Of a stretch of DNA of 64,000 nucleotides, positions 1 to 64,000 are shown in pieces. The DNA comes from Thermococcus sp. (lineage in GTDB: Archaea; Methanobacteriota_B; Thermococci; Thermococcales; Thermococcaceae). Under the pieces are notes generated by a model. That model was not told where the DNA came from. It made no database searches and was given only the letters and a program-made list of their open reading frames with translations. The position numbers and the translations under genes are program-made. The stretch's first letter is position 1, and each line of letters starts with the position of its first letter. Location: positions 6,013 through 70,012 of the forward strand of contig NZ_WANV01000017.1 of assembly GCF_015521605.1 (NCBI RefSeq), given 5' to 3'.

Positions 1-444
1 TATTATCGGCGTGTCACCCTTCGTCTTCTCCCTCGGGACGACGGTGAGCACCTTGCCTTTTCCTACGGGCTCTCCAATACGGTTGAGGAGAACGACTTCC
101 TCCCCCTTCTCGGGAACCGGGAGGAGCTCGTGGGGCATCGTTATCCTCGCTTTATCCCCGACGTAGTGCACCATGAAGAAGGCCAGTCCGGGGCAGATCT
201 GGACGCAGAGGGAGCAGCCAATGCACTTATCGTAGTCGACTATCGGCAGGTCGTTCGGAGTGGGCATGCTTATCGCTCCGGTGGGGCATATCTCCCTGCA
301 GGGCGCGCAGGGTATCTCCTGCGGACACTCCGGAACGGCAACTGGCCTCTTCCTGAGCCTCTCCTCGCTCGGCAGAGGGATGAACTGTTGGAGCTCCTCC
401 GGGGTGATGTAACCCTTTCTAAGGTACTCCGGAATCTCACTCAT
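1..444 (-). CDS. 4Fe-4S ferredoxin-domain protein (first 148 codons; C-terminus lies beyond window start)
   Basis: Own minus-strand translation from ATG at 444-442: MSEIPEYLRKGYITPEELQQF..CAPCREICPTGAI..YDKCIGCSLCVQICPGLAFF. Two Cys-rich Fe-S motifs. ATGA overlap with the stop of the upstream gene. Frame stays open to base 1. Confidence 0.6.
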   Translation of the reverse strand, partial: MSEIPEYLRKGYITPEELQQFIPLPSEERLRKRPVAVPECPQEIPCAPCREICPTGAISMPTPNDLPIVDYDKCIGCSLCVQICPGLAFFMVHYVGDKARITMPHELLPVPEKGEEVVLLNRIGEPVGKGKVLTVVPREKTKGDTPII

Positions 445-1877
445 TCTCTCACCACCAGCGCCTTCTTTATGCCCTCGAGCACGTGCCTGCCGAAGGGCCC
501 GGAGCGGAACTCCAGGAGGTCTTTCTGGGCCTTCTCCATCTCCCCGAGCCAGCCCTCGTCCGCTATGCCCAGCCTCAGGGCCGCCGCGATGCCCGCTATC
601 TTTCCTTCGAGCATCGCCGTCGTGGCTTCCTCTATTCCGGCCGAGTCACCGGCAACGAATATTCCCCGGACGGTGGTCTCCATCCACTCGTCGCGAACGG
701 CAACGTGACCGCTGAGCTCGCGGACGTACCTTATCTGGCAGCCGGCCTGGTGGAGGAGCTCGATGCTGGGCCTCAGGCCAACCGCGAGGGCTATGACGTC
801 GACCTCAAAGACCTTCTCCGTTCCGGGAATAGGCCTCCAGTTCTCGTCGAGCTGGGCTATTACTGCCCTCTCGACCTTCCCCCTCCCCTCGGCGCGCAGG
901 ATTGTGTGTCTCGTGAGTATCGGAACGCCCAAGCGTCTGACCTTGGCGGCGTGGACGAAGTAGCCCCCAACTTTAGGCATGGCCTCGACTATCGCCTTCA
1001 CCTCGACGCCGGCCTGTATGAGCTGGTACGCCAGGATAAGCCCCACGTTCCCGGCTCCAACGATTAGAACCCTGTCCCCTGGCTTGACGCCGTAGGTGTT
1101 CATGAGGGTCTGTATCGCCCCGGCGCCGTAGATTCCGGGTAAATCGTTGTTCTCGAAGGGTATCATCTTCTCCATCGCACCGGTGGCGACTATCACCGCT
1201 CTCCCACGGAACTCTATCAGCTCGCGGTTGTTCCTGACGGCCAGGACGAGCTTCTCGTCGCCCTCCTGAAAGATGCCGACGGCTGAGGTTTCGAGGAATA
1301 TCTCGACCTTCTCCCTCTTCTTGACCTCATCCTCAAGGATTTTTGCTATCTCCACGCCCCTGACTCCCGCGAACTGTTCCCGCTTGCCGAAGAACTTGTG
1401 GGTCTGTTTGACGAGCTGGCCGCCGAGCATCGGGTTTTCGTCCAGGAGAACGACGCTCGCCCCGGCATCGGCCGCGTGGATGGCCGCCATCAAACCAGCG
1501 GGCCCGCCGCCGATTATCACGATGTCAGCCCTCACGACTTTCGCGTCCCTGAACTCCGGGGGCTTTGCCTCCTTGGGGAGCTTCGCCTTCCCGCGCTGGG
1601 GCTCGATCCTCATGCCGTCCTCAACTAGGGTTATGCACGTCCTGACGTTGGGAATTCCGTTCACGACCATCAGACAGGAGGAGCACTTGCCTATTGCGCA
1701 GAAGAGACCCCTCGGACGTTTTTCGTTGGCGGAATAGTTGAGAACCCTGATTCCAGAGGCGTGTAAGGCCGTTGCAATGGTTTCCCCTTCGTACGCCTTG
1801 ATTGGTTGGCCCTTAAAATATATTGTAACCTCCCTGCCGCGCTCAAAACGTAGAACAGGATGCTCAGTTAAGCGCAC
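441..1877 (-). CDS. FAD-dependent pyridine-nucleotide oxidoreductase with N-terminal Cys cluster (sarcosine oxidase alpha / L-proline dehydrogenase alpha-like)
   Basis: 478-aa ORF. Two Rossmann motifs (IIGGGPAGL, IVGAGNVGL) and an N-terminal CAIGKCSSC. Family resemblance is from memory, not searched. Confidence 0.7.
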   Translation of the reverse strand: MRLTEHPVLRFERGREVTIYFKGQPIKAYEGETIATALHASGIRVLNYSANEKRPRGLFCAIGKCSSCLMVVNGIPNVRTCITLVEDGMRIEPQRGKAKLPKEAKPPEFRDAKVVRADIVIIGGGPAGLMAAIHAADAGASVVLLDENPMLGGQLVKQTHKFFGKREQFAGVRGVEIAKILEDEVKKREKVEIFLETSAVGIFQEGDEKLVLAVRNNRELIEFRGRAVIVATGAMEKMIPFENNDLPGIYGAGAIQTLMNTYGVKPGDRVLIVGAGNVGLILAYQLIQAGVEVKAIVEAMPKVGGYFVHAAKVRRLGVPILTRHTILRAEGRGKVERAVIAQLDENWRPIPGTEKVFEVDVIALAVGLRPSIELLHQAGCQIRYVRELSGHVAVRDEWMETTVRGIFVAGDSAGIEEATTAMLEGKIAGIAAALRLGIADEGWLGEMEKAQKDLLEFRSGPFGRHVLEGIKKALVVRE

Positions 1878-1970
1878 GGTGTATCACCCATGCACCTATT
1901 CGTGCACCCATTTATGAAAATTTTTCAACCCGATGGTGGGCAACCTTTGGTTTCAGGCACTACCAAAGCT

Positions 1971-1978
1971 TTATATAT
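1971..1978 (+). promoter_or_regulatory. TATA box (TTATATAT) for the SRP RNA gene
   Basis: AT-rich octamer preceded by purine-rich AAAGC. It lies about 22 nt upstream of the predicted SRP RNA 5' end, which is normal archaeal promoter spacing. Confidence 0.5.
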
Positions 1979-1999
1979 CGGGCGGCGGATAAGTTAGCT

Positions 2000-2318
2000 G
2001 GCGGCGGGCTAGGCCGGGGGGTTCGGCGTCCCCTGTAACCGGAAACCGTCGATATGCCGGGGCCGAAGCCCGGGGGGCGGTTCCTGAAGCCGTCCCCGGA
2101 AGCCGGGGCACAACGGTGATCCCTCGTCCCACGGGGCCGGCGGTGGGAGGGGCGGAGCTGGAGGGCTCCGCTAACTCCCTTTGCCCGCCGAACCCCGCCA
2201 GGCCCGGAAGGGAGCAGCGGTAGGCGGGACGTGCGGCGCTCGTGGGGTAGCGGGGGTGAGCGAGCCCCGGTGGAAGGGGACGGTGGAGGGTTCCCACCCC
2301 CGGGCGCGCCCGCCGCCA
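2000..2318 (+). ncRNA. ffs: Signal recognition particle RNA (7S/SRP RNA)
   Basis: About 320-nt very GC-rich non-coding block. 5' GGCGGCGGGC can pair with 3' GCCCGCCGCC. Contains the conserved helix-8 motif CAGGCCCGGAAGGGAGCAGCGGUAGG (2198-2223). The only ORFs across it are Pro/Arg/Gly-rich and look spurious. Ends are good to about 5 nt. Confidence 0.8.
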
Positions 2319-2377
2319 CTAAAATTCCGGCAAAAACCTTAATAGGAAACCGCTTCTTTTGCCTTTGAGGTGTCAAA

Positions 2378-3280
2378 ATGGTGAGCCTTGAGGTCGAGCT
2401 TTTCGGGATAAGGTTCGAAAACCCCCTCATTCTCGCATCCGGAATCAACGACAAGACTCCGGAGCAGTGGATAAGGGCGCACGAGGAAGGGGCGGGCGGA
2501 GTGGTCACCAAATCGATCGGAATCGAGCCGAGGGATGGTTACAACAATCCGACCATCGTAGAGCTCCCCTACGGGCTGATAAATGCAATGGGGTTGCCAA
2601 ACCCGGGCTGGAAGGGCTTCCTTGAGATGGTTGAAGGTTACACCTTTGATTTTCCGCTGATAGTCTCGATATTCGGTGGAACGCCGGAGGAATTTGCATT
2701 TCTCGCTGAAAAGCTGAGTGATGTGGCGGATGCCTTCGAGCTCAATCTCAGCTGTCCGCACGCCAAGGGCTACGGCATGGAGATCGGCCAGAGGCCCGAG
2801 AACGTGTATGAAGTCGTCAAGGCCGTCAAAGACGCCACCGATAAGCCCGTGATAGCGAAGCTCACACCCAACACGGATGATATAACAAAGCTCGGCCTTG
2901 CGGCTGAGAAGGCTGGAGCGGATGCCGTCTCGGCCATAAACACGCTGAAGGCGATAGCGATAGACGTCTACGCGAGGAGGCCGATACTGAGCAATAGAGT
3001 CGGCGGCTACTCCGGGCCGGGGGTTAAGCCCGTGGCATTAAGAGCAGTCTACGACCTCGCGAAGACCCTTGACATCCCTGTCATCGGGATTGGTGGTATA
3101 ACGACGTGGCAAGATGCGGTCGAGTTCCTCCTCGCCGGAGCTTCAGCTTTGCAGATAGGAACAGCAGTTTCGCTCCGCGGCTGGAAGGTCTTCAGGGAGA
3201 TAAACGAGGGGATTGAGCGCTATCTTAAGGAGGAGGGCTTTTCGAGCGTGAAAGACATCGTTGGCCTCGCCCTCGAGTGA
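2378..3280 (+). CDS. pyrD: Dihydroorotate dehydrogenase, class 1 catalytic subunit
   Basis: 300 aa. FGIRFENPLILASG, NLSCPH and IGIGGI motifs typical of PyrD. Confidence 0.9.
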   Translation: MVSLEVELFGIRFENPLILASGINDKTPEQWIRAHEEGAGGVVTKSIGIEPRDGYNNPTIVELPYGLINAMGLPNPGWKGFLEMVEGYTFDFPLIVSIFGGTPEEFAFLAEKLSDVADAFELNLSCPHAKGYGMEIGQRPENVYEVVKAVKDATDKPVIAKLTPNTDDITKLGLAAEKAGADAVSAINTLKAIAIDVYARRPILSNRVGGYSGPGVKPVALRAVYDLAKTLDIPVIGIGGITTWQDAVEFLLAGASALQIGTAVSLRGWKVFREINEGIERYLKEEGFSSVKDIVGLALE

Positions 3281-3323
3281 GCGAAAGGGTTATCTAGTAG
3301 GAAGTCCTACTATACTGCGGTGA

Positions 3324-3960
<637 letters not shown>

Positions 3961-3964
<4 letters not shown>

Positions 3965-4680
3965 AGCGCGCGGTCGTTCTCTTCAGCGGCGGGTTGGACT
4001 CAACGGCCTGCCTCTACTGGGCCAAGGAGAACTACGACGAGGTGATAATGCTCACCGTCAACTACGGGAGCAACGAGGAAAGGGTTACCAACAGGGTGGC
4101 AGAGTTCTTCTCGAAAGAGCTCGACATCCCGCTGAGGATCGTGAGGCTGGACTTCCTCGAAGAGTTCTCAAAGCTCCGCGGGACAACTCTCGTCGGCGGT
4201 GAAACGCCAAAGGTCAGCGCGGAGGAGCTGGAGGACATGAACGTTGCTCAGGAGACCGCGAAGAGCGTCTGGGTTCCCGCTCGTAACGTCGTCCTCATAA
4301 GCGTCGCCGCCTCGCTCCTCGATGCGCTCGGCGGCGGGGACATAATAGTGGGCTTCAACGCGGAAGAGGGAGCAACCTTCCCGGATAACACGCCGGAGTT
4401 CGTCGAGAAAATGAACGAAATGCTGAAGTACGGGACAATGGCCGAAGTAAAAGTCGTTGCCCCCCTCATCGACCTCGACAAGAAGGGCATAGCGAGGCTT
4501 CTGAAAGAACTGGACGCCAAGTACGAGTACTCCAGCTCCTGCTATATGCCGAAGGGCTTCACGGAAGATGGAAAGCCGATACACTGCGGCGAGTGCGAGA
4601 GCTGCGTCAGGAGACACCGCGGCCTTATGGAGGTACTCGGGGAGGACAGGACGGTCTACGCTGTTGAGCCGAGGATCTGA
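3961..4680 (+). CDS. queC: 7-cyano-7-deazaguanine synthase
   Basis: 239 aa. PP-loop SGGLDS near the N-terminus and a C-terminal zinc motif [14 protein letters not shown] overlap with the vapC stop. Confidence 0.9.
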
Positions 4681-4733
4681 CTCTTCCCCCCGAATTTCCT
4701 CCTCCCAGGGTTGCCTTTCAGCCCACCGCAAGA

Positions 4734-4741
4734 TTTATAAA
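4734..4741 (+). promoter_or_regulatory. TATA box (TTTATAAA) for the tRNA-Phe/tRNA-Gly pair
   Basis: AT-rich octamer 29 nt upstream of the tRNA-Phe 5' end. The two tRNAs are only 10 nt apart, so they are probably co-transcribed. Confidence 0.45.
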
Positions 4742-4769
4742 TTCGCCCTCTACCCTATCCATTGGGCGT

Positions 4770-4846
4770 GGGGCGGTAGCTCAGCCTGGGAGAGCGCCGG
4801 ACTGAAGATCCGGGTGTCGGGGGTTCAAATCCCCCTCGCCCCACCA
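4770..4846 (+). tRNA. tRNA-Phe (GAA), CCA encoded
   Basis: Hand-folded cloverleaf. Acceptor GGGGCGG/UCGCCCC, anticodon stem CCGGA/UCCGG with loop CUGAAGA, T arm GGGGG-UUCAAAU-CCCCC. Confidence 0.9.
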
Positions 4847-4856
4847 TTTCTCGCGT

Positions 4857-4934
4857 GCGGTGGTAGTCTAGCCTGGTCTAGGACACCGGCCTTCCAAGCC
4901 GGTGACCCGGGTTCAAATCCCGGCCACCGCACCA
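4857..4934 (+). tRNA. tRNA-Gly (UCC), CCA encoded
   Basis: Acceptor GCGGUGG/CCACCGC, anticodon stem CCGGC/GCCGG with loop CUUCCAA, T loop UUCAAAU. Confidence 0.9.
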
Positions 4935-5041
4935 CAACCTGTTCTTGAAGTGCCGTCAAAAGTCACCGCCTCACAGTGCCCATATCTGTCCACTAAACGT
5001 TATAAAGGCTGCTGTTTTACTTCGCCTTTAGGTGGTTTACG

Positions 5042-6169
5042 TTGGAGAACAACGCTCATAAGTTCGAGCTTAACGGCACTTTCGTTCTAATTCCCAAAAA
5101 GCCTGATCTGAAGTACCTCTACATCGAAATAACCAATAGGTGTAACCTCCGCTGTGAAATGTGTTTCAAACAGTACTGGGAAGACCCGGAGGGCGACATG
5201 GACTGGGAGCTCTTCTTGAAAATACTCGATGACGCGGAGGAGCTTCCCGATCTGGAGATGATATACTTTGGAGGAATCGGGGAACCTACGGTTCACCCGA
5301 GGTTCATGGACATGGTGAGGGAAGTCAAAAGGCGCGGTTTCGCCCTTGGAATAAGTACCAACGGATTCCTTCTGACGGACAAGAGGATAAGGGAGCTCGT
5401 GGAGCTCGGCGTTGACCTCATGTACTTCTCGGTCGACTCCGTTCCAACCCAGCCGGTCGACATCGGGCACATAAAGCCTGACTACACTGGGTCAAGGATA
5501 CGGAAGATACAGGAGGTAAAGAAGGAGCTCGGGAAGGACGTGCCCCACATAGGGGTTGAGGTCGTTGTCACAAAGGAGAACTACAACGAGCTGGTTGATG
5601 TTGCACACTACGTCGGCTCGCTCGGTGCCGATACACTACTGATATCAAACCTCCTGCCAATAACCAAGGAGCACGCCGAAATGATAGTCTACGACGGTTC
5701 TATTGACATGACGCCAATCGTGAACAAGCTCCAGTCAATATACCACGGCTACCTCCACAGGATAGCGGAGTTCTCCCTGAGAACTGAGAGGCACTGCGAG
5801 TTCATAGAGAAGAAAGTTGCGGTGATCCGGTGGGACGGGGAAGTAGCACCCTGCTACCGCTTCCTCCACACGTACCCCGAGATAGTCTTCGGCAGGGAAA
5901 AGAAGGTTTACGCTTACTCATTCGGCAACGTTCGAGAGAAAAGCCTGGCAGAGATATGGACGAGCAGGGACTACAGCTGGTTCAGGTTTACGGTTCAGAA
6001 CGCCCTGTACCCAAGCTGCACCGACTGTCCGCTGAACGAATCATGTTCCTTTGTGCAGGATACAGAATCGGACTGCTGGGGCAACAGGCCAAGCTGTGCG
6101 GACTGCCTCTGGGCGAGGCGCATAGTGCTCTGCCCGATACCGGAGAAGGGTATGAAAGGATTTTGGTGA
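5042..6169 (+). CDS. Radical SAM/SPASM protein, tungsten-cofactor oxidoreductase maturase type (cmo-like)
   Basis: 375 aa. CxxxCxxC motif (NRCNLRCEMC) and a Cys-rich C-terminal region (CTDCPLNESC, CADC). TTG start 6 nt after AGGTGG. Sits directly upstream of aor, as the cofactor-modifying gene does in P. furiosus (memory). Confidence 0.7.
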   Translation: MENNAHKFELNGTFVLIPKKPDLKYLYIEITNRCNLRCEMCFKQYWEDPEGDMDWELFLKILDDAEELPDLEMIYFGGIGEPTVHPRFMDMVREVKRRGFALGISTNGFLLTDKRIRELVELGVDLMYFSVDSVPTQPVDIGHIKPDYTGSRIRKIQEVKKELGKDVPHIGVEVVVTKENYNELVDVAHYVGSLGADTLLISNLLPITKEHAEMIVYDGSIDMTPIVNKLQSIYHGYLHRIAEFSLRTERHCEFIEKKVAVIRWDGEVAPCYRFLHTYPEIVFGREKKVYAYSFGNVREKSLAEIWTSRDYSWFRFTVQNALYPSCTDCPLNESCSFVQDTESDCWGNRPSCADCLWARRIVLCPIPEKGMKGFW

Positions 6170-6359
6170 ATCTAAATTCATATTTTTTAATAATGTTTTT
6201 TACATCGACCGCGAACTTTTAAGTTCGAAAATGACCGCATCTACGTTTGTTAAACTAATGTGCTTATCATAACATCAATGTTTCATTTTTTTGCTTTCGT
6301 CAAATTTATTAGCATCAATGTACAAAAATGCTTCCGAGAACTGCTGGAGGCATCGAAAC

Positions 6360-8177
6360 ATGTTCGCGTATTGGGGAAGGATTTTAAGAGTTAACCTTAG
6401 TACGGGCAAGATAAGCGAAGAGAAGTTCGATGAGAACTTCGCCAAGAAGTGGCTGGGAACCAGGGGATTCGGTATCTATTATCTTCTGAAGGAGATGGAC
6501 GCAACCGTGGACCCATTCAGCCCGGAGAACAAGCTGATATTCGCCACCGGCCCACTGACCGGAACAACCGCCCCTACCGGCGGCAGATACATGGTGATCA
6601 CCAAGAGCCCGCTGACGGGCTATATAGCGATGGCCAACTCGGGCGGTTTCTTCGGTGCAGAGCTGAAGTTTGCGGGCTGGGACGCCATAGTGGTCGAGGG
6701 CAAAGCGGACCACCCGGTTTATCTCTACATCAACGACGACCAGGTCGAGATAAGGGACGCGAGCCACATATGGGGCAAGGTTGTCAGTGAGACGGAGAAG
6801 ACCCTCAAGGAGGAGGTTGGAGACAGCAAGGTCCACATAGCCTCCATCGGCCCCGCTGGAGAGAACCTTTCAAGGATAGCCGCGGTCATGAACGACGAGC
6901 ACCGTGCCGCTGGAAGGGGCGGCGTTGGTGCGGTAATGGGAAGCAAGAAGCTCAAGGCCATCGTCGTCCGCGGCCACAAGCGCGTTGAAGTCGCCGACAG
7001 GGCAAAGTTTACCAGCGTCGTGAAGGAGAAGATTGAAAAGCTCAAGAACGACCCCGTCGCGGGAGGTGGACTTCCCAAGTTCGGTACCGCCGTTCTCGTC
7101 AACATCATCAACCAGAACGGTCTGTACCCAACCAGGAACTTCCAGGACAGCCAGTTTGAGTACGCGGAGGAGCAGAGCGGCGAGGCAATGGCGTCCAAGT
7201 ACCTGATAAGAAACAAGCCGTGCTACGCCTGTCCGATCGGCTGTGGAAGGGTCAACAAGCTTCCGACCCTCGGAGTTACGGAGGGACCGGAGTACGAGAG
7301 CACCTGGGCGCTCGGAGCGCACCTCGGCATAAACGACCTGGCCAGCATCATAGAGGCCAACCACCTCGCGGACGAGTACGGATTCGACACCATAAGCCTG
7401 GGCGGAACTCTAGCAACCGCCATGGAACTCTACGAGAAGGGCCTGCTGAAGCAGGAAGACCTCGGGGATGACGCTCCGCCGTTCAGGTGGGGCAACACTG
7501 AGGTTCTCCACTACTACATTGAGAAGATGGCTTACAGGAAGGGCTTTGGAGACGTTCTCGCCGAAGGCGGCTACCGGTTGGCCGAGAAGTACAACGGCGT
7601 CGAGTACTTCATGGGAGTCAAAAAGCAGGAGCTTCCGGCGTATGACCCGCGTGGAGCTGAGGGACACGGTCTCGGTTACGCCACCAACAACCGCGGTGGC
7701 TGTCACATCAAGCAGTACATGATCAGCCCAGAGATACTCGGCTATCCCTACAAGATGGACCCGCACGACATAAGCGACGAGAAGGTCAAGATGGTCATAC
7801 TCTTCCAGGACCTAACTGCACTCATCGATGCCGCCGGACTCTGTGTCTTCACGACATTCGGTCTCGGTGCCGACGACTACCGCGACATGCTCAACGCGGC
7901 CCTAGGCTGGGACCTCTCGACCGAGGAGTACCTCAGGATAGGCGAGCGCATCTGGAACGCCGAGAGGCTCTTCAGCCTCCGTGCCGGACTCGACCCGCTC
8001 AAGGAGGACACTCTGCCCAAGAGACTCCTGGAGGAGCCCGTCAGGCAGGGCCCCAACAAGGGTCACGTCGTCAGGCTTGCCGAGATGCTCCCGCGCTACT
8101 ACCGCTTCCGCGGCTGGACCGAGGACGGAAGGATTCCGGAGGAGAAGCTCAAGGAGCTTGGAATGGAGGAGTTCTGA
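6360..8177 (+). CDS. aor: Tungsten-containing aldehyde:ferredoxin oxidoreductase
   Basis: Colinear with the remembered P. furiosus AOR (WGRxxRVNLSTG, KPCYACPIGCGR, GLGYATNNRGGCHIK, LPRYYxxRGWTEDG). I trimmed the ORF-track start 6291 to the in-frame ATG 6360, which matches the P. furiosus N-terminus. Confidence 0.95.
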   Translation: MFAYWGRILRVNLSTGKISEEKFDENFAKKWLGTRGFGIYYLLKEMDATVDPFSPENKLIFATGPLTGTTAPTGGRYMVITKSPLTGYIAMANSGGFFGAELKFAGWDAIVVEGKADHPVYLYINDDQVEIRDASHIWGKVVSETEKTLKEEVGDSKVHIASIGPAGENLSRIAAVMNDEHRAAGRGGVGAVMGSKKLKAIVVRGHKRVEVADRAKFTSVVKEKIEKLKNDPVAGGGLPKFGTAVLVNIINQNGLYPTRNFQDSQFEYAEEQSGEAMASKYLIRNKPCYACPIGCGRVNKLPTLGVTEGPEYESTWALGAHLGINDLASIIEANHLADEYGFDTISLGGTLATAMELYEKGLLKQEDLGDDAPPFRWGNTEVLHYYIEKMAYRKGFGDVLAEGGYRLAEKYNGVEYFMGVKKQELPAYDPRGAEGHGLGYATNNRGGCHIKQYMISPEILGYPYKMDPHDISDEKVKMVILFQDLTALIDAAGLCVFTTFGLGADDYRDMLNAALGWDLSTEEYLRIGERIWNAERLFSLRAGLDPLKEDTLPKRLLEEPVRQGPNKGHVVRLAEMLPRYYRFRGWTEDGRIPEEKLKELGMEEF

Positions 8178-8471
8178 ATCCTCTCTCGTTTTCCTTTATT
8201 GTACCGTTTAGTTCTGAAATCCGGCGTGCATCCCGTGTCGTAACGTCCCAAAATATGCTCTTTTGTTTTAGTTTTTCCCGTTCTCAACTTACGATTTGTT
8301 GTGTTTAACCTTTACGAATAAATCAAAAAAAATTTCTTCATCAATAGCATATGCAATAATACGTTTTAAAATCGAAAGGTTTATATTGCCAATGCCCAAG
8401 ATGGTGCTTCGATGACGGGCATAGTGCCCTGATGTGATAATAAATCAGACCGTGAATCGAGGTGTTCAGGA

Positions 8472-10445
8472 ATGAAGGGATGGAAGGCTGTTGTGTTGGC
8501 CCTTTTCCTGATAGGCATTATAGCCGGAATGGCAGCCGCAGCACCAACGAAGCCCGTCGTTCGGAATAACGGCATCCAGCAGAAGAACTACGGACTGATG
8601 ACTCCAGGGCTGTTCAAGAAGGTTCAGGGGATGGACTGGAACCAGCAGGTCAGTACCGTCATAATGTTTGACAGCCCGCGGAGCAGGGACTCCGCCCTCA
8701 GGATACTGAAGCTTATGGGCGCTGAAATCAAGTACAGTTACAAGATAATCCCCGCCGTTGCGGTCAAGATGAAGGTCAGGGACCTTCTGCTTATCGCCGG
8801 CATGATCGACACCGGCTTCTTCGGCAACACCAAGGTCTCGGGAATAAAGTTCATCCAGGAGGATTATAAGGTCCAGGTTTCAGATGCTACTTCCGTTGCC
8901 CAGATAGGGGCTGACACCGTCTGGAACTCCCTCGGTTACGATGGCAGCGGTATCGTTGTTGCGGTTATCGACACCGGTATAGACGCGAGCCACCCCGACC
9001 TCCAGGGCAAGGTCGTGGCATGGTACGATGTAGTCAACGGCAAGACCACCCCCTACGATGACAACGGCCATGGAACCCACGTCGCAGGAATCATCGCCGG
9101 AACCGGCGCTGTCAACTCACAGTACATCGGCGTCGCCCCCGGAGCGAAGCTCGTTGGCGTCAAGGTTCTCGCCGCAGACGGTTCGGGAAGCATATCCGAC
9201 ATCATAGCCGGCGTCGACTGGGTCGTCCAGAACAGGGACAAGTACGGGATCAAGGTCATCAACCTCTCCCTCGGCTCAAGCCAGAGCTCCGACGGTACCG
9301 ACTCCCTGAGCCAGGCCGTCAACAACGCCTGGGCGGCTGGCCTCGTCGTCTGTGTCGCCGCCGGAAACAGCGGGCCCAACACCTACACCGTCGGCTCTCC
9401 GGCCGCCGCCGACAAGGTCATAACGGTCGGTGCCGTTGACAGCACGGACACCATAGCCAGCTTCTCCAGCCGGGGACCGACCGCCGACGGCAGGCTCAAG
9501 CCCGAGGTCGTCGCCCCGGGTGTTGACATCATCGCCCCGAGGGCCAGCGGAACCAGCATGGGCACCCCGATCGACGATTACTACACCAAGGCCTCCGGCA
9601 CGAGCATGGCCACCCCGCACGTTGCCGGCGCCGCGGCCCTCATACTCCAGGCCCACCCGACATGGACTCCGGACAAGATAAAGACCGCCTTCATCGAGAC
9701 CGCCGATATAGTGGCCCCGACCGAGATAGCGGACATCGCCTACGGTGCCGGTAGGATAAACGTCTACAAGGCCATAAACTACGACAACTACGCCAAGCTC
9801 GTCTTCACCGGTTCGGTCGCCGACAAGGGAAGCGCCACCCACTCCTTCGACGTCAGCGGCGCCACCTTTGTCACGGCCACGCTCTACTGGGACAACAGCG
9901 CCAGTGACATCGACCTCTACCTCTACGACCCCAACGGCAACCAGGTGGACTACTCATACACCCAGTACTACGGCTTCGAGAAGGTCGGCTACTACAACCC
10001 GACTGCCGGAACCTGGACGGTCAAGGTCGTCAGCTACAGCGGTGCGGCAAACTACCAGGTCGACGTCGTCAGTGACGGCACCCTCAGCCAGTCGAGCGGA
10101 ACCACCCCCGCCCCGAGCCCAAGCCCGACTCCGACCACCGACAGCCAGACCTTCACCGGCTATGTCCATGACTGGTACGACACCAGCGACAGCTTCACCA
10201 TGACCGTCAACAGCGGCGCCACCAAGATAACCGGAGACCTGACCTTCGACACCAGCCTCCACGACCTCGACCTCTACCTCTACGACCCCAACGGTAACAT
10301 CGTGGACCGCTCCACAACGAGCAACAGCTACGAGCACGTCGAATACCTCAACCCGGCACCGGGAACCTGGAAGTTCCTCGTCTACGCCTACAGCACATAC
10401 GGCTGGGCCAGCTACCAGCTCGATGTCGTTGTCTACTACGGCTGA
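8472..10445 (+). CDS. Secreted subtilisin-like serine protease (S8) with two C-terminal beta-rich domains
   Basis: 657 aa with a signal peptide. Triad motifs [16 protein letters not shown] and [24 protein letters not shown] linker, then two domains each carrying [10 protein letters not shown]. The 27-nt DNA repeat CGACCTCTACCTCTACGACCCCAACGG occurs at 9911-9937 and 10268-10294. Confidence 0.9.
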
Positions 10446-10487
10446 AGGTTTTTAACATCCTTTTCTTTTCTCTTTGAGGTGGTTGAA

Positions 10488-12236
10488 ATGAGGAGAATTC
10501 TCGGGGCAGCGCTCATACTGATGATCATCGGATTATCCCTCCCGGTAGGGAGCGCTAAAATCGAGCCTTACGTTTACAGGCCCACCGTTCCCGAAACTGC
10601 CTTTGCTGTTCTCGCCCTCTACCAGACCGGAGACTATGATAAGGTTCTTGAGGGGTGCGAATGGCTCGTGGCGTTGAAGACGCCCTTCGATTCATGGGGG
10701 ATGGTCTACGGGGAAGAGCACATGGCGAAGTACACCGCGATGGCCATGCTGGCCCTCATGCGCGGTGAAGACATCGCCAGGGGCCGTTACCGCGATGTTC
10801 TCAACGGCGCCGCATACTGGCTGATATACAAGCAGAACCCCGACGGCTCGTGGGAGGACTACACCGGGACGGCGCTTGCAGTCATTGCTCTCAGGGAATT
10901 CCTGAACGGCTACATCAACGAAAACCTCACGGGATTCGAAAAGCAGGTGAGGGAGGCCATAAATCGTGGAGAGGGCTGGCTGATGGGGACCGAGCCAAAG
11001 ACAGATGCAGAGAGGATATTCGGCTACCTGGCCCTTGGAAAAAAGGATGAACTTGAAAAGATGGGCGTCGAGGGTGAACTGGAAGCCTACCGCGCCTTTG
11101 CCCTTGCATATCTGGGGGAGAAGGTTGAGCTCAGCGGCGATTTTGAATCCACCGTGGCCACGGCCATGGCACTCTACGCGACGGGAGAGGAGAAGTACCG
11201 CAAGGAACTGATTGAAAAGGAGCACTTCGGGTTCTGGGGCGTTCTCCGCTACCGCGTTCTCGACCTGCTGAGCGTCTCCAAGGTCGGGAGCTTCGAAGGC
11301 CTGAGGGACGTCGCGTGCCCGTACCTCGGGAAGATAACCCCTGGGGACGACTGGGAACGGGTAATACTGGCCGATTACTACCTGCTCTGCAACATGACCC
11401 CAGAGCTCCCCTCCAGCTATTCCGGGCTGTTTCCGTGGCAGGTCGCCGAAATCGCCCGAGTGAAAGCCCTCCTCGGGGAAGACTACTCGGACGAGGTGGA
11501 CTATCTACTAAGCACCGCCAGGAACGGCGTCTGGAAGGACTTCTACAACACCGAGTACGTGGTGTGGGTGCTCAGGGAACTGAACGTCAGCCATGACTAC
11601 GGCGCCTCTCTCAGCTACCTCTCAAACAACCTCACCTGGATGCTCAAAACGAAGGACCCAAAAACTGGAAACCCCGTTTACTACACCATCCCAACGTACT
11701 ACTTCGCCTATGCCATCATAGTCTTCAGCGAGTTTGGAATGGAAAAGGAGCTCAACGAAACCCTGAACCTGCTCGCGGAAAGGCAGTATCCCAACGGCGC
11801 GTTTCCATACACCCAGGGCTCGGTGGCGGGCATAACATCGACGGCGAAGGCAGTGTGGGCACTCCAGGAGGCCGGACTTACTGACACAGAGCTTTACGAG
11901 AAAGGCGTTTCCTTCCTCAGGAACCTCCTCTACGCCAATATACCGGAGCTTGAAGTGAAAGACGGAACCGTCAGGCTGACCAACGCCACCTTCCTGCTCG
12001 TGAGGGATTCCAGATACATAGGCAACAGCACGGGGAGCGTTGAAACCAGCGGCCTCGACGGCTACGTGGTTGTCTATCCCTCAAAGAACCCTCTGTCGAT
12101 AGGGGCCTACGAAGTCCGGGGATTCACAGCGGTAAAATCCGGGGAAAATGAGGAGGGGACAGCATACGTCTACATCGGAATCGGAGCCCTGCTGGTAGCC
12201 CTCACGGTCGTCATCGTGTGGAGATCACGGAAGTGA
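10488..12236 (+). CDS. Exported alpha/alpha-toroid repeat protein (prenyltransferase/terpene-cyclase-like repeats) with C-terminal membrane anchor
   Basis: Signal peptide MRRILGAALILMIIGLSLPVGSA, taking the ATG 9 nt inside the ORF-track GTG. Motifs QNPDGSWEDY and QYPNGAFPY. C-terminal TM helix plus an RSRK tail. Starts 43 nt after the protease gene. Confidence 0.55.
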   Translation: MRRILGAALILMIIGLSLPVGSAKIEPYVYRPTVPETAFAVLALYQTGDYDKVLEGCEWLVALKTPFDSWGMVYGEEHMAKYTAMAMLALMRGEDIARGRYRDVLNGAAYWLIYKQNPDGSWEDYTGTALAVIALREFLNGYINENLTGFEKQVREAINRGEGWLMGTEPKTDAERIFGYLALGKKDELEKMGVEGELEAYRAFALAYLGEKVELSGDFESTVATAMALYATGEEKYRKELIEKEHFGFWGVLRYRVLDLLSVSKVGSFEGLRDVACPYLGKITPGDDWERVILADYYLLCNMTPELPSSYSGLFPWQVAEIARVKALLGEDYSDEVDYLLSTARNGVWKDFYNTEYVVWVLRELNVSHDYGASLSYLSNNLTWMLKTKDPKTGNPVYYTIPTYYFAYAIIVFSEFGMEKELNETLNLLAERQYPNGAFPYTQGSVAGITSTAKAVWALQEAGLTDTELYEKGVSFLRNLLYANIPELEVKDGTVRLTNATFLLVRDSRYIGNSTGSVETSGLDGYVVVYPSKNPLSIGAYEVRGFTAVKSGENEEGTAYVYIGIGALLVALTVVIVWRSRK

Positions 12237-12898
12237 GCTTCGTTTTTTCATCTTTTCAACCCTTGATGCTACGAACTCCCTCAAAAACTCCCCCCGGAAC
12301 CCCATTTTTCTCCCCGCTAAGTACGAACGGTAGATTTTAACCGCTTCCTCGTCCCCAAGCTCTTCGAGCTTCCTCAAAACGTCCTCCTTTCTGAGGCTTG
12401 AGCCGTTGAGAAAGGCCATCAGCCTGGCGGTTTCACCGGCCAGGATGTGGAGCATCTTCGGATTTTCGGAGAAGCGCTCAAGGTTCTTCAGAATTCCCTC
12501 CAGCCTTCCGGGGAGTACTTCCTCGACCCGGTATTTGGGCAGGAGTCCAGTTATCCCCTCGCCAGTGACCACGATGTGGTTCTCCCTGAAGTCTCGCTGA
12601 TAGATTGTCAGGAACTTGTAGGGGTAGCCGAGGTTGAGAGGGTCGCGGAGGTTGGAGAGCCACTCCCACGCTATGTCGACCTCAACGGGTTTGAGGTGTT
12701 CGGTGCACTCATCTAGAACAGGCCTTATTTTTGAAAGCACATCCTCCGGTTGACACCGTCTTCAATGATAGCAAAGAAATCGACATCGCTCGTTCCGGGC
12801 AGGTAATCTCCCCTGGCGAGAGAGCCGTAGAGAATTAGAGAATAAAGGCCGGGAACCCGGCCGAGGTTTCGCCTGATGCAGTCGATGACCTCAATCAT
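12225..12898 (-). pseudogene. Nucleotidyltransferase-domain gene interrupted by a 1-nt frameshift
   Basis: A 57-aa ORF (12898-12725) carries GSLARGDYLPGTSDVDFF (GS..DxD). The rest (12740-12225), including the third acidic motif VEVDIAW, continues in another frame. The frames join if one A is added to the A5 run (T5 on the + strand at 12728-12732). Confidence 0.55.
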
Positions 12899-13950
12899 GT
12901 GGTCGATGCCTCTTCGTCGTTGTAGAGCTCGTCGCCTATCTCTATCTTCTCCTCGAAGCCCTTCGAGCCTTCGAGCGTCTGAATCCTGAACATGTAGCTC
13001 TTGTACCAGTTGTACGACGGCTTGACCTTGACCGGGAGGAGCTTCCAGGCCCTCGTCTCCTCCTCGTAGCCCCAGTTCACGTACTCGTTGAAGTTCCTGA
13101 TGATGTCGGTTATAACAACGCCGAACTCGTTGAGGAGCAACCTCTGAATCTCGCGCCACTTGTCGAGCGAGCTCTCGCGCCTCGTTATGCCGAAGTAGCC
13201 GGCGCAGCCGGGACCCTTGAGCGTTGCTATGCCCCTGCCGACGAAGGCCCTTATGGCATCAACAGTCTCGGGCGGGTCGGTGATGAAGGTGTCGAACTTG
13301 TGGAGCGCGTAGTCGGGAAGCGGCTCGCGGAGATCGAAGGTGAACATCTCGATGTCCTCGTATCCGAGCTCGTCGGCGGTCTTCTCGATGAACTTAACGA
13401 GCCTCTCGTCGATGTCGAGGACAGCTATCCTCTTCGGCAGGCCGCTGAGCATCAGCGCTATACTGGTCAGGTCGTCGTCGCCAAGAACGAAGACCTCCTT
13501 GTTCTCAAGGTCTCCGCGGGTGTGCATCAGGGCGATCCTGGCGACGGTCGTCTCGGGGGTAACGTAGGCCTGGTCGAAGTCGTGCTTCGGCTGAGGGCGG
13601 TTCTTGACGATTTCCTTGAACTGCTCAAGGAGGTCGCTGAAAGCCGAAAGCTCAACGGTCTTGCCCTCGCAGTGGGCGCAGGTGTAGTCCTTCCTGGCGC
13701 CTATTCCATACTTCTCCACCAGCTTCCTGCCGCTCTGGGTGAGAACGACGCTCGGGCCGTCAAAAGTCACGTATCCGAGCTCGTGGAGGGCGGCAATAAC
13801 GGCAACCACAAGCGGAAGCGGTTCCTCACTGAGGTCAACTATTCTCCAGACGTCTCCACTCGCCTGTATCGCGCTCAGAACGTTCTCAACGGTTCTCTCG
13901 TAAACGGGGATGCTCGTCTTCTCCCTGACCTTTTCCACTATCTCCCTCAT
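12895..13950 (-). CDS. bpsA: Branched-chain polyamine synthase (N4-bis(aminopropyl)spermidine synthase)
   Basis: 351 aa from ATG 13950, with the ORF-track N-terminal extension trimmed. FITDPPET motif. Same length and colinear with my memory of T. kodakarensis BpsA. Confidence 0.8.
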   Translation of the reverse strand: MREIVEKVREKTSIPVYERTVENVLSAIQASGDVWRIVDLSEEPLPLVVAVIAALHELGYVTFDGPSVVLTQSGRKLVEKYGIGARKDYTCAHCEGKTVELSAFSDLLEQFKEIVKNRPQPKHDFDQAYVTPETTVARIALMHTRGDLENKEVFVLGDDDLTSIALMLSGLPKRIAVLDIDERLVKFIEKTADELGYEDIEMFTFDLREPLPDYALHKFDTFITDPPETVDAIRAFVGRGIATLKGPGCAGYFGITRRESSLDKWREIQRLLLNEFGVVITDIIRNFNEYVNWGYEEETRAWKLLPVKVKPSYNWYKSYMFRIQTLEGSKGFEEKIEIGDELYNDEEASTT

Positions 13951-14059
13951 CGCAAGCACCTCCAGAAGCATTTTTTGTTCGCGGACGGGGTTAAGGTGGG
14001 CCTCTTTTAAGGTTTTCCCAGCGGCAAGTTTAATAAACCATTCCCCGATTGGGTGTTCG

Positions 14060-14800
14060 ATGATAGGCTCCGTGGGAGATGACTTCGTCAAAAGGTACCG
14101 GCTCGAATACAACCTGGACGCCCTTGAAAGGGTTAGGGAAGAAATCGGCGAAGAAGCCTACTCCCGCCTGAAAGCCTTGATAGAGTACCGCCTTTACGGG
14201 AAGGAGTTTGACCGCTCACCCATCGACGTGAGGGTAGCCCTCGCCTTTTCTGCAGGTTCCGACAGCACGGCGTCCCTCAGAATCCTGCGCTGGGCAGGCT
14301 TCCACGTCGTCCCCGTGATGGCAAAGCTCCCACAGATGAGGGAACCGGTTCTCCTCAACGCCATGACGCAGGGTGCGGTTTTCGTCGAGATACCGGAGTA
14401 CATGGACGAGATGAAGGAGCAGATAAGGAAGGGAGCACCCGTCTGCGGCCGCTGTCATACGATGGTAATGCATGCCATCGAGGACTATGCCAGAGAGAAC
14501 GGGATAAAGATTGTAGCGAGCGGTGACCTGCTGAGCTCTGGCCTCATATCGATATACAAAAAGGACGACCTCGTGATGCTCAACTTTCCGGCGTTTCTCG
14601 CCCTCGACAAGGGCGAGGCGATAGCGACCCTCGGGAGAAAGTACGCCCTGGGCTTCGGCTGCACCCTGTGGAAGTCCGCGGCGAAGAGCTCACCGGTTCT
14701 GAAGAGATACGGCATCCAGAGGGTTCTGAGGGAGCTGAGGGCAAGGGCACTCACTCCAGAGATGGCGGAGAGGCTGATATTCGACATCCTATCCCAGTAA
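14060..14800 (+). CDS. PP-loop superfamily ATPase
   Basis: 246 aa from the in-frame ATG 14060. PP-loop variant SAGSDS and a CGRCH motif. The upstream part of the 296-aa ORF overlaps bpsA antisense and is low-complexity. Confidence 0.6.
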   Translation: MIGSVGDDFVKRYRLEYNLDALERVREEIGEEAYSRLKALIEYRLYGKEFDRSPIDVRVALAFSAGSDSTASLRILRWAGFHVVPVMAKLPQMREPVLLNAMTQGAVFVEIPEYMDEMKEQIRKGAPVCGRCHTMVMHAIEDYARENGIKIVASGDLLSSGLISIYKKDDLVMLNFPAFLALDKGEAIATLGRKYALGFGCTLWKSAAKSSPVLKRYGIQRVLRELRARALTPEMAERLIFDILSQ

Positions 14801-14862
14801 TTACTCATTTCTGACCCAAAAGGTTTAAATGTGTCTCTCTGAACTTCACCCAGGTGGTGAAT

Positions 14863-15393
14863 ATGGTAACAAAAGAGGAAGTTGAGAGTATCATCAGGGG
14901 AATAGTCGATGAGAAGTTCGTAAAATCCATCGAGGTTGATGAAAAGGGCAATGTGACGGTCACCCTGTCAAAGGACACGCCGGACATTGACGGGGTGCTC
15001 ATAAAGCTTAACACGGAGCTCGGAAAGATCGAAGGAGTCGGAACCATAACGATAAACCGTGAGAGGGAAAAGAAGGCCGAAGAAAACGTCGAGCTGAGCA
15101 AGGACATGATACTGGAAAAGCTCAAGGAGGTCATAGACCCCGAGATAGGAGTTGACGTCGTCAACCTCGGTCTTATCTACGAGCTTGAGATAAGACCCGA
15201 CAACACCGTCTACGTCAAGATGACAATGACCACCCCCGGCTGTCCGCTCACCATGTGGATTCTCCGCGCCGTTGAAGACAAGATACTTGAAGTCCCGGGC
15301 GTCAAGGACGCCGAAATCGAGCTTACCTTCGACCCGCCCTGGAATCCCGAGATGATAAGCGAGGAGTACAAAAAGAGGCTGGGGCTTTTCTGA
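14863..15393 (+). CDS. DUF59/MIP18-family Fe-S cluster assembly protein with N-terminal extension
   Basis: C-terminal domain with MTMTTPGCPL and the DPEIGVDVVNLGLIY pattern. ATG follows AGGTGG. Confidence 0.65.
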   Translation: MVTKEEVESIIRGIVDEKFVKSIEVDEKGNVTVTLSKDTPDIDGVLIKLNTELGKIEGVGTITINREREKKAEENVELSKDMILEKLKEVIDPEIGVDVVNLGLIYELEIRPDNTVYVKMTMTTPGCPLTMWILRAVEDKILEVPGVKDAEIELTFDPPWNPEMISEEYKKRLGLF

Positions 15394-15484
15394 CCCATCT
15401 TGTCGACTTTTGTTCATCAAAGAGCCTGTTTCCTCTTTTTTCCACGAATCTTCGCCATCCGACGTCCATTTTTCCGACGAAAAG

Positions 15485-15492
15485 TTTATATT
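15485..15492 (+). promoter_or_regulatory. TATA box (TTTATATT) for the ferredoxin gene
   Basis: Preceded by purine-rich GAAAAG, 33 nt upstream of the ATG. Confidence 0.45.
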
Positions 15493-15518
15493 CCTCGGAG
15501 TTCATCTAACTCCGGTGA

Positions 15519-15728
<210 letters not shown>

Positions 15729-15850
15729 AGCCTCTTCTTTTTCCTTCTCATTGAAGGTGTGCGTTTCTAAAGTGTTCGTGTTATCCCTGCAGGCTGCGCT
15801 GACTTCGCCTTTTGCCGCCTTGAGGAGAAAAGGAGAACCCAAGAGGGAGA

Positions 15851-17023
15851 TCAATCGAGCGTCAGGTTAAACTTCTTCGCCTGCTCCAGCACGTACTCCC
15901 GTATCTCCCGCGCCTTGGGAAGTTCAGCGACGATTTCGCCGTTCTCGATAAGCGGCCTGAGGAGGGGTTCGACCTTCGCCCCGCAGACCGGACAGCGTTC
16001 GAGCTTTTTGTCGGCCGGAACGCGGTGGTAGTGGCCGTTCTCACAGCGGTATATCTGCTTCCTCCCGCTGAGCTTTCCGCGCTTTGTAACTGGCTTCCCC
16101 TCGATCTCCACTATGTCGAGCGAGAAGTCAACCGGCTTGGCGCTCGCTATTGAGCCACCAACGCCGAAGGCATCGGCAACGTCCGCGAGCTCCCCGAGGC
16201 TTTCCTCGTCCAGACCTCCGCTGACGAAGATTTTAACGTTCTCGTGGCCCCTCAGGTCGAGCTCCCAGCGAACCTCCTCGATTATCCTCCTGAAGTTGCC
16301 CCTCCTGGAGCTCGGGGTATCGAGCCTAACCGCCGTCAGCCTCTCGCCGAGGGCCTCGGCCGCCATCAACGCCTCGAACTTTTCATCGCAGAGTGTATCG
16401 ACCAGAGCGGTTCTGGGAACCTCCGGTTCAACGACCTCGTCGAAGTACTTCCAGGCCTTCACCTGGTCGCCAACGACGAGGATGAGAGCGTGGGGCATCG
16501 TACCGACGGGCTTCTCCCCCATCATCTCCGCCCCGAGGACGCCGCTGACACCGTCGCAGCCGCCTATGAACGCCGAGCGGTCTATCATCGGGGCTATCGC
16601 CGGGTGCATGTGCCTTATCCCGAAGGAATAGACGGGCTTGAACTTGGCCGCTATCTTTGTCCTGAGTGCGGCAGTGGCTATGCCACTCGCCTGGCTGAGC
16701 ATTCCGAGCAGAGCCGTCTCGTAGATCCCGAACTCCTCATAAAACCCCTCTATCTGGAGGACAGGCTCGTAGGGGTGGAAGATTGTGCCTTCAGGCATGG
16801 CGTAGACGTTCACCGGAAGGCCTTCGAGGAGCTTGGCCACCTCTTCTATCCCAGCCAAGACTCCCCACTTCCAGCCCTTTGGAAGGCTGGTGGTGGTGAC
16901 GTCGACGAAAACCCTCCTGTGAATGCCCTTCTCCACGAGTATCTTCTTCGTCCTGATGAAGTAAACGTCAGTCGTCCTTCCGGCTTTGATATCGTCCTCG
17001 TGGGCTATGTAGAAGTCCTTCAT
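15851..17023 (-). CDS. pncB: Nicotinate phosphoribosyltransferase (archaeal type) with C-terminal zinc ribbon
   Basis: 390 aa. TDVYF and GTMPHAL motifs, and a C-terminal CENGH..CPVCG. Confidence 0.8.
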   Translation of the reverse strand: MKDFYIAHEDDIKAGRTTDVYFIRTKKILVEKGIHRRVFVDVTTTSLPKGWKWGVLAGIEEVAKLLEGLPVNVYAMPEGTIFHPYEPVLQIEGFYEEFGIYETALLGMLSQASGIATAALRTKIAAKFKPVYSFGIRHMHPAIAPMIDRSAFIGGCDGVSGVLGAEMMGEKPVGTMPHALILVVGDQVKAWKYFDEVVEPEVPRTALVDTLCDEKFEALMAAEALGERLTAVRLDTPSSRRGNFRRIIEEVRWELDLRGHENVKIFVSGGLDEESLGELADVADAFGVGGSIASAKPVDFSLDIVEIEGKPVTKRGKLSGRKQIYRCENGHYHRVPADKKLERCPVCGAKVEPLLRPLIENGEIVAELPKAREIREYVLEQAKKFNLTLD

Positions 17024-17115
17024 TTCTCCTCACCTGATGGGAAGTTCTCGCCATCCGATTTAAGGCTTTCCTGGAAAGGGTTATAAGGTTGAAAACCGAC
17101 CAGTCGGTAGGTGAA

Positions 17116-17601
17116 ATGATGAAAGTCTGCATCGTCTATGAGTCCCGGAGGGGTTCCACGGAGAAGGTAGCAAGGGAGATGGCCAAAGCCGTCAGTGAGA
17201 GGGCAGAGGTCAGAGTCCTCAGAGCCTCTGACAATCCCGATGTTGAGGAGTGCGACCTTGTAATCGTCGGGACACCCATCTACTACGAGCGTCCCCTTCC
17301 GGAAGTCAAAGAATTCCTGCTCTCAAAGAAGGGTCTGGAGGGAAAGCCTGTAGCCGTTTTCATCCTCTGCATAGCGGACAGATTTGGGAAGCTCGGGAAA
17401 AGGTACACCGAAAGGCGGTACCTGAGGATGATTACGGAGAACATCAAGGGCAGGATAATAGCTATCAAGGTTCTCGACGGCTGGATACTCGATGAAAATC
17501 CGAAGACAGTGGCGGAGGCACGGAATTGGATAAAGCGGGTTCTAGATGCCTTTGAAGCGGGAAGGGAGCTTGGAATAGAGCATCCGGAGGGTGAACGATG
17601 A
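17116..17601 (+). CDS. Flavodoxin-like protein
   Basis: MKVCIVYESRRGSTEKVAREMA N-terminus and IVGTPIYY motif. ATG 17116 chosen over the upstream TTG. Confidence 0.7.
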   Translation: MMKVCIVYESRRGSTEKVAREMAKAVSERAEVRVLRASDNPDVEECDLVIVGTPIYYERPLPEVKEFLLSKKGLEGKPVAVFILCIADRFGKLGKRYTERRYLRMITENIKGRIIAIKVLDGWILDENPKTVAEARNWIKRVLDAFEAGRELGIEHPEGER

Positions 17602-18146
17602 GAAAACTTGGGACCAAAAAACGAATAATAGAGGCCGCCCTTGAACTGTTCAGTGAGAAGTCCTATCACGACGTTTCTATGGAGGAGATAGCAAGGAAAG
17701 CTGGGATCTCAAAGGGAGGCCTTTTCCACCACTTTCCGAGCAAATATGATCTCGCGAGGGCGGTTCTGTTTACGCTCCTTGACGAATGGCTGGAGAACCT
17801 CAACGGCCGGCTGGAAGGACTTTCGGGCGAAGAGAAGATTAGAACCCTGATCGATGCGGCTTTCGAACTGATAACGGCTAGCCCAAAGCTTTCACGCTTC
17901 TTCCTTGAGCTGTACGAGGAGAGCCTCAAACTCAACAGAACCGGCGACTGGGATGAGTTCTACGAGAGGTACACAGGCTCGGTTTCTGATGTGCTCAGAG
18001 AAGCCGGGGTGGATGAGCCGGAAAAGAAAGCACTTCTCCTTGGAGCGTTGGTTGACGGTTTGGCCCTGCATCACCTTCTATCGGGCGGCAAACTGTTCAA
18101 CGTCGATGAGATGAAGAGGGAGGTTCTGAGGATTATGGGGGTATGA
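17598..18146 (+). CDS. TetR/AcrR-family transcriptional regulator
   Basis: N-terminal HTH SMEEIARKAGISKGGLFHHFPSK. 4-nt overlap with the flavodoxin gene. Confidence 0.8.
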   Translation: MRKLGTKKRIIEAALELFSEKSYHDVSMEEIARKAGISKGGLFHHFPSKYDLARAVLFTLLDEWLENLNGRLEGLSGEEKIRTLIDAAFELITASPKLSRFFLELYEESLKLNRTGDWDEFYERYTGSVSDVLREAGVDEPEKKALLLGALVDGLALHHLLSGGKLFNVDEMKREVLRIMGV

Positions 18147-18149
18147 GCT

Positions 18150-18941
18150 ATGGAGAAATCGCTGGGTGAGCTCCTCTCCCTGAGGGGAAGGCGTGCCTTG
18201 ATTACCGGCGCGGCTTCGGGAATAGGCCGCGCGGCGGCGTTGAGGTTTGCCGAGGCGGGGGCAGACCTGGAGCTCGTGGACATAGACGAGTTTGGCCTGA
18301 GAGAGACAGAGACGCTCGTCGAAGAGTTCGGGATAGAGGCCAACCTTCACCGGGTCGATCTCTCGCGGAAGGTCGAGATAGATGCCCTCTGGGAGGCCCT
18401 GAAGGGCAGAGAGCCCGATATACTCGTGAACAACGCCGGCGTCTACTGGTTCAAGGACTTCACTGAGGTCGACGGGAGATTCTACGAAAAAGTCATGGCC
18501 ATCAACCTCCACTCCGTCTTCTGGATGTGTCAGAATTTCGTGAGGGCAAGGAAGGACAAAGGAGGCGTTATAATCAACGTGAGCTCGATAGAGGCGTTCC
18601 TCCCCTTTGCCAGAGGGCTCGCCCACTACGACGCTGCCAAGATGGGCGTGGTTGCCCTGACCAGGGCGATAGCACGGGATTACGGAAAGAAAATCAGGGC
18701 AAACGTCGTAGTGCCCGGAGGCATCGAGACGGAAGGGGTGAAGAAGCTCAAGAAGGAGGCTATAATGAAGCTCGACATGGAGAAGATAAGCATCTCATTC
18801 AACTTCAACGCGCGCCTTCCGATGGGCCGCTTTGGGGAGCCTGACGAGGTCGCGAGGGTGATGCTTTTCCTTGCCAGCGACATGGCCAGCTACGTTAATG
18901 GGGCGGTAATCCCCGTGGACGGAGGTTTTCTCTCCACATGA
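18150..18941 (+). CDS. Short-chain dehydrogenase/reductase (SDR)
   Basis: TGAASGIGRA cofactor motif and YDAAK catalytic motif. Confidence 0.85.
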   Translation: MEKSLGELLSLRGRRALITGAASGIGRAAALRFAEAGADLELVDIDEFGLRETETLVEEFGIEANLHRVDLSRKVEIDALWEALKGREPDILVNNAGVYWFKDFTEVDGRFYEKVMAINLHSVFWMCQNFVRARKDKGGVIINVSSIEAFLPFARGLAHYDAAKMGVVALTRAIARDYGKKIRANVVVPGGIETEGVKKLKKEAIMKLDMEKISISFNFNARLPMGRFGEPDEVARVMLFLASDMASYVNGAVIPVDGGFLST

Positions 18942-19702
18942 CCCAGTTAGAGCATTGTACCAGTACATTATTAACGCACGTTTCCAAATTTTCTCCGGTG
19001 GGGCGAATGCGCAGAGATGTTGATATCGGTGAGATAATCCCCGGTGGGGTTCTTCTGGTCTCCTACGGCCAGTACAGCATGGGATGGAAAATCGGTGTGG
19101 AGTACCTCAAGCAAGAGATAGAAAAGGGGGCTTTTGGCATCGTTCTAAATGCCACGGTTCCTGTGAGGAAGCTCTTTGAGAGGGCGAAGTCCGTTGGATT
19201 CGATATACTCAATGCCGGAAAAAACGGACGGCTGGCCGTCATCGATATGTTCAACGAGCAGACTGGACTTGACTTCGTGTACTCAATCGAGACCGTGGAC
19301 AGAACCCTTATAATACCCCGAATCGAGAAGGTAATGGATGAGATATGCGAGAAATACAGCCTGCAGGACAGAACCGTCATCGGGGCAATAGCAACACTCG
19401 ACGGCCTTTATGAGCTGTTCGGGGGAAAGTTTCTGAAGAGCATGATGCTCCAGTACCTGATCCGGTCAGAAAGGCTCCTGAAGGAGGGCTACGACCACTG
19501 GGCAATTCTCATAGTCAACAGGGACACCATACCTAAAGAGCTTCACTCATGGATAATCAGTGTCAGCGACTACGTGATTCTGACCGAGGGCATAATGGAC
19601 AGAACGAGCTTGATAGAAAACACGGTTCTTCTGAAGAGCCTAGCCCCGGGGTTTTCTCAGAGAATGTTCCAGACGACAGTACCGGCCGAAAGGCTGAGGT
19701 AA
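18938..19702 (+). CDS. Degenerate RecA/KaiC-like domain protein (no Walker A)
   Basis: IGEIIPGGVLLVSYGQYSMGWKIG resembles the KaiC/RadA-like N-terminus but lacks GxxGxGKT. ATGA overlap with the SDR stop. Alternative start at 19007. Confidence 0.35.
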   Translation: MTQLEHCTSTLLTHVSKFSPVGRMRRDVDIGEIIPGGVLLVSYGQYSMGWKIGVEYLKQEIEKGAFGIVLNATVPVRKLFERAKSVGFDILNAGKNGRLAVIDMFNEQTGLDFVYSIETVDRTLIIPRIEKVMDEICEKYSLQDRTVIGAIATLDGLYELFGGKFLKSMMLQYLIRSERLLKEGYDHWAILIVNRDTIPKELHSWIISVSDYVILTEGIMDRTSLIENTVLLKSLAPGFSQRMFQTTVPAERLR

Positions 19703-19703
19703 C

Positions 19704-20600
19704 TCATGGTTTAAAGGGAATCTCCACCTCCTCACCCCTTTCTTTTTTATGGAGCTCCCTCCGGTAGGCCTCAAGAGGTTTATCTTCAACTTTCAAGTAG
19801 CCCGCAAAGGTTTTAGGCCTCGTCTCCAGCTCATCGAAGAACTCGGGGTAGCGCTTGTCCCTGACTATGTGATGGTCGAGTATTACTTCTGCCCCAGTCT
19901 CCCGGATTATCTTGTTGAGGTTTTTAACGCCCGTCTCCCAGCTCCCCTCGGCGCGCTTTCCGAGGTACGTCGGCGGCCCCCCGGTTATGAGCAAATCTGG
20001 AACCTTCTCGATTATCCACTCAACGGCTTTTCTGTTGAGGAGCTGGATGTCGCTGGCGTGGATTAAGCGGAAGCCATCGTCGATGAGCGTCATCACCACA
20101 AAGCCGAGCTTCGAGCCCTCGCTGCCGTGTGGAACCGGCGGGGAGAACTCCAGAGTAACTCCACCGAGGTCAAAGGCTCTTCCATCGGCAAACTCTATCT
20201 TCTTTGCAATCGGCTCGGCGTTCTTCATGAATGCCCAGGCGCGCTTCCTCTGGCTGAAGTTAATGTTCTCCCGGGGGTGTTTGATGAAGAGGAGCTTACC
20301 TTCGTAGATTTCCCTCGCGTATTCCTCACTGGAGCTTTCATAGAGGCCCTCAAAGAAAGGGGTGTGGTGGTCGTAGTGGTAGTGGGAGATGGTGATCACG
20401 TCCGCTCTCCGGGCGTAGCCCTGGAGCTTCCTCCTCATCCGGTGGAGCGTCTCTATCTCAACCTTTGAGGGCGGAAGGCCGTAGCGCTTCGGCCCAAGGG
20501 CTACGCCCGGGTCTATGAGGATCTTTACTCCCCCCGATTCCACGAAGGTCGCTAAACTCCTTACGCCGAGGCTCTCGGAGGCAAGGGGGATGACGCGCAT
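19704..20600 (-). CDS. MBL-fold metallo-hydrolase
   Basis: 298 aa with an HYHYDHH (HxHxDH) motif. Confidence 0.75.
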   Translation of the reverse strand: MRVIPLASESLGVRSLATFVESGGVKILIDPGVALGPKRYGLPPSKVEIETLHRMRRKLQGYARRADVITISHYHYDHHTPFFEGLYESSSEEYAREIYEGKLLFIKHPRENINFSQRKRAWAFMKNAEPIAKKIEFADGRAFDLGGVTLEFSPPVPHGSEGSKLGFVVMTLIDDGFRLIHASDIQLLNRKAVEWIIEKVPDLLITGGPPTYLGKRAEGSWETGVKNLNKIIRETGAEVILDHHIVRDKRYPEFFDELETRPKTFAGYLKVEDKPLEAYRRELHKKERGEEVEIPFKP

Positions 20601-20658
20601 TTTATCACCGGAATATGTTCGGCCTAAACCTTAATAAGTCCTGCCCGTTAGTGAAGTT

Positions 20659-20723
20659 GACCGATGAGGAGTGTCATCCCTCCTGATGCCAAGATGATGA
20701 CATTATCCCCACCTGAGGTGGTC
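20659..20723 (+). ncRNA. C/D box sRNA (2'-O-methylation guide)
   Basis: C box AUGAGGA 20664-20670, 12-nt guide, D' CUGA 20683-20686, 7-nt spacer, C' AUGAUGA 20694-20700, 12-nt guide, D CUGA 20713-20716. Terminal stem GACC/GGUC. Spacing is canonical for archaeal sRNAs. Confidence 0.7.
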
Positions 20724-20725
20724 TC

Positions 20726-21190
20726 ATGCTTGGGTTCTTCAGAAAAAAGAAGAAGGAAACCTACGGGCCGCTCGTCTACCTGAGCGAGCCCACGATACTC
20801 TACCACACCCATACCGAGAAGGTCATCCTTGAACTACTTGAGGAAAAGCTCGGCTCCAACAACTTTGTAATCCCCTCCGACTACGGCCTCAGAACCACCG
20901 ACCATCTGATTCCTGACGCGGAGATATTCGTGGCGATAGCCATAGTCGGCAAGTTCACCTCCCTCGTCGTCAGGGAGATCGAGATAGCCAGGAAGCACGG
21001 GAAGAAAATTTACACCCTCGACGTGGCCAGAAAGGGCGACGAGATACTCTACCTCTTCGAGGAGGGAATTCCAGAGAGGATCGAGTGGCTGACACCCGAG
21101 GAAACCCAGAGCCTCTATGCGGCCTTCCGCGGCGAGGACTTCTCGGGCTTCATGAAGTTCTTCATGGGGGACAGAAAAAGACAGTGGTGA
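20726..21190 (+). CDS. Hypothetical protein (weak nucleoside 2-deoxyribosyltransferase/TIR-like pattern)
   Basis: 154-aa ORF. PLVYLSEP..AEIFVAIAIVG..EIEIARKHGKKIY loosely recalls the NDT-like fold. No firm motif. Confidence 0.4.
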   Translation: MLGFFRKKKKETYGPLVYLSEPTILYHTHTEKVILELLEEKLGSNNFVIPSDYGLRTTDHLIPDAEIFVAIAIVGKFTSLVVREIEIARKHGKKIYTLDVARKGDEILYLFEEGIPERIEWLTPEETQSLYAAFRGEDFSGFMKFFMGDRKRQW

Positions 21191-21200
21191 AAAAGAAAAC

Positions 21201-22640
<1,440 letters not shown>

Positions 22641-23483
22641 TCAGACCACCCCCCTGGACTGAAGGTAGTGCTTTTTGGCCATCTCCTGCTCGCGGACGAA
22701 GCGGGAGTCGCGCCTTATGACGTCGTCCCAGTCCACCTTGTGGGCGTCGAACATCGGGCCGTCGCGGCAGGCGAACTTTATCTCGCCGTTGTAGAGTATC
22801 CTGCAGGAGCCGCACATTCCCGTTCCGTCCACCATTATCTGCCTGACGGTAACGATGGTCGGGATCCCGTACTCCCTGGTCAGTTCCGCCAGCTTTTTGA
22901 GGTTGCCGAGCTTCCCACCGCCGAAAACCATGTCCACCTTGTCCTTCTCTATGAGCTCCCTGAGAACGTCGAGGTAGTGTCCCTTGATTCCGCGAGAGCC
23001 GTCCTCGGTGGTGAGGTAGTGCTCGTCGGCGACAGGCTTTGCCAGGAACTTCTCGGGGTAGGAGTGGGCTTTGTCTTCAAAGGTCTGAATCGATATCGTG
23101 TAGTTGCCGGCCTCCTTCATAGCCTTAAGGGTGGCATAGTTCTCGGCCTGACCGCAGACGGCGTCGGAGACAAAGGCAACACTTCCGTAGTACTTGACCT
23201 CTATAGGCTTCCCCAGGGGGCCAGCGACGGCGTAGAGGTAATCTCCAACGTCGAAGTTGTCCCAGAGGTCGAAGGTGGTCTTCCCGTGCCTCCTGATGAA
23301 CATCCCTATCCTCCCGGTCTCCCTGTCGGCGTAATAGATGGACATGGGGATCCTCTCGCCCTTCTCGTGTATGAGCAAAACAACGAACTGGCCGGGTTTC
23401 CAAGCCTTGGCCACGTGAGGAGCTTCAACCTCAATAAAAAAGTCCCTCACATCGAGCTCTTCTTTAGCAGTTATCCGATACAT
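22641..23483 (-). CDS. nfnA: Ferredoxin-NADP reductase-like small subunit (SudB/NfnA type)
   Basis: 280 aa. FNR-like fold pattern and a C-terminal GMCGSCRI Cys motif. Directly abuts the large-subunit gene. Confidence 0.8.
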
Positions 23484-23662
23484 GGATGCACCACCTTGAG
23501 CATTTGTTCAAGTTTGTTCACTTTTGGTTTAGGACAAATGGCTTTTATATAGATTTTTTAAACCAAAGGTTGAGAACTGCCATACCTAGAGAACGGTGTA
23601 GACGCCCCGTAGGAGGAGAAAGGCTTTTTACGCCCCGACCCAAAGTAACCGGGGGGATAAAA

Positions 23663-24448
23663 ATGGTCGAAATACCCAAGAGCCACCCGCGCTACTGGAG
23701 CCTGTACTACAGGGAGAAGATCATCGAGGGGATGGAAAAGGGGATGACCGCCAAGGCCGGACTGATAGCCCACGGCCGCGGTGAGGCCTTTGACTACCTC
23801 ATCGGAGAGAAAACGATAGAACCCGCAGAGAGGGCAATGAAAGCCGCCGTCGCCAAGCTGATCCTGGCCGAGCATCCGGTTATCTCGGTCAACGGCAACG
23901 TCGCGGCACTTGTTCCAAAGGAAACTATAGAGCTGGCAAAAGCACTGGGCGCCAGGCTCGAGATAAACCTATTCTACCGCACGGAGGAGCGCGTTAGGGC
24001 AATAGCCGAGGAGCTGAGAAAGTACGACCCCGAGATAGAGCTCCTCGGAATAAATCCCACAAAGCGCATTCCTGGTCTGGAGCACGAGAGGGGAAAGGTT
24101 GATGAGAAGGGGATCTGGAAGGCGGACGTTGTCGTTGTTCCGCTGGAGGACGGTGACAGGACGGAGGCCCTCGTCAGGATGGGCAAGTTCGTGATCACCG
24201 TTGACCTCAACCCGCTCTCACGCTCCGCCAGGATGGCCGACATAACCATCGTCGACAACATAGTCCGGGCATACCCCAGAATGACCGAACTGGCGAGGGA
24301 AATGAAGGACTACAGCCGGAAGGAGCTCCTCCAGATAATAGAGGAGTACGACAACGGAAAAGTGCTGAATGACGTGCTCCTCCACATACGGGACAGGTTA
24401 ACTAAGCTATCTCGCGGAGGAGTATGGAGGAAGGAAAAGCTGGAGTGA
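23663..24448 (+). CDS. Phosphopantothenate synthetase (4-phosphopantoate:beta-alanine ligase, archaeal CoA pathway)
   Basis: 261 aa from ATG 23663. [13 protein letters not shown] and [14 protein letters not shown] match my memory of the archaeal PPS family. The upstream part of the 320-aa ORF lies in the promoter region. Confidence 0.75.
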
Positions 24449-24450
24449 TC

Positions 24451-25182
24451 TCAGAGCTCCTTCTCAGTTTTTTCGACGAGCCTTCTAAGGCCCGTTATAA
24501 GCTCGGCCTCGCTGGAGGCATGGGAGACTACCAGGGGCACCCTCTCGTGTTCGGCCAGCTTGACCGCGAGCTCATCGAGCTTTTTAACGCCGTGAAGGAC
24601 AACAACGGCAGGCTTGAGCCCCTGAACGCGAACCGCTATCATCGGGCTTCTGCCGGTTGTCACCTTGGTGAATATGAGGGCCCTCTCGGTCGTCCAGCCG
24701 TAGAGCTTGAGAAACTCCTCGCTGCTCATCTCAAGGATCGCCTTTATGCTGTCGACGACCGTGTAGCCGTAGATGCGCCTGTCGAGGAGGTGCATGTTGG
24801 CTACCACGTCCCCCTTTACGGCGCTCACCAGGTCCTTAATAGTGAGGGGAAGGGCAAACTCCCTGATGTCAAGTATGGCACTCGTGGGAAGCTCGCTTCC
24901 GATGGTCTTGCTGAAGGCCTTTATGACGTTTCCACCACGACGCTCATCTATCTCAAGCAGTGCCTCCACGAACTTCCTTATAGTCGACGCTCCAGGACTC
25001 TTCCTCCTGCCGCCCTCGTAGTCGCTTATGACCGAAGAAGAGACGCCGAGGTATTCGGCGAGTTCCGTCTGGCTGATTCCGAATATCTCACGCCATTTAC
25101 GCATGGTCTTACCAGGGTCGGAGGAGAGGGTTATTTCCCCCGCTATTCTCTTGGCTAGGGCTTCTTTCTCCTTTTCAAGCAT
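24451..25182 (-). CDS. XRE-family HTH transcriptional regulator with C-terminal domain
   Basis: HTH ISQTELAEYLGVSSSVISDYEGGRR. 243 aa. Confidence 0.7.
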   Translation of the reverse strand: MLEKEKEALAKRIAGEITLSSDPGKTMRKWREIFGISQTELAEYLGVSSSVISDYEGGRRKSPGASTIRKFVEALLEIDERRGGNVIKAFSKTIGSELPTSAILDIREFALPLTIKDLVSAVKGDVVANMHLLDRRIYGYTVVDSIKAILEMSSEEFLKLYGWTTERALIFTKVTTGRSPMIAVRVQGLKPAVVVLHGVKKLDELAVKLAEHERVPLVVSHASSEAELITGLRRLVEKTEKEL

Positions 25183-25285
25183 GTTGGTAAAGTGTTCGTC
25201 AATCGTTATAAGCTTTTCGGCAATTGCCTAACATCACCTCCCTCAAGCTTAAAAACTCCCCGCCCTACGCTCCCCGGTGAGGCTC

Positions 25286-26080
25286 ATGGCGATATATTTC
25301 ATAGGGCTTGGCCTTTACGACGAGAAGGACATCACGCTCAAAGGCCTTGAGGCTGCCAGAAGGTGCGATGTGGTCTTTGCCGAGTTCTACACGTCCCTTC
25401 TGGCCGGAACAACGCTGGACAGAGTTGAGGAGCTCATCGGAAAGCCCATCAGAAGGCTCAGCAGGGAGGAGGTCGAACTCCACTTCGAGCGTATTGTGCT
25501 GAGCGAAGCCAAAGAGAGAGACGTGGCCTTTCTGACCGCCGGTGACCCGATGGTGGCGACGACTCACTCCGATCTCAGGATAAGGGCTAAGGAACTCGGA
25601 ATCGAGAGCTATGTCATCCACGCCCCGAGCATCTACTCGGCGATAGCGATAACAGGGCTGCAGATATACAAGTTCGGAAAGAGCGCAACCGTTGCCTACC
25701 CAGAGAAGAACTGGTTTCCGACGAGCCACTACGACGTGATAAAGGAAAACATGGAGAGAAACCTCCACACGATGCTCTTCCTCGACATAAAGGCAGAACA
25801 GAACCGCTACATGACGGCAAACGAGGCGATGGAGATACTGCTCCAGGTGGAAGAGATGAAGAAGGAAAACGTTTTCACCCCCGACACGCTGGTCGTGGTT
25901 CTGGCGAGGGCAGGCTCACTGAACCCCACCCTCAGGGCGGGCTACGTTCGGGACATGATCAGGGAGGACTTTGGAAGGCAGCCCCACGTGATGGTCGTTC
26001 CGGGCAGGCTCCACATAGTCGAGGCGGAGTACCTGGTGGCCTTCGCCGGGGCTCCAAAAGAGATACTCGACGGAGTCTAG
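25286..26080 (+). CDS. dphB: Diphthine synthase
   Basis: 264 aa from ATG 25286. MAIYFIGLGLYDEKDITLKGLE and the tetrapyrrole-methylase fold pattern. Confidence 0.9.
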   Translation: MAIYFIGLGLYDEKDITLKGLEAARRCDVVFAEFYTSLLAGTTLDRVEELIGKPIRRLSREEVELHFERIVLSEAKERDVAFLTAGDPMVATTHSDLRIRAKELGIESYVIHAPSIYSAIAITGLQIYKFGKSATVAYPEKNWFPTSHYDVIKENMERNLHTMLFLDIKAEQNRYMTANEAMEILLQVEEMKKENVFTPDTLVVVLARAGSLNPTLRAGYVRDMIREDFGRQPHVMVVPGRLHIVEAEYLVAFAGAPKEILDGV

Positions 26081-26122
26081 CGAAACCTTTATATTTTCCC
26101 CTCCGCCCACTATTTCCGGGAA

Positions 26123-26200
26123 GGGCCCGTGGTCTAGCCTGGTTATGACGCCGCCCTCACACGGCGGAGGTCCGGGGTTCGAACCCCCGCGGGCCCACCA
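26123..26200 (+). tRNA. tRNA-Val (CAC), CCA encoded
   Basis: Acceptor GGGCCCG/CGGGCCC, anticodon stem CCGCC/GGCGG with loop CUCACAC, T loop UUCGAAC. Confidence 0.9.
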
Positions 26201-26622
26201 TAAGAAACTTCTGCTGGGCATAGTTTCATCAAAATTCGAATGTCTCTCTTGAGATCCTTGGTTTTGAGGTGGGTTTGCTCCTCCCTCGTCGGTTCTGCAC
26301 TGTTTCACTTAGAGAACAACGCTTGAAGGACTTTTGTTTTAAAGTTAAACCCCCTCACAAGGTATCCAAAGAGGCTCTCCCCAAAATTACTTTTTCAAGC
26401 AGAGAACCTGTGCTTTGTGATGGGGGAGGCTTTTAGTGGCTTTCCTGGGTAGGGGGGCTGATATCTGCTGGGTTTCTCTCCCTGCGCCCTCCGGGCGCTG
26501 TTAAAAGTAAAACCCTCGCAAAAAATTGTTTGGGGTGAAAGCCTTTGGAGTTAAAGCGCTTGAAAAGCACGTACAAACTTTGATGAAACTTTGCCCCGCA
26601 AAGTTTTCCGCGGGGGGACCCC

Positions 26623-27504
26623 TTGTCTTTCGTTGTGGCGGGCCGGGCGGGATTTGAACCCGCGACCTTCGGCTCGAAGAGAAGTCTCAACGAAATGTGG
26701 GACCTCCACAAAGACCAGTTCAGGGAATGGCTCTCAAGCAAAGTAAAGGGCAAACGCACAGTGAAGGACTACATGAACTCGCTCGACAGATTTTTGGAGC
26801 GCCACAAAATCAGCACGATAGGTGAGCTGGTCTCAGCCCTCCAGAAGATCGACTACAACCACCACACTGTTTCTGCCCTCAGGAACTTCATAACCTTCCT
26901 GGAACTCTATGGCATCATAGACGGCGATGACGCGGACAGGATACGAAAGTACGCTAAAATGAAAAAGGCCAACGTGGACAGGACATACATCTCAAACGAG
27001 GAAATCCAGGAAGCCTGGAGGCAGGTCAAAGCATACCGTGAGAAACGCCGCGAGCTGGCGTTCAAGCTTCTCGTCTTCTCAGGGCTCCGGCTGGCCCACG
27101 TTCACTACCTCCTCACAACCTTCGACCCTGAAAAGCTGATTCTCCAGGGCAACATAGCAAAGTACCCGCTCCACGAAGCAGGCAAGGGCTCAAAGCGCGT
27201 GTTCTATGCATACATGCCGGCAGACTTTGCCCTTGAGCTCGAAAGGATTCCCGACAGTTACGATGCCATGAGGGAGTGGGTCAGGCGCTTCAGACCACCA
27301 GCACACCGCGTTAAGGGGAAGCTCATCAGGAAGTGGCACTTCAACTTTCTCATCCGGCATGGGGTTCCTTTTGAGGTCGCCGACTTTATCCAGGGCCGCT
27401 CCGCGAAGAGCGTTGGGGAAAGACACTACGCGAACCTTGAACTCCTCGCTGATGAAGCCTACTCCCGCGTTGTTGGGGATTTGAAGAAGGTTCTGGAGGG
27501 GTGA
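26623..27504 (+). CDS. int: SSV-type tyrosine integrase, C-terminal catalytic fragment Int(C)
   Basis: The ORF reads through attL (AGRAGFEPATFGS) into a recombinase domain with candidate catalytic residues (GLRLAH, RKWHFNFLIRHG, GERHY). Its N-terminal partner is at 47658-47911. Confidence 0.8.
   Translation: MSFVVAGRAGFEPATFGSKRSLNEMWDLHKDQFREWLSSKVKGKRTVKDYMNSLDRFLERHKISTIGELVSALQKIDYNHHTVSALRNFITFLELYGIIDGDDADRIRKYAKMKKANVDRTYISNEEIQEAWRQVKAYREKRRELAFKLLVFSGLRLAHVHYLLTTFDPEKLILQGNIAKYPLHEAGKGSKRVFYAYMPADFALELERIPDSYDAMREWVRRFRPPAHRVKGKLIRKWHFNFLIRHGVPFEVADFIQGRSAKSVGERHYANLELLADEAYSRVVGDLKKVLEG
26636..26675. repeat. attL core (40 bp, duplicate of the tRNA-Arg 3' part)
   Basis: TGGCGGGCCGGGCGGGATTTGAACCCGCGACCTTCGGCTC, identical to 47872-47911. 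Flanking bases differ on both sides. Confidence 0.9.
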
Positions 27505-27510
27505 TGCCGA

Positions 27511-27678
27511 ATGAATTTGGTTGTTATCCTGCTGGTTGGGGCCCTACTTGGATTTGGATTTGGCTTCGTGGTTGGAGATGCCCACGGGTACCTCGCTGGC
27601 CAAAAGGAGGCAATCGAGCTGCTTTCCTTTGAGCAGAGAAAGAAGTCTCCATTTATCAGAACAAGGACGAGGTGGTGA
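27511..27678 (+). CDS. Small single-TM protein (55 aa)
   Basis: Own call, below the ORF-track cutoff. ATG 7 nt after the int stop. MNLVVILLVGALLGFGFGFVVG hydrophobic helix. Confidence 0.4.
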   Translation: MNLVVILLVGALLGFGFGFVVGDAHGYLAGQKEAIELLSFEQRKKSPFIRTRTRW

Positions 27679-27682
27679 AGAA

Positions 27683-27883
27683 GTGAGTGGGAAGCCAGTG
27701 CGCCTGGTCTCGATCAGAGGCATCGCGAGGAAGTACAACCTCAACCACATGCGCGTGTGGCGCCTGTTCAACCTCTACCATTCTATCTATGGCGACGATC
27801 CTCGCTATGTTATCATAGACGCCGATGGCAGGCGAAAACCGACGCAGAAGTTCGAAGATTTCGTGAAAAAGCTCCTCTTGTGA
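27683..27883 (+). CDS. Small HTH-like DNA-binding protein (regulator/excisionase candidate)
   Basis: GTG start within the 120-aa ORF. VRLVSIRGIARKYNLNHMRVWRLF looks like an HTH. Lies next to the integrase. Confidence 0.45.
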   Translation: MSGKPVRLVSIRGIARKYNLNHMRVWRLFNLYHSIYGDDPRYVIIDADGRRKPTQKFEDFVKKLLL

Positions 27884-28058
27884 CTTCTTTTGTTACAATG
27901 TATTTTAGCTTTCTTTTTCATGAGTAATACGTTGAGAAGCCCCTTTCGCTCTAATCAGTTCTCTAAAGTCAAGTTCACCGCGAGGCCGAGCCCGAACTCC
28001 GAGGGCACCGATGAGACGGGGAGGGCGATGAGGCCGCCTGATAACCCTCCGGAGGGAT

Positions 28059-29855
28059 GTGGATGTGATCCGGAAAAAAGCACTCGGGGTAGTAGTGGTA
28101 GCCCTTTTCCTCGCGGCCCTCGCGGGCACAGCGACCGCCGCCTCGCTCGACCTGCCGAAGTGGGTCATCGTTCCAGAGGACTCAAGCTTCAGCGACGTGA
28201 CGCTGTTCTGCGGGCTCGATGACCTTGTCAGCAATGGCGATGGAACTTATAATGTGACTGGATTCAGGGACGGGGTAAGTATCATTGCACTAGTTAATGA
28301 TACAAATACAACAAATACAAACAATCCTGCGCTTGTAGCTGGAAGAATCGGGAATGCAATTCATTTCGGAGGCGAACATTACATACAGACAACAACTTTC
28401 TATAATTACACAAAGTCGTACACTGTTGCACTCTGGTTTAGAACAACTGCAACTGGTTATTTGTTCTGGCTTAGTTATAGTGCAACATCATCTGCTCCAG
28501 CGATAGCTGTCAGAATTTACTCATCGACAACATTAGAAGTCGTAAATCTTGTTCCAAACTCTGTGTGGTTGCGTTGGTATGTTAACGCAGGGAAAACAAT
28601 TACTGACGGCGAATGGCACTTTTTAGCGATACGTTACGATGTTGGCAGTAACAGTGGGCAAGTAATACTCGATGGACAAATATTAGGGACAAACACACAA
28701 ACACCAGTAGCAACGAATTGGGCGAGGCTCGTAATCGGAGCAGCATACAATGATTATACTGATACTCTATATGGCTTTTTCACTGGTGATATTGACGAAT
28801 TTAGGGCGGTACAAAGATACCTCACTCTCGACGAAATCAAGCTCCTCTACCTCGCTGGAAGAAAGAAGCTCTCCGAGCCCGCGCAGTTCGGGCAGATTTT
28901 CAGCCCTATGATTGATTTGACAAGGGACAGGGCGACGTTCTACGCTGGTCTTGAGGTCAGCACGAGCGACCCCTCGGGCTACGTGCCCGTGCCCGAGTCA
29001 GCGGTCAACATGAGCATCACCAGCGCCCCGAAGCTCACGAGCGACTACACAAACGCCCCGTTCTACTACCAGGGCCACTACTGGTACCGCGCCGACAAGA
29101 TACAATTCAATTTGCCCATACAGTTCGAGACCGTCCGCGAGAGCGGCGGCTTCTCAAAGGAAATCCTCCTCGACGAGGACAGCAAGACCTTCGTCTACGA
29201 GAAGGAGTTCAAGGTCACCAACCCCACCGCGGCGAAGCTGAACGTCGTCTACACCGTTGACCCCACCGCGCTCGGCTTCTCCGTGCTCCAGTACCCGCAG
29301 TTTGAACTTGACGGCGTCAGCATGGCGGAGTGGAGCCCGAGCAACTCCTCGACGCTCTACCTCATCCGCACCGACTCGCTTGACCCCGGCGAAATCAGCA
29401 CACACTGGATAAAGAGCACCTGGACGATTAGCAAGGAGGAGCTGGAGTTCCCTGCGAAGCTCGACGACTTCAGGAGCATCACCGATTGGACCGCAGCGCA
29501 GAGGATGGCCGAGAATACCCTCGAGGGCAAGACCGACACCTACGTCAAGGTCATCAAAATCGACAGCAACGCGGACGTTTCCAATGTGACTATTCTCGTC
29601 CCGCTCAAGGACGTCAAGGATGAGAACGACGTTATCGAGGCTACAGCCCTCACCGGCGCCAGGGACACGCTCCAGGTCGAGAAGCTCGAAGATGGAAAAG
29701 TCGTCGTGAAAGTGCCCGGCCAGGACTTTGTGAGCGGCCACGCCGAGATAAAGGTTCTCTACAACAAGAGCGGCGGCTCTTGGTTCAGCCAGCTCCTCGA
29801 CAAGATACGCTCGCTCATCGCGAAGATAAAGTCTCTGATTTTCGGGGGTGGCTGA
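28059..29855 (+). CDS. Secreted LamG/concanavalin-A-like lectin-domain protein (adhesin candidate)
   Basis: Signal peptide KKALGVVVVALFLAALAGTATA. LamG pattern GNAIHFGG..YTVALWFRT..GEWHFLAIRYD..LVIGA..FTGDIDEFRAVQRYLTLDEI. GTG start after GGAGGG. Confidence 0.75.
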   Translation: MDVIRKKALGVVVVALFLAALAGTATAASLDLPKWVIVPEDSSFSDVTLFCGLDDLVSNGDGTYNVTGFRDGVSIIALVNDTNTTNTNNPALVAGRIGNAIHFGGEHYIQTTTFYNYTKSYTVALWFRTTATGYLFWLSYSATSSAPAIAVRIYSSTTLEVVNLVPNSVWLRWYVNAGKTITDGEWHFLAIRYDVGSNSGQVILDGQILGTNTQTPVATNWARLVIGAAYNDYTDTLYGFFTGDIDEFRAVQRYLTLDEIKLLYLAGRKKLSEPAQFGQIFSPMIDLTRDRATFYAGLEVSTSDPSGYVPVPESAVNMSITSAPKLTSDYTNAPFYYQGHYWYRADKIQFNLPIQFETVRESGGFSKEILLDEDSKTFVYEKEFKVTNPTAAKLNVVYTVDPTALGFSVLQYPQFELDGVSMAEWSPSNSSTLYLIRTDSLDPGEISTHWIKSTWTISKEELEFPAKLDDFRSITDWTAAQRMAENTLEGKTDTYVKVIKIDSNADVSNVTILVPLKDVKDENDVIEATALTGARDTLQVEKLEDGKVVVKVPGQDFVSGHAEIKVLYNKSGGSWFSQLLDKIRSLIAKIKSLIFGGG

Positions 29856-29897
29856 CTTGGTTGTTTGCGCCACCGTAATAGCTCGCATCGAGGTGAT

Positions 29898-31229
29898 ATG
29901 AAGATGGTTGGGTGGAAAAAGCCCCTCGGCCTCCTGGCCGTTTTCCTGGTTGTGTTTTCCGTCTTTGCCGTAGTGAGGGCAGCGACCATCACCAACGTGG
30001 AGTGGGAGAATGCCATCACCGACCCCGGCATCGAGCTGATTCCAGGCTATCCGGCCACCGTGAACGTCACCATACTGACTTCCAGCGGTGAGCCCTTTGC
30101 CCTCGCGAACCTCCAGGGCGCCGACACGATATCAGTGACTGGAAAGTTCGTGGATGAATATGGAAACGCTCTCGACATGAACGGCGACGGCACCGCCGAC
30201 ATCTACACCTTCTCAAATACCTCCACGCCGGGCCTTTGGACGGCGACGATCAACGTCTCGAACGTCCAGCCGGGCATGTACACTCTCAAGATCGAGGCCA
30301 TAGCGCAGAACAGCACCACCAGCACCATCATCGACAACGCGACCCTTGAGCTCCAGGTTTGGGTCGCAGGGGGTCCGTATTGGGTCGCGATTGCCAACAT
30401 TAAGGACGGTGACACGGTCGAGATTGGGAGCACAAGCTTCACCATCCGCGGTCTCTCCGACCTCGGCGCTATCCTCGACCTCGGGAACCTGAGCACGCAG
30501 ACCCTGACTGACGACGATAGGGACGGAATTTTCAGCTGGCAGCACGACGTGACCGGCGACGGCACGAATGATTGGGTCGTCTTTGTCAAGAGCGACGACA
30601 GCGAGGACGTGTACAACCTCTTCGTCTACTCTGCTGACGCGACCCTCCTCGACAACATCAACATGAGCGACACATTCTACCGCGTTAAGGGTGACAGGAT
30701 CAAGTTCCCGAACAGGGTCTTCAAAGACCTGAACAGGTACAACGCTTATGTCGTGTGGGACGAGAGCTGGCTTGCGAAGCTCGGCCTGAAGGCAGTGGAT
30801 TACTACATAATACCACTCCAGGGCCGCGAGCACTGGAGGGAAGGCATTGGCAACGTCGAGAGGACTGACATAAAGGTCATCAAGAGGACGACCTACCTCT
30901 TCGGCCTGTTCGGGAACGAGGAGGAAGTCTACAGCGGCAACATCTTTGGAAAGAACGTCAACATAGACAACATCCTGAGCATCTTCGGAAAGTTTGTTGG
31001 CAACGCGGCCTATCTAGGCCAGGGAATTTGGGAGATCAAGAGGGGCATAGGCGACATAACAATCCCGAACGACTACACTCTCAAGAGCCGCGAGGCAAGA
31101 GATCTTGCAATAGACGATGAGCTCTGGCGCGGCTTCAACCCGCTCAAGACCGACAAGAGAGGCTTCTTCAGCAAGAGCATTGATTGGGAAGACCTCCTCG
31201 GCATCATGACCGAGGACAGCGAGAGCTGA
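29898..31229 (+). CDS. Secreted protein, unknown function (Ig-like N-terminal region likely)
   Basis: 444 aa from ATG 29898. Signal peptide MKMVGWKKPLGLLAVFLVVFSVFAVVRA and many NxT/S sequons. Confidence 0.6.
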   Translation: MKMVGWKKPLGLLAVFLVVFSVFAVVRAATITNVEWENAITDPGIELIPGYPATVNVTILTSSGEPFALANLQGADTISVTGKFVDEYGNALDMNGDGTADIYTFSNTSTPGLWTATINVSNVQPGMYTLKIEAIAQNSTTSTIIDNATLELQVWVAGGPYWVAIANIKDGDTVEIGSTSFTIRGLSDLGAILDLGNLSTQTLTDDDRDGIFSWQHDVTGDGTNDWVVFVKSDDSEDVYNLFVYSADATLLDNINMSDTFYRVKGDRIKFPNRVFKDLNRYNAYVVWDESWLAKLGLKAVDYYIIPLQGREHWREGIGNVERTDIKVIKRTTYLFGLFGNEEEVYSGNIFGKNVNIDNILSIFGKFVGNAAYLGQGIWEIKRGIGDITIPNDYTLKSREARDLAIDDELWRGFNPLKTDKRGFFSKSIDWEDLLGIMTEDSES

Positions 31230-31245
31230 GGGGGCCTGATACTCT

Positions 31246-32808
31246 ATGAGGGCCCTTCCAGCGACTTTCATCATTTTCATTATGCTCTTTTCGACGCTCA
31301 GCGTTGCAGTAGCTGACAGCAGCTTCAACGAGACAGTCACTCAGCCTCAGCTCCCACACCTCACAATCTCTGACTACGTGAACAAGGCTCTCATCGCCAT
31401 CAAGGCCTGGCGCTTCGACAGCACCGGGCTAATCAGGACGAACACGGGCATCTACGTGGATGAGCAGTTTTGGGATTGGGTGACTGGCTCGATCCAGGCA
31501 AGCGCAAACCTCACCGACATGGCGCTGGACTGGCTGAACACCTTCAAGCAGAAGGTCCAGAACGACGAGGAAGTCGACTGGATCATCATCACCTGGCTGA
31601 AGCCGAACGATCGCATCAAAGAGGCCCTTGAGGCAGTTGGGGCGAAAGTCATCTACGTTGACGAGGGCATCCATGCAATCACCATCCGCGCCCGCCCGAG
31701 CCTCATCAAGAACCTCGTCTATTCCAAGGCCTTCGACTTCGGCTACCGCTTCTACATCAGAGAAGTTTGGCCAGACCTCTACGTCGCCAACAGCCCGGCA
31801 ACAGTTGAGAACGTCAACGCGGCCCTCCTCCAGGGCAACATCACTCCCGAACAGGTGGCCAACGCCAACTGGAACATCAAGCTGATAAAAGCGGATTTGG
31901 CCTGGAGCAAGAAGGGTATCACGGGCAAGGGTGTCACGATAGCGATCGTCGATACGGGCGTGGACTGCGACCACGTCATGCTCCAGGGCGCGTGCATAGC
32001 CAAAGCCAACTTCGTGAGCGACGAGCCTTCCGATGACCTCAACGGCCACGGAACCCACGTGGCCAGCATCGCCGCAGGGCGGCCAGTTAAGGTGAACGTG
32101 GACGGAAAAATTGTCTACGTGAGCGGTGTTGCGCCAGAAGCGAATGTTTTGGCCGTGAAAGTGCTCGGCAAGGACGGCGGGGGCACAATGACACAGATCA
32201 TCCAGGGGCTGGACTATGTTGTGGAATGGAAGAAGAAGCACCCTGACGAGCCGATAGTCGTGAGCATGAGCCTCGGAAGCCCGTTCGGAAGCCCAAGAGA
32301 CCCGATGGTCCAGAAGGTTGAACAGCTCATCAGGGAGGAGCACATCCCGGTCGTCATCGCGGCCGGAAACGAGTTCGTGGTCATAGACAGCCCCGGCATC
32401 GCCACCGGCGCCATCACCGTGGCCGCGGTTGACAGGGACATGAAGGTGGCCGAGTTCTCGGGCAAGGGGCCAGGCCTGAACATCTACGACATCAAGCCGG
32501 ACATAGCAGCTCCTGGCGTCAAGATAGTCGCCGCGAGGGCCGGAACGAAGAACGAGTTCATAGCCATGAGCGGAACCAGCATGGCCACACCGCACGTTTC
32601 CGGAGTTGTCGCCCTCATTCTCCAGGAGCACGGCACGCTGACGCCAGAGACTGTCAAGATGATCCTCCAGAAGACCGCTTATCCCTTGGACGGCATCAAC
32701 GCACTCCCGACCTGGAGTGGTGCGGGACTAGTGGATGCTTACGCCGCCGTGAACGCAGAGCCACCGAAAGAGAGCTTTTGGGGTTGGCTCGGGAGGCTGC
32801 TGCCATGA
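31246..32808 (+). CDS. Element-encoded secreted subtilisin-like serine protease (S8)
   Basis: 520 aa with a signal peptide. Triad motifs IAIVDTGVD, HGTHVASI and [12 protein letters not shown], plus an N-terminal propeptide-like region. Confidence 0.85.
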   Translation: MRALPATFIIFIMLFSTLSVAVADSSFNETVTQPQLPHLTISDYVNKALIAIKAWRFDSTGLIRTNTGIYVDEQFWDWVTGSIQASANLTDMALDWLNTFKQKVQNDEEVDWIIITWLKPNDRIKEALEAVGAKVIYVDEGIHAITIRARPSLIKNLVYSKAFDFGYRFYIREVWPDLYVANSPATVENVNAALLQGNITPEQVANANWNIKLIKADLAWSKKGITGKGVTIAIVDTGVDCDHVMLQGACIAKANFVSDEPSDDLNGHGTHVASIAAGRPVKVNVDGKIVYVSGVAPEANVLAVKVLGKDGGGTMTQIIQGLDYVVEWKKKHPDEPIVVSMSLGSPFGSPRDPMVQKVEQLIREEHIPVVIAAGNEFVVIDSPGIATGAITVAAVDRDMKVAEFSGKGPGLNIYDIKPDIAAPGVKIVAARAGTKNEFIAMSGTSMATPHVSGVVALILQEHGTLTPETVKMILQKTAYPLDGINALPTWSGAGLVDAYAAVNAEPPKESFWGWLGRLLP

Positions 32809-32951
32809 AGAAGTTCATCCTTTTCCTCCTCATTATTCTCCTCTTCACACTGTTCCTCGTCGGCGTGCAGAAGTTCCTGGAGAACGTCAGCCTCGCCATT
32901 GCGATCGCCCTCGTGCTCCGCATTGTGGATGAGTATGTGGATGGTGATTAG
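32805..32951 (+). CDS. Small TM protein (48 aa)
   Basis: Own call. ATGA overlap with the subtilase stop. MKKFILFLLIILLFTLFLVG. Confidence 0.45.
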   Translation: MKKFILFLLIILLFTLFLVGVQKFLENVSLAIAIALVLRIVDEYVDGD

Positions 32952-32953
32952 CC

Positions 32954-33211
32954 GTGTGGGGTTTGGAAGATAAACCGCTTCCTCTGAGGTTGGGAATAGC
33001 GATCCTCGCTGACGTCATTGATGCCCTGAACATGATTCCAGGGCTCAGCGACATCATCGAGGCTCCGCTTAACGCCTTCATAGCCTATGCCCTAACTGAC
33101 AATGTAAAAGCCTTGGCAGTGGGTGCTGCAGACGGTATCCTTCCAGCGCCGATTGACTGGTTCCCTTCAGCGACCATTATGGTGCTCGCAGATGAGTTCG
33201 GCTGGATTTGA
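32954..33211 (+). CDS. Small hydrophobic protein (85 aa)
   Basis: GTG start 2 nt after the previous stop. Amphipathic/hydrophobic sequence. Confidence 0.5.
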   Translation: MWGLEDKPLPLRLGIAILADVIDALNMIPGLSDIIEAPLNAFIAYALTDNVKALAVGAADGILPAPIDWFPSATIMVLADEFGWI

Positions 33212-33251
33212 GCTTTCGTTTTCTTCCTTCATCAAAGCGAGGTGAGAGAAA

Positions 33252-33623
33252 ATGAGTGCTGTTGGGCTGATCCTCGTCACTCTCATTGGGGCATTCATAC
33301 TCGCCACGGCCCTGTATTCATCAGGCGAGATGGCATTGGTTGTTGCTATCGGTTCGTTTGTAGCTCTTACCTTCCTCAAGCCCGAGCTGCTCTTCGAGGA
33401 CGTTTTTGCAATACAGGGGGTCATGTACTTCAAAGTGATTACGATACTTTTCGGCTATGTCTGGTACCTTGCAGGCTATGTCTTCGGGAACGTGGCCAAG
33501 TGGATTCTTGGAATAGCTCTCCTCGGCGTCTTCCTGTGGAGCCAGGGAATACACAGCATCAGCGACATCAAAAACGCGATCCAGCTTTCAAGCGGACTGG
33601 TCTTCTGGCTGGTGAGGGGGTGA
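33252..33623 (+). CDS. Polytopic membrane protein (123 aa, about 4 TM)
   Basis: Successive hydrophobic stretches, same strand, tight spacing. Confidence 0.6.
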   Translation: MSAVGLILVTLIGAFILATALYSSGEMALVVAIGSFVALTFLKPELLFEDVFAIQGVMYFKVITILFGYVWYLAGYVFGNVAKWILGIALLGVFLWSQGIHSISDIKNAIQLSSGLVFWLVRG

Positions 33624-33628
33624 GATGA

Positions 33629-34345
33629 GTGTACAACCCCGAGCTCGCCGCTACGACCTCGCAGGCCGTCATGCTCAGCATCCTCATCGTTGCTACTGCC
33701 TTCTTCGCCTACTTTGTGGTCTCCAAAAGGGCCGACATCTTTGGGGCGATCCTGCTCATGCTTCTCACAGCCTTCATGGCGAGGAATTACTATTACGTTG
33801 TCTACAGTGCGGGAGCGATGCTCGTCCTCGCCACTGTCGCTTACCTCACCAGCTATGACGAGGGGACAGTATCAGGGGCACTCTTTTGGGCCGGAATCGG
33901 GCTCTTTGCCTCGCTCATGATATTCTACGTCATGCCCGAGACAGTCAAGATGGGACAGGATCAAGCCTTTATCTACATCGTGCTCGTCCCGAGCTTCCTC
34001 ATTGTCCTCATTTCGGACTGGAAAGGGAAGTTTAACTTCGAGTGGGAGAACGCGCTGGCGATATTGATCCCGATCGCCTTTGCATTGGCTTTCGTCAGCA
34101 TGGTTGGGACATCCCACATCATTTGGGGGGCCGCGATCATGCTCTTCGGGATCATACTTGAATACTTCAATGCAGGCTTCGCCTCGACGGTGGCATTTGT
34201 CTCTGGATTCATTATCTGGCTTGATGACGTCATTGGGTACTCTTTGTATCCGAACTATGGCAATACTGCGGCCCTCCACATCCTCGGCCCTGTGGGAGCC
34301 GGGCTTGCGCTGATATATCTCTACCTGCTCGTGTGGGGTGATTGA
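33629..34345 (+). CDS. Polytopic membrane protein (238 aa, about 7 TM)
   Basis: Hydrophobic throughout. GTG start 5 nt after the previous stop. Confidence 0.65.
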   Translation: MYNPELAATTSQAVMLSILIVATAFFAYFVVSKRADIFGAILLMLLTAFMARNYYYVVYSAGAMLVLATVAYLTSYDEGTVSGALFWAGIGLFASLMIFYVMPETVKMGQDQAFIYIVLVPSFLIVLISDWKGKFNFEWENALAILIPIAFALAFVSMVGTSHIIWGAAIMLFGIILEYFNAGFASTVAFVSGFIIWLDDVIGYSLYPNYGNTAALHILGPVGAGLALIYLYLLVWGD

Positions 34346-34997
34346 GATGAAGAAGAAAGCCCTTGCAGTTTTCGTTTTGTTTCTGATTGTAGCGGCCCCC
34401 ACGGTGGGCGCATGGAGCCTGAAAGACCTGCTCAAAGGCACGGCAAGCCACGCCCTCGACCTTTTCACGAGAGAAGTGATGCCAGTCGATGGATACAAAG
34501 GCCTCAAGGTCGGCGAAGGCTTCTGGATCGAGGGCGAGCACTTCTGGAACCCTGACTACTACGTCCAGCTCAACGACAGTAGAGTCTACTGGAGCTACCT
34601 CGTGCCGACAGACGTGGACGTGAAAGTGCAGGTCTGGAAGGTCTATCTTGGCATCTTTGCGTTCCCCTACGCGACCTACGACGACATCTGGTGGAAGAAA
34701 GAGAAGGTTGGGGACGGCTGGATTGGAGCGTTCTTCGTGTGGGACTTCAGCTGGAGGCCCGGCCACGGTTGGAGACCTGCAGGAAAGGCATACATCGCTT
34801 ACAACCTGCCGAGCGCCCAAGACCTCAACGTCAAGAACGTCACGATACTCCAGAACGGCTCGGTTCAGGTTCTCTTCAACGACAACACGACGAAGCTCCT
34901 GAGCTTTGAGGAGTTTGAAGGCTTCGGGAACATGACTGTTGAGAACGTGACGTTCCGTCACCTGGTTGGGAACCTCTACTTGGTGAAAAGGGGGTGA
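34338..34997 (+). CDS. Secreted protein (219 aa)
   Basis: Signal peptide MKKKALAVFVLFLIVAAPTVGA. 8-nt overlap with the upstream gene. Confidence 0.6.
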   Translation: MIEMKKKALAVFVLFLIVAAPTVGAWSLKDLLKGTASHALDLFTREVMPVDGYKGLKVGEGFWIEGEHFWNPDYYVQLNDSRVYWSYLVPTDVDVKVQVWKVYLGIFAFPYATYDDIWWKKEKVGDGWIGAFFVWDFSWRPGHGWRPAGKAYIAYNLPSAQDLNVKNVTILQNGSVQVLFNDNTTKLLSFEEFEGFGNMTVENVTFRHLVGNLYLVKRG

Positions 34998-35001
34998 AAG
35001 G

Positions 35002-35127
35002 ATGTTTGGACTGGAGGTTCTGAACCTGAGTCCCGAGACGGCCTTCGCGGTAGGGGTGCTCTTCGGCCTGCTCCTGGCGTGGGGAATATACGAAGACCTG
35101 TACGCAGACAGGAGGGCACGGGCATGA
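35002..35127 (+). CDS. Small TM protein (41 aa)
   Basis: Own call. FAVGVLFGLLLAWGI helix. ATGA overlap with the next gene. Confidence 0.35.
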   Translation: MFGLEVLNLSPETAFAVGVLFGLLLAWGIYEDLYADRRARA

Positions 35128-35441
35128 GCCTGAGAACAGGCCTGATCCTCGCCCTGGCCTACATCGTGCCCTTCGCCATACTCATGCCACCGCAGAGCAC
35201 AAACGATCCCACCAGCGTCTTCCTCTGGTTCCTCTATCCTGTCATTTCAGGGATCATCATGGTCGGCGTCGTCATCGTCGCCTGGAAGTTCTTCGACATC
35301 GACTTCATCCCGTGGGGCCTGCTACTCCTCGTAGGCGCTCCACTGCTCACGCTGCTACTTAGTCCAATCTTCAGCCTCATGTGGGGCTTCTACATCGTGC
35401 CGACGGCCCTCGTCTTCCTCGTCGGCCTCCTGGAGGGGTGA
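35124..35441 (+). CDS. Membrane protein (105 aa, 3 TM)
   Basis: ATG 35124 within the 120-aa ORF. MSLRTGLILALAYIVPFAIL. Confidence 0.6.
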   Translation: MSLRTGLILALAYIVPFAILMPPQSTNDPTSVFLWFLYPVISGIIMVGVVIVAWKFFDIDFIPWGLLLLVGAPLLTLLLSPIFSLMWGFYIVPTALVFLVGLLEG

Positions 35442-35443
35442 GA

Positions 35444-35584
35444 ATGGTCAGCAAGAAGGTGTACCTCAAAAGGAAGCGCGAAATCCTGCACCGCGTCATC
35501 ACGAACCTTCAGAAGGAGCTCGCGCGGGTGAACCGCGAGCTGAAACAGCTTGAGAGGGGTGAGAGCCATGGAGCCCGCTCATGA
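35444..35584 (+). CDS. Small coiled-coil protein (46 aa)
   Basis: Own start choice (ATG 35444, 2 nt after the previous stop). KKVYLKRKREILHRVITNLQKELARVNRELKQLE. Confidence 0.4.
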   Translation: MVSKKVYLKRKREILHRVITNLQKELARVNRELKQLERGESHGARS

Positions 35585-36479
35585 ACCCGAAGTCAGGGAG
35601 GACATCCGCGGCGAGCTCGCAAAGAAGGTTAAGAACAAAAACGAGAACAGACAGAGGTTCTGGAGGCTGGCTATCACCTTCATCGGTAGCCTGCTTGGCT
35701 TCGGCCTCATAGCCTACGCCGCGCCAGGGTTCTACGAGACAACCCTGAGCATCCATGAGAGCCTCGCCGCGCCCCGCTACAGCTTCTACGTCCTGGTGGG
35801 CTCGATAGCATTCGTCGAGTTCATGCGCATGACGTGGGTCGAGAGCGCCAAAGCCCGCTCAAAGAGACTCATCCCGCTCACCAGCCCGGAGACGGAGATT
35901 TGGGTCAAGGAGAAGCCGCTCATCGGGCTCAAGCTTCCGTTCACGAACCGCGAGATCAAGAACAAGAGGATAAAGCCCCACATCGTTGAGACCGAGCTCG
36001 GCTGGCGCGTGTATCCGAATAAGTCTCTCCTCTCGCCGCAGTGGAACGGCGAGATATACTTCATCCCCTACGACAGCATCCACGGCTACGGCAACACGAG
36101 GATCATCAGCGCCAGGAAGCCAAGCCAGCCGACCTACTATGAGACCGATCCAGTCACGGGCGAGGCTATCCCTGTCTACGTGTGGGAGCCGATTGACCTC
36201 GGCGAAGAGAAGTACATGAAAGCGCAGAAGGAGATCGCTTACCTCCAGGCCGAGAACAGGATTCTGAAAGAGTACGCCGAGCGCGGTTACCTGCTCGCTA
36301 AAGAAATCAGCCAGATCCCGCAAGAGTTCTTCGAGGAGCTCTCCAACAGAGGCTTCGAGAAGGCGAAGCAGATCCTCGACATCATGGGCAAGGGCTTCTT
36401 CAGCGAGGTCGGGAAGATCAAGAAGGAGGAAATCTCCGCCATTCTGGAAGCAATCAAGAAAGACCGCGAAGCCTGGTGA
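35568..36479 (+). CDS. Membrane protein with two N-terminal TM helices and a C-terminal helical domain (303 aa)
   Basis: FWRLAITFIGSLLGFGLIAYAAP and YVLVGSIAFVEFMRM helices. C-terminus is heptad-like. Confidence 0.6.
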   Translation: MEPAHEPEVREDIRGELAKKVKNKNENRQRFWRLAITFIGSLLGFGLIAYAAPGFYETTLSIHESLAAPRYSFYVLVGSIAFVEFMRMTWVESAKARSKRLIPLTSPETEIWVKEKPLIGLKLPFTNREIKNKRIKPHIVETELGWRVYPNKSLLSPQWNGEIYFIPYDSIHGYGNTRIISARKPSQPTYYETDPVTGEAIPVYVWEPIDLGEEKYMKAQKEIAYLQAENRILKEYAERGYLLAKEISQIPQEFFEELSNRGFEKAKQILDIMGKGFFSEVGKIKKEEISAILEAIKKDREAW

Positions 36480-36592
36480 CTCTTTCGTTTTCAATTTCCG
36501 CCGTGAAAGGGGCCGGACGTGAGTAGGGGTCCCGAAAGCGTCCGCCCCCACGGCAACGCCGGCCCGTGTGGGCCGAAAACTGCCGCGAGGTG

Positions 36593-36615
36593 ATCAAGTC
36601 AAGACGTGACTTGAT
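36593..36615. repeat. Perfect 9-bp inverted repeat ATCAAGTCA-n5-TGACTTGAT
   Basis: Read directly. Lies in the only sizeable intergenic gap (36480-36670) of the long + strand gene array, 55 nt upstream of the wHTH gene. Confidence 0.6.
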
Positions 36616-36670
36616 GGCTTGAAGGCCACATATCAGGAAAATCACACATTCCAAAACGGGAGGTGAAAAG

Positions 36671-37216
36671 GTGGCGAACGGGTTAGTCCTGAGTAGGTTT
36701 GAGTATATTTCGCGTTTGAAGGCCGAAGCGGCCGAGGATGGGGAAGCCAAGTACCTTGACCTCGCCCTTTCTCTCATGGAGAAAGCAGCGCAGCTCGAGG
36801 AGGAGATGGAGAAGGTCCCTGGAATCTACCGTGAGAAAAAGCTCGAGATAGCAAAGTCGATCATAGAACAATACCGCCAAGCGAATGAGCTCCTCGTCAA
36901 GGCGATTCTTGTTGGAGAGAGCGCCGAGATGGCACTAAGGAAGCTCGAAAGGATGCTGAGCTCACGAGCAACGCTGAGGACGAAGATTATCGCGGCCCTC
37001 TATGGGGAGACAGAACCAATCGGCCCCTCCGAGCTCGCCGAACGCTTTGGCATCTCGGCGCAGGCAGTGCATCAGGCGCTCCAGGAGCTCGACAAGCTCA
37101 AGGTCGTGGAGAAGGACGAGAAAGGCCGCTACAAGCTCCGTGACGGCGTGATGGACGAAGTCTTCAGGCTTCTCTGGCAGAGCGTCGCAGAGCTCAAGGC
37201 GAGGGGAGCGATATGA
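36671..37216 (+). CDS. Winged-helix DNA-binding protein (181 aa)
   Basis: C-terminal wHTH PIGPSELAERFGISAQAVHQALQELDKLKVVEKDEKGRYKL. GTG after GGAGGTGA. Confidence 0.6.
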   Translation: MANGLVLSRFEYISRLKAEAAEDGEAKYLDLALSLMEKAAQLEEEMEKVPGIYREKKLEIAKSIIEQYRQANELLVKAILVGESAEMALRKLERMLSSRATLRTKIIAALYGETEPIGPSELAERFGISAQAVHQALQELDKLKVVEKDEKGRYKLRDGVMDEVFRLLWQSVAELKARGAI

Positions 37217-38466
37217 TGAGCGCATATCTCGACCGCTTCGTCGTCCAGCCGCAGGAAATCAAAATCGACCAGCCGAGAACCCACGCCGTAGGCATCACGC
37301 GCGGGAAAAACTTCGTCTATGTCTCGGCAGACATGGTGCACAGATACATCTCCGGCCAGACCAACGCGGGAAAAACAACCCTCGCACAGACGCTCATGGA
37401 GGTAGACTTCCTTCGCGGCAGAAAAATCGTCGAGATTGAGCCCGCTCTGGAAGCAAAAAACGAGCGGGCATTCATGAACCTGCCAAATGACGATGACGGC
37501 ATGCTTGAGGTTCTCACCAAGTACTTCCGCCTTGAGCCGAGGCCCTTCAAGGCCATCGTGTACTCTCCAGCGACACGGAAGTACCGCGCTTTCATGAAGA
37601 ACGACGAGGGGATCCGCTCGAAGTTCTACAAGTCGCTCAAGATCACCGAGCCCGACGTTGTTGACCTAATCCCGGCCATTTTCCCGGGTGGATCCATTGA
37701 AAGGCTCATCATCAACAAGGCATATAAGAAATACACTGAAGAGATTAGGCCAAAGAGGAAAGAGCGCTCTATATCAGAATTCCTGGAAGTCTTCGAGGAG
37801 ATTGGGAAAGGGGCAAACTTTAGCAGCTTCACCTTGCTGAAAATCGAATACATAGCAAGCGTCCTCCACAGCAATGGAGAGTACAAAATAGATGAAATAC
37901 TCAAGAAAAAAGACGAGATCAGCGTCTTCACGTTCACTTTCATAAGAGACCCACTCGAAAGGTATCTGTGGGCCATGGCCATTCTCAACATTATCTATGA
38001 CAGGTGGGAGTACCTCAAGCGGAAAGATGATATTCTGAGCTTCTATGTAGCCGATGCCCATCTGCTCGCACCAAAGAAGAAGAAAGACATGATCGACACC
38101 CTCGCCAGGTACCAGGAGCGCATGAAGCAGAACTTACAAGTCTACTCGAGAATCTCGCGAGGAAAAGGCCTATTGTGGACATTTGACAGCCAGGAGTTTG
38201 ATGATCTGGACGATGTCGTGGTCGCACAGTGTCAGGAGCGCTTCATCAAGCGCATGAGAAACCAAGAAGTGGCAGACAAGCTAAAGATAAACGATGCAGA
38301 GTTGAGGCGCCTGGACAAGAAGTTCGCCTACTTCGACGACGGCTACATGGTGAAGAAAATCCTTGTCAGGCCGCCCATGAGCCGGAAGGCCCGTTCTGGA
38401 GAATTTCTCCCGATCCACTTCGTGAAAGAATACGAGAGGTGGGAGAATGAGGAGGCGAATTATTAG
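37213..38466 (+). CDS. P-loop ATPase, HerA/FtsK/VirB4-like
   Basis: 417 aa. Walker A GQTNAGKTT and Walker B-like ILSFYVADAH. 4-nt overlap with the wHTH gene. Confidence 0.7.
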   Translation: MMSAYLDRFVVQPQEIKIDQPRTHAVGITRGKNFVYVSADMVHRYISGQTNAGKTTLAQTLMEVDFLRGRKIVEIEPALEAKNERAFMNLPNDDDGMLEVLTKYFRLEPRPFKAIVYSPATRKYRAFMKNDEGIRSKFYKSLKITEPDVVDLIPAIFPGGSIERLIINKAYKKYTEEIRPKRKERSISEFLEVFEEIGKGANFSSFTLLKIEYIASVLHSNGEYKIDEILKKKDEISVFTFTFIRDPLERYLWAMAILNIIYDRWEYLKRKDDILSFYVADAHLLAPKKKKDMIDTLARYQERMKQNLQVYSRISRGKGLLWTFDSQEFDDLDDVVVAQCQERFIKRMRNQEVADKLKINDAELRRLDKKFAYFDDGYMVKKILVRPPMSRKARSGEFLPIHFVKEYERWENEEANY

Positions 38467-39646
38467 CGTCTTACTCATAATAATATATATGAATATAGCA
38501 CTTCATACCTATGCACTCGCATTTACATGGCAGCGGGAGGTCAGGCTCGGCGAACCCATTCTCATATATCATAATGATACCCTGCTCTATAACATCAGCA
38601 TCGAGATCAACAAGCAGGACAACCATACCTACGCCCTCATCCAGGACCTCCAGGCCGGAAGGCTCCTGGTTGAGAATATCGACTGGAACACTGTCGAGCT
38701 CGACGATACCAATATCAGCATCGTGAGCACGAGGAAGAGCATTCAGAACAAAACCGCCCTCATCATCATCACTGGTCCTGATGCCTACGCCGTGCTCCTC
38801 CAGGGCGAGCTGGCCAATGAGACCGAGCCGGAGAACCTGACGAACATCACTGTCGCGAACCAGACGAACCAGACCAACACCACCCCGACGAACCTGACTC
38901 CCGTCAATCTCACGCCCATCAACCTCACTCCCGTGATAATTCCAGAAAACGTTACCTGTGAGAGCGTCGAGGAGTGCCAGCAAATAATCGACAACCTGAC
39001 CGCACAGCTCGAACAGCTGAAGCAAGAGCGCGACGAACTGGCCAAACAGCTCCAGTACCTCCAGCAGCAACTCAACATGACTCAAACCGAAAACGAGCAG
39101 CTGAGAAAGCAGATCGAGATACTCCAGAAAGCCCTTGAGGAGAGGAACCAGCGCATCCGCGAGCTCGAAGAGGAGATCGAGCGCCTCAAGGCCGAACAGT
39201 GGTCGTGGGAGACTGCAAAGGAGAAGGCCGAAGAGCAGTACATGCTGTGGACGCCCTGGATATTCCCGCTTGTCTTGGGCGGGCTCGTCGTGAGCTACAG
39301 GAAATACAAGAAGATGAAGAAGTACGCCGAAGTCATGATCGACCAGAAGGCCCGGGAGCTCAAGGAGGAGCTTCTCTCTGAATACCTCAAGAAGGATCTG
39401 CTGAGGGCGAAGATCGAGACCATAGTCGATGATCCAAACCTCCTGGTTATTCTGAGAACCATCATCCCGCAGCTAACTGGAAGCCAGGAGATTACAAAGG
39501 GCGACATCCTCGAGCTCGACGTTGACCAGGTCGCAGAGCTCGCGAGGAAGAAGTTCCTCCTCAAGGAGAACCGCGTCGAGTACCTCAAGAAGAAGCTCAT
39601 CGAGCTGAAAGAAAAAATAAAGGAGGAGGCGGGCGGAGATGTTTGA
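38447..39646 (+). CDS. Type I membrane protein: sequon-rich ectodomain, long coiled coil, TM helix, cytoplasmic tail (399 aa)
   Basis: N-terminal hydrophobic leader, 15 NxT/S sequons, coiled coil LTAQLEQLKQERDELAKQLQYLQQQL.., TM WIFPLVLGGLVVSY. Confidence 0.65.
   Translation: MRRRIISVLLIIIYMNIALHTYALAFTWQREVRLGEPILIYHNDTLLYNISIEINKQDNHTYALIQDLQAGRLLVENIDWNTVELDDTNISIVSTRKSIQNKTALIIITGPDAYAVLLQGELANETEPENLTNITVANQTNQTNTTPTNLTPVNLTPINLTPVIIPENVTCESVEECQQIIDNLTAQLEQLKQERDELAKQLQYLQQQLNMTQTENEQLRKQIEILQKALEERNQRIRELEEEIERLKAEQWSWETAKEKAEEQYMLWTPWIFPLVLGGLVVSYRKYKKMKKYAEVMIDQKARELKEELLSEYLKKDLLRAKIETIVDDPNLLVILRTIIPQLTGSQEITKGDILELDVDQVAELARKKFLLKENRVEYLKKKLIELKEKIKEEAGGDV
38891..38935 (+). repeat. 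Three tandem 15-bp units encoding NLTPV/NLTPI/NLTPV
   Basis: AACCTGACTCCCGTC / AATCTCACGCCCATC / AACCTCACTCCCGTG, read directly. Confidence 0.8.
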
Positions 39647-39911
39647 ATGGTTTCTCTACATCTCCCTGGCCCTCGGGGCCTGGCTGATCTATGAGGTCGT
39701 GGCCGACAAAGTTCATGGCCCCGGCCGATACTGGATAACCCTCAACGTCGAGGGCGATGCCGACCGCGTCGAGTACCTCATCAGGCAACTCGCAAAGGAG
39801 CAGAAAATCAAGATCAGGAGCTACAAAGTCACGACCGAAAAACCCTCCAAACGCAAGAGGAAAAAGCTTTTTGGAGGTTTGCCGAAAAAAGAAAAGGAGG
39901 GTGCCACATGA
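39639..39911 (+). CDS. Small membrane protein with Lys-rich tail (90 aa)
   Basis: N-terminal TM helix FLYISLALGAWLIYEVV and a C-terminal KRKRKKLFGGLPKKEKE. Overlaps both neighbours. Confidence 0.5.
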   Translation: MFEWFLYISLALGAWLIYEVVADKVHGPGRYWITLNVEGDADRVEYLIRQLAKEQKIKIRSYKVTTEKPSKRKRKKLFGGLPKKEKEGAT

Positions 39912-41269
39912 AGAGGCTCGCCGCCTTTCTCATCTTTCTCCTCGCCGGTGCCATAGTGCCGGCCGCGGTGATGGCTGAAGGAGCGGTCGCGACGATCCAC
40001 GTTGAGGCAGGGATGCCCGAGACCATAACAATCCCCGGAGCGATAGTGAACTGGACCGGGGAGTTCCAGTATACGGCTGGCAAAGGATGGGAAGCCTACT
40101 TCAAAGTTCACTTTACCGAGACAGGCAACCCCCACGACGTGACAGCCACAGAACGCGGCTTTGTTGACTCTGACGGAAAATACATCTGGATTCTGACAGA
40201 CGTCCAAGTAACCGACAATCCGGAGGAGAAAGAACTCACACTCTACGGAGAGTGGAACCAATTCTTGGTCAAGGAGATCAATCCGCTGACCGGAGAGGCT
40301 AAGATATACAACGCCAGAGATGATAAGATCTACACGCTCCACAAGGGTGAAGAAGTGGAAATCGGGCAATTTGATATCACTGAACGAACCACCCTCGAGC
40401 TCAAAGACCTGACATGGAGCAGTGTTAGACTCATGCTCCACCACTACACGGTAGCCAGCGGGACTGTCGAAGTGTATCCAAATCCCGGCTATCCTCCGGG
40501 GACAGAGCTCGAAGAAGGAATGACGCCTACTCTTACAACAAACTCAACACCACAGCCCTTCATAGATCCGACAAAAGTTCCGGCGGTGATGATCGTTGTC
40601 GGTGAGCACGCAGCAGGGGCTGATGTGGCAGCAGGAGCAAAAGTTGGAATAGCAGTGCAGAAATGGATAGACGAATCCGACAGCCTCATCGAGTGGCTTC
40701 CCCTGCCCTCAACCGTCGTCAAGGCATACAAAGAACTCAAGAAAAGCTTCATACGCGCCGACGCGATGCTTGATACTGAGGTAACCGACCCCAACAAGAT
40801 GGCGCCAATCGTCTACAGTGTTGGGGGGCCGGCAGCGAACGAGTATTCAGCCATGCTCAACAACAGAACCGACCTGCCAGTGCGCTTTGTCAAGGAGAAC
40901 GGCAAGTGGTACCTCGTGAGCAAATACGGCGACAAGTGGAGCGGGAGCTACGGTGTCATTGAGGTAATACCCTCTGCAAGGACTCCAGAGGAAATGAAAG
41001 AGCACCTACTCAACGGCGACTTCAAACTCTACGACGTGCTCGTTGCAGGGCTTGACAGGAAAGGTACTTATGCAGCGTGCAAGCTGCTAAACGCCAACTT
41101 CATGGACATGCTCAACGGCCAGAAGCCGGATCCGAGGCTCATGAACCTCATCACCCTCCAGGCCCAACTCAACATGCTCTTCAGCGGCTACTTCTACCTC
41201 GACCAGGCCAATGCCGTGGCGATTGTTGTGGACGAAAATGGAAAAATAGTGGAAGTTGTAGCGGGGTGA
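39908..41269 (+). CDS. Secreted protein with weak S-layer-protein-like C-terminal half (453 aa)
   Basis: Signal peptide MKRLAAFLIFLLAGAIVPAAVMA. VMIVVGEHAAGADV and YSVGGPAANEY resemble the VGGPxxN motifs I remember from euryarchaeal S-layer proteins. Confidence 0.55.
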   Translation: MKRLAAFLIFLLAGAIVPAAVMAEGAVATIHVEAGMPETITIPGAIVNWTGEFQYTAGKGWEAYFKVHFTETGNPHDVTATERGFVDSDGKYIWILTDVQVTDNPEEKELTLYGEWNQFLVKEINPLTGEAKIYNARDDKIYTLHKGEEVEIGQFDITERTTLELKDLTWSSVRLMLHHYTVASGTVEVYPNPGYPPGTELEEGMTPTLTTNSTPQPFIDPTKVPAVMIVVGEHAAGADVAAGAKVGIAVQKWIDESDSLIEWLPLPSTVVKAYKELKKSFIRADAMLDTEVTDPNKMAPIVYSVGGPAANEYSAMLNNRTDLPVRFVKENGKWYLVSKYGDKWSGSYGVIEVIPSARTPEEMKEHLLNGDFKLYDVLVAGLDRKGTYAACKLLNANFMDMLNGQKPDPRLMNLITLQAQLNMLFSGYFYLDQANAVAIVVDENGKIVEVVAG

Positions 41270-41288
41270 ATATCCCTTCCTTTTCTTT

Positions 41289-41642
41289 TTACTCATAATT
41301 CAGGCGAAGTACAAAAGCACCTAACAATATAAGTAAGTTTATGAGTGCTGAGGTCATTGGGAGGTTTCCTTGGAGCAATATCCAAATGGCAAAGAGATAC
41401 CCTCCAATCCGCGCGAGAACGTAACATGCTGGCGCAGTAAATCCCTCACCTGCCGTTGCGAGTATACTCGCTATATCGGCCAATGCAAATATACTCACAA
41501 ATAATAGTCTTATCCATCCTGGAGTGCTTGAGGGAAACAATGTTATAAGTACAGCATATATTGCTGAAACAGCAATACCCAAAACTGTTCCAACCAATAC
41601 TTCTCCTACAGTATCTCCCACAACAGAAAATGGATTGTCCAT
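41289..41642 (-). CDS. Membrane protein (117 aa, 4 TM), the only minus-strand gene called in the element
   Basis: Hydrophobic ORF in the AT-rich islet. Confidence 0.55.
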   Translation of the reverse strand: MDNPFSVVGDTVGEVLVGTVLGIAVSAIYAVLITLFPSSTPGWIRLLFVSIFALADIASILATAGEGFTAPACYVLARIGGYLFAIWILLQGNLPMTSALINLLILLGAFVLRLNYE

Positions 41643-41874
41643 TCACAAGCCCCCCTGCTGCTCTTTTTGATAATGCAATACCCTTATTACTCACACTTAT
41701 AAGAACATTTCGCCGCCGCGCGCTGGAAAAAAGCCAAGAATTGAGATATCACCCAAAAACTCGAAAATCCCCGAAAGCATGACCATGAGAAATTCACCAT
41801 CCCGGGAATTTTTCGCAATCTTTATTTATTAAATAACGAACACCATAACAATTATGACAATAGGGGCGGGCAAC

Positions 41875-41964
41875 ATGGCGGGCGAACCTAGTGCTAAAAT
41901 CATCGAGCCCCTGGCAAAGTATCCTACAAAGGTAATATACTATGAGCGGGGGATAGAGCAATGA
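41875..41964 (+). CDS. 29-aa upstream ORF duplicating the 5' end of the next gene
   Basis: Own call. MAGEPSAKIIEPLAKY.. compared with the downstream MTEQEAKIIEPLAKF.. Its TGA overlaps the downstream ATG. Confidence 0.3.
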   Translation: MAGEPSAKIIEPLAKYPTKVIYYERGIEQ

Positions 41965-42410
41965 CCGAGCAAGAAGCTAAAATCATCGAACCACTAGCCA
42001 AATTTCATGCGAGGTTGGACAAAGAGGGAAGAATAGCAGTTCCCAAGGCTATCAGAGACGCTCTTAATCTTGCGAAGAATGATTACATAGAAGTGGTTAT
42101 CAGGAAGGTTGAGATTGATCATACGAAACGGGAAATTCGGATACTTCGACAAGCTTACCTCATTACAAGGCTTGGAGCCAAGGGGTTAATATTCCTGCCC
42201 TCAGAGCTAAAAAAACAATTTGATCTAAAAGAGAAAGACATCGTCGAAGTCGTTCTTTATGGATTTCACAAATTCGATGAACTTGTAAGCGAGAAGGGTA
42301 AGCTGTTGATGACCAAGATGCAAAGTGTGGGTAGATGGTCCGAACTAACGCCAGATGAACAGATTCCTGAAAGCCTGGATATGGAACACTACACTTATGT
42401 GTTTGTTTAA
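41961..42410 (+). CDS. Tandem AbrB/SpoVT-domain DNA-binding protein (149 aa)
   Basis: Two swapped-hairpin motifs: RLDKEGRIAVPKAIRDALNLAKNDYIEVV and RLGAKGLIFLPSELKKQFDLKEKDIVEVV. Confidence 0.7.
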   Translation: MTEQEAKIIEPLAKFHARLDKEGRIAVPKAIRDALNLAKNDYIEVVIRKVEIDHTKREIRILRQAYLITRLGAKGLIFLPSELKKQFDLKEKDIVEVVLYGFHKFDELVSEKGKLLMTKMQSVGRWSELTPDEQIPESLDMEHYTYVFV

Positions 42411-42412
42411 GT

Positions 42413-42436
42413 TTAATAATTAGTACTAATTATTAA
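42413..42436. repeat. 24-bp perfect palindrome TTAATAATTAGTACTAATTATTAA
   Basis: Read directly. Starts 3 nt after the AbrB gene stop, inside a 283-bp non-coding stretch. The 60-nt line at 42421 has 15 G+C. Confidence 0.85.
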
Positions 42437-42653
42437 TTAGGAATTATAGAAGCCTTTTATTTCTTTCTTCTGTCTTTTGCAGCCATATAACGGCTCCTTT
42501 TTTGGGTACTTAATTAATATGCAGGCAAAATATTTCTAATTACTGTAAGGCTTGGTAATTTCCGGGATTTTTCCCACTCAAAAAACCAATGTAGTTCATT
42601 CTACCCCAATTTTGGCCACAAAAATCTTTTATACTAAAAGTGCTTACTATCTT

Positions 42654-42677
42654 ACGAGAAATATTCTCGTACGAGAA
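42654..42677. promoter_or_regulatory. Operator-like repeats ACGAGAA-ATA-TTCTCGT-ACGAGAA next to a TATA-like TTTTATAC
   Basis: 7-bp inverted repeat plus a third direct copy, 17 nt upstream of the RHH gene ATG. TATA-like box at about 42628-42636. Confidence 0.55.
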
Positions 42678-42693
42678 AAAATCTCGGAAGGTG

Positions 42694-42879
42694 ATGAATG
42701 TGGAAAGACGTGGACGTCCTCGCAAGTATGATGGCCCCGTGAAGAGGTTCGAGGCATGGATTCCCTACGGTGTTTACCAAGAGATGGAGAAGGAGAAACT
42801 ACGTCGAGGTATCTCCTGGCCCGAGCTTGTTCTGGACATGTGGGATGCATACAAGGCAAGAGTTGCAGTTGATGGGTGA
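42694..42879 (+). CDS. Ribbon-helix-helix (CopG-like) protein with N-terminal GRPRK AT-hook-like motif (61 aa)
   Basis: MNVERRGRPRKYDGPVKRFEAWIPYGVYQEMEKEKLRRGISWPELVLDMW has a beta-strand/helix/helix pattern. ATG 42694 within the 79-aa ORF. Confidence 0.6.
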   Translation: MNVERRGRPRKYDGPVKRFEAWIPYGVYQEMEKEKLRRGISWPELVLDMWDAYKARVAVDG

Positions 42880-43871
42880 TCTTCATGAGAATTCCCGTGA
42901 GAGGCCCTGGACGTCCCCGGAAATGGAACAGTAGGCTGGTTCAATGGAGGGCGGATATTCCCGAAGAAGATTTCGAGCTCGCAGAGGACGAACGTTTGAA
43001 GTTGGGCCTCTCACGGGCGGAATGGTTCCACTGGCTTTTAAGACACACAAAAATGGACGTAATGGAACTCATCGCAAAGGTGCAGCACCAAGAAGACTAC
43101 ATCAAGCAGCTTGAAAAGGAGAAGCAAGCCCTTCTTGAGGAGCGCGAGAAGCTCCTTGAGAGGATCGAGAAGCTTGAGCTTCAGCTTGAAGCCCTCAAGC
43201 AGGGCCGCTCTGTCAGATCCTATCAGGACGCCAGGATGCTCAAGGCCCTCGCTGAAAAGGCTCGGGAGGGCGTCAGCTGGAAGGCCCTCTGTGCTGAGGT
43301 CCTTGGCCTCAGGGACGAGAACAAGATCAAACGCCTGCTCAAGCTGGCTTTTGTCGTGAAGAAGGATCAGCACAACAGGTTCCCGGACAAGTTCTACCCG
43401 AAGGACATTGCGGAGGAGTTCCACGGGTGGGTTCTCAAGAGGCCCGGCGCAAAGGCGGACATCATTGACTACGTCCTCTACAGGGAAGACACTCTCAAGG
43501 CTGCGAAGGGTCTGGCAGTCGGCGAGGCAGTGAAGGAGAAGGTCCCTGAGGTCAAGCCGCTCAGGACTGGAAAGGCCGCGGAGCGCTGGATTGAGGTGTT
43601 CTTTGAGCTTGTGCACCGCGAGTACATGAGCCTCATCGCTCAGAAGCGCGGCAAGGACGCGAAGAAGTACCTGGAAGAGAAGGTGCCACCAAAGCTGGAG
43701 AAGGTCCTGGCGGACATTGACCCGGAGGACTGGCGGCGTGCAATTCTGGCAGTGCTGGAGGAGCATGAGGAGGATTGGGGTGATGTTTTCGTTTCTAACC
43801 TTCGGCGCGTTGTTCTTCGCGCCCTTAACGCGTACCACTCAAAACCGCTGGAGGTGAAGGCCGATGTCTGA
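42876..43871 (+). CDS. RHH/AT-hook N-terminal domain + coiled coil + unknown C-terminal domain (331 aa)
   Basis: The N-terminus GPGRPRKWNSRLVQWRADIPEEDFELAEDERLKLGLSRAEWFHWLL is paralogous to the preceding 61-aa protein. Coiled coil IKQLEKEKQALLEEREKLLERIEKLELQLEALK. Confidence 0.6.
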   Translation: MIFMRIPVRGPGRPRKWNSRLVQWRADIPEEDFELAEDERLKLGLSRAEWFHWLLRHTKMDVMELIAKVQHQEDYIKQLEKEKQALLEEREKLLERIEKLELQLEALKQGRSVRSYQDARMLKALAEKAREGVSWKALCAEVLGLRDENKIKRLLKLAFVVKKDQHNRFPDKFYPKDIAEEFHGWVLKRPGAKADIIDYVLYREDTLKAAKGLAVGEAVKEKVPEVKPLRTGKAAERWIEVFFELVHREYMSLIAQKRGKDAKKYLEEKVPPKLEKVLADIDPEDWRRAILAVLEEHEEDWGDVFVSNLRRVVLRALNAYHSKPLEVKADV

Positions 43872-44121
43872 GGTGGAAACTGGATTTTGGGAATGGGTTG
43901 CTTCGGAGAAGGCTAGGTGGGATGAGGCGATTGAGTTGGTTGAGCGGGCCGAGGAAGTGCCGGACATCATCACGTGGCTCGAGCGGGAGATTCAGGTGGC
44001 CAGGGAAAACGCGTTCTCGCTCTCGCTCAGGGGCGAGAACGGGGCCGAGTACTGGACTGGCTATGCGGACGCGCTGGAGGACGTCCTCAACGCGATACGG
44101 AGAAGGGAGGTGAGGGCATGA
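43864..44121 (+). CDS. Hypothetical protein (85 aa)
   Basis: ORF-track ORF. 8-nt overlap upstream and ATGA overlap downstream. Confidence 0.5.
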   Translation: MSEVETGFWEWVASEKARWDEAIELVERAEEVPDIITWLEREIQVARENAFSLSLRGENGAEYWTGYADALEDVLNAIRRREVRA

Positions 44122-44273
44122 AGGTGGACAGGAACAGGTTCTTTGAGCTGAAGAGGGAGGTTGAGCTCCTGGCTCTCGAAGTCGAGAGCAACCACGCGAG
44201 GTACCTGCTTCGCCTGGCCTCGACGCTGATAGGTGATGCACTCGAAGAAGAGGAGCTGGAGGTGAGGGCATGA
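44118..44273 (+). CDS. Hypothetical protein (51 aa)
   Basis: ATG 44118 inside the 99-aa ORF. ATGA coupling at both ends. Confidence 0.4.
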   Translation: MKVDRNRFFELKREVELLALEVESNHARYLLRLASTLIGDALEEEELEVRA

Positions 44274-44608
44274 GTGAGTTTGGAGTCTTGGGCAGATTGA
44301 AGATTGTATATGGTGATGGCGAGACAATTGAAATCGCAGAAGGACCCCTAAATGAATTCTTTGATGACGATAAGATCAGGGAACTGTTGAGGCTTCAAAA
44401 AGAAGCTTTGGAGGAATGGCTTGAGAACGAGGAGTCATTTCTCAGGGAAGTGGTCGAAGAAGAAAGGAGGTACGGCTTTGACATCGACAAGTATCCACCT
44501 GAGCTCATTGAGAAGCTGAAGTACGTTGAGGGCCTTGATGAGGACATAGCTTCTGCTAAGAAGAGGCTCGCGATAATAAAACAACTTCTTGGGGAGGCTT
44601 CGCCATGA
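44270..44608 (+). CDS. Hypothetical acidic protein (112 aa)
   Basis: ORF-track ORF. Lower GC than its neighbours. Confidence 0.5.
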   Translation: MSEFGVLGRLKIVYGDGETIEIAEGPLNEFFDDDKIRELLRLQKEALEEWLENEESFLREVVEEERRYGFDIDKYPPELIEKLKYVEGLDEDIASAKKRLAIIKQLLGEASP

Positions 44609-44706
44609 GGCTGAAGCCCGTTGACCTCATCTTTGCGGTCCTAAAGGGCCTGGTGCTCGGCGAGCTCATTGCAGCTGTCCTCGCAGTTGTGGGGGTGATC
44701 CCGTGA
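44605..44706 (+). CDS. Small TM peptide (33 aa)
   Basis: Own call. ATGA overlap upstream and GTGA overlap downstream. LIFAVLKGLVLGELIAAVLAVVGVI. Confidence 0.3.
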   Translation: MRLKPVDLIFAVLKGLVLGELIAAVLAVVGVIP

Positions 44707-44855
44707 TCTCGAGGATTGAGGTTGATGCGAGGCTCCTGGAGGCAAGGTACAGCGTCAGGGAGGGGGACTTTGAGCGGGCAATCGAGAGTCTGGTGGAGCT
44801 CATCAGGGACCTGGTCGATGAGGTGGAGGAACTTCGCAGGGGGGCGGCCTCATGA
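44703..44855 (+). CDS. Small helical protein (50 aa)
   Basis: Own call. GTG start. VISRIEVDARLLEARYSVREGDFERAIESLVELIRDLVDEVEELRR. ATGA overlap with the next gene. Confidence 0.35.
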   Translation: MISRIEVDARLLEARYSVREGDFERAIESLVELIRDLVDEVEELRRGAAS

Positions 44856-45253
44856 CCCACTTTATATCATTCTCAGAGGAGGTTGCGGTAAAGCAGGAAG
44901 CGGCTAGGGAGGCCTGGCGCGCAAGGAAGGTTCAGGTTCTCGTCGAGGACGATGAGATCCCACCAGGGCACGAGCTGGCCCTCCCTCTCGAGAACCTCGT
45001 GAACTACCTTGAGACTATTGAAGTCCCCACGCAGGTGATCATTGACCTGGACGTGTACAGGGTGAAGCTCAGAAAGCGCGTTAGTAGGGAGGAGTACCGG
45101 GAGATACTCGAGGGGCTCAGGAGGCTCAGTTGGGCGCGGTGGGATAGGAGGAGCAGGGCGATTCTCGTTGACAGGACTCACACGTCGGCTCCGGAGGAGG
45201 AAGAGATTGAGGTTGAGGAAATTGTCGTCACACCCAAGGGGGTGAAGACCTAA
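44852..45253 (+). CDS. Hypothetical protein (133 aa)
   Basis: ORF-track ORF. Confidence 0.5.
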   Translation: MTHFISFSEEVAVKQEAAREAWRARKVQVLVEDDEIPPGHELALPLENLVNYLETIEVPTQVIIDLDVYRVKLRKRVSREEYREILEGLRRLSWARWDRRSRAILVDRTHTSAPEEEEIEVEEIVVTPKGVKT

Positions 45254-45780
45254 TGGCCTCGCGGACGGCTTTCGTCTATCAGGACTCGCTCAGCATTGAG
45301 GACGCGTTCACGTACTTCAAGCGCCTCATGCGGGACGCTGAGAACCGCGTGGCTTTCAGCCGGGCGCTCCAGAGGGCCCGCAAGGGCCTGGACGTGCACA
45401 TGTACGTGACGGACGTGGACAGCCTCATTGTGCAGTACCTGAACAGGAACGGTGTGAAGGGCTTCCGCTTCACGGGCTTCGAGCTGAAGAACATGAACCC
45501 GCACTCGGCGCTCGTGAACGGGAAGGTCAAGGTGAACGGCAAGCAGTACGAGGGGCATAGAATGTTTGCCATGAAGGCTGGCATTGACTTTTTCTACCTG
45601 GTCAATTTGGGCAGGGAGTTCCTGGTCTGGAACGTGGCGAACACGCCGGTGAATTTTGACTGGTACGGGCACGGCCCGGCCCACGATTACTACGCTTTCG
45701 TGGATTTGGAGGACGTGATTAGAGTCCCGGCTTCGGAGTTGCCGGGCACTCTCAGAATGCTGCTGTGGGGGCGCGGGTGA
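45253..45780 (+). CDS. Hypothetical protein with PD-(D/E)xK-like motif (175 aa)
   Basis: VTDVDSLIV..(20 aa)..GFELKN fits D..ExK spacing. TAATG junction upstream. Confidence 0.45.
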   Translation: MASRTAFVYQDSLSIEDAFTYFKRLMRDAENRVAFSRALQRARKGLDVHMYVTDVDSLIVQYLNRNGVKGFRFTGFELKNMNPHSALVNGKVKVNGKQYEGHRMFAMKAGIDFFYLVNLGREFLVWNVANTPVNFDWYGHGPAHDYYAFVDLEDVIRVPASELPGTLRMLLWGRG

Positions 45781-46037
45781 TGGCTCGGGTGAATTGGGAT
45801 AAGTGGGACTTGACGTTTTGGCCTCGTTCGGGAAGAGTGTTTATTGCGCACGTGAAGAGGAGGAGCGCTGACGGCACGATGATAGAAGCCGACGACGTGA
45901 AAGAAGTGACTGACAAGTTCTACGGTATCTTGGTTGAGATTCTCGAAAATCATGGTGGGGCGATAGAGTTCGAAACAAGAGGAGGGCGCAAATACAGGAT
46001 TTGGCTCGAAGAGGAGCGTGGTGGCGGTGAATCTTGA
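45780..46037 (+). CDS. Hypothetical protein (85 aa)
   Basis: ATGA overlap with the previous stop. In frame within the 90-aa ORF. Confidence 0.45.
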   Translation: MARVNWDKWDLTFWPRSGRVFIAHVKRRSADGTMIEADDVKEVTDKFYGILVEILENHGGAIEFETRGGRKYRIWLEEERGGGES

Positions 46038-46575
46038 GGAGTACAGGGAGTGGCTGAAAGAGAACGGCAACCTTGAGGAGGCCAAAGCCCCTGAAGTCAT
46101 TGAGAAGGTTGTGAAGAGGCACCTGAGCAAGCTCAACTGGAAGTCCTACAAAATCGACATAAGCCCTCGTAAGGTCTTCAAGGTCGATGGGAAACACTAT
46201 GAGTGCGATGCAACGGTTAAGCTCACCTGGCAGGCGTGGGACAATAAGACCCGCTCTATGATGATTGGCATTGAGTTCAAGGAGTGGGACTTCTCAAAGG
46301 TCGTGAGCCAGGCCGTCCACAGGAAGAGGTTCTTTGACTACATGTATATCGCTACCAGGCCCGTTACCCTCAGCCTGTCCTGGAACCCCTATGATTTCGC
46401 CCTGCTGATTAAGCACGGCATCGGTTGGGTTCTGTGGAGTGAGGACTTCGTTTACATCCTGCTCCCTGCCAAAAAGAAAGGGTGGGAGCGGGCAGAGGAA
46501 ATGGCTGAGAGGATTGAGCGCCTAATGAACACTCCGCTCCAGGAACCTAAGACGATAATGGATTACGTGAGGTGA
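46018..46575 (+). CDS. Hypothetical protein with PD-(D/E)xK-like motif (185 aa)
   Basis: YECDATVKL..(19 aa)..IGIEFKEWD fits D..ExK spacing. Confidence 0.45.
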   Translation: MVAVNLEEYREWLKENGNLEEAKAPEVIEKVVKRHLSKLNWKSYKIDISPRKVFKVDGKHYECDATVKLTWQAWDNKTRSMMIGIEFKEWDFSKVVSQAVHRKRFFDYMYIATRPVTLSLSWNPYDFALLIKHGIGWVLWSEDFVYILLPAKKKGWERAEEMAERIERLMNTPLQEPKTIMDYVR

Positions 46576-46581
46576 TGATGA

Positions 46582-46848
46582 ATGAGTGAGGGTTTCGATC
46601 TCACCATCAGGTTGGACGTGAACGATGACGGCCAGCCTGGAAGCCTCATCTGCTTTGAGCACGGTGGAAAGAAGTGGTGCGCGTACTACATTGAGCCTTG
46701 GGAAGTCATGGAAGCAGAATTGAAAGAGGCTGGCTTCCCGGACAACATTATCGAGTTCATCTACCGCTTCCTCGTGAAGTACGACCGGATTGACTTGCCA
46801 GACGACGGGGAGGATGAGGAGGACCTCGAGGAGGACTGGATACTATGA
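46582..46848 (+). CDS. Hypothetical protein with acidic tail (88 aa)
   Basis: ORF-track ORF. C-terminal DDGEDEEDLEEDW. Confidence 0.5.
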   Translation: MSEGFDLTIRLDVNDDGQPGSLICFEHGGKKWCAYYIEPWEVMEAELKEAGFPDNIIEFIYRFLVKYDRIDLPDDGEDEEDLEEDWIL

Positions 46849-46850
46849 CC

Positions 46851-46874
46851 GTTAACTTTCATACGAAAGTTAAC
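46851..46874. repeat. Perfect 10-bp inverted repeat GTTAACTTTC-ATAC-GAAAGTTAAC
   Basis: Read directly. Begins 3 nt after the stop at 46848, at the start of a 209-bp AT-rich gap. Confidence 0.8.
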
Positions 46875-47057
46875 AGGGATAATAACGCCTCCTGTATAGT
46901 ATCATTCTTTCCGAAAAGAAGTCTTCGTATGACCAAGGTGAAACAGCACAAATCCAGAATACTTGCACCACAATGCAGTATTCACCCCCAACTCGCCCAC
47001 CCCACTCCTGATGATAATTTTAAGCCCGTCGCAGTTAATAACTGAGGTGGTGTAACT

Positions 47058-47411
47058 ATGCCGAGAAAAAGACGCCTTCCCGACGTCGTGACCATCAAAA
47101 TGCCCGTCCTAGTTCAGCCTCGTGATGTGTTTGAAGTAGTCTTCGAAAGTGAGGAAGCCAGGAAGATGGCCGAGGAGATTGTGGAGTACATCAAGAAGAA
47201 CGGCCGCATGGGTTGGGACGAGTACAAGGAGCTCTTCCCGCCCGAGAAGCATTACCTCTACTTCCGCGTTATCAAGAGGCTTGAGGCCCTCGGCTTCATC
47301 AGCAGGGGCGCCTACCACACGTACATTCTCTCGAAGAAGTTTACTGACAGGATGGAGTATCTCGGCAAACTCTGGCTTTTCAAGATGGGCAAAGTCGAGG
47401 AAATCTGGTGA
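47058..47411 (+). CDS. Winged-helix-like protein (117 aa)
   Basis: IVEYIKKNGRMGWDEYKELF..YFRVIKRLEALGFISRG pattern. Confidence 0.5.
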   Translation: MPRKRRLPDVVTIKMPVLVQPRDVFEVVFESEEARKMAEEIVEYIKKNGRMGWDEYKELFPPEKHYLYFRVIKRLEALGFISRGAYHTYILSKKFTDRMEYLGKLWLFKMGKVEEIW

Positions 47412-47599
47412 GGAACATGACTACTGAGATGTTGTCAATTCTTGTTGGAATAATATTGATCATTGCAGGAGCACTCATTGGGGCAAAGGGCCTTGCTGAG
47501 GGAAATACTGTTTTAGCAGTGCTCGGGATCGGATTTGGTTATGGCGGAATGGCGATACTCAATGGGTGGGGCGATATCAGTCATGCAGAGGGGTGGTGA
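47408..47599 (+). CDS. Small membrane protein (63 aa, 2 TM)
   Basis: LSILVGIILIIAGALIGA and LAVLGIGFGYGGMAIL helices. ATGA-type overlap upstream. Confidence 0.45.
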   Translation: MRNMTTEMLSILVGIILIIAGALIGAKGLAEGNTVLAVLGIGFGYGGMAILNGWGDISHAEGW

Positions 47600-47657
47600 C
47601 GGCCATGACCGCAGTCCTAATAACCCGCGGAGTTAATATCCCACGCGGTGGGACAAT

Positions 47658-47911
47658 ATGCCCAAAAAGGCCCACAAAAATAGGGGCTCTCACACGGCCC
47701 AAAAAGCCCGAAAGAGCAAGAAGGTTAGAGTTCACATCTACCTTGATGAAGAGGTTGTCGCGGGTTTGCGGGAAGAAGGCTTCAACCTCTCTCAACTATT
47801 CAACAAGCTTGGGAGGGAGCGCCTTATGATGATGCGCTCTCAAAGGGGTCTCTTTTTCACGACAGAAAAGCTGGCGGGCCGGGCGGGATTTGAACCCGCG
47901 ACCTTCGGCTC
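47658..47911 (+). CDS. int: SSV-type integrase N-terminal fragment Int(N)
   Basis: The ORF enters attR in the same frame as Int(C) reads attL (..TTEKLAGRAGFEPATFGS). Alternative start at ATG 47826. The continuation beyond 47911 is read-through across the tRNA, not a real protein. Confidence 0.7.
47872..47911. repeat. attR core (40 bp)
   Basis: Identical to 26636-26675. Forms tRNA-Arg from the 3' side of the anticodon stem through CCA. Confidence 0.9.
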
Positions 47912-47949
47912 CGGAGGCCGACGCCCTGTCCCGACTAGGCCACCGGCCC
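47872..47949 (-). tRNA. tRNA-Arg (CCG), CCA encoded; integration target
   Basis: Reverse complement GGGCCGGTGGCCTAGTCGGGACAGGGCGTCGGCCTCCGGAGCCGAAGGTCGCGGGTTCAAATCCCGCCCGGCCCGCCA. Anticodon stem UCGGC/GCCGA with loop CUCCGGA. Confidence 0.9.
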
Positions 47950-48092
47950 ACGCCCATAGGTATTCCCTGGGTAGATTTAAAAACCTAATCACCGCTCTTG
48001 ATGAATCAAAATGTACACCAAAGCATCGAAAAGCACAAAAACTTTTTAGCTTAGGCACCCTACATAGAACAAGGAAGAGGAGGAGTGATACC

Positions 48093-48458
48093 ATGCAGCC
48101 CCACGAATTCAAGCTCACCGAAGAAGGTATAAAGGCTGTTCTTCCGCCCCTTGAGGCCGAGATAATGGAGCACATGTGGAGGGTCAAGGTGGCGACGGCA
48201 GGACAGGTCTATGAATATATGAAAGTGAAGCACCCGGACATAAGGCGCTCCACCATAAGCATCCTCATGAACCGCCTGTGCGAGCGCGGACTCCTCAAGA
48301 GGAGCGTTGAGAAGGGAAGGGGTGGAATGAGGTACGTGTACTCCATAACAACGACCCGTGAAGAGTTCGAAGAGAGGGTCGTCCAGAGCATCCTCGATGC
48401 ACTGATGACAAACTTCAAGGAGGCGACCTACGCCTATCTCTCCAGAATTAAGAAGTGA
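48093..48458 (+). CDS. BlaI/MecI/CopY-family winged-helix repressor
   Basis: 121 aa from ATG 48093. AGQVYEYMK..STISILMNRLCERGLLKR..YVYS pattern. Confidence 0.7.
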   Translation: MQPHEFKLTEEGIKAVLPPLEAEIMEHMWRVKVATAGQVYEYMKVKHPDIRRSTISILMNRLCERGLLKRSVEKGRGGMRYVYSITTTREEFEERVVQSILDALMTNFKEATYAYLSRIKK

Positions 48459-48464
48459 TGAGAA

Positions 48465-49247
48465 ATGCTGTTCATTATCATGGCCCTTGAAGTCATACTG
48501 GCCGTGATAGCCCTTAAAGAGCTGGGCCTCAGGATAGCGCTAGCTACCTTCGGCTCAATAGTCCTCCTGTACCTCTGGGTCTCAACTAAGGACGTCAAGG
48601 GCAGCTACCTGACACTCCAGAGGAGCGAAATCCCATGGCTCTACGACGGCATAGCGGAGATGGCCAAGAAGGCCGGGCTCCCGATGCCCAGGGTGTATAT
48701 TCTGGACGACTATATACCCAACGCATACTCCTTCAAGAACACGATAGTCCTTTCCCTGGGGCTCTTTGAAGTTCTCGACAGCGATGAGATACTCGCCGTT
48801 GCCGCCCATGAGCTCGGCCACATAAAGAACGGCGACACAAAGATATTCCCCGTGCTCGCCTACGGCAGATTCCTCATGATGGTGTTCACGGCCGTGCTCA
48901 TACTTCTTGCCCACAGGTCAGCCGTTACGATAGCGGCCCTCCTCCTCTACGCCCTCTACGAGATCGCCAGGGCTAACTTCCTTAAGAGCAGGGAGTTCCA
49001 GGCGGATGAAACGGCACTCAGACTGCTGGATGTGCCGATGAACCTCAAACACGCCCTCGAAGAGCTCAAGTACTACGAAGACCTGAGGGTTGGCGTCAGG
49101 CTGAATGCCCTACCGAGCATAGAACCAGCGATAGAGAGGAAGCAGAAACCGGCAATAATAGAAACCCACCCAAGTTACGACGAAAGGATATTTAGGATAC
49201 TCGTGGAGATCAACGGCAACAACATGTTCAACCAGCGCGTGCAGTGA
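48465..49247 (+). CDS. Membrane zinc metalloprotease (M48/HtpX-like, BlaR1-type partner)
   Basis: 260 aa with TM helices and an HELGHIKNGD (HExxH) motif. Starts 6 nt after the repressor gene. Confidence 0.75.
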   Translation: MLFIIMALEVILAVIALKELGLRIALATFGSIVLLYLWVSTKDVKGSYLTLQRSEIPWLYDGIAEMAKKAGLPMPRVYILDDYIPNAYSFKNTIVLSLGLFEVLDSDEILAVAAHELGHIKNGDTKIFPVLAYGRFLMMVFTAVLILLAHRSAVTIAALLLYALYEIARANFLKSREFQADETALRLLDVPMNLKHALEELKYYEDLRVGVRLNALPSIEPAIERKQKPAIIETHPSYDERIFRILVEINGNNMFNQRVQ

Positions 49248-49253
49248 TGGCCT

Positions 49254-49790
49254 ATGACAGTTGAGATAATACTCGATAGGGAAAAGGCAGAGAGGATAAA
49301 GCGCATCCGCCCCACCAAGGACGAGTACTTCATGCTTATCGCCAAGCTCGTCTCCCTCCGGGCAACCTGTCCCCGCCTCAGGGTCGGTGCGGTGGCCGTG
49401 AAAGACGGCTACATCCTTGCCACTGGCTACAACGGTGCACCCAGGGGCATGGAGCACTGCATCGACGTGGGATGCCTCATCGTCGATGGGCACTGCCACA
49501 GGGCGGTCCACGCCGAGCAGAACGTCATAGCGATGGCGGCTAGGAAGGGCATAAGCCTCGAAGGAGCAACGCTCTACGTCACCCACTTCCCCTGCGACAT
49601 CTGCTTCAAGATAGTCATAAACGCTGGAATAAAGGAGATAGTCTACGAGGAGATGTATCCCAACGAGGCAACGGAGATCCTGCTCAAAGAGGCGCAGGAA
49701 AAGGGAATAGTCAGGATAAGACAGTTCAAGCTTTCGAAGGAAAGGGTGCAGGCATTCCTGGAGGAGCTTTTTGGGGAGTTCGTGGACTAG
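49254..49790 (+). CDS. dCMP/cytidine deaminase-family zinc enzyme
   Basis: HAEQN and PCDICFK zinc-ligand motifs. Confidence 0.8.
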
Positions 49791-50161
49791 AGCTTTTCGT
49801 TTATCTCCTCAAGCCTCCTGTTTATCTCCTCCATCTCGATTGCGATTTTTCTCGTCAGCTCCGTTATCTCCCTCTCGGTTCTGTCCACCGCAACATAGAC
49901 CTTCAATATAAGGAGGTACGACAGGCCTATCGCGAGGACGAACAGTGCGTCGAGGCCCCTCCCGAGACCGAGGAGCTTCCGGATCTCGTTGGCCATTTCG
50001 AGGGGGAATATCGCCACCACCAGCAGACCCAGGAGGATGGCCTCCCAAAAGAGGAAATCACCCCACTCAAACTCCTTCTTTCCGTACTTGCCCAGCACGT
50101 AGAGCATCAGGGCCAGCACGACAACTATGGCTATGTACTGAACCGCGTACATCATCATCAC
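49787..50161 (-). CDS. DUF2304-like small membrane protein
   Basis: 124 aa with 3-4 TM helices and a helical tail. 4-nt overlap with the upstream glycosyltransferase gene, a typical pairing. Confidence 0.55.
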
Positions 50162-51480
50162 CTCAGCTTATCAAACAGCAGGTTGAGGGCTATCTTAACA
50201 CCCTCCAGGATGTTCGTCCCCTTTTTCATGGAATACTCGGTGTACACGGCGCGGATTGGTACCTCAACAATGCGACAGCCGTTCCTGGCGGCCTCGATGA
50301 TGATCTCGCTTGAAACCGCATAGCGGTCGCAGGTTATCCTTATCTTTGCGGCGCAATCCCTGCTAAAGCACCTCAGCCCGCTCTGACTGTCGCTGACGTA
50401 TTTTCGCGCAAAGACGGCCGTTATGGCATCGAGGACGAAGTTCCCGAAGCGCTTCACGAAGGGCATCTGACTGGTGTCGCCCTTAAGCCTCGAACCAACG
50501 GCAAAGTCCGCCTTTCCTTCGGCGACGGGCTTCATAACCCTCAGGGCATCGCTCACGAGGTGCTGACCGTCGGCGTCGAAGGTGAGGATAAGGCGGGCGT
50601 TCCTCCTGAGGGCGTACATTATTCCGGTGCCGAGTGCGCCGCCGAGGCCGCGGTTGACCAAGTGGGTGAGGACGTGGACACCCTTCGAGCGGGCTATCTC
50701 CCGGGTTCTGTCGCGGGAGCCATCGTTGACGACAACTATCTCCTCCCGTCTAAAATATTTGAGCAGCTCATCGAGGACGGCACCGATGGTCACCTCCTCA
50801 TTGTAGGCGGGAACAACAACGTAGGTACTGAGGAGGTTTTCCAGGAGTGCAAGGAGGCCCTTCATATCCTGAACTTCAAAATGGGGCGTCGAGTCTACCG
50901 AGAAGCTCATCCTTCCGGCTATGTGGCCCGTTATCATGACGCTCAACGCGCCGAGCTCCCTGGCCGGGAGTACGTCGTAGCCGTGGTCACCAACCACCAG
51001 AACATTGGTCGGTTCAAGGCCAAAGGCCTCGATTATCCTCCGGAGCTGTCCGGGGCTGGGCTTGAGCTCATCGGGAGGGACATCGTCCCTGGTGGAGACC
51101 ACGCCAAAATAGTCGCCTATCCCGTGCATCTCTAAGGCCTTCAGCGTTGCCTCCCGAGAGCTCCTGGTCATTATCGCCATCTTGATGTTCCTCTCCCTCA
51201 GAAAGTTCAAGACCTGCAGGACTCCGTCAAACAGAAAGCCGTCCTTCATTCTTTCAGACTCAAGCTCGACAAGGATCGAGTAAAGCTCCTCAAAGTCCCT
51301 TCCCGTCTCGCGAGATATCCTCAGCAGATTCTCGTACATAGGCGTCAGATCGCCGATTATTTCTTCGGGTATCCCCATTTCAATGAGCCAGGATTTGAGC
51401 TCTTCCTTAATTTCAGCGAAGGGTCTGGGTGCACCGACCAGTGTTCCATCAAGGTCAAAGACCACCAGTTTCACGTCCAT
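50158..51480 (-). CDS. HAD phosphatase-like domain fused to a family-2 glycosyltransferase
   Basis: N-terminal VVFDLDGTLV (HAD motif I). C-terminal VVPAYNEE and DADGQH (GT-A DxD). Confidence 0.75.
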   Translation of the reverse strand: MDVKLVVFDLDGTLVGAPRPFAEIKEELKSWLIEMGIPEEIIGDLTPMYENLLRISRETGRDFEELYSILVELESERMKDGFLFDGVLQVLNFLRERNIKMAIMTRSSREATLKALEMHGIGDYFGVVSTRDDVPPDELKPSPGQLRRIIEAFGLEPTNVLVVGDHGYDVLPARELGALSVMITGHIAGRMSFSVDSTPHFEVQDMKGLLALLENLLSTYVVVPAYNEEVTIGAVLDELLKYFRREEIVVVNDGSRDRTREIARSKGVHVLTHLVNRGLGGALGTGIMYALRRNARLILTFDADGQHLVSDALRVMKPVAEGKADFAVGSRLKGDTSQMPFVKRFGNFVLDAITAVFARKYVSDSQSGLRCFSRDCAAKIRITCDRYAVSSEIIIEAARNGCRIVEVPIRAVYTEYSMKKGTNILEGVKIALNLLFDKLR

Positions 51481-51536
51481 GTTCTCACCGAAGGGTTTAT
51501 TTTTGGCCAGTCCTAAGGAAGTTGGGTGTCTAAGAT

Positions 51537-52445
51537 ATGATAGCGGCCGCTCCGCTTATAGGTTTAACCCTAACGCTCATCCTCACCCCTTACGTCGCCG
51601 CAAGAATGAAGAGGGCTGGAATAATCGGGAGAGACATCCACAAAATGAACCAGCCGGAAGTGGCGGAGATGGGGGGCATAGCCCTTCTCCTCGCCATCCC
51701 CCTGGCGCTCTCACCCTTCATGAACGAGGAAATCGTAAAGGTTCTCATGGTCTTCCTGCTCTTCGGAGTCGTCGGGATCATAGACGATCTGACTAACCTG
51801 AGACAGCTCCACAAGGTTGTTATATCGCTCTTGGTCTCTGTCCCGGTGGCGTTCTTCAGCATCGCATCGGAGGTAGATCTCTTCGGTCACACCCTCAATC
51901 TGGGCATTCTGTATCCAGTTTTCGCTGTGCTCTTCGTTACCGGCTCGGCGAATCTTGTGAACATGCTGGCTGGGTTCAACGGACTGGAGGTGGGGACATC
52001 CGCCATAATCCTGGGAGTTCTGGCCGCGATAACCGAAGGAAATGCCAGAGTCATCGCGCTGACCGGGATGGGAGCAGCGTTGGGCTTCCTGTGGTGGAAC
52101 AGGTATCCCGCAAGGGTCTTTCCGGGCGATACCGGAACCCTCAGCATCGGTGCCCTAATAGGACTGGTCGCCATCACCGGGAAGGTGGAGATCTACGCGG
52201 CGCTTCTCCTCATCCCCCACTTCCTTGACTTCGTCATAAAGGCGGCAGGTGTTCGCTTCGGTGTGAGGAGGCACGGGAGAACGAGGGTTCTCCCTGATGG
52301 GACGCTCCAGGCACCGCCCTATCCCAGCCTCCTGGGGAAAATAATGAGAAAAGTCAGGGTTACCGAGCCCAAGCTTGTGGCTATTGTGTGGCTGATAGAG
52401 CTCAGCCTTGGCCTTCTCGTCTGGGCTCTTCATCAATTACTTTGA
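51537..52445 (+). CDS. aglH: Dolichyl-phosphate GlcNAc-1-phosphate transferase (MraY/WecA GT4 family)
   Basis: 302 aa, polytopic. NMLAGFNGLEVG and FPGDTGTL motifs. Confidence 0.7.
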   Translation: MIAAAPLIGLTLTLILTPYVAARMKRAGIIGRDIHKMNQPEVAEMGGIALLLAIPLALSPFMNEEIVKVLMVFLLFGVVGIIDDLTNLRQLHKVVISLLVSVPVAFFSIASEVDLFGHTLNLGILYPVFAVLFVTGSANLVNMLAGFNGLEVGTSAIILGVLAAITEGNARVIALTGMGAALGFLWWNRYPARVFPGDTGTLSIGALIGLVAITGKVEIYAALLLIPHFLDFVIKAAGVRFGVRRHGRTRVLPDGTLQAPPYPSLLGKIMRKVRVTEPKLVAIVWLIELSLGLLVWALHQLL

Positions 52446-53151
52446 CCATTCCAAAGCCGTAGCGGGTCTTCTCTCCGAAGCCGTTCTCGTAGCCGAAGCG
52501 GGCTATCTCAAGGGAGCCGTGGTAGCGGAATATCATGAGGGAGCCGCGGTAATAGGTATCCCTGACGAGAATCCTGACGGGCTTGAACTTGATGACATCA
52601 ATCGTGAAGTCCCTTTCCTCGGGCATCGTGCCCATTATTGCCGAGTACCTCATCAGCATTACCTTGCGGAGCTTGTCAAAGAAGGCCTCCTCGCTGGGGT
52701 AGAGATCCCATATCTTCATCCTGTTTCCGCTGAGCTTGACAGTTCTGACCATTATGGGACTGAGCGTTGAGAAGAGCGCCCCGTCCTTTATGCGCGGTTC
52801 CTTGAGAATCTTGATGTCGTCCGCTATGAAGGCTGCATCGCCCAGCTGAAGAACCGGACTGTCTATGAAGCCCTCCACGACGGCCTTTATGAGCTCACTG
52901 GAAGAAGAGGAGACATAGAGGGAAACGTCATCGGAGAGCACCCTTATCCCCTTATCAGGGATCAGCTCGCGCTTCCTGACCATGATACGGGAGAAGGTGA
53001 AGTAATCAACGTGACTCACTTCGGCCTCGTGGGCAATCTCTGGAGAGACTATTGCCATCTTTTCAAGGAGTTGAGCATAAACATCGTAGTTATAATTGAA
53101 CGGAAGAATCGTGCCCTCCTTTGCGGGCCTGAACTTTATCTCAACTCTCAT
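52402..53151 (-). CDS. cas6: Cas6 CRISPR RNA endoribonuclease, stand-alone
   Basis: 249 aa. The C-terminal glycine-rich loop GFGEKTRYGFGMVKV compares with the remembered P. furiosus Cas6 GFGEKNSLGFGMVKV. Length and two-RAMP-domain layout are consistent. Confidence 0.75.
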   Translation of the reverse strand: MRVEIKFRPAKEGTILPFNYNYDVYAQLLEKMAIVSPEIAHEAEVSHVDYFTFSRIMVRKRELIPDKGIRVLSDDVSLYVSSSSSELIKAVVEGFIDSPVLQLGDAAFIADDIKILKEPRIKDGALFSTLSPIMVRTVKLSGNRMKIWDLYPSEEAFFDKLRKVMLMRYSAIMGTMPEERDFTIDVIKFKPVRILVRDTYYRGSLMIFRYHGSLEIARFGYENGFGEKTRYGFGMVKVIDEEPRREGQG

Positions 53152-53371
53152 TACATCCCACCCCTGTGCTATAACCCCCTTATAATTGGTACTCGAAGTT
53201 AATAAGAATTTCGCAAATAAACCACGTATCCATTACTTCAAAATTAAGTCAGGAAAAATCCGCACATCTCGTACCAAAGGTATATAAAGCTGGGTGCCCC
53301 AAAGGATACATGGAAAGGATAGAGTTAAAAAGGCCCTTCTACACAGTTTGGATTGTGAGAGGTGAAAGATT

Positions 53372-54568
53372 ATGAGCGTTGAAGACGTTGGCGTTAAACC
53401 ATCGGACGAGTACGATGATTACATCATGTACCTCAAAAGGAGGATCAGGCAGCTTGAACTCCAGGTGAGAACCCTGGAGGCCGACAAGGAGAGACTGGAG
53501 AGAGAGCTTTCCCGCCTGAGGATGGAAATGTCCCGGCTGAGACAGCCTCCAGCCTTCGCGGGCACGCTCCTTGAGCTGCTCGACGAGGACAGGGCGATAG
53601 TCCAGAACTACAACGGTCCGCGCTTCGTGGTCAGGATAGCCCCCTGGATAGAGAGGGACAACCTCAAACCCGGGGCGAGGGTCGCCCTCGACCAGAGAAC
53701 CATGGCCATAGTGGAACTCCTTCCCAGCGAGAAAGACCCGAGCGTTCTGGGCTTTGAGGTCATCGAAAGGCCGGAGGTCAGCTATAACGACATCGGCGGC
53801 CTGGACAAACAGCTGCAGGAGCTAAGGGAGGCTGTCGAGCTTCCGCTCAAGCACCCGGAGCTCTTTGAAAAGGTGGGGATTGAGCCACCGAAGGGAGTCC
53901 TCCTCTACGGCCCGCCCGGATGTGGAAAGACCCTCATGGCGAAGGCCCTCGCCCACGAAGTCAACGCCACATTCATAAAGGTCGTCGGCAGCGAGCTGGT
54001 GAGGAAGTTCATAGGCGAAGGAGCCCGCTTGGTTCACGAGCTCTTCGAACTGGCCAAGGAGAAGGCCCCGACGATAATATTCATCGATGAAATTGACGCA
54101 ATAGGCGCTAAGAGGATGGACGAGACGACAGGCGGCGAGAGGGAGGTCAACAGGACCCTCATGCAGCTCTTAGCCGAAATGGATGGCTTTGACCCGAGCG
54201 GAAACGTTAAGGTGATAGCGGCGACCAACAGGCCAGACATCCTTGACCCTGCCCTCCTCAGGCCAGGAAGGTTCGACAGGCTTATCGAGGTTCCGCTTCC
54301 GGACTTCAAGGGCAGGCTGGAGATACTCAGGGTCCACACCAGAAAGATGAACCTTAAGGGCGTAGACCTGCGCATCATAGCGGAGATGACTGAAGGAGCC
54401 AGTGGGGCAGACCTGAAGGCGATCGCAACTGAGGCCGGAATGTTCGCCATAAGGGCAAGGCGCGAGTACGTTATCCAGGACGACTTCCTCAAGGCAATAG
54501 AGAAGGTCTTCAGCTCCGAGCAGAAGCTTGCCCAGCAGATAGCCATGCACGAGGTCATGTACGGCTGA
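53372..54568 (+). CDS. pan: Proteasome-activating nucleotidase
   Basis: N-terminal coiled coil, Walker A GPPGCGKT, Walker [10 protein letters not shown]-terminal MYG (HbYX). Confidence 0.95.
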
Positions 54569-55679
54569 TTTCCTTCTTTTCCAGCTTTTCTTCCACCCGG
54601 ATTATCCCCCACGCCACCAGGTACATCAGGGGTATCGACAGAAACGCCTTCTCATAGCCGAAGCCGTCAATGAGGAGTCCAACGAGGTACGGGCCAACGG
54701 TTGCGCCAAAGAACCCGACCATGTTGACGAACCCCATGACGGAACCGAGGTTATCCCCGGCAGCCTTTTCCGACGTGTAGGCCGTGACTATGGCCCCCAC
54801 GGAGTAGAACGTCAGTCCCAAGGGAATGATCACCCAGGGGGAAGCGGTGAGGGTGAGGATCAGGGTGAGGAGGGCGTTGAGACCAAAGACCACCGCCACG
54901 CTCCTCCTCCCTATTCTGTCGTAGAGGCCGCCGCCGAAGAGCGAGCCGGCGATTCCGATAACCGAAAGGAGAGAGAAAAGCAGGGACGCCGTTTCGAAGG
55001 AAACGCCCGCGTTAACCAGGAAAGAGACCAGGAAGGTAAGAAGTCCAAAGAAAGCCGCGAGAACTATGAAGTTCGCCGTGCTGAGCAGGAAAACGTTCCG
55101 GGGAATTGAGAACCTGACGCGGGACGGCTTTGAGACCTCACCCCTGACGGCGAAGGCGAGGGCGATTCCGGTTATCAGGCTCATTGCCGAGAGCATCAGA
55201 AAGGCGTAGCGCCATTGGATGCTCACAGCGATGGGGACGACTATCAGGGGGGCTATTCCGCTGCCGACGGGCGGACCGACCATGAAGACGCCCAGGGCAG
55301 AGCCCTTTCTCTCCCGATAGACCTCGCTTATCAGGGCCGTCGCCGGGGCATAATACAGACCCGAGAAAAGACCGTAGAGAGCCCTAACAGCCAGAAGCTC
55401 CCAGTACTCCCGGGCAAGGATTATGAGGGCTGAAGAAAGGGAGTACCCAATTATGCTGAGAACAAGGAGCCTCTTCCTCCCAAAGCGGTCGCCGATGTAT
55501 CCGGCAGGAACCTGAATGAGGGCGTAGGGTAGGAGCAGGGCGGTCATCAAGAGTCCCGCCTCGGCGTTGTTTATCCCAAGCTCTGCCTTTATCATAGGGA
55601 TAAGGGGCGGGATGGCCATCCTGTGGGCATAGTTGAAAACCCATCCGAGCGACACAAGCAATAGGAGCCTCCTCCGCAT
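54555..55679 (-). CDS. MFS transporter
   Basis: 374 aa, about 12 TM, with the GDRFGRKR loop motif. Confidence 0.8.
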
Positions 55680-55777
55680 GGTTTCGATAAAGGGCTAAGC
55701 GTTTAAAAGTCTGTTGGGCAATGCCGGCCAACTATGTTTATAAATGCCGGCCAGGAACGGAATTTAGGGAGGGAGCA

Positions 55778-56704
55778 ATGGTAAGCAAGCTACTGGCACT
55801 GGAGGCATACCCCAGCCTGCGCGACCTGGACTTCAGGATACTCAGGGGAGTAGAGCTGAATATGCGCCACCACAGATGGGTCCCCCTGGAGGACATAGCC
55901 AGGTTCGCGAGGGTTGACATCGAAACGGCGTCCTTCAGACTGGGCAAGCTCGACGACATGTCCCTCGTCAGGCGGAGGAGCGACATAGGTTACATCGGCT
56001 ACCAGCTCACGATACACGGCTACGACGTTCTGGCGATAAGGGCGCTGGCGAAGAAGGGAGTAGTCGAGGCGATAAGCACGGCACAGGTAGGCGTTGGAAA
56101 GGACGCCGATGTGTACGTGGGAGTAACGCCGGCCGGGGAGAAGGTAGCCGTCAAGTTCAACCGCATAGGCGGCAGAACCGCCTCAAGAAAGGCCGCCTAT
56201 CACGGGCATGTTTTCCAGGACAAAAGGCACACGAGCTGGCTCTACGTCTCAAGGCTCATAGCGAAGAAGGAGTACGAAGCGCTGACGCTTCTCAGCCCCA
56301 TAGCCAGGGTTCCAAGGCCGGTAGCTTGGAACAGGCACGTGGTCGTCATGGAGTTCATAGACGGGACCGAGCTGGCGGAGCTTCGCGACACAGACCTGTC
56401 CATGGAGGAAGCGAGGGGGATACTCGACATGGTTCTGGACGAGTACATCAAGATAGTCCGCTTCGGCATCGTCCACTCGGACATGAGCGAGTTCAATGTC
56501 GTTCTGACCCACGACGGGGGGGTTCTTATAATCGACTGGGCCCAGTACGTCACAACCGCTCACCCGGAGAGCTACGAGCTTCTCAAAAGGGATATAACAG
56601 TGCTTCTCAACGCCTTCAGGAGAAGATGGCGCGTGGAGAAGAGGTTTGAAGATGTGTGGCCCGGCTTTGAAAAGGCCTGGCTTGAGAGCCGGGGTGAGGG
56701 ATGA
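55778..56704 (+). CDS. rio2: RIO2-type serine kinase with N-terminal winged helix
   Basis: 308 aa from ATG 55778. VGVGKDADVY, HSDMSEFNV and IDWAQ motifs. Confidence 0.85.
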   Translation: MVSKLLALEAYPSLRDLDFRILRGVELNMRHHRWVPLEDIARFARVDIETASFRLGKLDDMSLVRRRSDIGYIGYQLTIHGYDVLAIRALAKKGVVEAISTAQVGVGKDADVYVGVTPAGEKVAVKFNRIGGRTASRKAAYHGHVFQDKRHTSWLYVSRLIAKKEYEALTLLSPIARVPRPVAWNRHVVVMEFIDGTELAELRDTDLSMEEARGILDMVLDEYIKIVRFGIVHSDMSEFNVVLTHDGGVLIIDWAQYVTTAHPESYELLKRDITVLLNAFRRRWRVEKRFEDVWPGFEKAWLESRGEG

Positions 56705-57183
56705 TGATAACCCCAAACAGACGCGAGAAGATAATGAGGCTCTTTCGGGAGGCCATAGAGGCCGAAAATGCCAGAGACCTTGAGAGAACGAAGAAAAAGC
56801 TCGACGAGATAATGGAGCTGGCCAGGGATGAGGAGCCGGAGTTCTACTTCGAGGCATGCTTCAGACTCGCGGAGATTTTTCTTCAGGAGGACAACTACAG
56901 CGGGGCAGTGAAGTGCGCGCTCCGGGCAATCCACCGCGCCCCCAGTGAAGAACTGTACAGGCTGGGAATAAAGAGGCTCGGGGACATCCTGTTCATAATG
57001 AAGAAAGAGAACAGGCTCGGGGACATTTCCGGGGGCATGGAGGTGACCCTCAGCCTCGTGAAGGACGACGAGGAACTTCACCGCTTTGTCAGGGCACTCA
57101 TGAAAATGGCGAGGGGAGAAAAGGTCGAGGAGAGATTCAAGCTCGACGAGTTCAACGAGATAATGGAGCTCCTCAGAGGATAG
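56701..57183 (+). CDS. Hypothetical helical (TPR-like) protein
   Basis: 160-aa ORF. ATGA overlap with the rio2 stop. Confidence 0.5.
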   Translation: MMITPNRREKIMRLFREAIEAENARDLERTKKKLDEIMELARDEEPEFYFEACFRLAEIFLQEDNYSGAVKCALRAIHRAPSEELYRLGIKRLGDILFIMKKENRLGDISGGMEVTLSLVKDDEELHRFVRALMKMARGEKVEERFKLDEFNEIMELLRG

Positions 57184-58120
57184 ATTGAAGGACGCGCCTC
57201 ACGTAGTCCTCCTCCGGACTTTCGGGGAAGTTATAGGGCTCTTTCTTTGGTCTTTCATTGTAGTACGGCCTGTTGCAGCCCGGACAACCGTGGGTGGCAA
57301 ATATCTCGGGTGGAATCACCGAGGCAAGCTCATCAACGTCGGCTCCAAACCCGACGAGGGAGCCTTCCTCATCGAACTCAAAGTCCTCCGGCGCGGCGAG
57401 CCCCTCCTTTATGAGGTAGTGTGCCACCTGGATTCTCCTGTACCTGGCGAGGCTCGGGGGCTCTGCGTTCTCAAGGCGGGTTCCCCTTATAGGCGTGAAG
57501 GCGAAGAGGGAAACCCATGCACCCATCGAATACGCCCGCCCAATGGTCTCCACGGCTTCCCTATCCGTCTCTCCGAGGCCTATTATAAGGTGAACGAGGG
57601 CCTTTCCATCGCCAAAGACGTCGATGACATCTTCCGTGAAACGCCACATCTCGTCCCAGGAGTAAAGGGACTCCTTGATCTCCGGATAGAGCCTCTCACT
57701 GGCCACGTCGAGGCCGACGCCAATGTAGTCAACCCCCCGTGATTTGAACTCCTCAAGAGTATCCCTGTCCACGGGCGTTATCGAGACCGAGACCGGAATG
57801 CCCAGGGGCTGGAAAAGATCGAGGAGCTCGATAACGTCAGAGACTAGGCCGGGATAATCAACCGTCTGGAGGCATATTCTCGCAAAACCGCCCCCCGGAA
57901 GGCTTTTAACAACTTCCTCCACGTCAAAGGCTGGCCAGGTTATGCGGGATAACCGCCTGAGATCCGCTCCACTTCCCCTGGCCTGGGGGCAGAAGGCACA
58001 GTTGTTCCGGCAGCGGCCGTCGTGGTACGTCATGAGGTACGCCGTTGTCGGTCTGGCCAGCATCCTGGCCCTTATCAGCCCCATGGCTATGGCGGTTCCG
58101 TAGGAGACCCTGATCTTCAT
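57173..58120 (-). CDS. Radical SAM protein, biotin/lipoyl-synthase-like
   Basis: CRNNCAFCPQ (CxxxCxxC). 315 aa. The gene neighbourhood recalls the T. kodakarensis LipS2 locus, but that memory is uncertain. Confidence 0.6.
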   Translation of the reverse strand: MKIRVSYGTAIAMGLIRARMLARPTTAYLMTYHDGRCRNNCAFCPQARGSGADLRRLSRITWPAFDVEEVVKSLPGGGFARICLQTVDYPGLVSDVIELLDLFQPLGIPVSVSITPVDRDTLEEFKSRGVDYIGVGLDVASERLYPEIKESLYSWDEMWRFTEDVIDVFGDGKALVHLIIGLGETDREAVETIGRAYSMGAWVSLFAFTPIRGTRLENAEPPSLARYRRIQVAHYLIKEGLAAPEDFEFDEEGSLVGFGADVDELASVIPPEIFATHGCPGCNRPYYNERPKKEPYNFPESPEEDYVRRVLQSIL

Positions 58121-59166
58121 TTTTCCCTACCTCCCATGATGAGAGGCGCGTGGACTATTATAAGTGATGCGGCCGCTATGAACGGGAGCAGTGGGAAGAC
58201 TCCAGCGTAGCCCTCAAGATTCGCCACATACCCGAGGGCAACCTGTCCCCCGAGCATCCCGAGGTCAAAGAACATCGTGTAGACGCTCGAACCCATGGTT
58301 CTGATCCTCGCCGGGAGGTTACCCAGGGCCATGAGCTGCATCGCCGGAACCGAGAGACCAAAGCCCGTTCCGATGACCACGGCGCTGAGGTACGAATACG
58401 GGGGGAGCTTGTTGAAGAGGAGTATGATGTAGCCCAGTATGACGAGGAGCATGCCCGCCCTTATGACCGGAATCGGCCCCATCCTGTCGGCGCTTCTTCC
58501 CCCAAAGAGCCTCATTATAAAGCTCGCTATCCCTATGACCATCATGTAGAAGCCGAACACGCTCTGGGGCATCCCGAGTATCTTGTAGAGTGCCGGCAGA
58601 TAGGTTATAACACCAGCGTAGGAGAATGAGAAGAAGAACAGCGCCAGCGATGCCGCCAGAAAATAGCTCCTGAGGAGTTCCGAGTAGCTGACCTTTTCAC
58701 GCCTTTCTTCCCTTCTGGCCGCCTTCTTCCTGCCGTCACGCCACACCGGAACAACGAGGGTGACCCCAACGAAGGAAAATATCACGGTAAAGGAGAAGGC
58801 CCCCACAAAGCCAAGCGTGTCCGAGAGGTAGCCGCCGAGAGCGGGGCCTATTATGTTGCCCAGGGAGAACATCATGCCGCGCCATCCGAGGGTCTCGCCG
58901 ATACGTCCCTCGGGTGCGAGATCAACGGCCGTGGAGAGGCTGGAGGGGAAGAATATCCCCATTGAAAAGCCGTGAATTGCCCTTGCAAAGGCGAATATCC
59001 ACAGATTTCCAAGGAGTGCGGAGGTTATGTAGAGAATCCCCGCGAGCATGCCGAGAAGGTTGCCCGCCATCATGGCATGGAATCTGTAGCCCCTGTCTCC
59101 GATCAGCCCACCTATGGGCTTGGAGAAGAGCGAGACGACGGAGGCAACCCCGGCCACCAGACCCAC
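58117..59166 (-). CDS. MFS transporter, N-terminus unresolved
   Basis: 349 aa from GTG 59166. MFS-like coding continues 43 more codons upstream (59167-59295) with no ATG/GTG/TTG. Confidence 0.65.
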   Translation of the reverse strand: MGLVAGVASVVSLFSKPIGGLIGDRGYRFHAMMAGNLLGMLAGILYITSALLGNLWIFAFARAIHGFSMGIFFPSSLSTAVDLAPEGRIGETLGWRGMMFSLGNIIGPALGGYLSDTLGFVGAFSFTVIFSFVGVTLVVPVWRDGRKKAARREERREKVSYSELLRSYFLAASLALFFFSFSYAGVITYLPALYKILGMPQSVFGFYMMVIGIASFIMRLFGGRSADRMGPIPVIRAGMLLVILGYIILLFNKLPPYSYLSAVVIGTGFGLSVPAMQLMALGNLPARIRTMGSSVYTMFFDLGMLGGQVALGYVANLEGYAGVFPLLPFIAAASLIIVHAPLIMGGREK

Positions 59167-59295
59167 GAGAAAAGGGGTGGCCTCAAGGGTTATCGCGAAG
59201 GGCGATATTATGGGGTTGACTACGCTTATGCCCAGGAAGAAAAAGAAGGTCGAGAAGTTGAGAAGCCAGATGTCCCGGAGGGTTCTGTCGATGGC

Positions 59296-60225
59296 TCAAA
59301 CCCCCGCTATGGGTTCATCCATGCCATCCTTAATGAAGGCGTGGCTCATGTGCTTCGTGTTCTTTGCAAAGCCCACGTTGCCCCTGGCGTCGACCATTAT
59401 TATGCCCATCGTGTCCCTGCCGAAGTAGCGCGTTGCGAGGTTTATGGCCGCATCGCTCGCAGCCTGGGCACCCATCCCGAGCCTGACGAAGTCCGTGGCG
59501 CTCTTGGCCAGGGCGAGCTTTATTGCCACTTCGCCGAGACCGGTGCACGAGGCGCCGGCAACCTCGTTGGCGTAGGTTCCGCCGCCGATTATCGGCGTAT
59601 CCCCAACGCGGCCGAACATCTTGAGGAAGACACCACCCGTGGACGTCCCTGCAACAACCTCCTCGCCGTCGAAGGCGACCGCTCCAACCGTGCTCCTCAG
59701 CACCTCCGGATACTCCTTGATCAGTTCGTTGAGCTTCTTCCAGTGCTTCGTTTCGCCCGTTTCGAGCAGCTTTTTCCTAAGCTCCTCCCACTGCCTCAGC
59801 CTCTCGTCGGTCACTGGGTCGTACTCCTCGAAACCCATGAGCCTGGCGAACCTTACCGCCCCCTCGCCATTGAGCAGAACGTGGTCGGTTTTTTCCATCA
59901 CCTTCCTCGCGACGCTTATTGGGTTCTTGACGCCCCAGATCCCGGCGACGGCCCCGGCTTCGAGCGTTTTGCCGCGCATTATGGCCGCGTCCATCTCGAC
60001 CTTTCCGTCGAGTGTGAGGACGCTTCCGGTGCCCGCGTTGAACAGCGGGTTGTCCTCAAGAACCTTGACTGCCTCCTCAACCGCATCTAAAGCAGAACCC
60101 CTCTTGAGTTCGCGCCAGCCGGCCAGGACAGCCTCTCTAACACCCTCGATGACCTTTGGAATGCGCTCTTCTTTTCGTATAGTGCCGGCACCACCGTGAA
60201 CTATTATCGCGACCATGAGAACCAC
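59296..60225 (-). CDS. Plant-type L-asparaginase / isoaspartyl peptidase (Ntn hydrolase)
   Basis: IIVHGGAG N-terminus and the autocleavage motif STVGAVAFDG. Confidence 0.85.
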   Translation of the reverse strand: MVLMVAIIVHGGAGTIRKEERIPKVIEGVREAVLAGWRELKRGSALDAVEEAVKVLEDNPLFNAGTGSVLTLDGKVEMDAAIMRGKTLEAGAVAGIWGVKNPISVARKVMEKTDHVLLNGEGAVRFARLMGFEEYDPVTDERLRQWEELRKKLLETGETKHWKKLNELIKEYPEVLRSTVGAVAFDGEEVVAGTSTGGVFLKMFGRVGDTPIIGGGTYANEVAGASCTGLGEVAIKLALAKSATDFVRLGMGAQAASDAAINLATRYFGRDTMGIIMVDARGNVGFAKNTKHMSHAFIKDGMDEPIAGV

Positions 60226-60282
60226 CGTAATAAAAAGTCCTCGAATGGTTAAAAGAATTGTGGAAACGGAAAGATAGGAACT

Positions 60283-61206
60283 TCAGCTCAGGGCCATGTT
60301 GATTATCGTTTCTCCGATGTTCTCAAGGTACTCCAGGATTCTCCGGTAGCTCTCAAGGGCTATCGACTGCCGGTAGTCTATGGAGCGTATTTCCTCCTTC
60401 AGCTCAAGCATGAGCCTGTCTATCTTGCCCAGGTCCCTCTCCTCTATCTGTGCCATCATCTGGCTGAACTTTTCCTTGAGGTACGGCACGCTTATCTCGC
60501 TCGGGTTCTCGGCGATTCTCGTTATGTGGTCGCCTATGCGTTCAATGTTCCTGACTATGAACAGTATGCCCAGCAGGTCGAAGGTCCTCCTTATTATGCC
60601 GCTCTCCTCCGTAACACCGCGTTTGCTGAGGAGCCTGTTGACGGCGCGAATTATGAGGAAGTAAAAGCGGTCGAGCTCGTTCTCAAGGTCGTTTATGTCA
60701 CGGAGAATCTCCCCATCGCCGGGGGAAGCTATGAGAAGCTCAAGGTCGCCCAGCATCGATATTATGAGGGAGCGTATCCTGTTCAAGAGCTCGGCGAGGT
60801 TGACCTCCTCCTCATCGAGGAGGCTCTTGGCGACTATCCTCTGGGGCTCGTCGAGTATTATCTCAACGCCCGGGAGGCTCTGGAGCACCTTCCTTATCTT
60901 GACCTTGTATATCGGCATCTCCTCGGCCAGGTGAATCTCAAGGACATCGTAGCCCTGGATGTAGGCGGATATAACGAGCCTGACTGCCATGTCAGGGGAG
61001 TACTCGCGTGATATGGTGAGGATCTTCCTCTCGCTTACCTCCCTCGGCTCTTTCGGAAAGATGGTTATGCTCCCGTCAGGGTTTATAGAGAGGGGAACGA
61101 CATCACCCTGGCTGAGGCCGTGTTCCCGAACCCACTTCTTGGGGAGGGAGATTATGTATGAACTCCTGCCGGTAAATTGGATTTTCCGGAACTCCATAGA
61201 TATCAC
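60283..61206 (-). CDS. PhoU-domain regulator with N-terminal AbrB/SpoVT domain
   Basis: RSSYIISLPKKWVREHGLSQGDVV followed by two PhoU-like helical repeats. Confidence 0.7.
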   Translation of the reverse strand: MISMEFRKIQFTGRSSYIISLPKKWVREHGLSQGDVVPLSINPDGSITIFPKEPREVSERKILTISREYSPDMAVRLVISAYIQGYDVLEIHLAEEMPIYKVKIRKVLQSLPGVEIILDEPQRIVAKSLLDEEEVNLAELLNRIRSLIISMLGDLELLIASPGDGEILRDINDLENELDRFYFLIIRAVNRLLSKRGVTEESGIIRRTFDLLGILFIVRNIERIGDHITRIAENPSEISVPYLKEKFSQMMAQIEERDLGKIDRLMLELKEEIRSIDYRQSIALESYRRILEYLENIGETIINMALS

Positions 61207-61285
61207 CGCCGATATATAGAAACTCCACGCGGTATAAAAGACTTCAGTTCGACAGACTTATAAACGCTAAGATTAACGTTAGCAC

Positions 61286-62452
61286 ATGTTCCAGGGCTAC
61301 GGCAGAGACGCAAAGATACTCATAGCGGCCAACGCAGCGGGCCAGCTCTTCCTCCAGTTCTCAATATTCATCATGCCGTTCTATCTGGCCGTCCTAGGCT
61401 ACGATATGGCCGCCATGGGGACGTTCTTCTCAATACAGACGTTCACAGGGGGACTTTTCTTCCTGATGGCCGGGCAGGTCTCACTGAGGCTGGGCTATAG
61501 GAAGACCCTCATCATTTCGGCCCTCCTTGGACTCGCCGGAAGGCTCCTCCAGGTGGCCGCGATAAACGACTACGTCCTTGCCCTCGGCTTCTTCCTGGTC
61601 GGCGCGAACATGGGGCTGAGACAGCCAAACTTCACCGCCCTGCTCAGCGAGGAAGTTGGCGAGGAGAGGCGCCATCACGCGTTCTCGATAAGCTTTGGTC
61701 TGGGGACGATATTCAACGCCCTGGGAGTCCTCATAGCTGGCTTTGCCCCGGGCTTTTTCGTGGGGCTCGGGCTGACGGAGGGGATAGCCTACCGGCTGGT
61801 CATCTCGCTTGCGCTCCTTCAGTTCGTTCTCGTCATTCCCGCGCTGCTCATAATCCGCGACGTGCCCGTGAAGAACCCGCGGATAAACTGGAACCGCGAG
61901 CTTGTCATAAAGATACTCAAGTTCTCCCTTCCGAGCGCGCTGATAGGCTTCGGGGCGGGAATAACCATCCCCTACATGAGCCTCTACTTCAAGCTCCGGT
62001 TCGGGCAGACGCTCGCGGCTATAAGCGGGATATTCTTTTTCCAGCAGCTGGCGATGGGCCTCGGCTCCTTCGGCCTTCCAAGGCTGGTTCACAGGATAGG
62101 GCCGGTCAAGGTGATAACTTCCTTCCAGAGCATAGCGGCCTTTCTCTTCGCGATATTCCCGTCGATAGAGACCTTCCTGTTAGCGGCACTGCTCTACGTC
62201 GTCCGCTCCATTCTCATGAACATAGTCTGGCCCATAAACGACTCCTTCATGATGGGCTTCTTCTCGACCGAGGAGAAGGCCACCGCCGCGGGAATAAGGA
62301 GGGCCTTCTCAACCTTCATGCGCGGTGGGGGGAACTACGTCGGAGGCTTGCTGTTCGGAATGTCCCTGAGCTATCCGTTCTACGCGACTGCCCTGCTGTA
62401 CGTCATAGCGACGGCGATATTCTACGCATTCTTCATAAAGCACAACGAGTGA
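61286..62452 (+). CDS. MFS transporter
   Basis: 388 aa, about 12 TM. Confidence 0.75.
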   Translation: MFQGYGRDAKILIAANAAGQLFLQFSIFIMPFYLAVLGYDMAAMGTFFSIQTFTGGLFFLMAGQVSLRLGYRKTLIISALLGLAGRLLQVAAINDYVLALGFFLVGANMGLRQPNFTALLSEEVGEERRHHAFSISFGLGTIFNALGVLIAGFAPGFFVGLGLTEGIAYRLVISLALLQFVLVIPALLIIRDVPVKNPRINWNRELVIKILKFSLPSALIGFGAGITIPYMSLYFKLRFGQTLAAISGIFFFQQLAMGLGSFGLPRLVHRIGPVKVITSFQSIAAFLFAIFPSIETFLLAALLYVVRSILMNIVWPINDSFMMGFFSTEEKATAAGIRRAFSTFMRGGGNYVGGLLFGMSLSYPFYATALLYVIATAIFYAFFIKHNE

Positions 62453-62461
62453 AAAGAAAAG

Positions 62462-63055
62462 TCAGCCCCCAGCGAGCTCGATTCCCCGTTCAAGGGCCCT
62501 GAAGTTGATCTCCCAGAGCTTCTCCCGGAGGGTGAGCCTTATCCCCTCGTAGAGGGACTCCTTCTTGAGGGGCACAAGGCCCTTTCCATAGGCGTAGCCG
62601 AGCATCAGGACGCCGAGGGTTCTGGGGTTTATTCTGTCGGCCTCGCGCTGGAAGTCCAGCATGTGGACGGGGCATATTCTGCCGATGGCTTTCCGTATCT
62701 CCTCCAGCTCCGGGTACTTCTCCTTTCCGACGAGTGTCGTCGCGGTGTGTATCGGGTAGGCGTTTATCACGGCCGTGCTGTTTTTACCCAAAAACCGGGC
62801 GTTTCTCAGTGCCTCGGCGGGTTCAAGGGCGAGCATGAGGCTGGCTTTTCCCTCCTCGATTAGGGGTGAGTAGACATCCTCCCCAAACCTCAGGTAGCTG
62901 AGAACGCTCCCATAGCGCTGGCTCATCCCGAGGGTTTCGCCTATTCTGACGTTGTAGCCCTCGTGCATGGCAGCGTTTCCCACTATCCTGGAAAGGGTCA
63001 AACCGCCCTGTCCGCCGACGCCGGTGATTATCAGGTTGAACTCCATGAGCACCAC
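62462..63055 (-). CDS. 2-oxoacid:ferredoxin oxidoreductase gamma-domain protein (IorB-like), no adjacent alpha subunit
   Basis: MEFNLIITGVGGQGGLTLSRIVGNAAM..GMSQRYGSV pattern. Confidence 0.65.
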   Translation of the reverse strand: MVLMEFNLIITGVGGQGGLTLSRIVGNAAMHEGYNVRIGETLGMSQRYGSVLSYLRFGEDVYSPLIEEGKASLMLALEPAEALRNARFLGKNSTAVINAYPIHTATTLVGKEKYPELEEIRKAIGRICPVHMLDFQREADRINPRTLGVLMLGYAYGKGLVPLKKESLYEGIRLTLREKLWEINFRALERGIELAGG

Positions 63056-63167
63056 CGGAAGGCTTTGGGAGAGAGGCGATAAAAACCTGTTGTCGAGAAA
63101 ATTCGACTGGCTGGAAAAAGCCCCGAAAATACCACGGGGAAAGGCAAGAAAAGGTTGAAGACTGAAA

Positions 63168-64000
63168 TCAGCCCTCCATGCGGAGACGCCTTATCACAAA
63201 GTCCCTGTCGAGGGAGGCCAGGAAAGGTGCCAGCCTTGGCCCGCGGTCCTTGCCGATGAAGATGTTGTAGAGCACCCTGAACCACTCCTTGCTCGGGATT
63301 CCGCGCTTCTTTGCCGCCCCAAAGATGGCGTTGTTGAGATCGTCAACGGTGAAGGCCCCGTGGGACCCCACCCACTCCGCAACCTCAAGCATGGCATCCC
63401 TTATCTCGGGCCCCAGTTCAATCTCGGGAGGTTTCTCCAGGAGGGTGAACTTCACGTTGTCCGGGGCGTACTTCTCAACCCAGTTCCTAGCCAAGCGTAT
63501 GCGGAGCTTCACCCGTTCGACGTCTTCTTCGCCGAGCTTCTCGGGGAGATGACCCTGTTCCTGGAGGACGCGGATTATGCCCTCCTCGTCGAGGTGGGGC
63601 ATCTGGACGAGCGTGACCAGGAACCTGAAGGGTGCCTGGGCTGTGAGCCTCCCCGGAACCTCCGGCATCGAAAGCTCATAAGTTCTCTTGAGCTCCTCTT
63701 CCTCCTCCGGGTTCTTGGCCTTTTCAAGTCCAAAGTAGATGCGCTCAACCTTGTCGAACTCATCGTAGAGGTTCAGCAAACCCAGACCGAGGTCTATCCT
63801 GAGCTCCTTGTTGGGCCTCGCCTTGGCGTAGATAAAGCGTATTATCCCTGGCTCAAGAACCTCGTACAGATCGCTGAGGAGTATAACGTTGCCCTTTGAT
63901 CCGCTCATCTTGCCCTTCTGTCCCTTGATCCCAACGAACTCGTACATGAGCGTCATCGGTGCGGGCCAGTCAAAGACCCTCTCCACTATCTCCCTCCCCG
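63168..64000 (-). CDS. lysS: Class I lysyl-tRNA synthetase (C-terminal part; N-terminus beyond window end)
   Basis: KMSGSKG (KMSKS-type) motif. The frame remains open upstream of the ORF-track GTG to base 64000. Confidence 0.85.

What the first reader, a model, noticed from the sequence alone, without database searches (positions are those of the whole stretch)
47658..47949. Integrase gene split by its own integration; the halves re-join in frame across the att core
Reading + through attR gives ..FFTTEKLAGRAGFEPATFGS and then runs into the tRNA. Reading + through attL (26623-27504) gives ..VVAGRAGFEPATFGS KRSLNEMWDL.. followed by the catalytic domain (GLRLAH, RKWHFNFLIRHG, GERHY). Both ends translate the repeat in the same frame. 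Circularisation would therefore fuse 47658 (or ATG 47826)-47911 to 26676-27504, giving one 360-aa (or 304-aa) recombinase. The integrated copy has no intact int gene, which is the 'suicidal' SSV-type arrangement, so excision would need a trans-acting or residual enzyme. The N-piece also has an RHH-like stretch (VRVHIYLDEEVVAGLREEGFNLSQLF) that could be a separate small regulator.
Basis: partly seen in the sequence, partly recalled or inferred. Interest (0 to 1): 0.65.

Follow-up and report, generated by a model that had tools for sequence, protein, structure and literature searches.

The report
Integrase gene split by its own integration
A 21-kb mobile element sits in a tRNA-Arg gene of a Thermococcus-type archaeon, and inserting there cut its own integrase gene in two; this is a clean new example of the already well-described "suicidal" SSV-type arrangement.

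Summary
A perfect 40-bp direct repeat (26636-26675 and 47872-47911) bounds a 21.2-kb element. The right copy is the 3' 40 nt of tRNA-Arg(CCG), from the base after the anticodon to CCA. Both copies are read in the same frame. Joining 47658-47911 to 26676-27504 gives an open 360-aa protein.

This protein aligns in one piece with intact episomal integrases: pGE2 (residues 6-360), TPV1 (3-359) and pT26-2 (17-359, 45% identity). It also aligns with SSV1 Int (59-357), whose annotated attP falls at the same place. It carries Pfam PF16795 and all conserved catalytic residues. The AlphaFold model matches the SSV1 Int catalytic domain.

The RHH-like stretch is a conserved N-terminal part of this integrase family, not a separate gene. 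The att-encoded peptide lies in a low-confidence linker.

Related loci show the same split: 12 Int(C) junctions and 2 Int(N)-into-tRNA junctions. One natural unsplit junction is 93% identical. dN/dS for Int(C) against its closest relative is 0.14.

No other integrase homologue is in the window. Excision could not be tested.

Verdict: a new member of the pT26-2-type suicidal integrases (Badel et al. 2020), carried on a mosaic, partly TPV1-like backbone. It is ordinary for specialists.

The parts
26636..26675 (.). attL core: 40-bp copy of the tRNA-Arg 3' part, with no tRNA gene around it
   Evidence: Perfect direct repeat. ARAGORN and Rfam call no tRNA here.
26676..27504 (+). Int(C): codons 86-360 of the integrase (core-binding and catalytic domains), stop at 27502-27504. 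In the integrated state the frame is open from TTG 26623, with an in-frame GTG at 26635 made of flank G plus core TG.
   Evidence: Pfam PF16795, 2.4e-51. SSV1 Int catalytic domain by sequence and by fold, TM 0.82-0.86. The family-invariant or near-invariant residues R223, K258, R303, R326, H335 and Y336 are all present. Start codons.
27505..47657 (+). Body of the integrated element, about 28 ORFs, nearly all on the + strand. It includes a LamG protein (28059-29855), an S8 subtilase (31246-32808), an S-layer-like protein (39908-41269), a wHTH protein (36671-37216), an AbrB/MazE-like protein (41961-42410) and a TPV1-like module (43864-47411).
   Evidence: Pfam, PHROGs, tblastn against TPV1 and against pT26-2.
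47633..47652 (+). Inferred int promoter region: TATA-like TTAATAT (47633-47639) 19-25 nt before the ATG, followed by the palindrome CCCACGCGGTGGG (47640-47652)
   Evidence: Read from the sequence only. No transcript data were available.
47658..47871 (+). Int(N): codons 1-71. A basic tail (1-23) is followed by an RHH-like strand-helix-helix (about codons 22-64, nt 47721-47849).
   Evidence: Conserved in frame in the intact homologues pT26-2, pGE2, TPV1, P0009 and P0010. Weak but consistent RHH hits. AlphaFold helices at 31-39 and 44-64.
47872..47911 (.). attR core, also codons 72-85 (LAGRAGFEPATFGS) of the rejoined integrase
   Evidence: In the model it lies in the low-confidence linker: residues 60-79 have pLDDT below 50.
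47872..47949 (-). Intact tRNA-Arg(CCG), the integration target. Its 5' 38 nt (47912-47949) are chromosomal. Its 3' 40 nt are the att core.
   Evidence: ARAGORN, Rfam 67.6 bits, sequence.

Best explanation
The segment 26636-47911 is a 21.2-kb mobile element integrated into the 3' part of a tRNA-Arg(CCG) gene of a Thermococcales-type chromosome. It was inserted by its own SSV-type ('suicidal', type I archaeal) tyrosine recombinase of the pT26-2 integrase family.

In the circular form, the 40-bp attP core is codons 72-85 of the 360-aa int gene. These codons lie in a flexible linker between an N-terminal RHH-like domain and the core-binding plus catalytic domains. Recombination with the identical 40 bp of the tRNA gene has three consequences:
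- it regenerates the tRNA at attR;
- it leaves Int(N) (codons 1-71) at the right end, reading into the antiparallel tRNA;
- it leaves Int(C) (codons 86-360, carrying the whole active site) at the left end, behind host DNA.

Shown here: the repeat, the frames, the homology running continuously across the junction, the intact catalytic residues, and the same split in relatives.

Inferred from published work on pT26-2, pTN3/TKV4 and SSV2, not tested here: the recombination chemistry, and that excision needs an intact related integrase supplied in trans (a superinfecting or episomal copy), possibly helped by Int(C).
For: 1. The repeat is 40/40 identical, equals tRNA positions 39-78, and has a chance expectation of 1.7e-15.
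2. Both ORFs read the core in the same frame, and the fusion is open for 360 aa.
3. The fusion aligns as single segments across the junction with intact integrases: pGE2 6-360 and pT26-2 17-359, TPV1 3-359, and SSV1 59-357. In the SSV1 alignment the att peptide LAGRAGFEPATFGS lies opposite SSV1 QADPPGFEPGTSGS, which is at SSV1's annotated integration site, codons 64-78.
4. Pfam PF16795 at 2.4e-51. R223, K258, R303 and Y336 are invariant and R326 and H335 nearly invariant across 53 family members, and all are present here.
5. The AlphaFold model (pLDDT 85) matches the SSV1 Int catalytic domain at TM 0.82-0.86, and XerA, XerH and lambda Int over two domains.
6. In 12 related genomic loci (L003-L010, L012-L015), the Int(C) frame opens a few codons before a T-arm-like sequence with no tRNA gene present. 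Two Int(N) relatives read into an antiparallel tRNA-Val(GAC). 64 of 66 database homologues have Int(C) length.
7. P0001/L026, at 93% identity, carries the Int(N) tail, the core and Int(C) contiguously in the predicted frame.
8. Int(C) compared with L003 Int(C), which has an identical core but a different flank, gives dN/dS 0.14.
9. No other integrase homologue is in the window, and no further tyrosine recombinase was found among the 20 element ORFs scanned.
Against: There is no direct evidence of activity. Neither the circular form nor an empty attB site could be looked for, because the only runs holding this DNA are kept as k=31 contigs that break inside the 40-bp core. An exact-pattern scan for the attP junction found nothing in the JGI metagenome contigs or in IMG/VR. 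No RNA runs were available.

Only 64 kb of the genome is visible, so a second, intact integrase elsewhere cannot be excluded.

The RHH assignment rests on sub-threshold hits (best E 0.0021 to 0.017). Foldseek on the isolated N-domain model returned nothing.
Confidence: 0.9

Rival explanations
1. Two genes rather than one. On this reading the N-piece is a free-standing RHH regulator, and the working recombinase is the 304-aa form starting at ATG 47826.
For: A Shine-Dalgarno-like GGGAGGGAG (47811-47819) lies 6 nt before ATG 47826. P0001/L026 is a natural 303-aa gene that starts at the equivalent Met and lacks the RHH-coding part. The N-part gives RHH-like hits.
Against: There is no stop between the RHH-like part and the rest. 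In the intact episomal genes of pT26-2 and pGE2, and in P0009 and P0010, the same stretch is fused in frame, with conserved residues (R24, H26, Y28, L29, D30 and others). In SSV1/SSV2 Int the N-part is needed for multimerisation and full activity (PMC8371274).
Confidence: 0.08
2. A trapped relic. On this reading the element integrated as described but can no longer move, and the two int halves are simply decaying pseudogenes.
For: No intact int is in the window. No attP junction was found in two collections. In the source-like run X1, the depth of the element (22.6-26.5) is about that of the left flank (19.5-29.2), which gives no sign of extra episomal copies.
Against: The repeats are still 40/40 and both halves are open and in register. 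dN/dS is 0.14 against a 92%-identical relative that sits in a different flank. The backbone is collinear with L026 at 77-95% nt identity. In runs X2 and X4, element-like contigs are several times deeper than this host's flanks, so the family occurs in other contexts.
Confidence: 0.2
3. The 40-bp repeat is a tRNA fragment duplicated by some other route, and the in-frame join is a coincidence.
For: tRNA T-arms are widely shared sequences. Frame agreement alone has a 1-in-3 chance.
Against: The rejoined halves align continuously with intact integrases. The same split recurs in relatives. The chance expectation for the repeat is 1.7e-15.
Confidence: 0.01

Closest known systems
Int-pT26-2 family of suicidal integrases of Thermococcales and Archaeoglobales (Badel et al. 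2020, PMC7253208)
   Same: 45% identity to Int-pT26-2 over 95% of the length. It has PF16795 and the same N-terminal stretch. attP lies inside int and equals the 3' part of a tRNA gene without a variable loop. The tRNA and int are antiparallel, and the gene is split into Int(N) and Int(C). The family is reported on pT26-2-like plasmids, pAMT11-like plasmids, fuselloviruses and unclassified elements.
   Different: The target here is tRNA-Arg(CCG). The main text of that paper names Arg(TCT), Arg(CGC) and Arg(TCG), and its supplementary table was not available. The core is read in the GRAGFEPA frame, as in pGE2, not in the shifted frame of pT26-2 itself (GGPGGIRTR). The backbone is not pT26-2-like: only Int and an AbrB-like protein match.
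SSV1 integrase (D-335), prototype of type I archaeal integrases
   Same: The catalytic domain matches by sequence (E 5e-10) and by fold (TM 0.82-0.86). The att core lies at the homologous place (SSV1 codons 64-78, here 72-85) and even gives a similar peptide (GFEPxTxGS). The gene is split on integration.
   Different: Identity is only 27%. The first 58 residues, which hold the RHH-like part, do not align. The host is a euryarchaeon rather than a member of the Sulfolobales.
TPV1 (Thermococcus prieurii virus 1)
   Same: The right-hand module is collinear: relatives of gp03, gp05, gp06 (annotated Holliday junction resolvase, 84% identity), gp08 (regulator) and gp10 (integrase, 38%), plus a gp28-like AbrB protein.
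   Different: The left 15 kb (LamG, subtilase, membrane and S-layer-like proteins, putative ATPase) has no detectable TPV1 match, and no fusellovirus capsid-protein match was found.
pTN3 / TKV4 integrase (Cossu et al. 2017)
   Same: It is a suicidal integrase in Thermococcales. This is the system in which excision in trans, and a possible role for Int(C), were shown (PMC8371274).
   Different: The match is distant: 27% identity over the C-part only. In pTN3, int(C) lies downstream of the tRNA promoter. Here the tRNA is antiparallel.

Membership tests
SSV-type (type I, 'suicidal') archaeal integrases | Tyrosine-recombinase catalytic domain of the Phage_integr_3 (PF16795) type | tested here: met
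   Pfam 2.4e-51, 174 bits against a cut-off of 27. PDB SSV1 Int by sequence. Foldseek TM 0.82-0.86.
SSV-type (type I, 'suicidal') archaeal integrases | attP lies inside the int reading frame, so the integrated copy has Int(N) and Int(C) at opposite ends, each next to one att repeat | tested here: met
   The rejoined ORF aligns continuously with intact homologues.
SSV-type (type I, 'suicidal') archaeal integrases | The att core is identical to part of a tRNA gene, which is regenerated on integration | tested here: met
   The core equals tRNA-Arg(CCG) positions 39-78, and an intact tRNA is called at attR.
SSV-type (type I, 'suicidal') archaeal integrases | Conserved active-site Arg, Lys, Arg, Arg, His and nucleophilic Tyr | tested here: met
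   R223, K258, R303 and Y336 are invariant and R326 and H335 nearly invariant in 53 sequences, and all are present in the window's Int(C). They align with the SSV1 motifs.
SSV-type (type I, 'suicidal') archaeal integrases | Catalyses integration and excision on the att core | not testable with these tools
   No raw reads or RNA were available. The activity is known for Int-pT26-2, Int-pTN3 and Int-SSV1/2 only from the literature (PMC7253208, PMC8371274).
Int-pT26-2 subfamily (Badel et al. 2020 data set 2: over 35% similarity over 60% of the protein) | Pairwise similarity to Int-pT26-2 above that threshold | tested here: met
   44.9% identity over 95% of the query; 46% in the alignment.
pT26-2 plasmid family (the backbone, not the integrase) | Presence of the family's core genes | tested here: not met
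   tblastn with 31 pT26-2 proteins: only t26-1p (Int) and t26-20p (AbrB-like) match.
Thermococcales fuselloviruses (TPV1-like) | Fusellovirus major capsid protein gene, the marker used by Badel et al. 2020 | tested here: inconclusive
   No match to any TPV1 structural gene by tblastn, and no PHROG hit for the small hydrophobic ORFs. Small membrane proteins are hard to detect. Only the TPV1 replication/regulation/int module is shared.
Ribbon-helix-helix (CopG/Arc/MetJ) domains, for Int residues about 22-64 | Strand-helix-helix fold with family-level sequence or structure similarity | tested here: inconclusive
   All 7 N-termini hit Pfam CcdA (best E 0.0021) and 3 hit BrnA. The top PDB profile hits are RHH proteins (Rv0298 0.017, CopG 0.083, CcdA, NikR). 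All are below curated cut-offs. AlphaFold gives an extended segment followed by two helices. Foldseek on the isolated domain found nothing.

The most novel reading that the evidence does not exclude
Integration turns an RHH-recombinase fusion into a free-standing RHH protein that is still driven by the int promoter. This Int(N) product could act as a DNA-binding regulator that reports the integrated state. It might, for example, bind the palindrome CCCACGCGGTGGG between the TATA-like box and the int start, or assemble with Int(C) or an incoming integrase at the att sites. On that reading the 'suicide' would be a genetic switch rather than a loss of function. Nothing here excludes it. Int(N)-only transcription has been reported for integrated Sulfolobus elements (PMC8371274). 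No evidence supports it in this window.
Probability: 0.12. Interest if true: 0.6.

Novelty: new member of a known kind. Interest (0 to 1): 0.22.

Why it matters
The arrangement is textbook for archaeal SSV-type integrases, so the main value is correct annotation. Without the rejoining, gene callers report a truncated "integrase" (64 of 66 database relatives have Int(C) length), together with a spurious 266-aa ORF that runs through the tRNA.

Three smaller points could feed work on how these integrases switch targets:
- The att-encoded peptide lies in a low-confidence linker, which would explain why the family tolerates different tRNAs and even different reading frames at that spot.
- The N-terminal part looks RHH-like, a fold that works as a dimer. 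This fits the known multimerisation role of the N-part in SSV integrases.
- The split halves diverge under purifying selection (dN/dS 0.14), which argues that this lineage still cycles through an intact form.

Tried and rejected
1. Junction reads. Contigs of four vent metagenome runs (X1-X4) were laid on both ends. Logan contigs (k=31) all stop inside the 40-bp core. The one "IntC-like" loose end at 47911 is simply the attL contig, which starts inside the core. So there is no information on attP or attB.
2. An exact-pattern scan for an Int(N)-core-Int(C) junction found 0 hits in the JGI metagenome contigs and in IMG/VR.
3. IMG/VR holds no relative of the integrase findable by the peptide patterns used.
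4. No RNA runs hold Int(N) or Int(C).
5. Foldseek on the isolated 53-residue N-domain model (pLDDT 69) found no match.
The single-sequence search gave 2 loci.
7. The weak tblastn hit of pT26-2 Int to 26529-26717 was considered as a possible older Int(N) remnant in the left flank. It was rejected: it is anchored on the core, read in pT26-2's shifted frame, and contains a stop.
8. The in-frame NTG start codon at the attL junction (GTG here; ATG in L003, L006, P0002 and P0004) was considered as a sign of selection for Int(C) translation. It was rejected as evidence. The TG is fixed by the tRNA's CCA, so a start codon is expected in 3 of 4 flanks by chance.
9. A putative ATPase (37213-38466) was used to classify the backbone. 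It has no match in the phage collection.

Full report
**1. The observation**

The window holds one perfect 40-bp direct repeat, TGGCGGGCCGGGCGGGATTTGAACCCGCGACCTTCGGCTC, at 26636-26675 and 47872-47911. About 1.7e-15 such pairs are expected by chance in 64 kb. There is no third copy, and no other tRNA of the window has a partial copy elsewhere.

The right copy is the last 40 nt of tRNA-Arg(CCG), which lies at 47872-47949 on the minus strand (ARAGORN; Rfam 67.6 bits). It runs from the base after the anticodon to the encoded CCA. The left copy is not part of any tRNA gene. Identity stops exactly at both edges.

On the + strand the core begins at codon position 2 in both the ORF from 47658 and the ORF from 26623. 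Joining 47658-47911 to 26676-27504 gives 1083 nt, or 360 aa, without a stop. From ATG 47826 the product is 304 aa.

**2. What the rejoined protein is**

- Pfam assigns residues 189-351 to PF16795, "Archaeal phage integrase" (2.4e-51).
- The best solved relatives by sequence are the SSV1 integrase catalytic domain (3uxu, 3vcf, 4dks; about 5e-10) and, weakly, P. abyssi XerA.
- In the plasmid collection the protein matches the pT26-2 integrase t26-1p (44.9% identity, residues 17-359) and the pGE2 integrase (38.7%, residues 6-360), each as one piece.
- In the phage collection it matches the TPV1 integrase (38.4%, residues 3-359) and SSV1 D-335 (27%, residues 59-357).
- pTN3 Int matches only the C-part (27%).
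- The three-way alignment with pT26-2 and pGE2 is collinear from the first Met to the C-terminal KKVLEG.
- In the pairwise alignment with SSV1, the att-encoded peptide LAGRAGFEPATFGS (codons 72-85) lies opposite SSV1 QADPPGFEPGTSGS. SSV1's annotated 44-bp integration site is its codons 64-78. So the core sits at the homologous place in the gene.
- Across 53 family members the invariant columns include R223, K258, R303 and Y336, and R326 and H335 are nearly invariant. All are intact in the window's Int(C).
- An AlphaFold model built on that alignment (mean pLDDT 85, pTM 0.68) matches the SSV1 Int catalytic domain at TM 0.82-0.86 and rmsd 2.6-3.0 A. It also matches XerA, XerH and lambda Int over both domains.

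**3. Start codon and the RHH-like stretch**

The stretch VRVHIYLDEEVVAGLREEGFNLSQLF is conserved, in frame and without an intervening stop, at the N-terminus of the intact integrases of pT26-2 and pGE2. The same holds for two full-length database proteins, P0009 (358 aa) and P0010 (365 aa), and for TPV1. This supports ATG 47658 and the 360-aa product, and argues against a separate regulator gene.

Is it an RHH? All seven N-termini give weak hits to the RHH antitoxin family CcdA (best E 0.0021), and three hit BrnA. A profile of the seven finds RHH proteins at the top of the PDB list: Rv0298 antitoxin 0.017, CopG 0.083, CcdA and NikR, aligned on strand plus helix A plus helix B. The models show an extended segment followed by two helices (31-39 and 44-64). 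All of this is below curated thresholds, and Foldseek on the isolated domain found nothing. I therefore call it RHH-like, not proven.

In the full model, residues 3-23 and 60-79 have pLDDT below 50. The att-encoded codons 72-85 thus fall in the linker between the N-domain and the first helix of the core-binding domain (89-107). This fits the published finding that the family tolerates different tRNA targets, and even frame-shifted translation of the core (PMC7253208). That link is my inference.

**4. The same anatomy in relatives**

A scan of one genome per species gave 22 loci. In 12 of the 16 examined (L003-L010, L012-L015), the Int(C) frame opens only a few codons before a T-arm-like sequence, translated as GRAGFEPAT, GPAGIRTPD, RRDSNPRP or RDLNPG, and no tRNA gene is called. 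These are attL-type split junctions.

L003 (a Thermococcus MAG) has the identical 40-bp core and a 92%-identical Int(C), but a different left flank. Over 275 codons there are 29.7 synonymous and 17.3 non-synonymous differences, giving dN/dS 0.14. So this "pseudogene" diverged under purifying selection.

Of 66 database homologues, 64 have Int(C) length and cover roughly residues 72-360.

From the other side, two metagenome loci encode Int(N) relatives that read straight into an antiparallel tRNA-Val(GAC).

One relative gives a natural unsplit junction. P0001 (303 aa, 93% identical) reads MMCSQRGLFFAMENL-AGRAGFEPATFAS-TRNLNEMWD, which is the Int(N) tail, the core and Int(C) in the predicted frame.

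**5. The element and its host**

The flanks are chromosomal:
- Left: a TP_methylase gene and tRNA-Val.
- Right: tRNA-Arg, a BlaI-type repressor gene and an M48 peptidase gene.
- Elsewhere in the window: SRP RNA and the C/D-box sRNA sR55.

The closest Int relatives come from Thermococcus and Pyrococcus. The only runs that hold this DNA are hydrothermal-vent metagenomes.

The 21.2-kb element has about 28 ORFs, nearly all on the + strand. It is not a pT26-2-family plasmid, because only Int and an AbrB-like protein match. Its right-hand 4 kb is collinear with TPV1 gp03, gp05, gp06 (annotated Holliday junction resolvase, 84% identical), gp08 and gp10/int. The left 15 kb encodes a LamG protein, an S8 subtilase, an S-layer-like protein, several membrane proteins, a wHTH protein and a putative ATPase. 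It has no TPV1 or PHROG structural match.

No other integrase homologue is in the window.

**6. How it most likely works**

Shown here: the anatomy of a type I ("suicidal") integration.

Inferred from biochemistry published for Int-pT26-2, Int-pTN3 and Int-SSV1/2 (PMC7253208, PMC8371274):
- The 360-aa enzyme made from the circular form recombines the 40-bp core in its own gene with the identical 3' part of tRNA-Arg(CCG).
- The tRNA is restored at attR, and int is cut into Int(N) and Int(C).
- Int(C) alone is poorly active or inactive, and the two parts do not reassemble in solution.
- Excision in vivo has been seen when a related intact integrase is supplied in trans, possibly with help from Int(C).

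For this element I could test none of that. Logan contigs break inside the core. The attP pattern is absent from two collections. There are no RNA runs.

Sequence-level hints only:
- A TATA-like TTAATAT lies 19-25 nt before ATG 47658 (a leaderless-type layout), so Int(N) probably remains expressible.
- Int(C) has in-frame TTG 26623 and GTG 26635, but it sits behind a hairpin plus a T-rich stretch (26594-26635), with no evident promoter.

**7. Comparison with what is known, and verdict**

Every defining feature of SSV-type integrases that can be tested in silico is met, and so is the similarity threshold of the pT26-2 integrase subfamily. Membership of the pT26-2 plasmid family is not met. Membership of the TPV1-like fuselloviruses is undecided.

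The phenomenon, its prevalence in Thermococcales (30% of closed genomes), the antiparallel tRNA and int, and the in silico rejoining procedure are all published (PMC7253208, PMC6972569, PMC8371274). tRNA-Arg(CCG) is not named as a target in the main text of those papers. Their supplementary table was not available, so I cannot say whether the target is new.

The finding is correct, and is a new member of a known kind. Its interest for a specialist is low. It rises modestly through the linker position of att, the RHH-like N-domain and the low dN/dS.

Noticed in passing
L026:9523-10669 (ENA contig REYS20-1...scaffold_1065, 24,983 bp): A 93%-identical int is unsplit here from about codon 53 onward: the Int(N) tail, the core and Int(C) are contiguous. 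It lacks the RHH-coding part and abuts AT-rich DNA and host-like genes. Those host genes match window 17025->8919 in inverted order (77-81% nt identity). No tRNA is in the locus. Downstream is the same element backbone. It could be a rearrangement or inversion with one breakpoint at an att junction (compare the hybrid-integrase models of Badel et al. 2020), a short-Int variant, or a misassembly.
   Followed up: partly
window 47658-48458 (+): In the integrated state the Int(N) frame stays open through the antisense tRNA and the intergenic region. It then runs in frame into the host BlaI-type repressor gene (ATG 48093, Pfam Penicillinase_R 3e-15), giving a mechanical 266-aa ORF. This is probably chance, but it is an annotation trap.
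   Followed up: partly
window 47623-47652: The palindrome CCCACGCGGTGGG (47640-47652) lies between a TATA-like TTAATAT (47633-47639) and the int ATG. It is a possible operator. It was not compared with relatives.
   Followed up: no
window 47811-47834: A Shine-Dalgarno-like GGGAGGGAG lies 6 nt before a triple ATG (47826-47834) inside int. A Met occurs near this position in pT26-2, pGE2, TPV1, P0009 and P0010. An internal start giving a 304-aa isoform without the RHH-like part is possible.
   Followed up: partly
window 26635-26637; L003, L006, P0002, P0004: The base before the core plus the core's TG (the complement of the tRNA's CCA) forms an in-frame start codon for Int(C): GTG here and ATG in four relatives. 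In the attP-type context (window attR side, L026) the codon is CTG. A start codon is expected by chance in 3 of 4 flanks, so this is not evidence of selection.
   Followed up: yes
window 47865-47871: Element DNA supplies GAAAAGC immediately beyond the tRNA's 3' end, which reads GCTTTTC on the tRNA strand. This is an oligo-T that could serve as the terminator of the regenerated tRNA. L026 has a T4 run at the same place.
   Followed up: no
window 43864-47411 versus 27505-43800: The element is a mosaic. The right module is collinear with TPV1 gp03, gp05, gp06 (84% identity), gp08 and int. The left 15 kb (LamG 28059-29855, S8 subtilase 31246-32808, S-layer-like 39908-41269, membrane proteins, putative ATPase 37213-38466) matches no catalogued virus or plasmid that was searched.
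   Followed up: partly
window 26000-27600 and 47000-48600 in runs X2 and X4: Variant Int(C)/Int(N) contigs (about 96% identical) are much deeper than this host's flanks: X4 shows 39 against 4.9 on the left flank, and X2 shows 17-65 against 5-7. Relatives of the element therefore occur in other genomic contexts, or as extra copies, in other vent samples.
   Followed up: partly
L025 (TPV1, NC_016899.1) 6054-7112: The annotated TPV1 integrase CDS starts at 6156, inside the RHH-like stretch. The frame opens at 6111 (KTRIHITIDEEVV...), just after an in-frame stop, and has no ATG before the strand. Similarity to the window's Int continues upstream to 6054. The TPV1 start is probably mis-annotated, or there is a sequence error.
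   Followed up: no
window 2002-2315 and 20660-20718: Archaeal SRP RNA (220 bits) and the C/D-box sRNA sR55 (70 bits). These are host features consistent with a Thermococcales chromosome.
   Followed up: no
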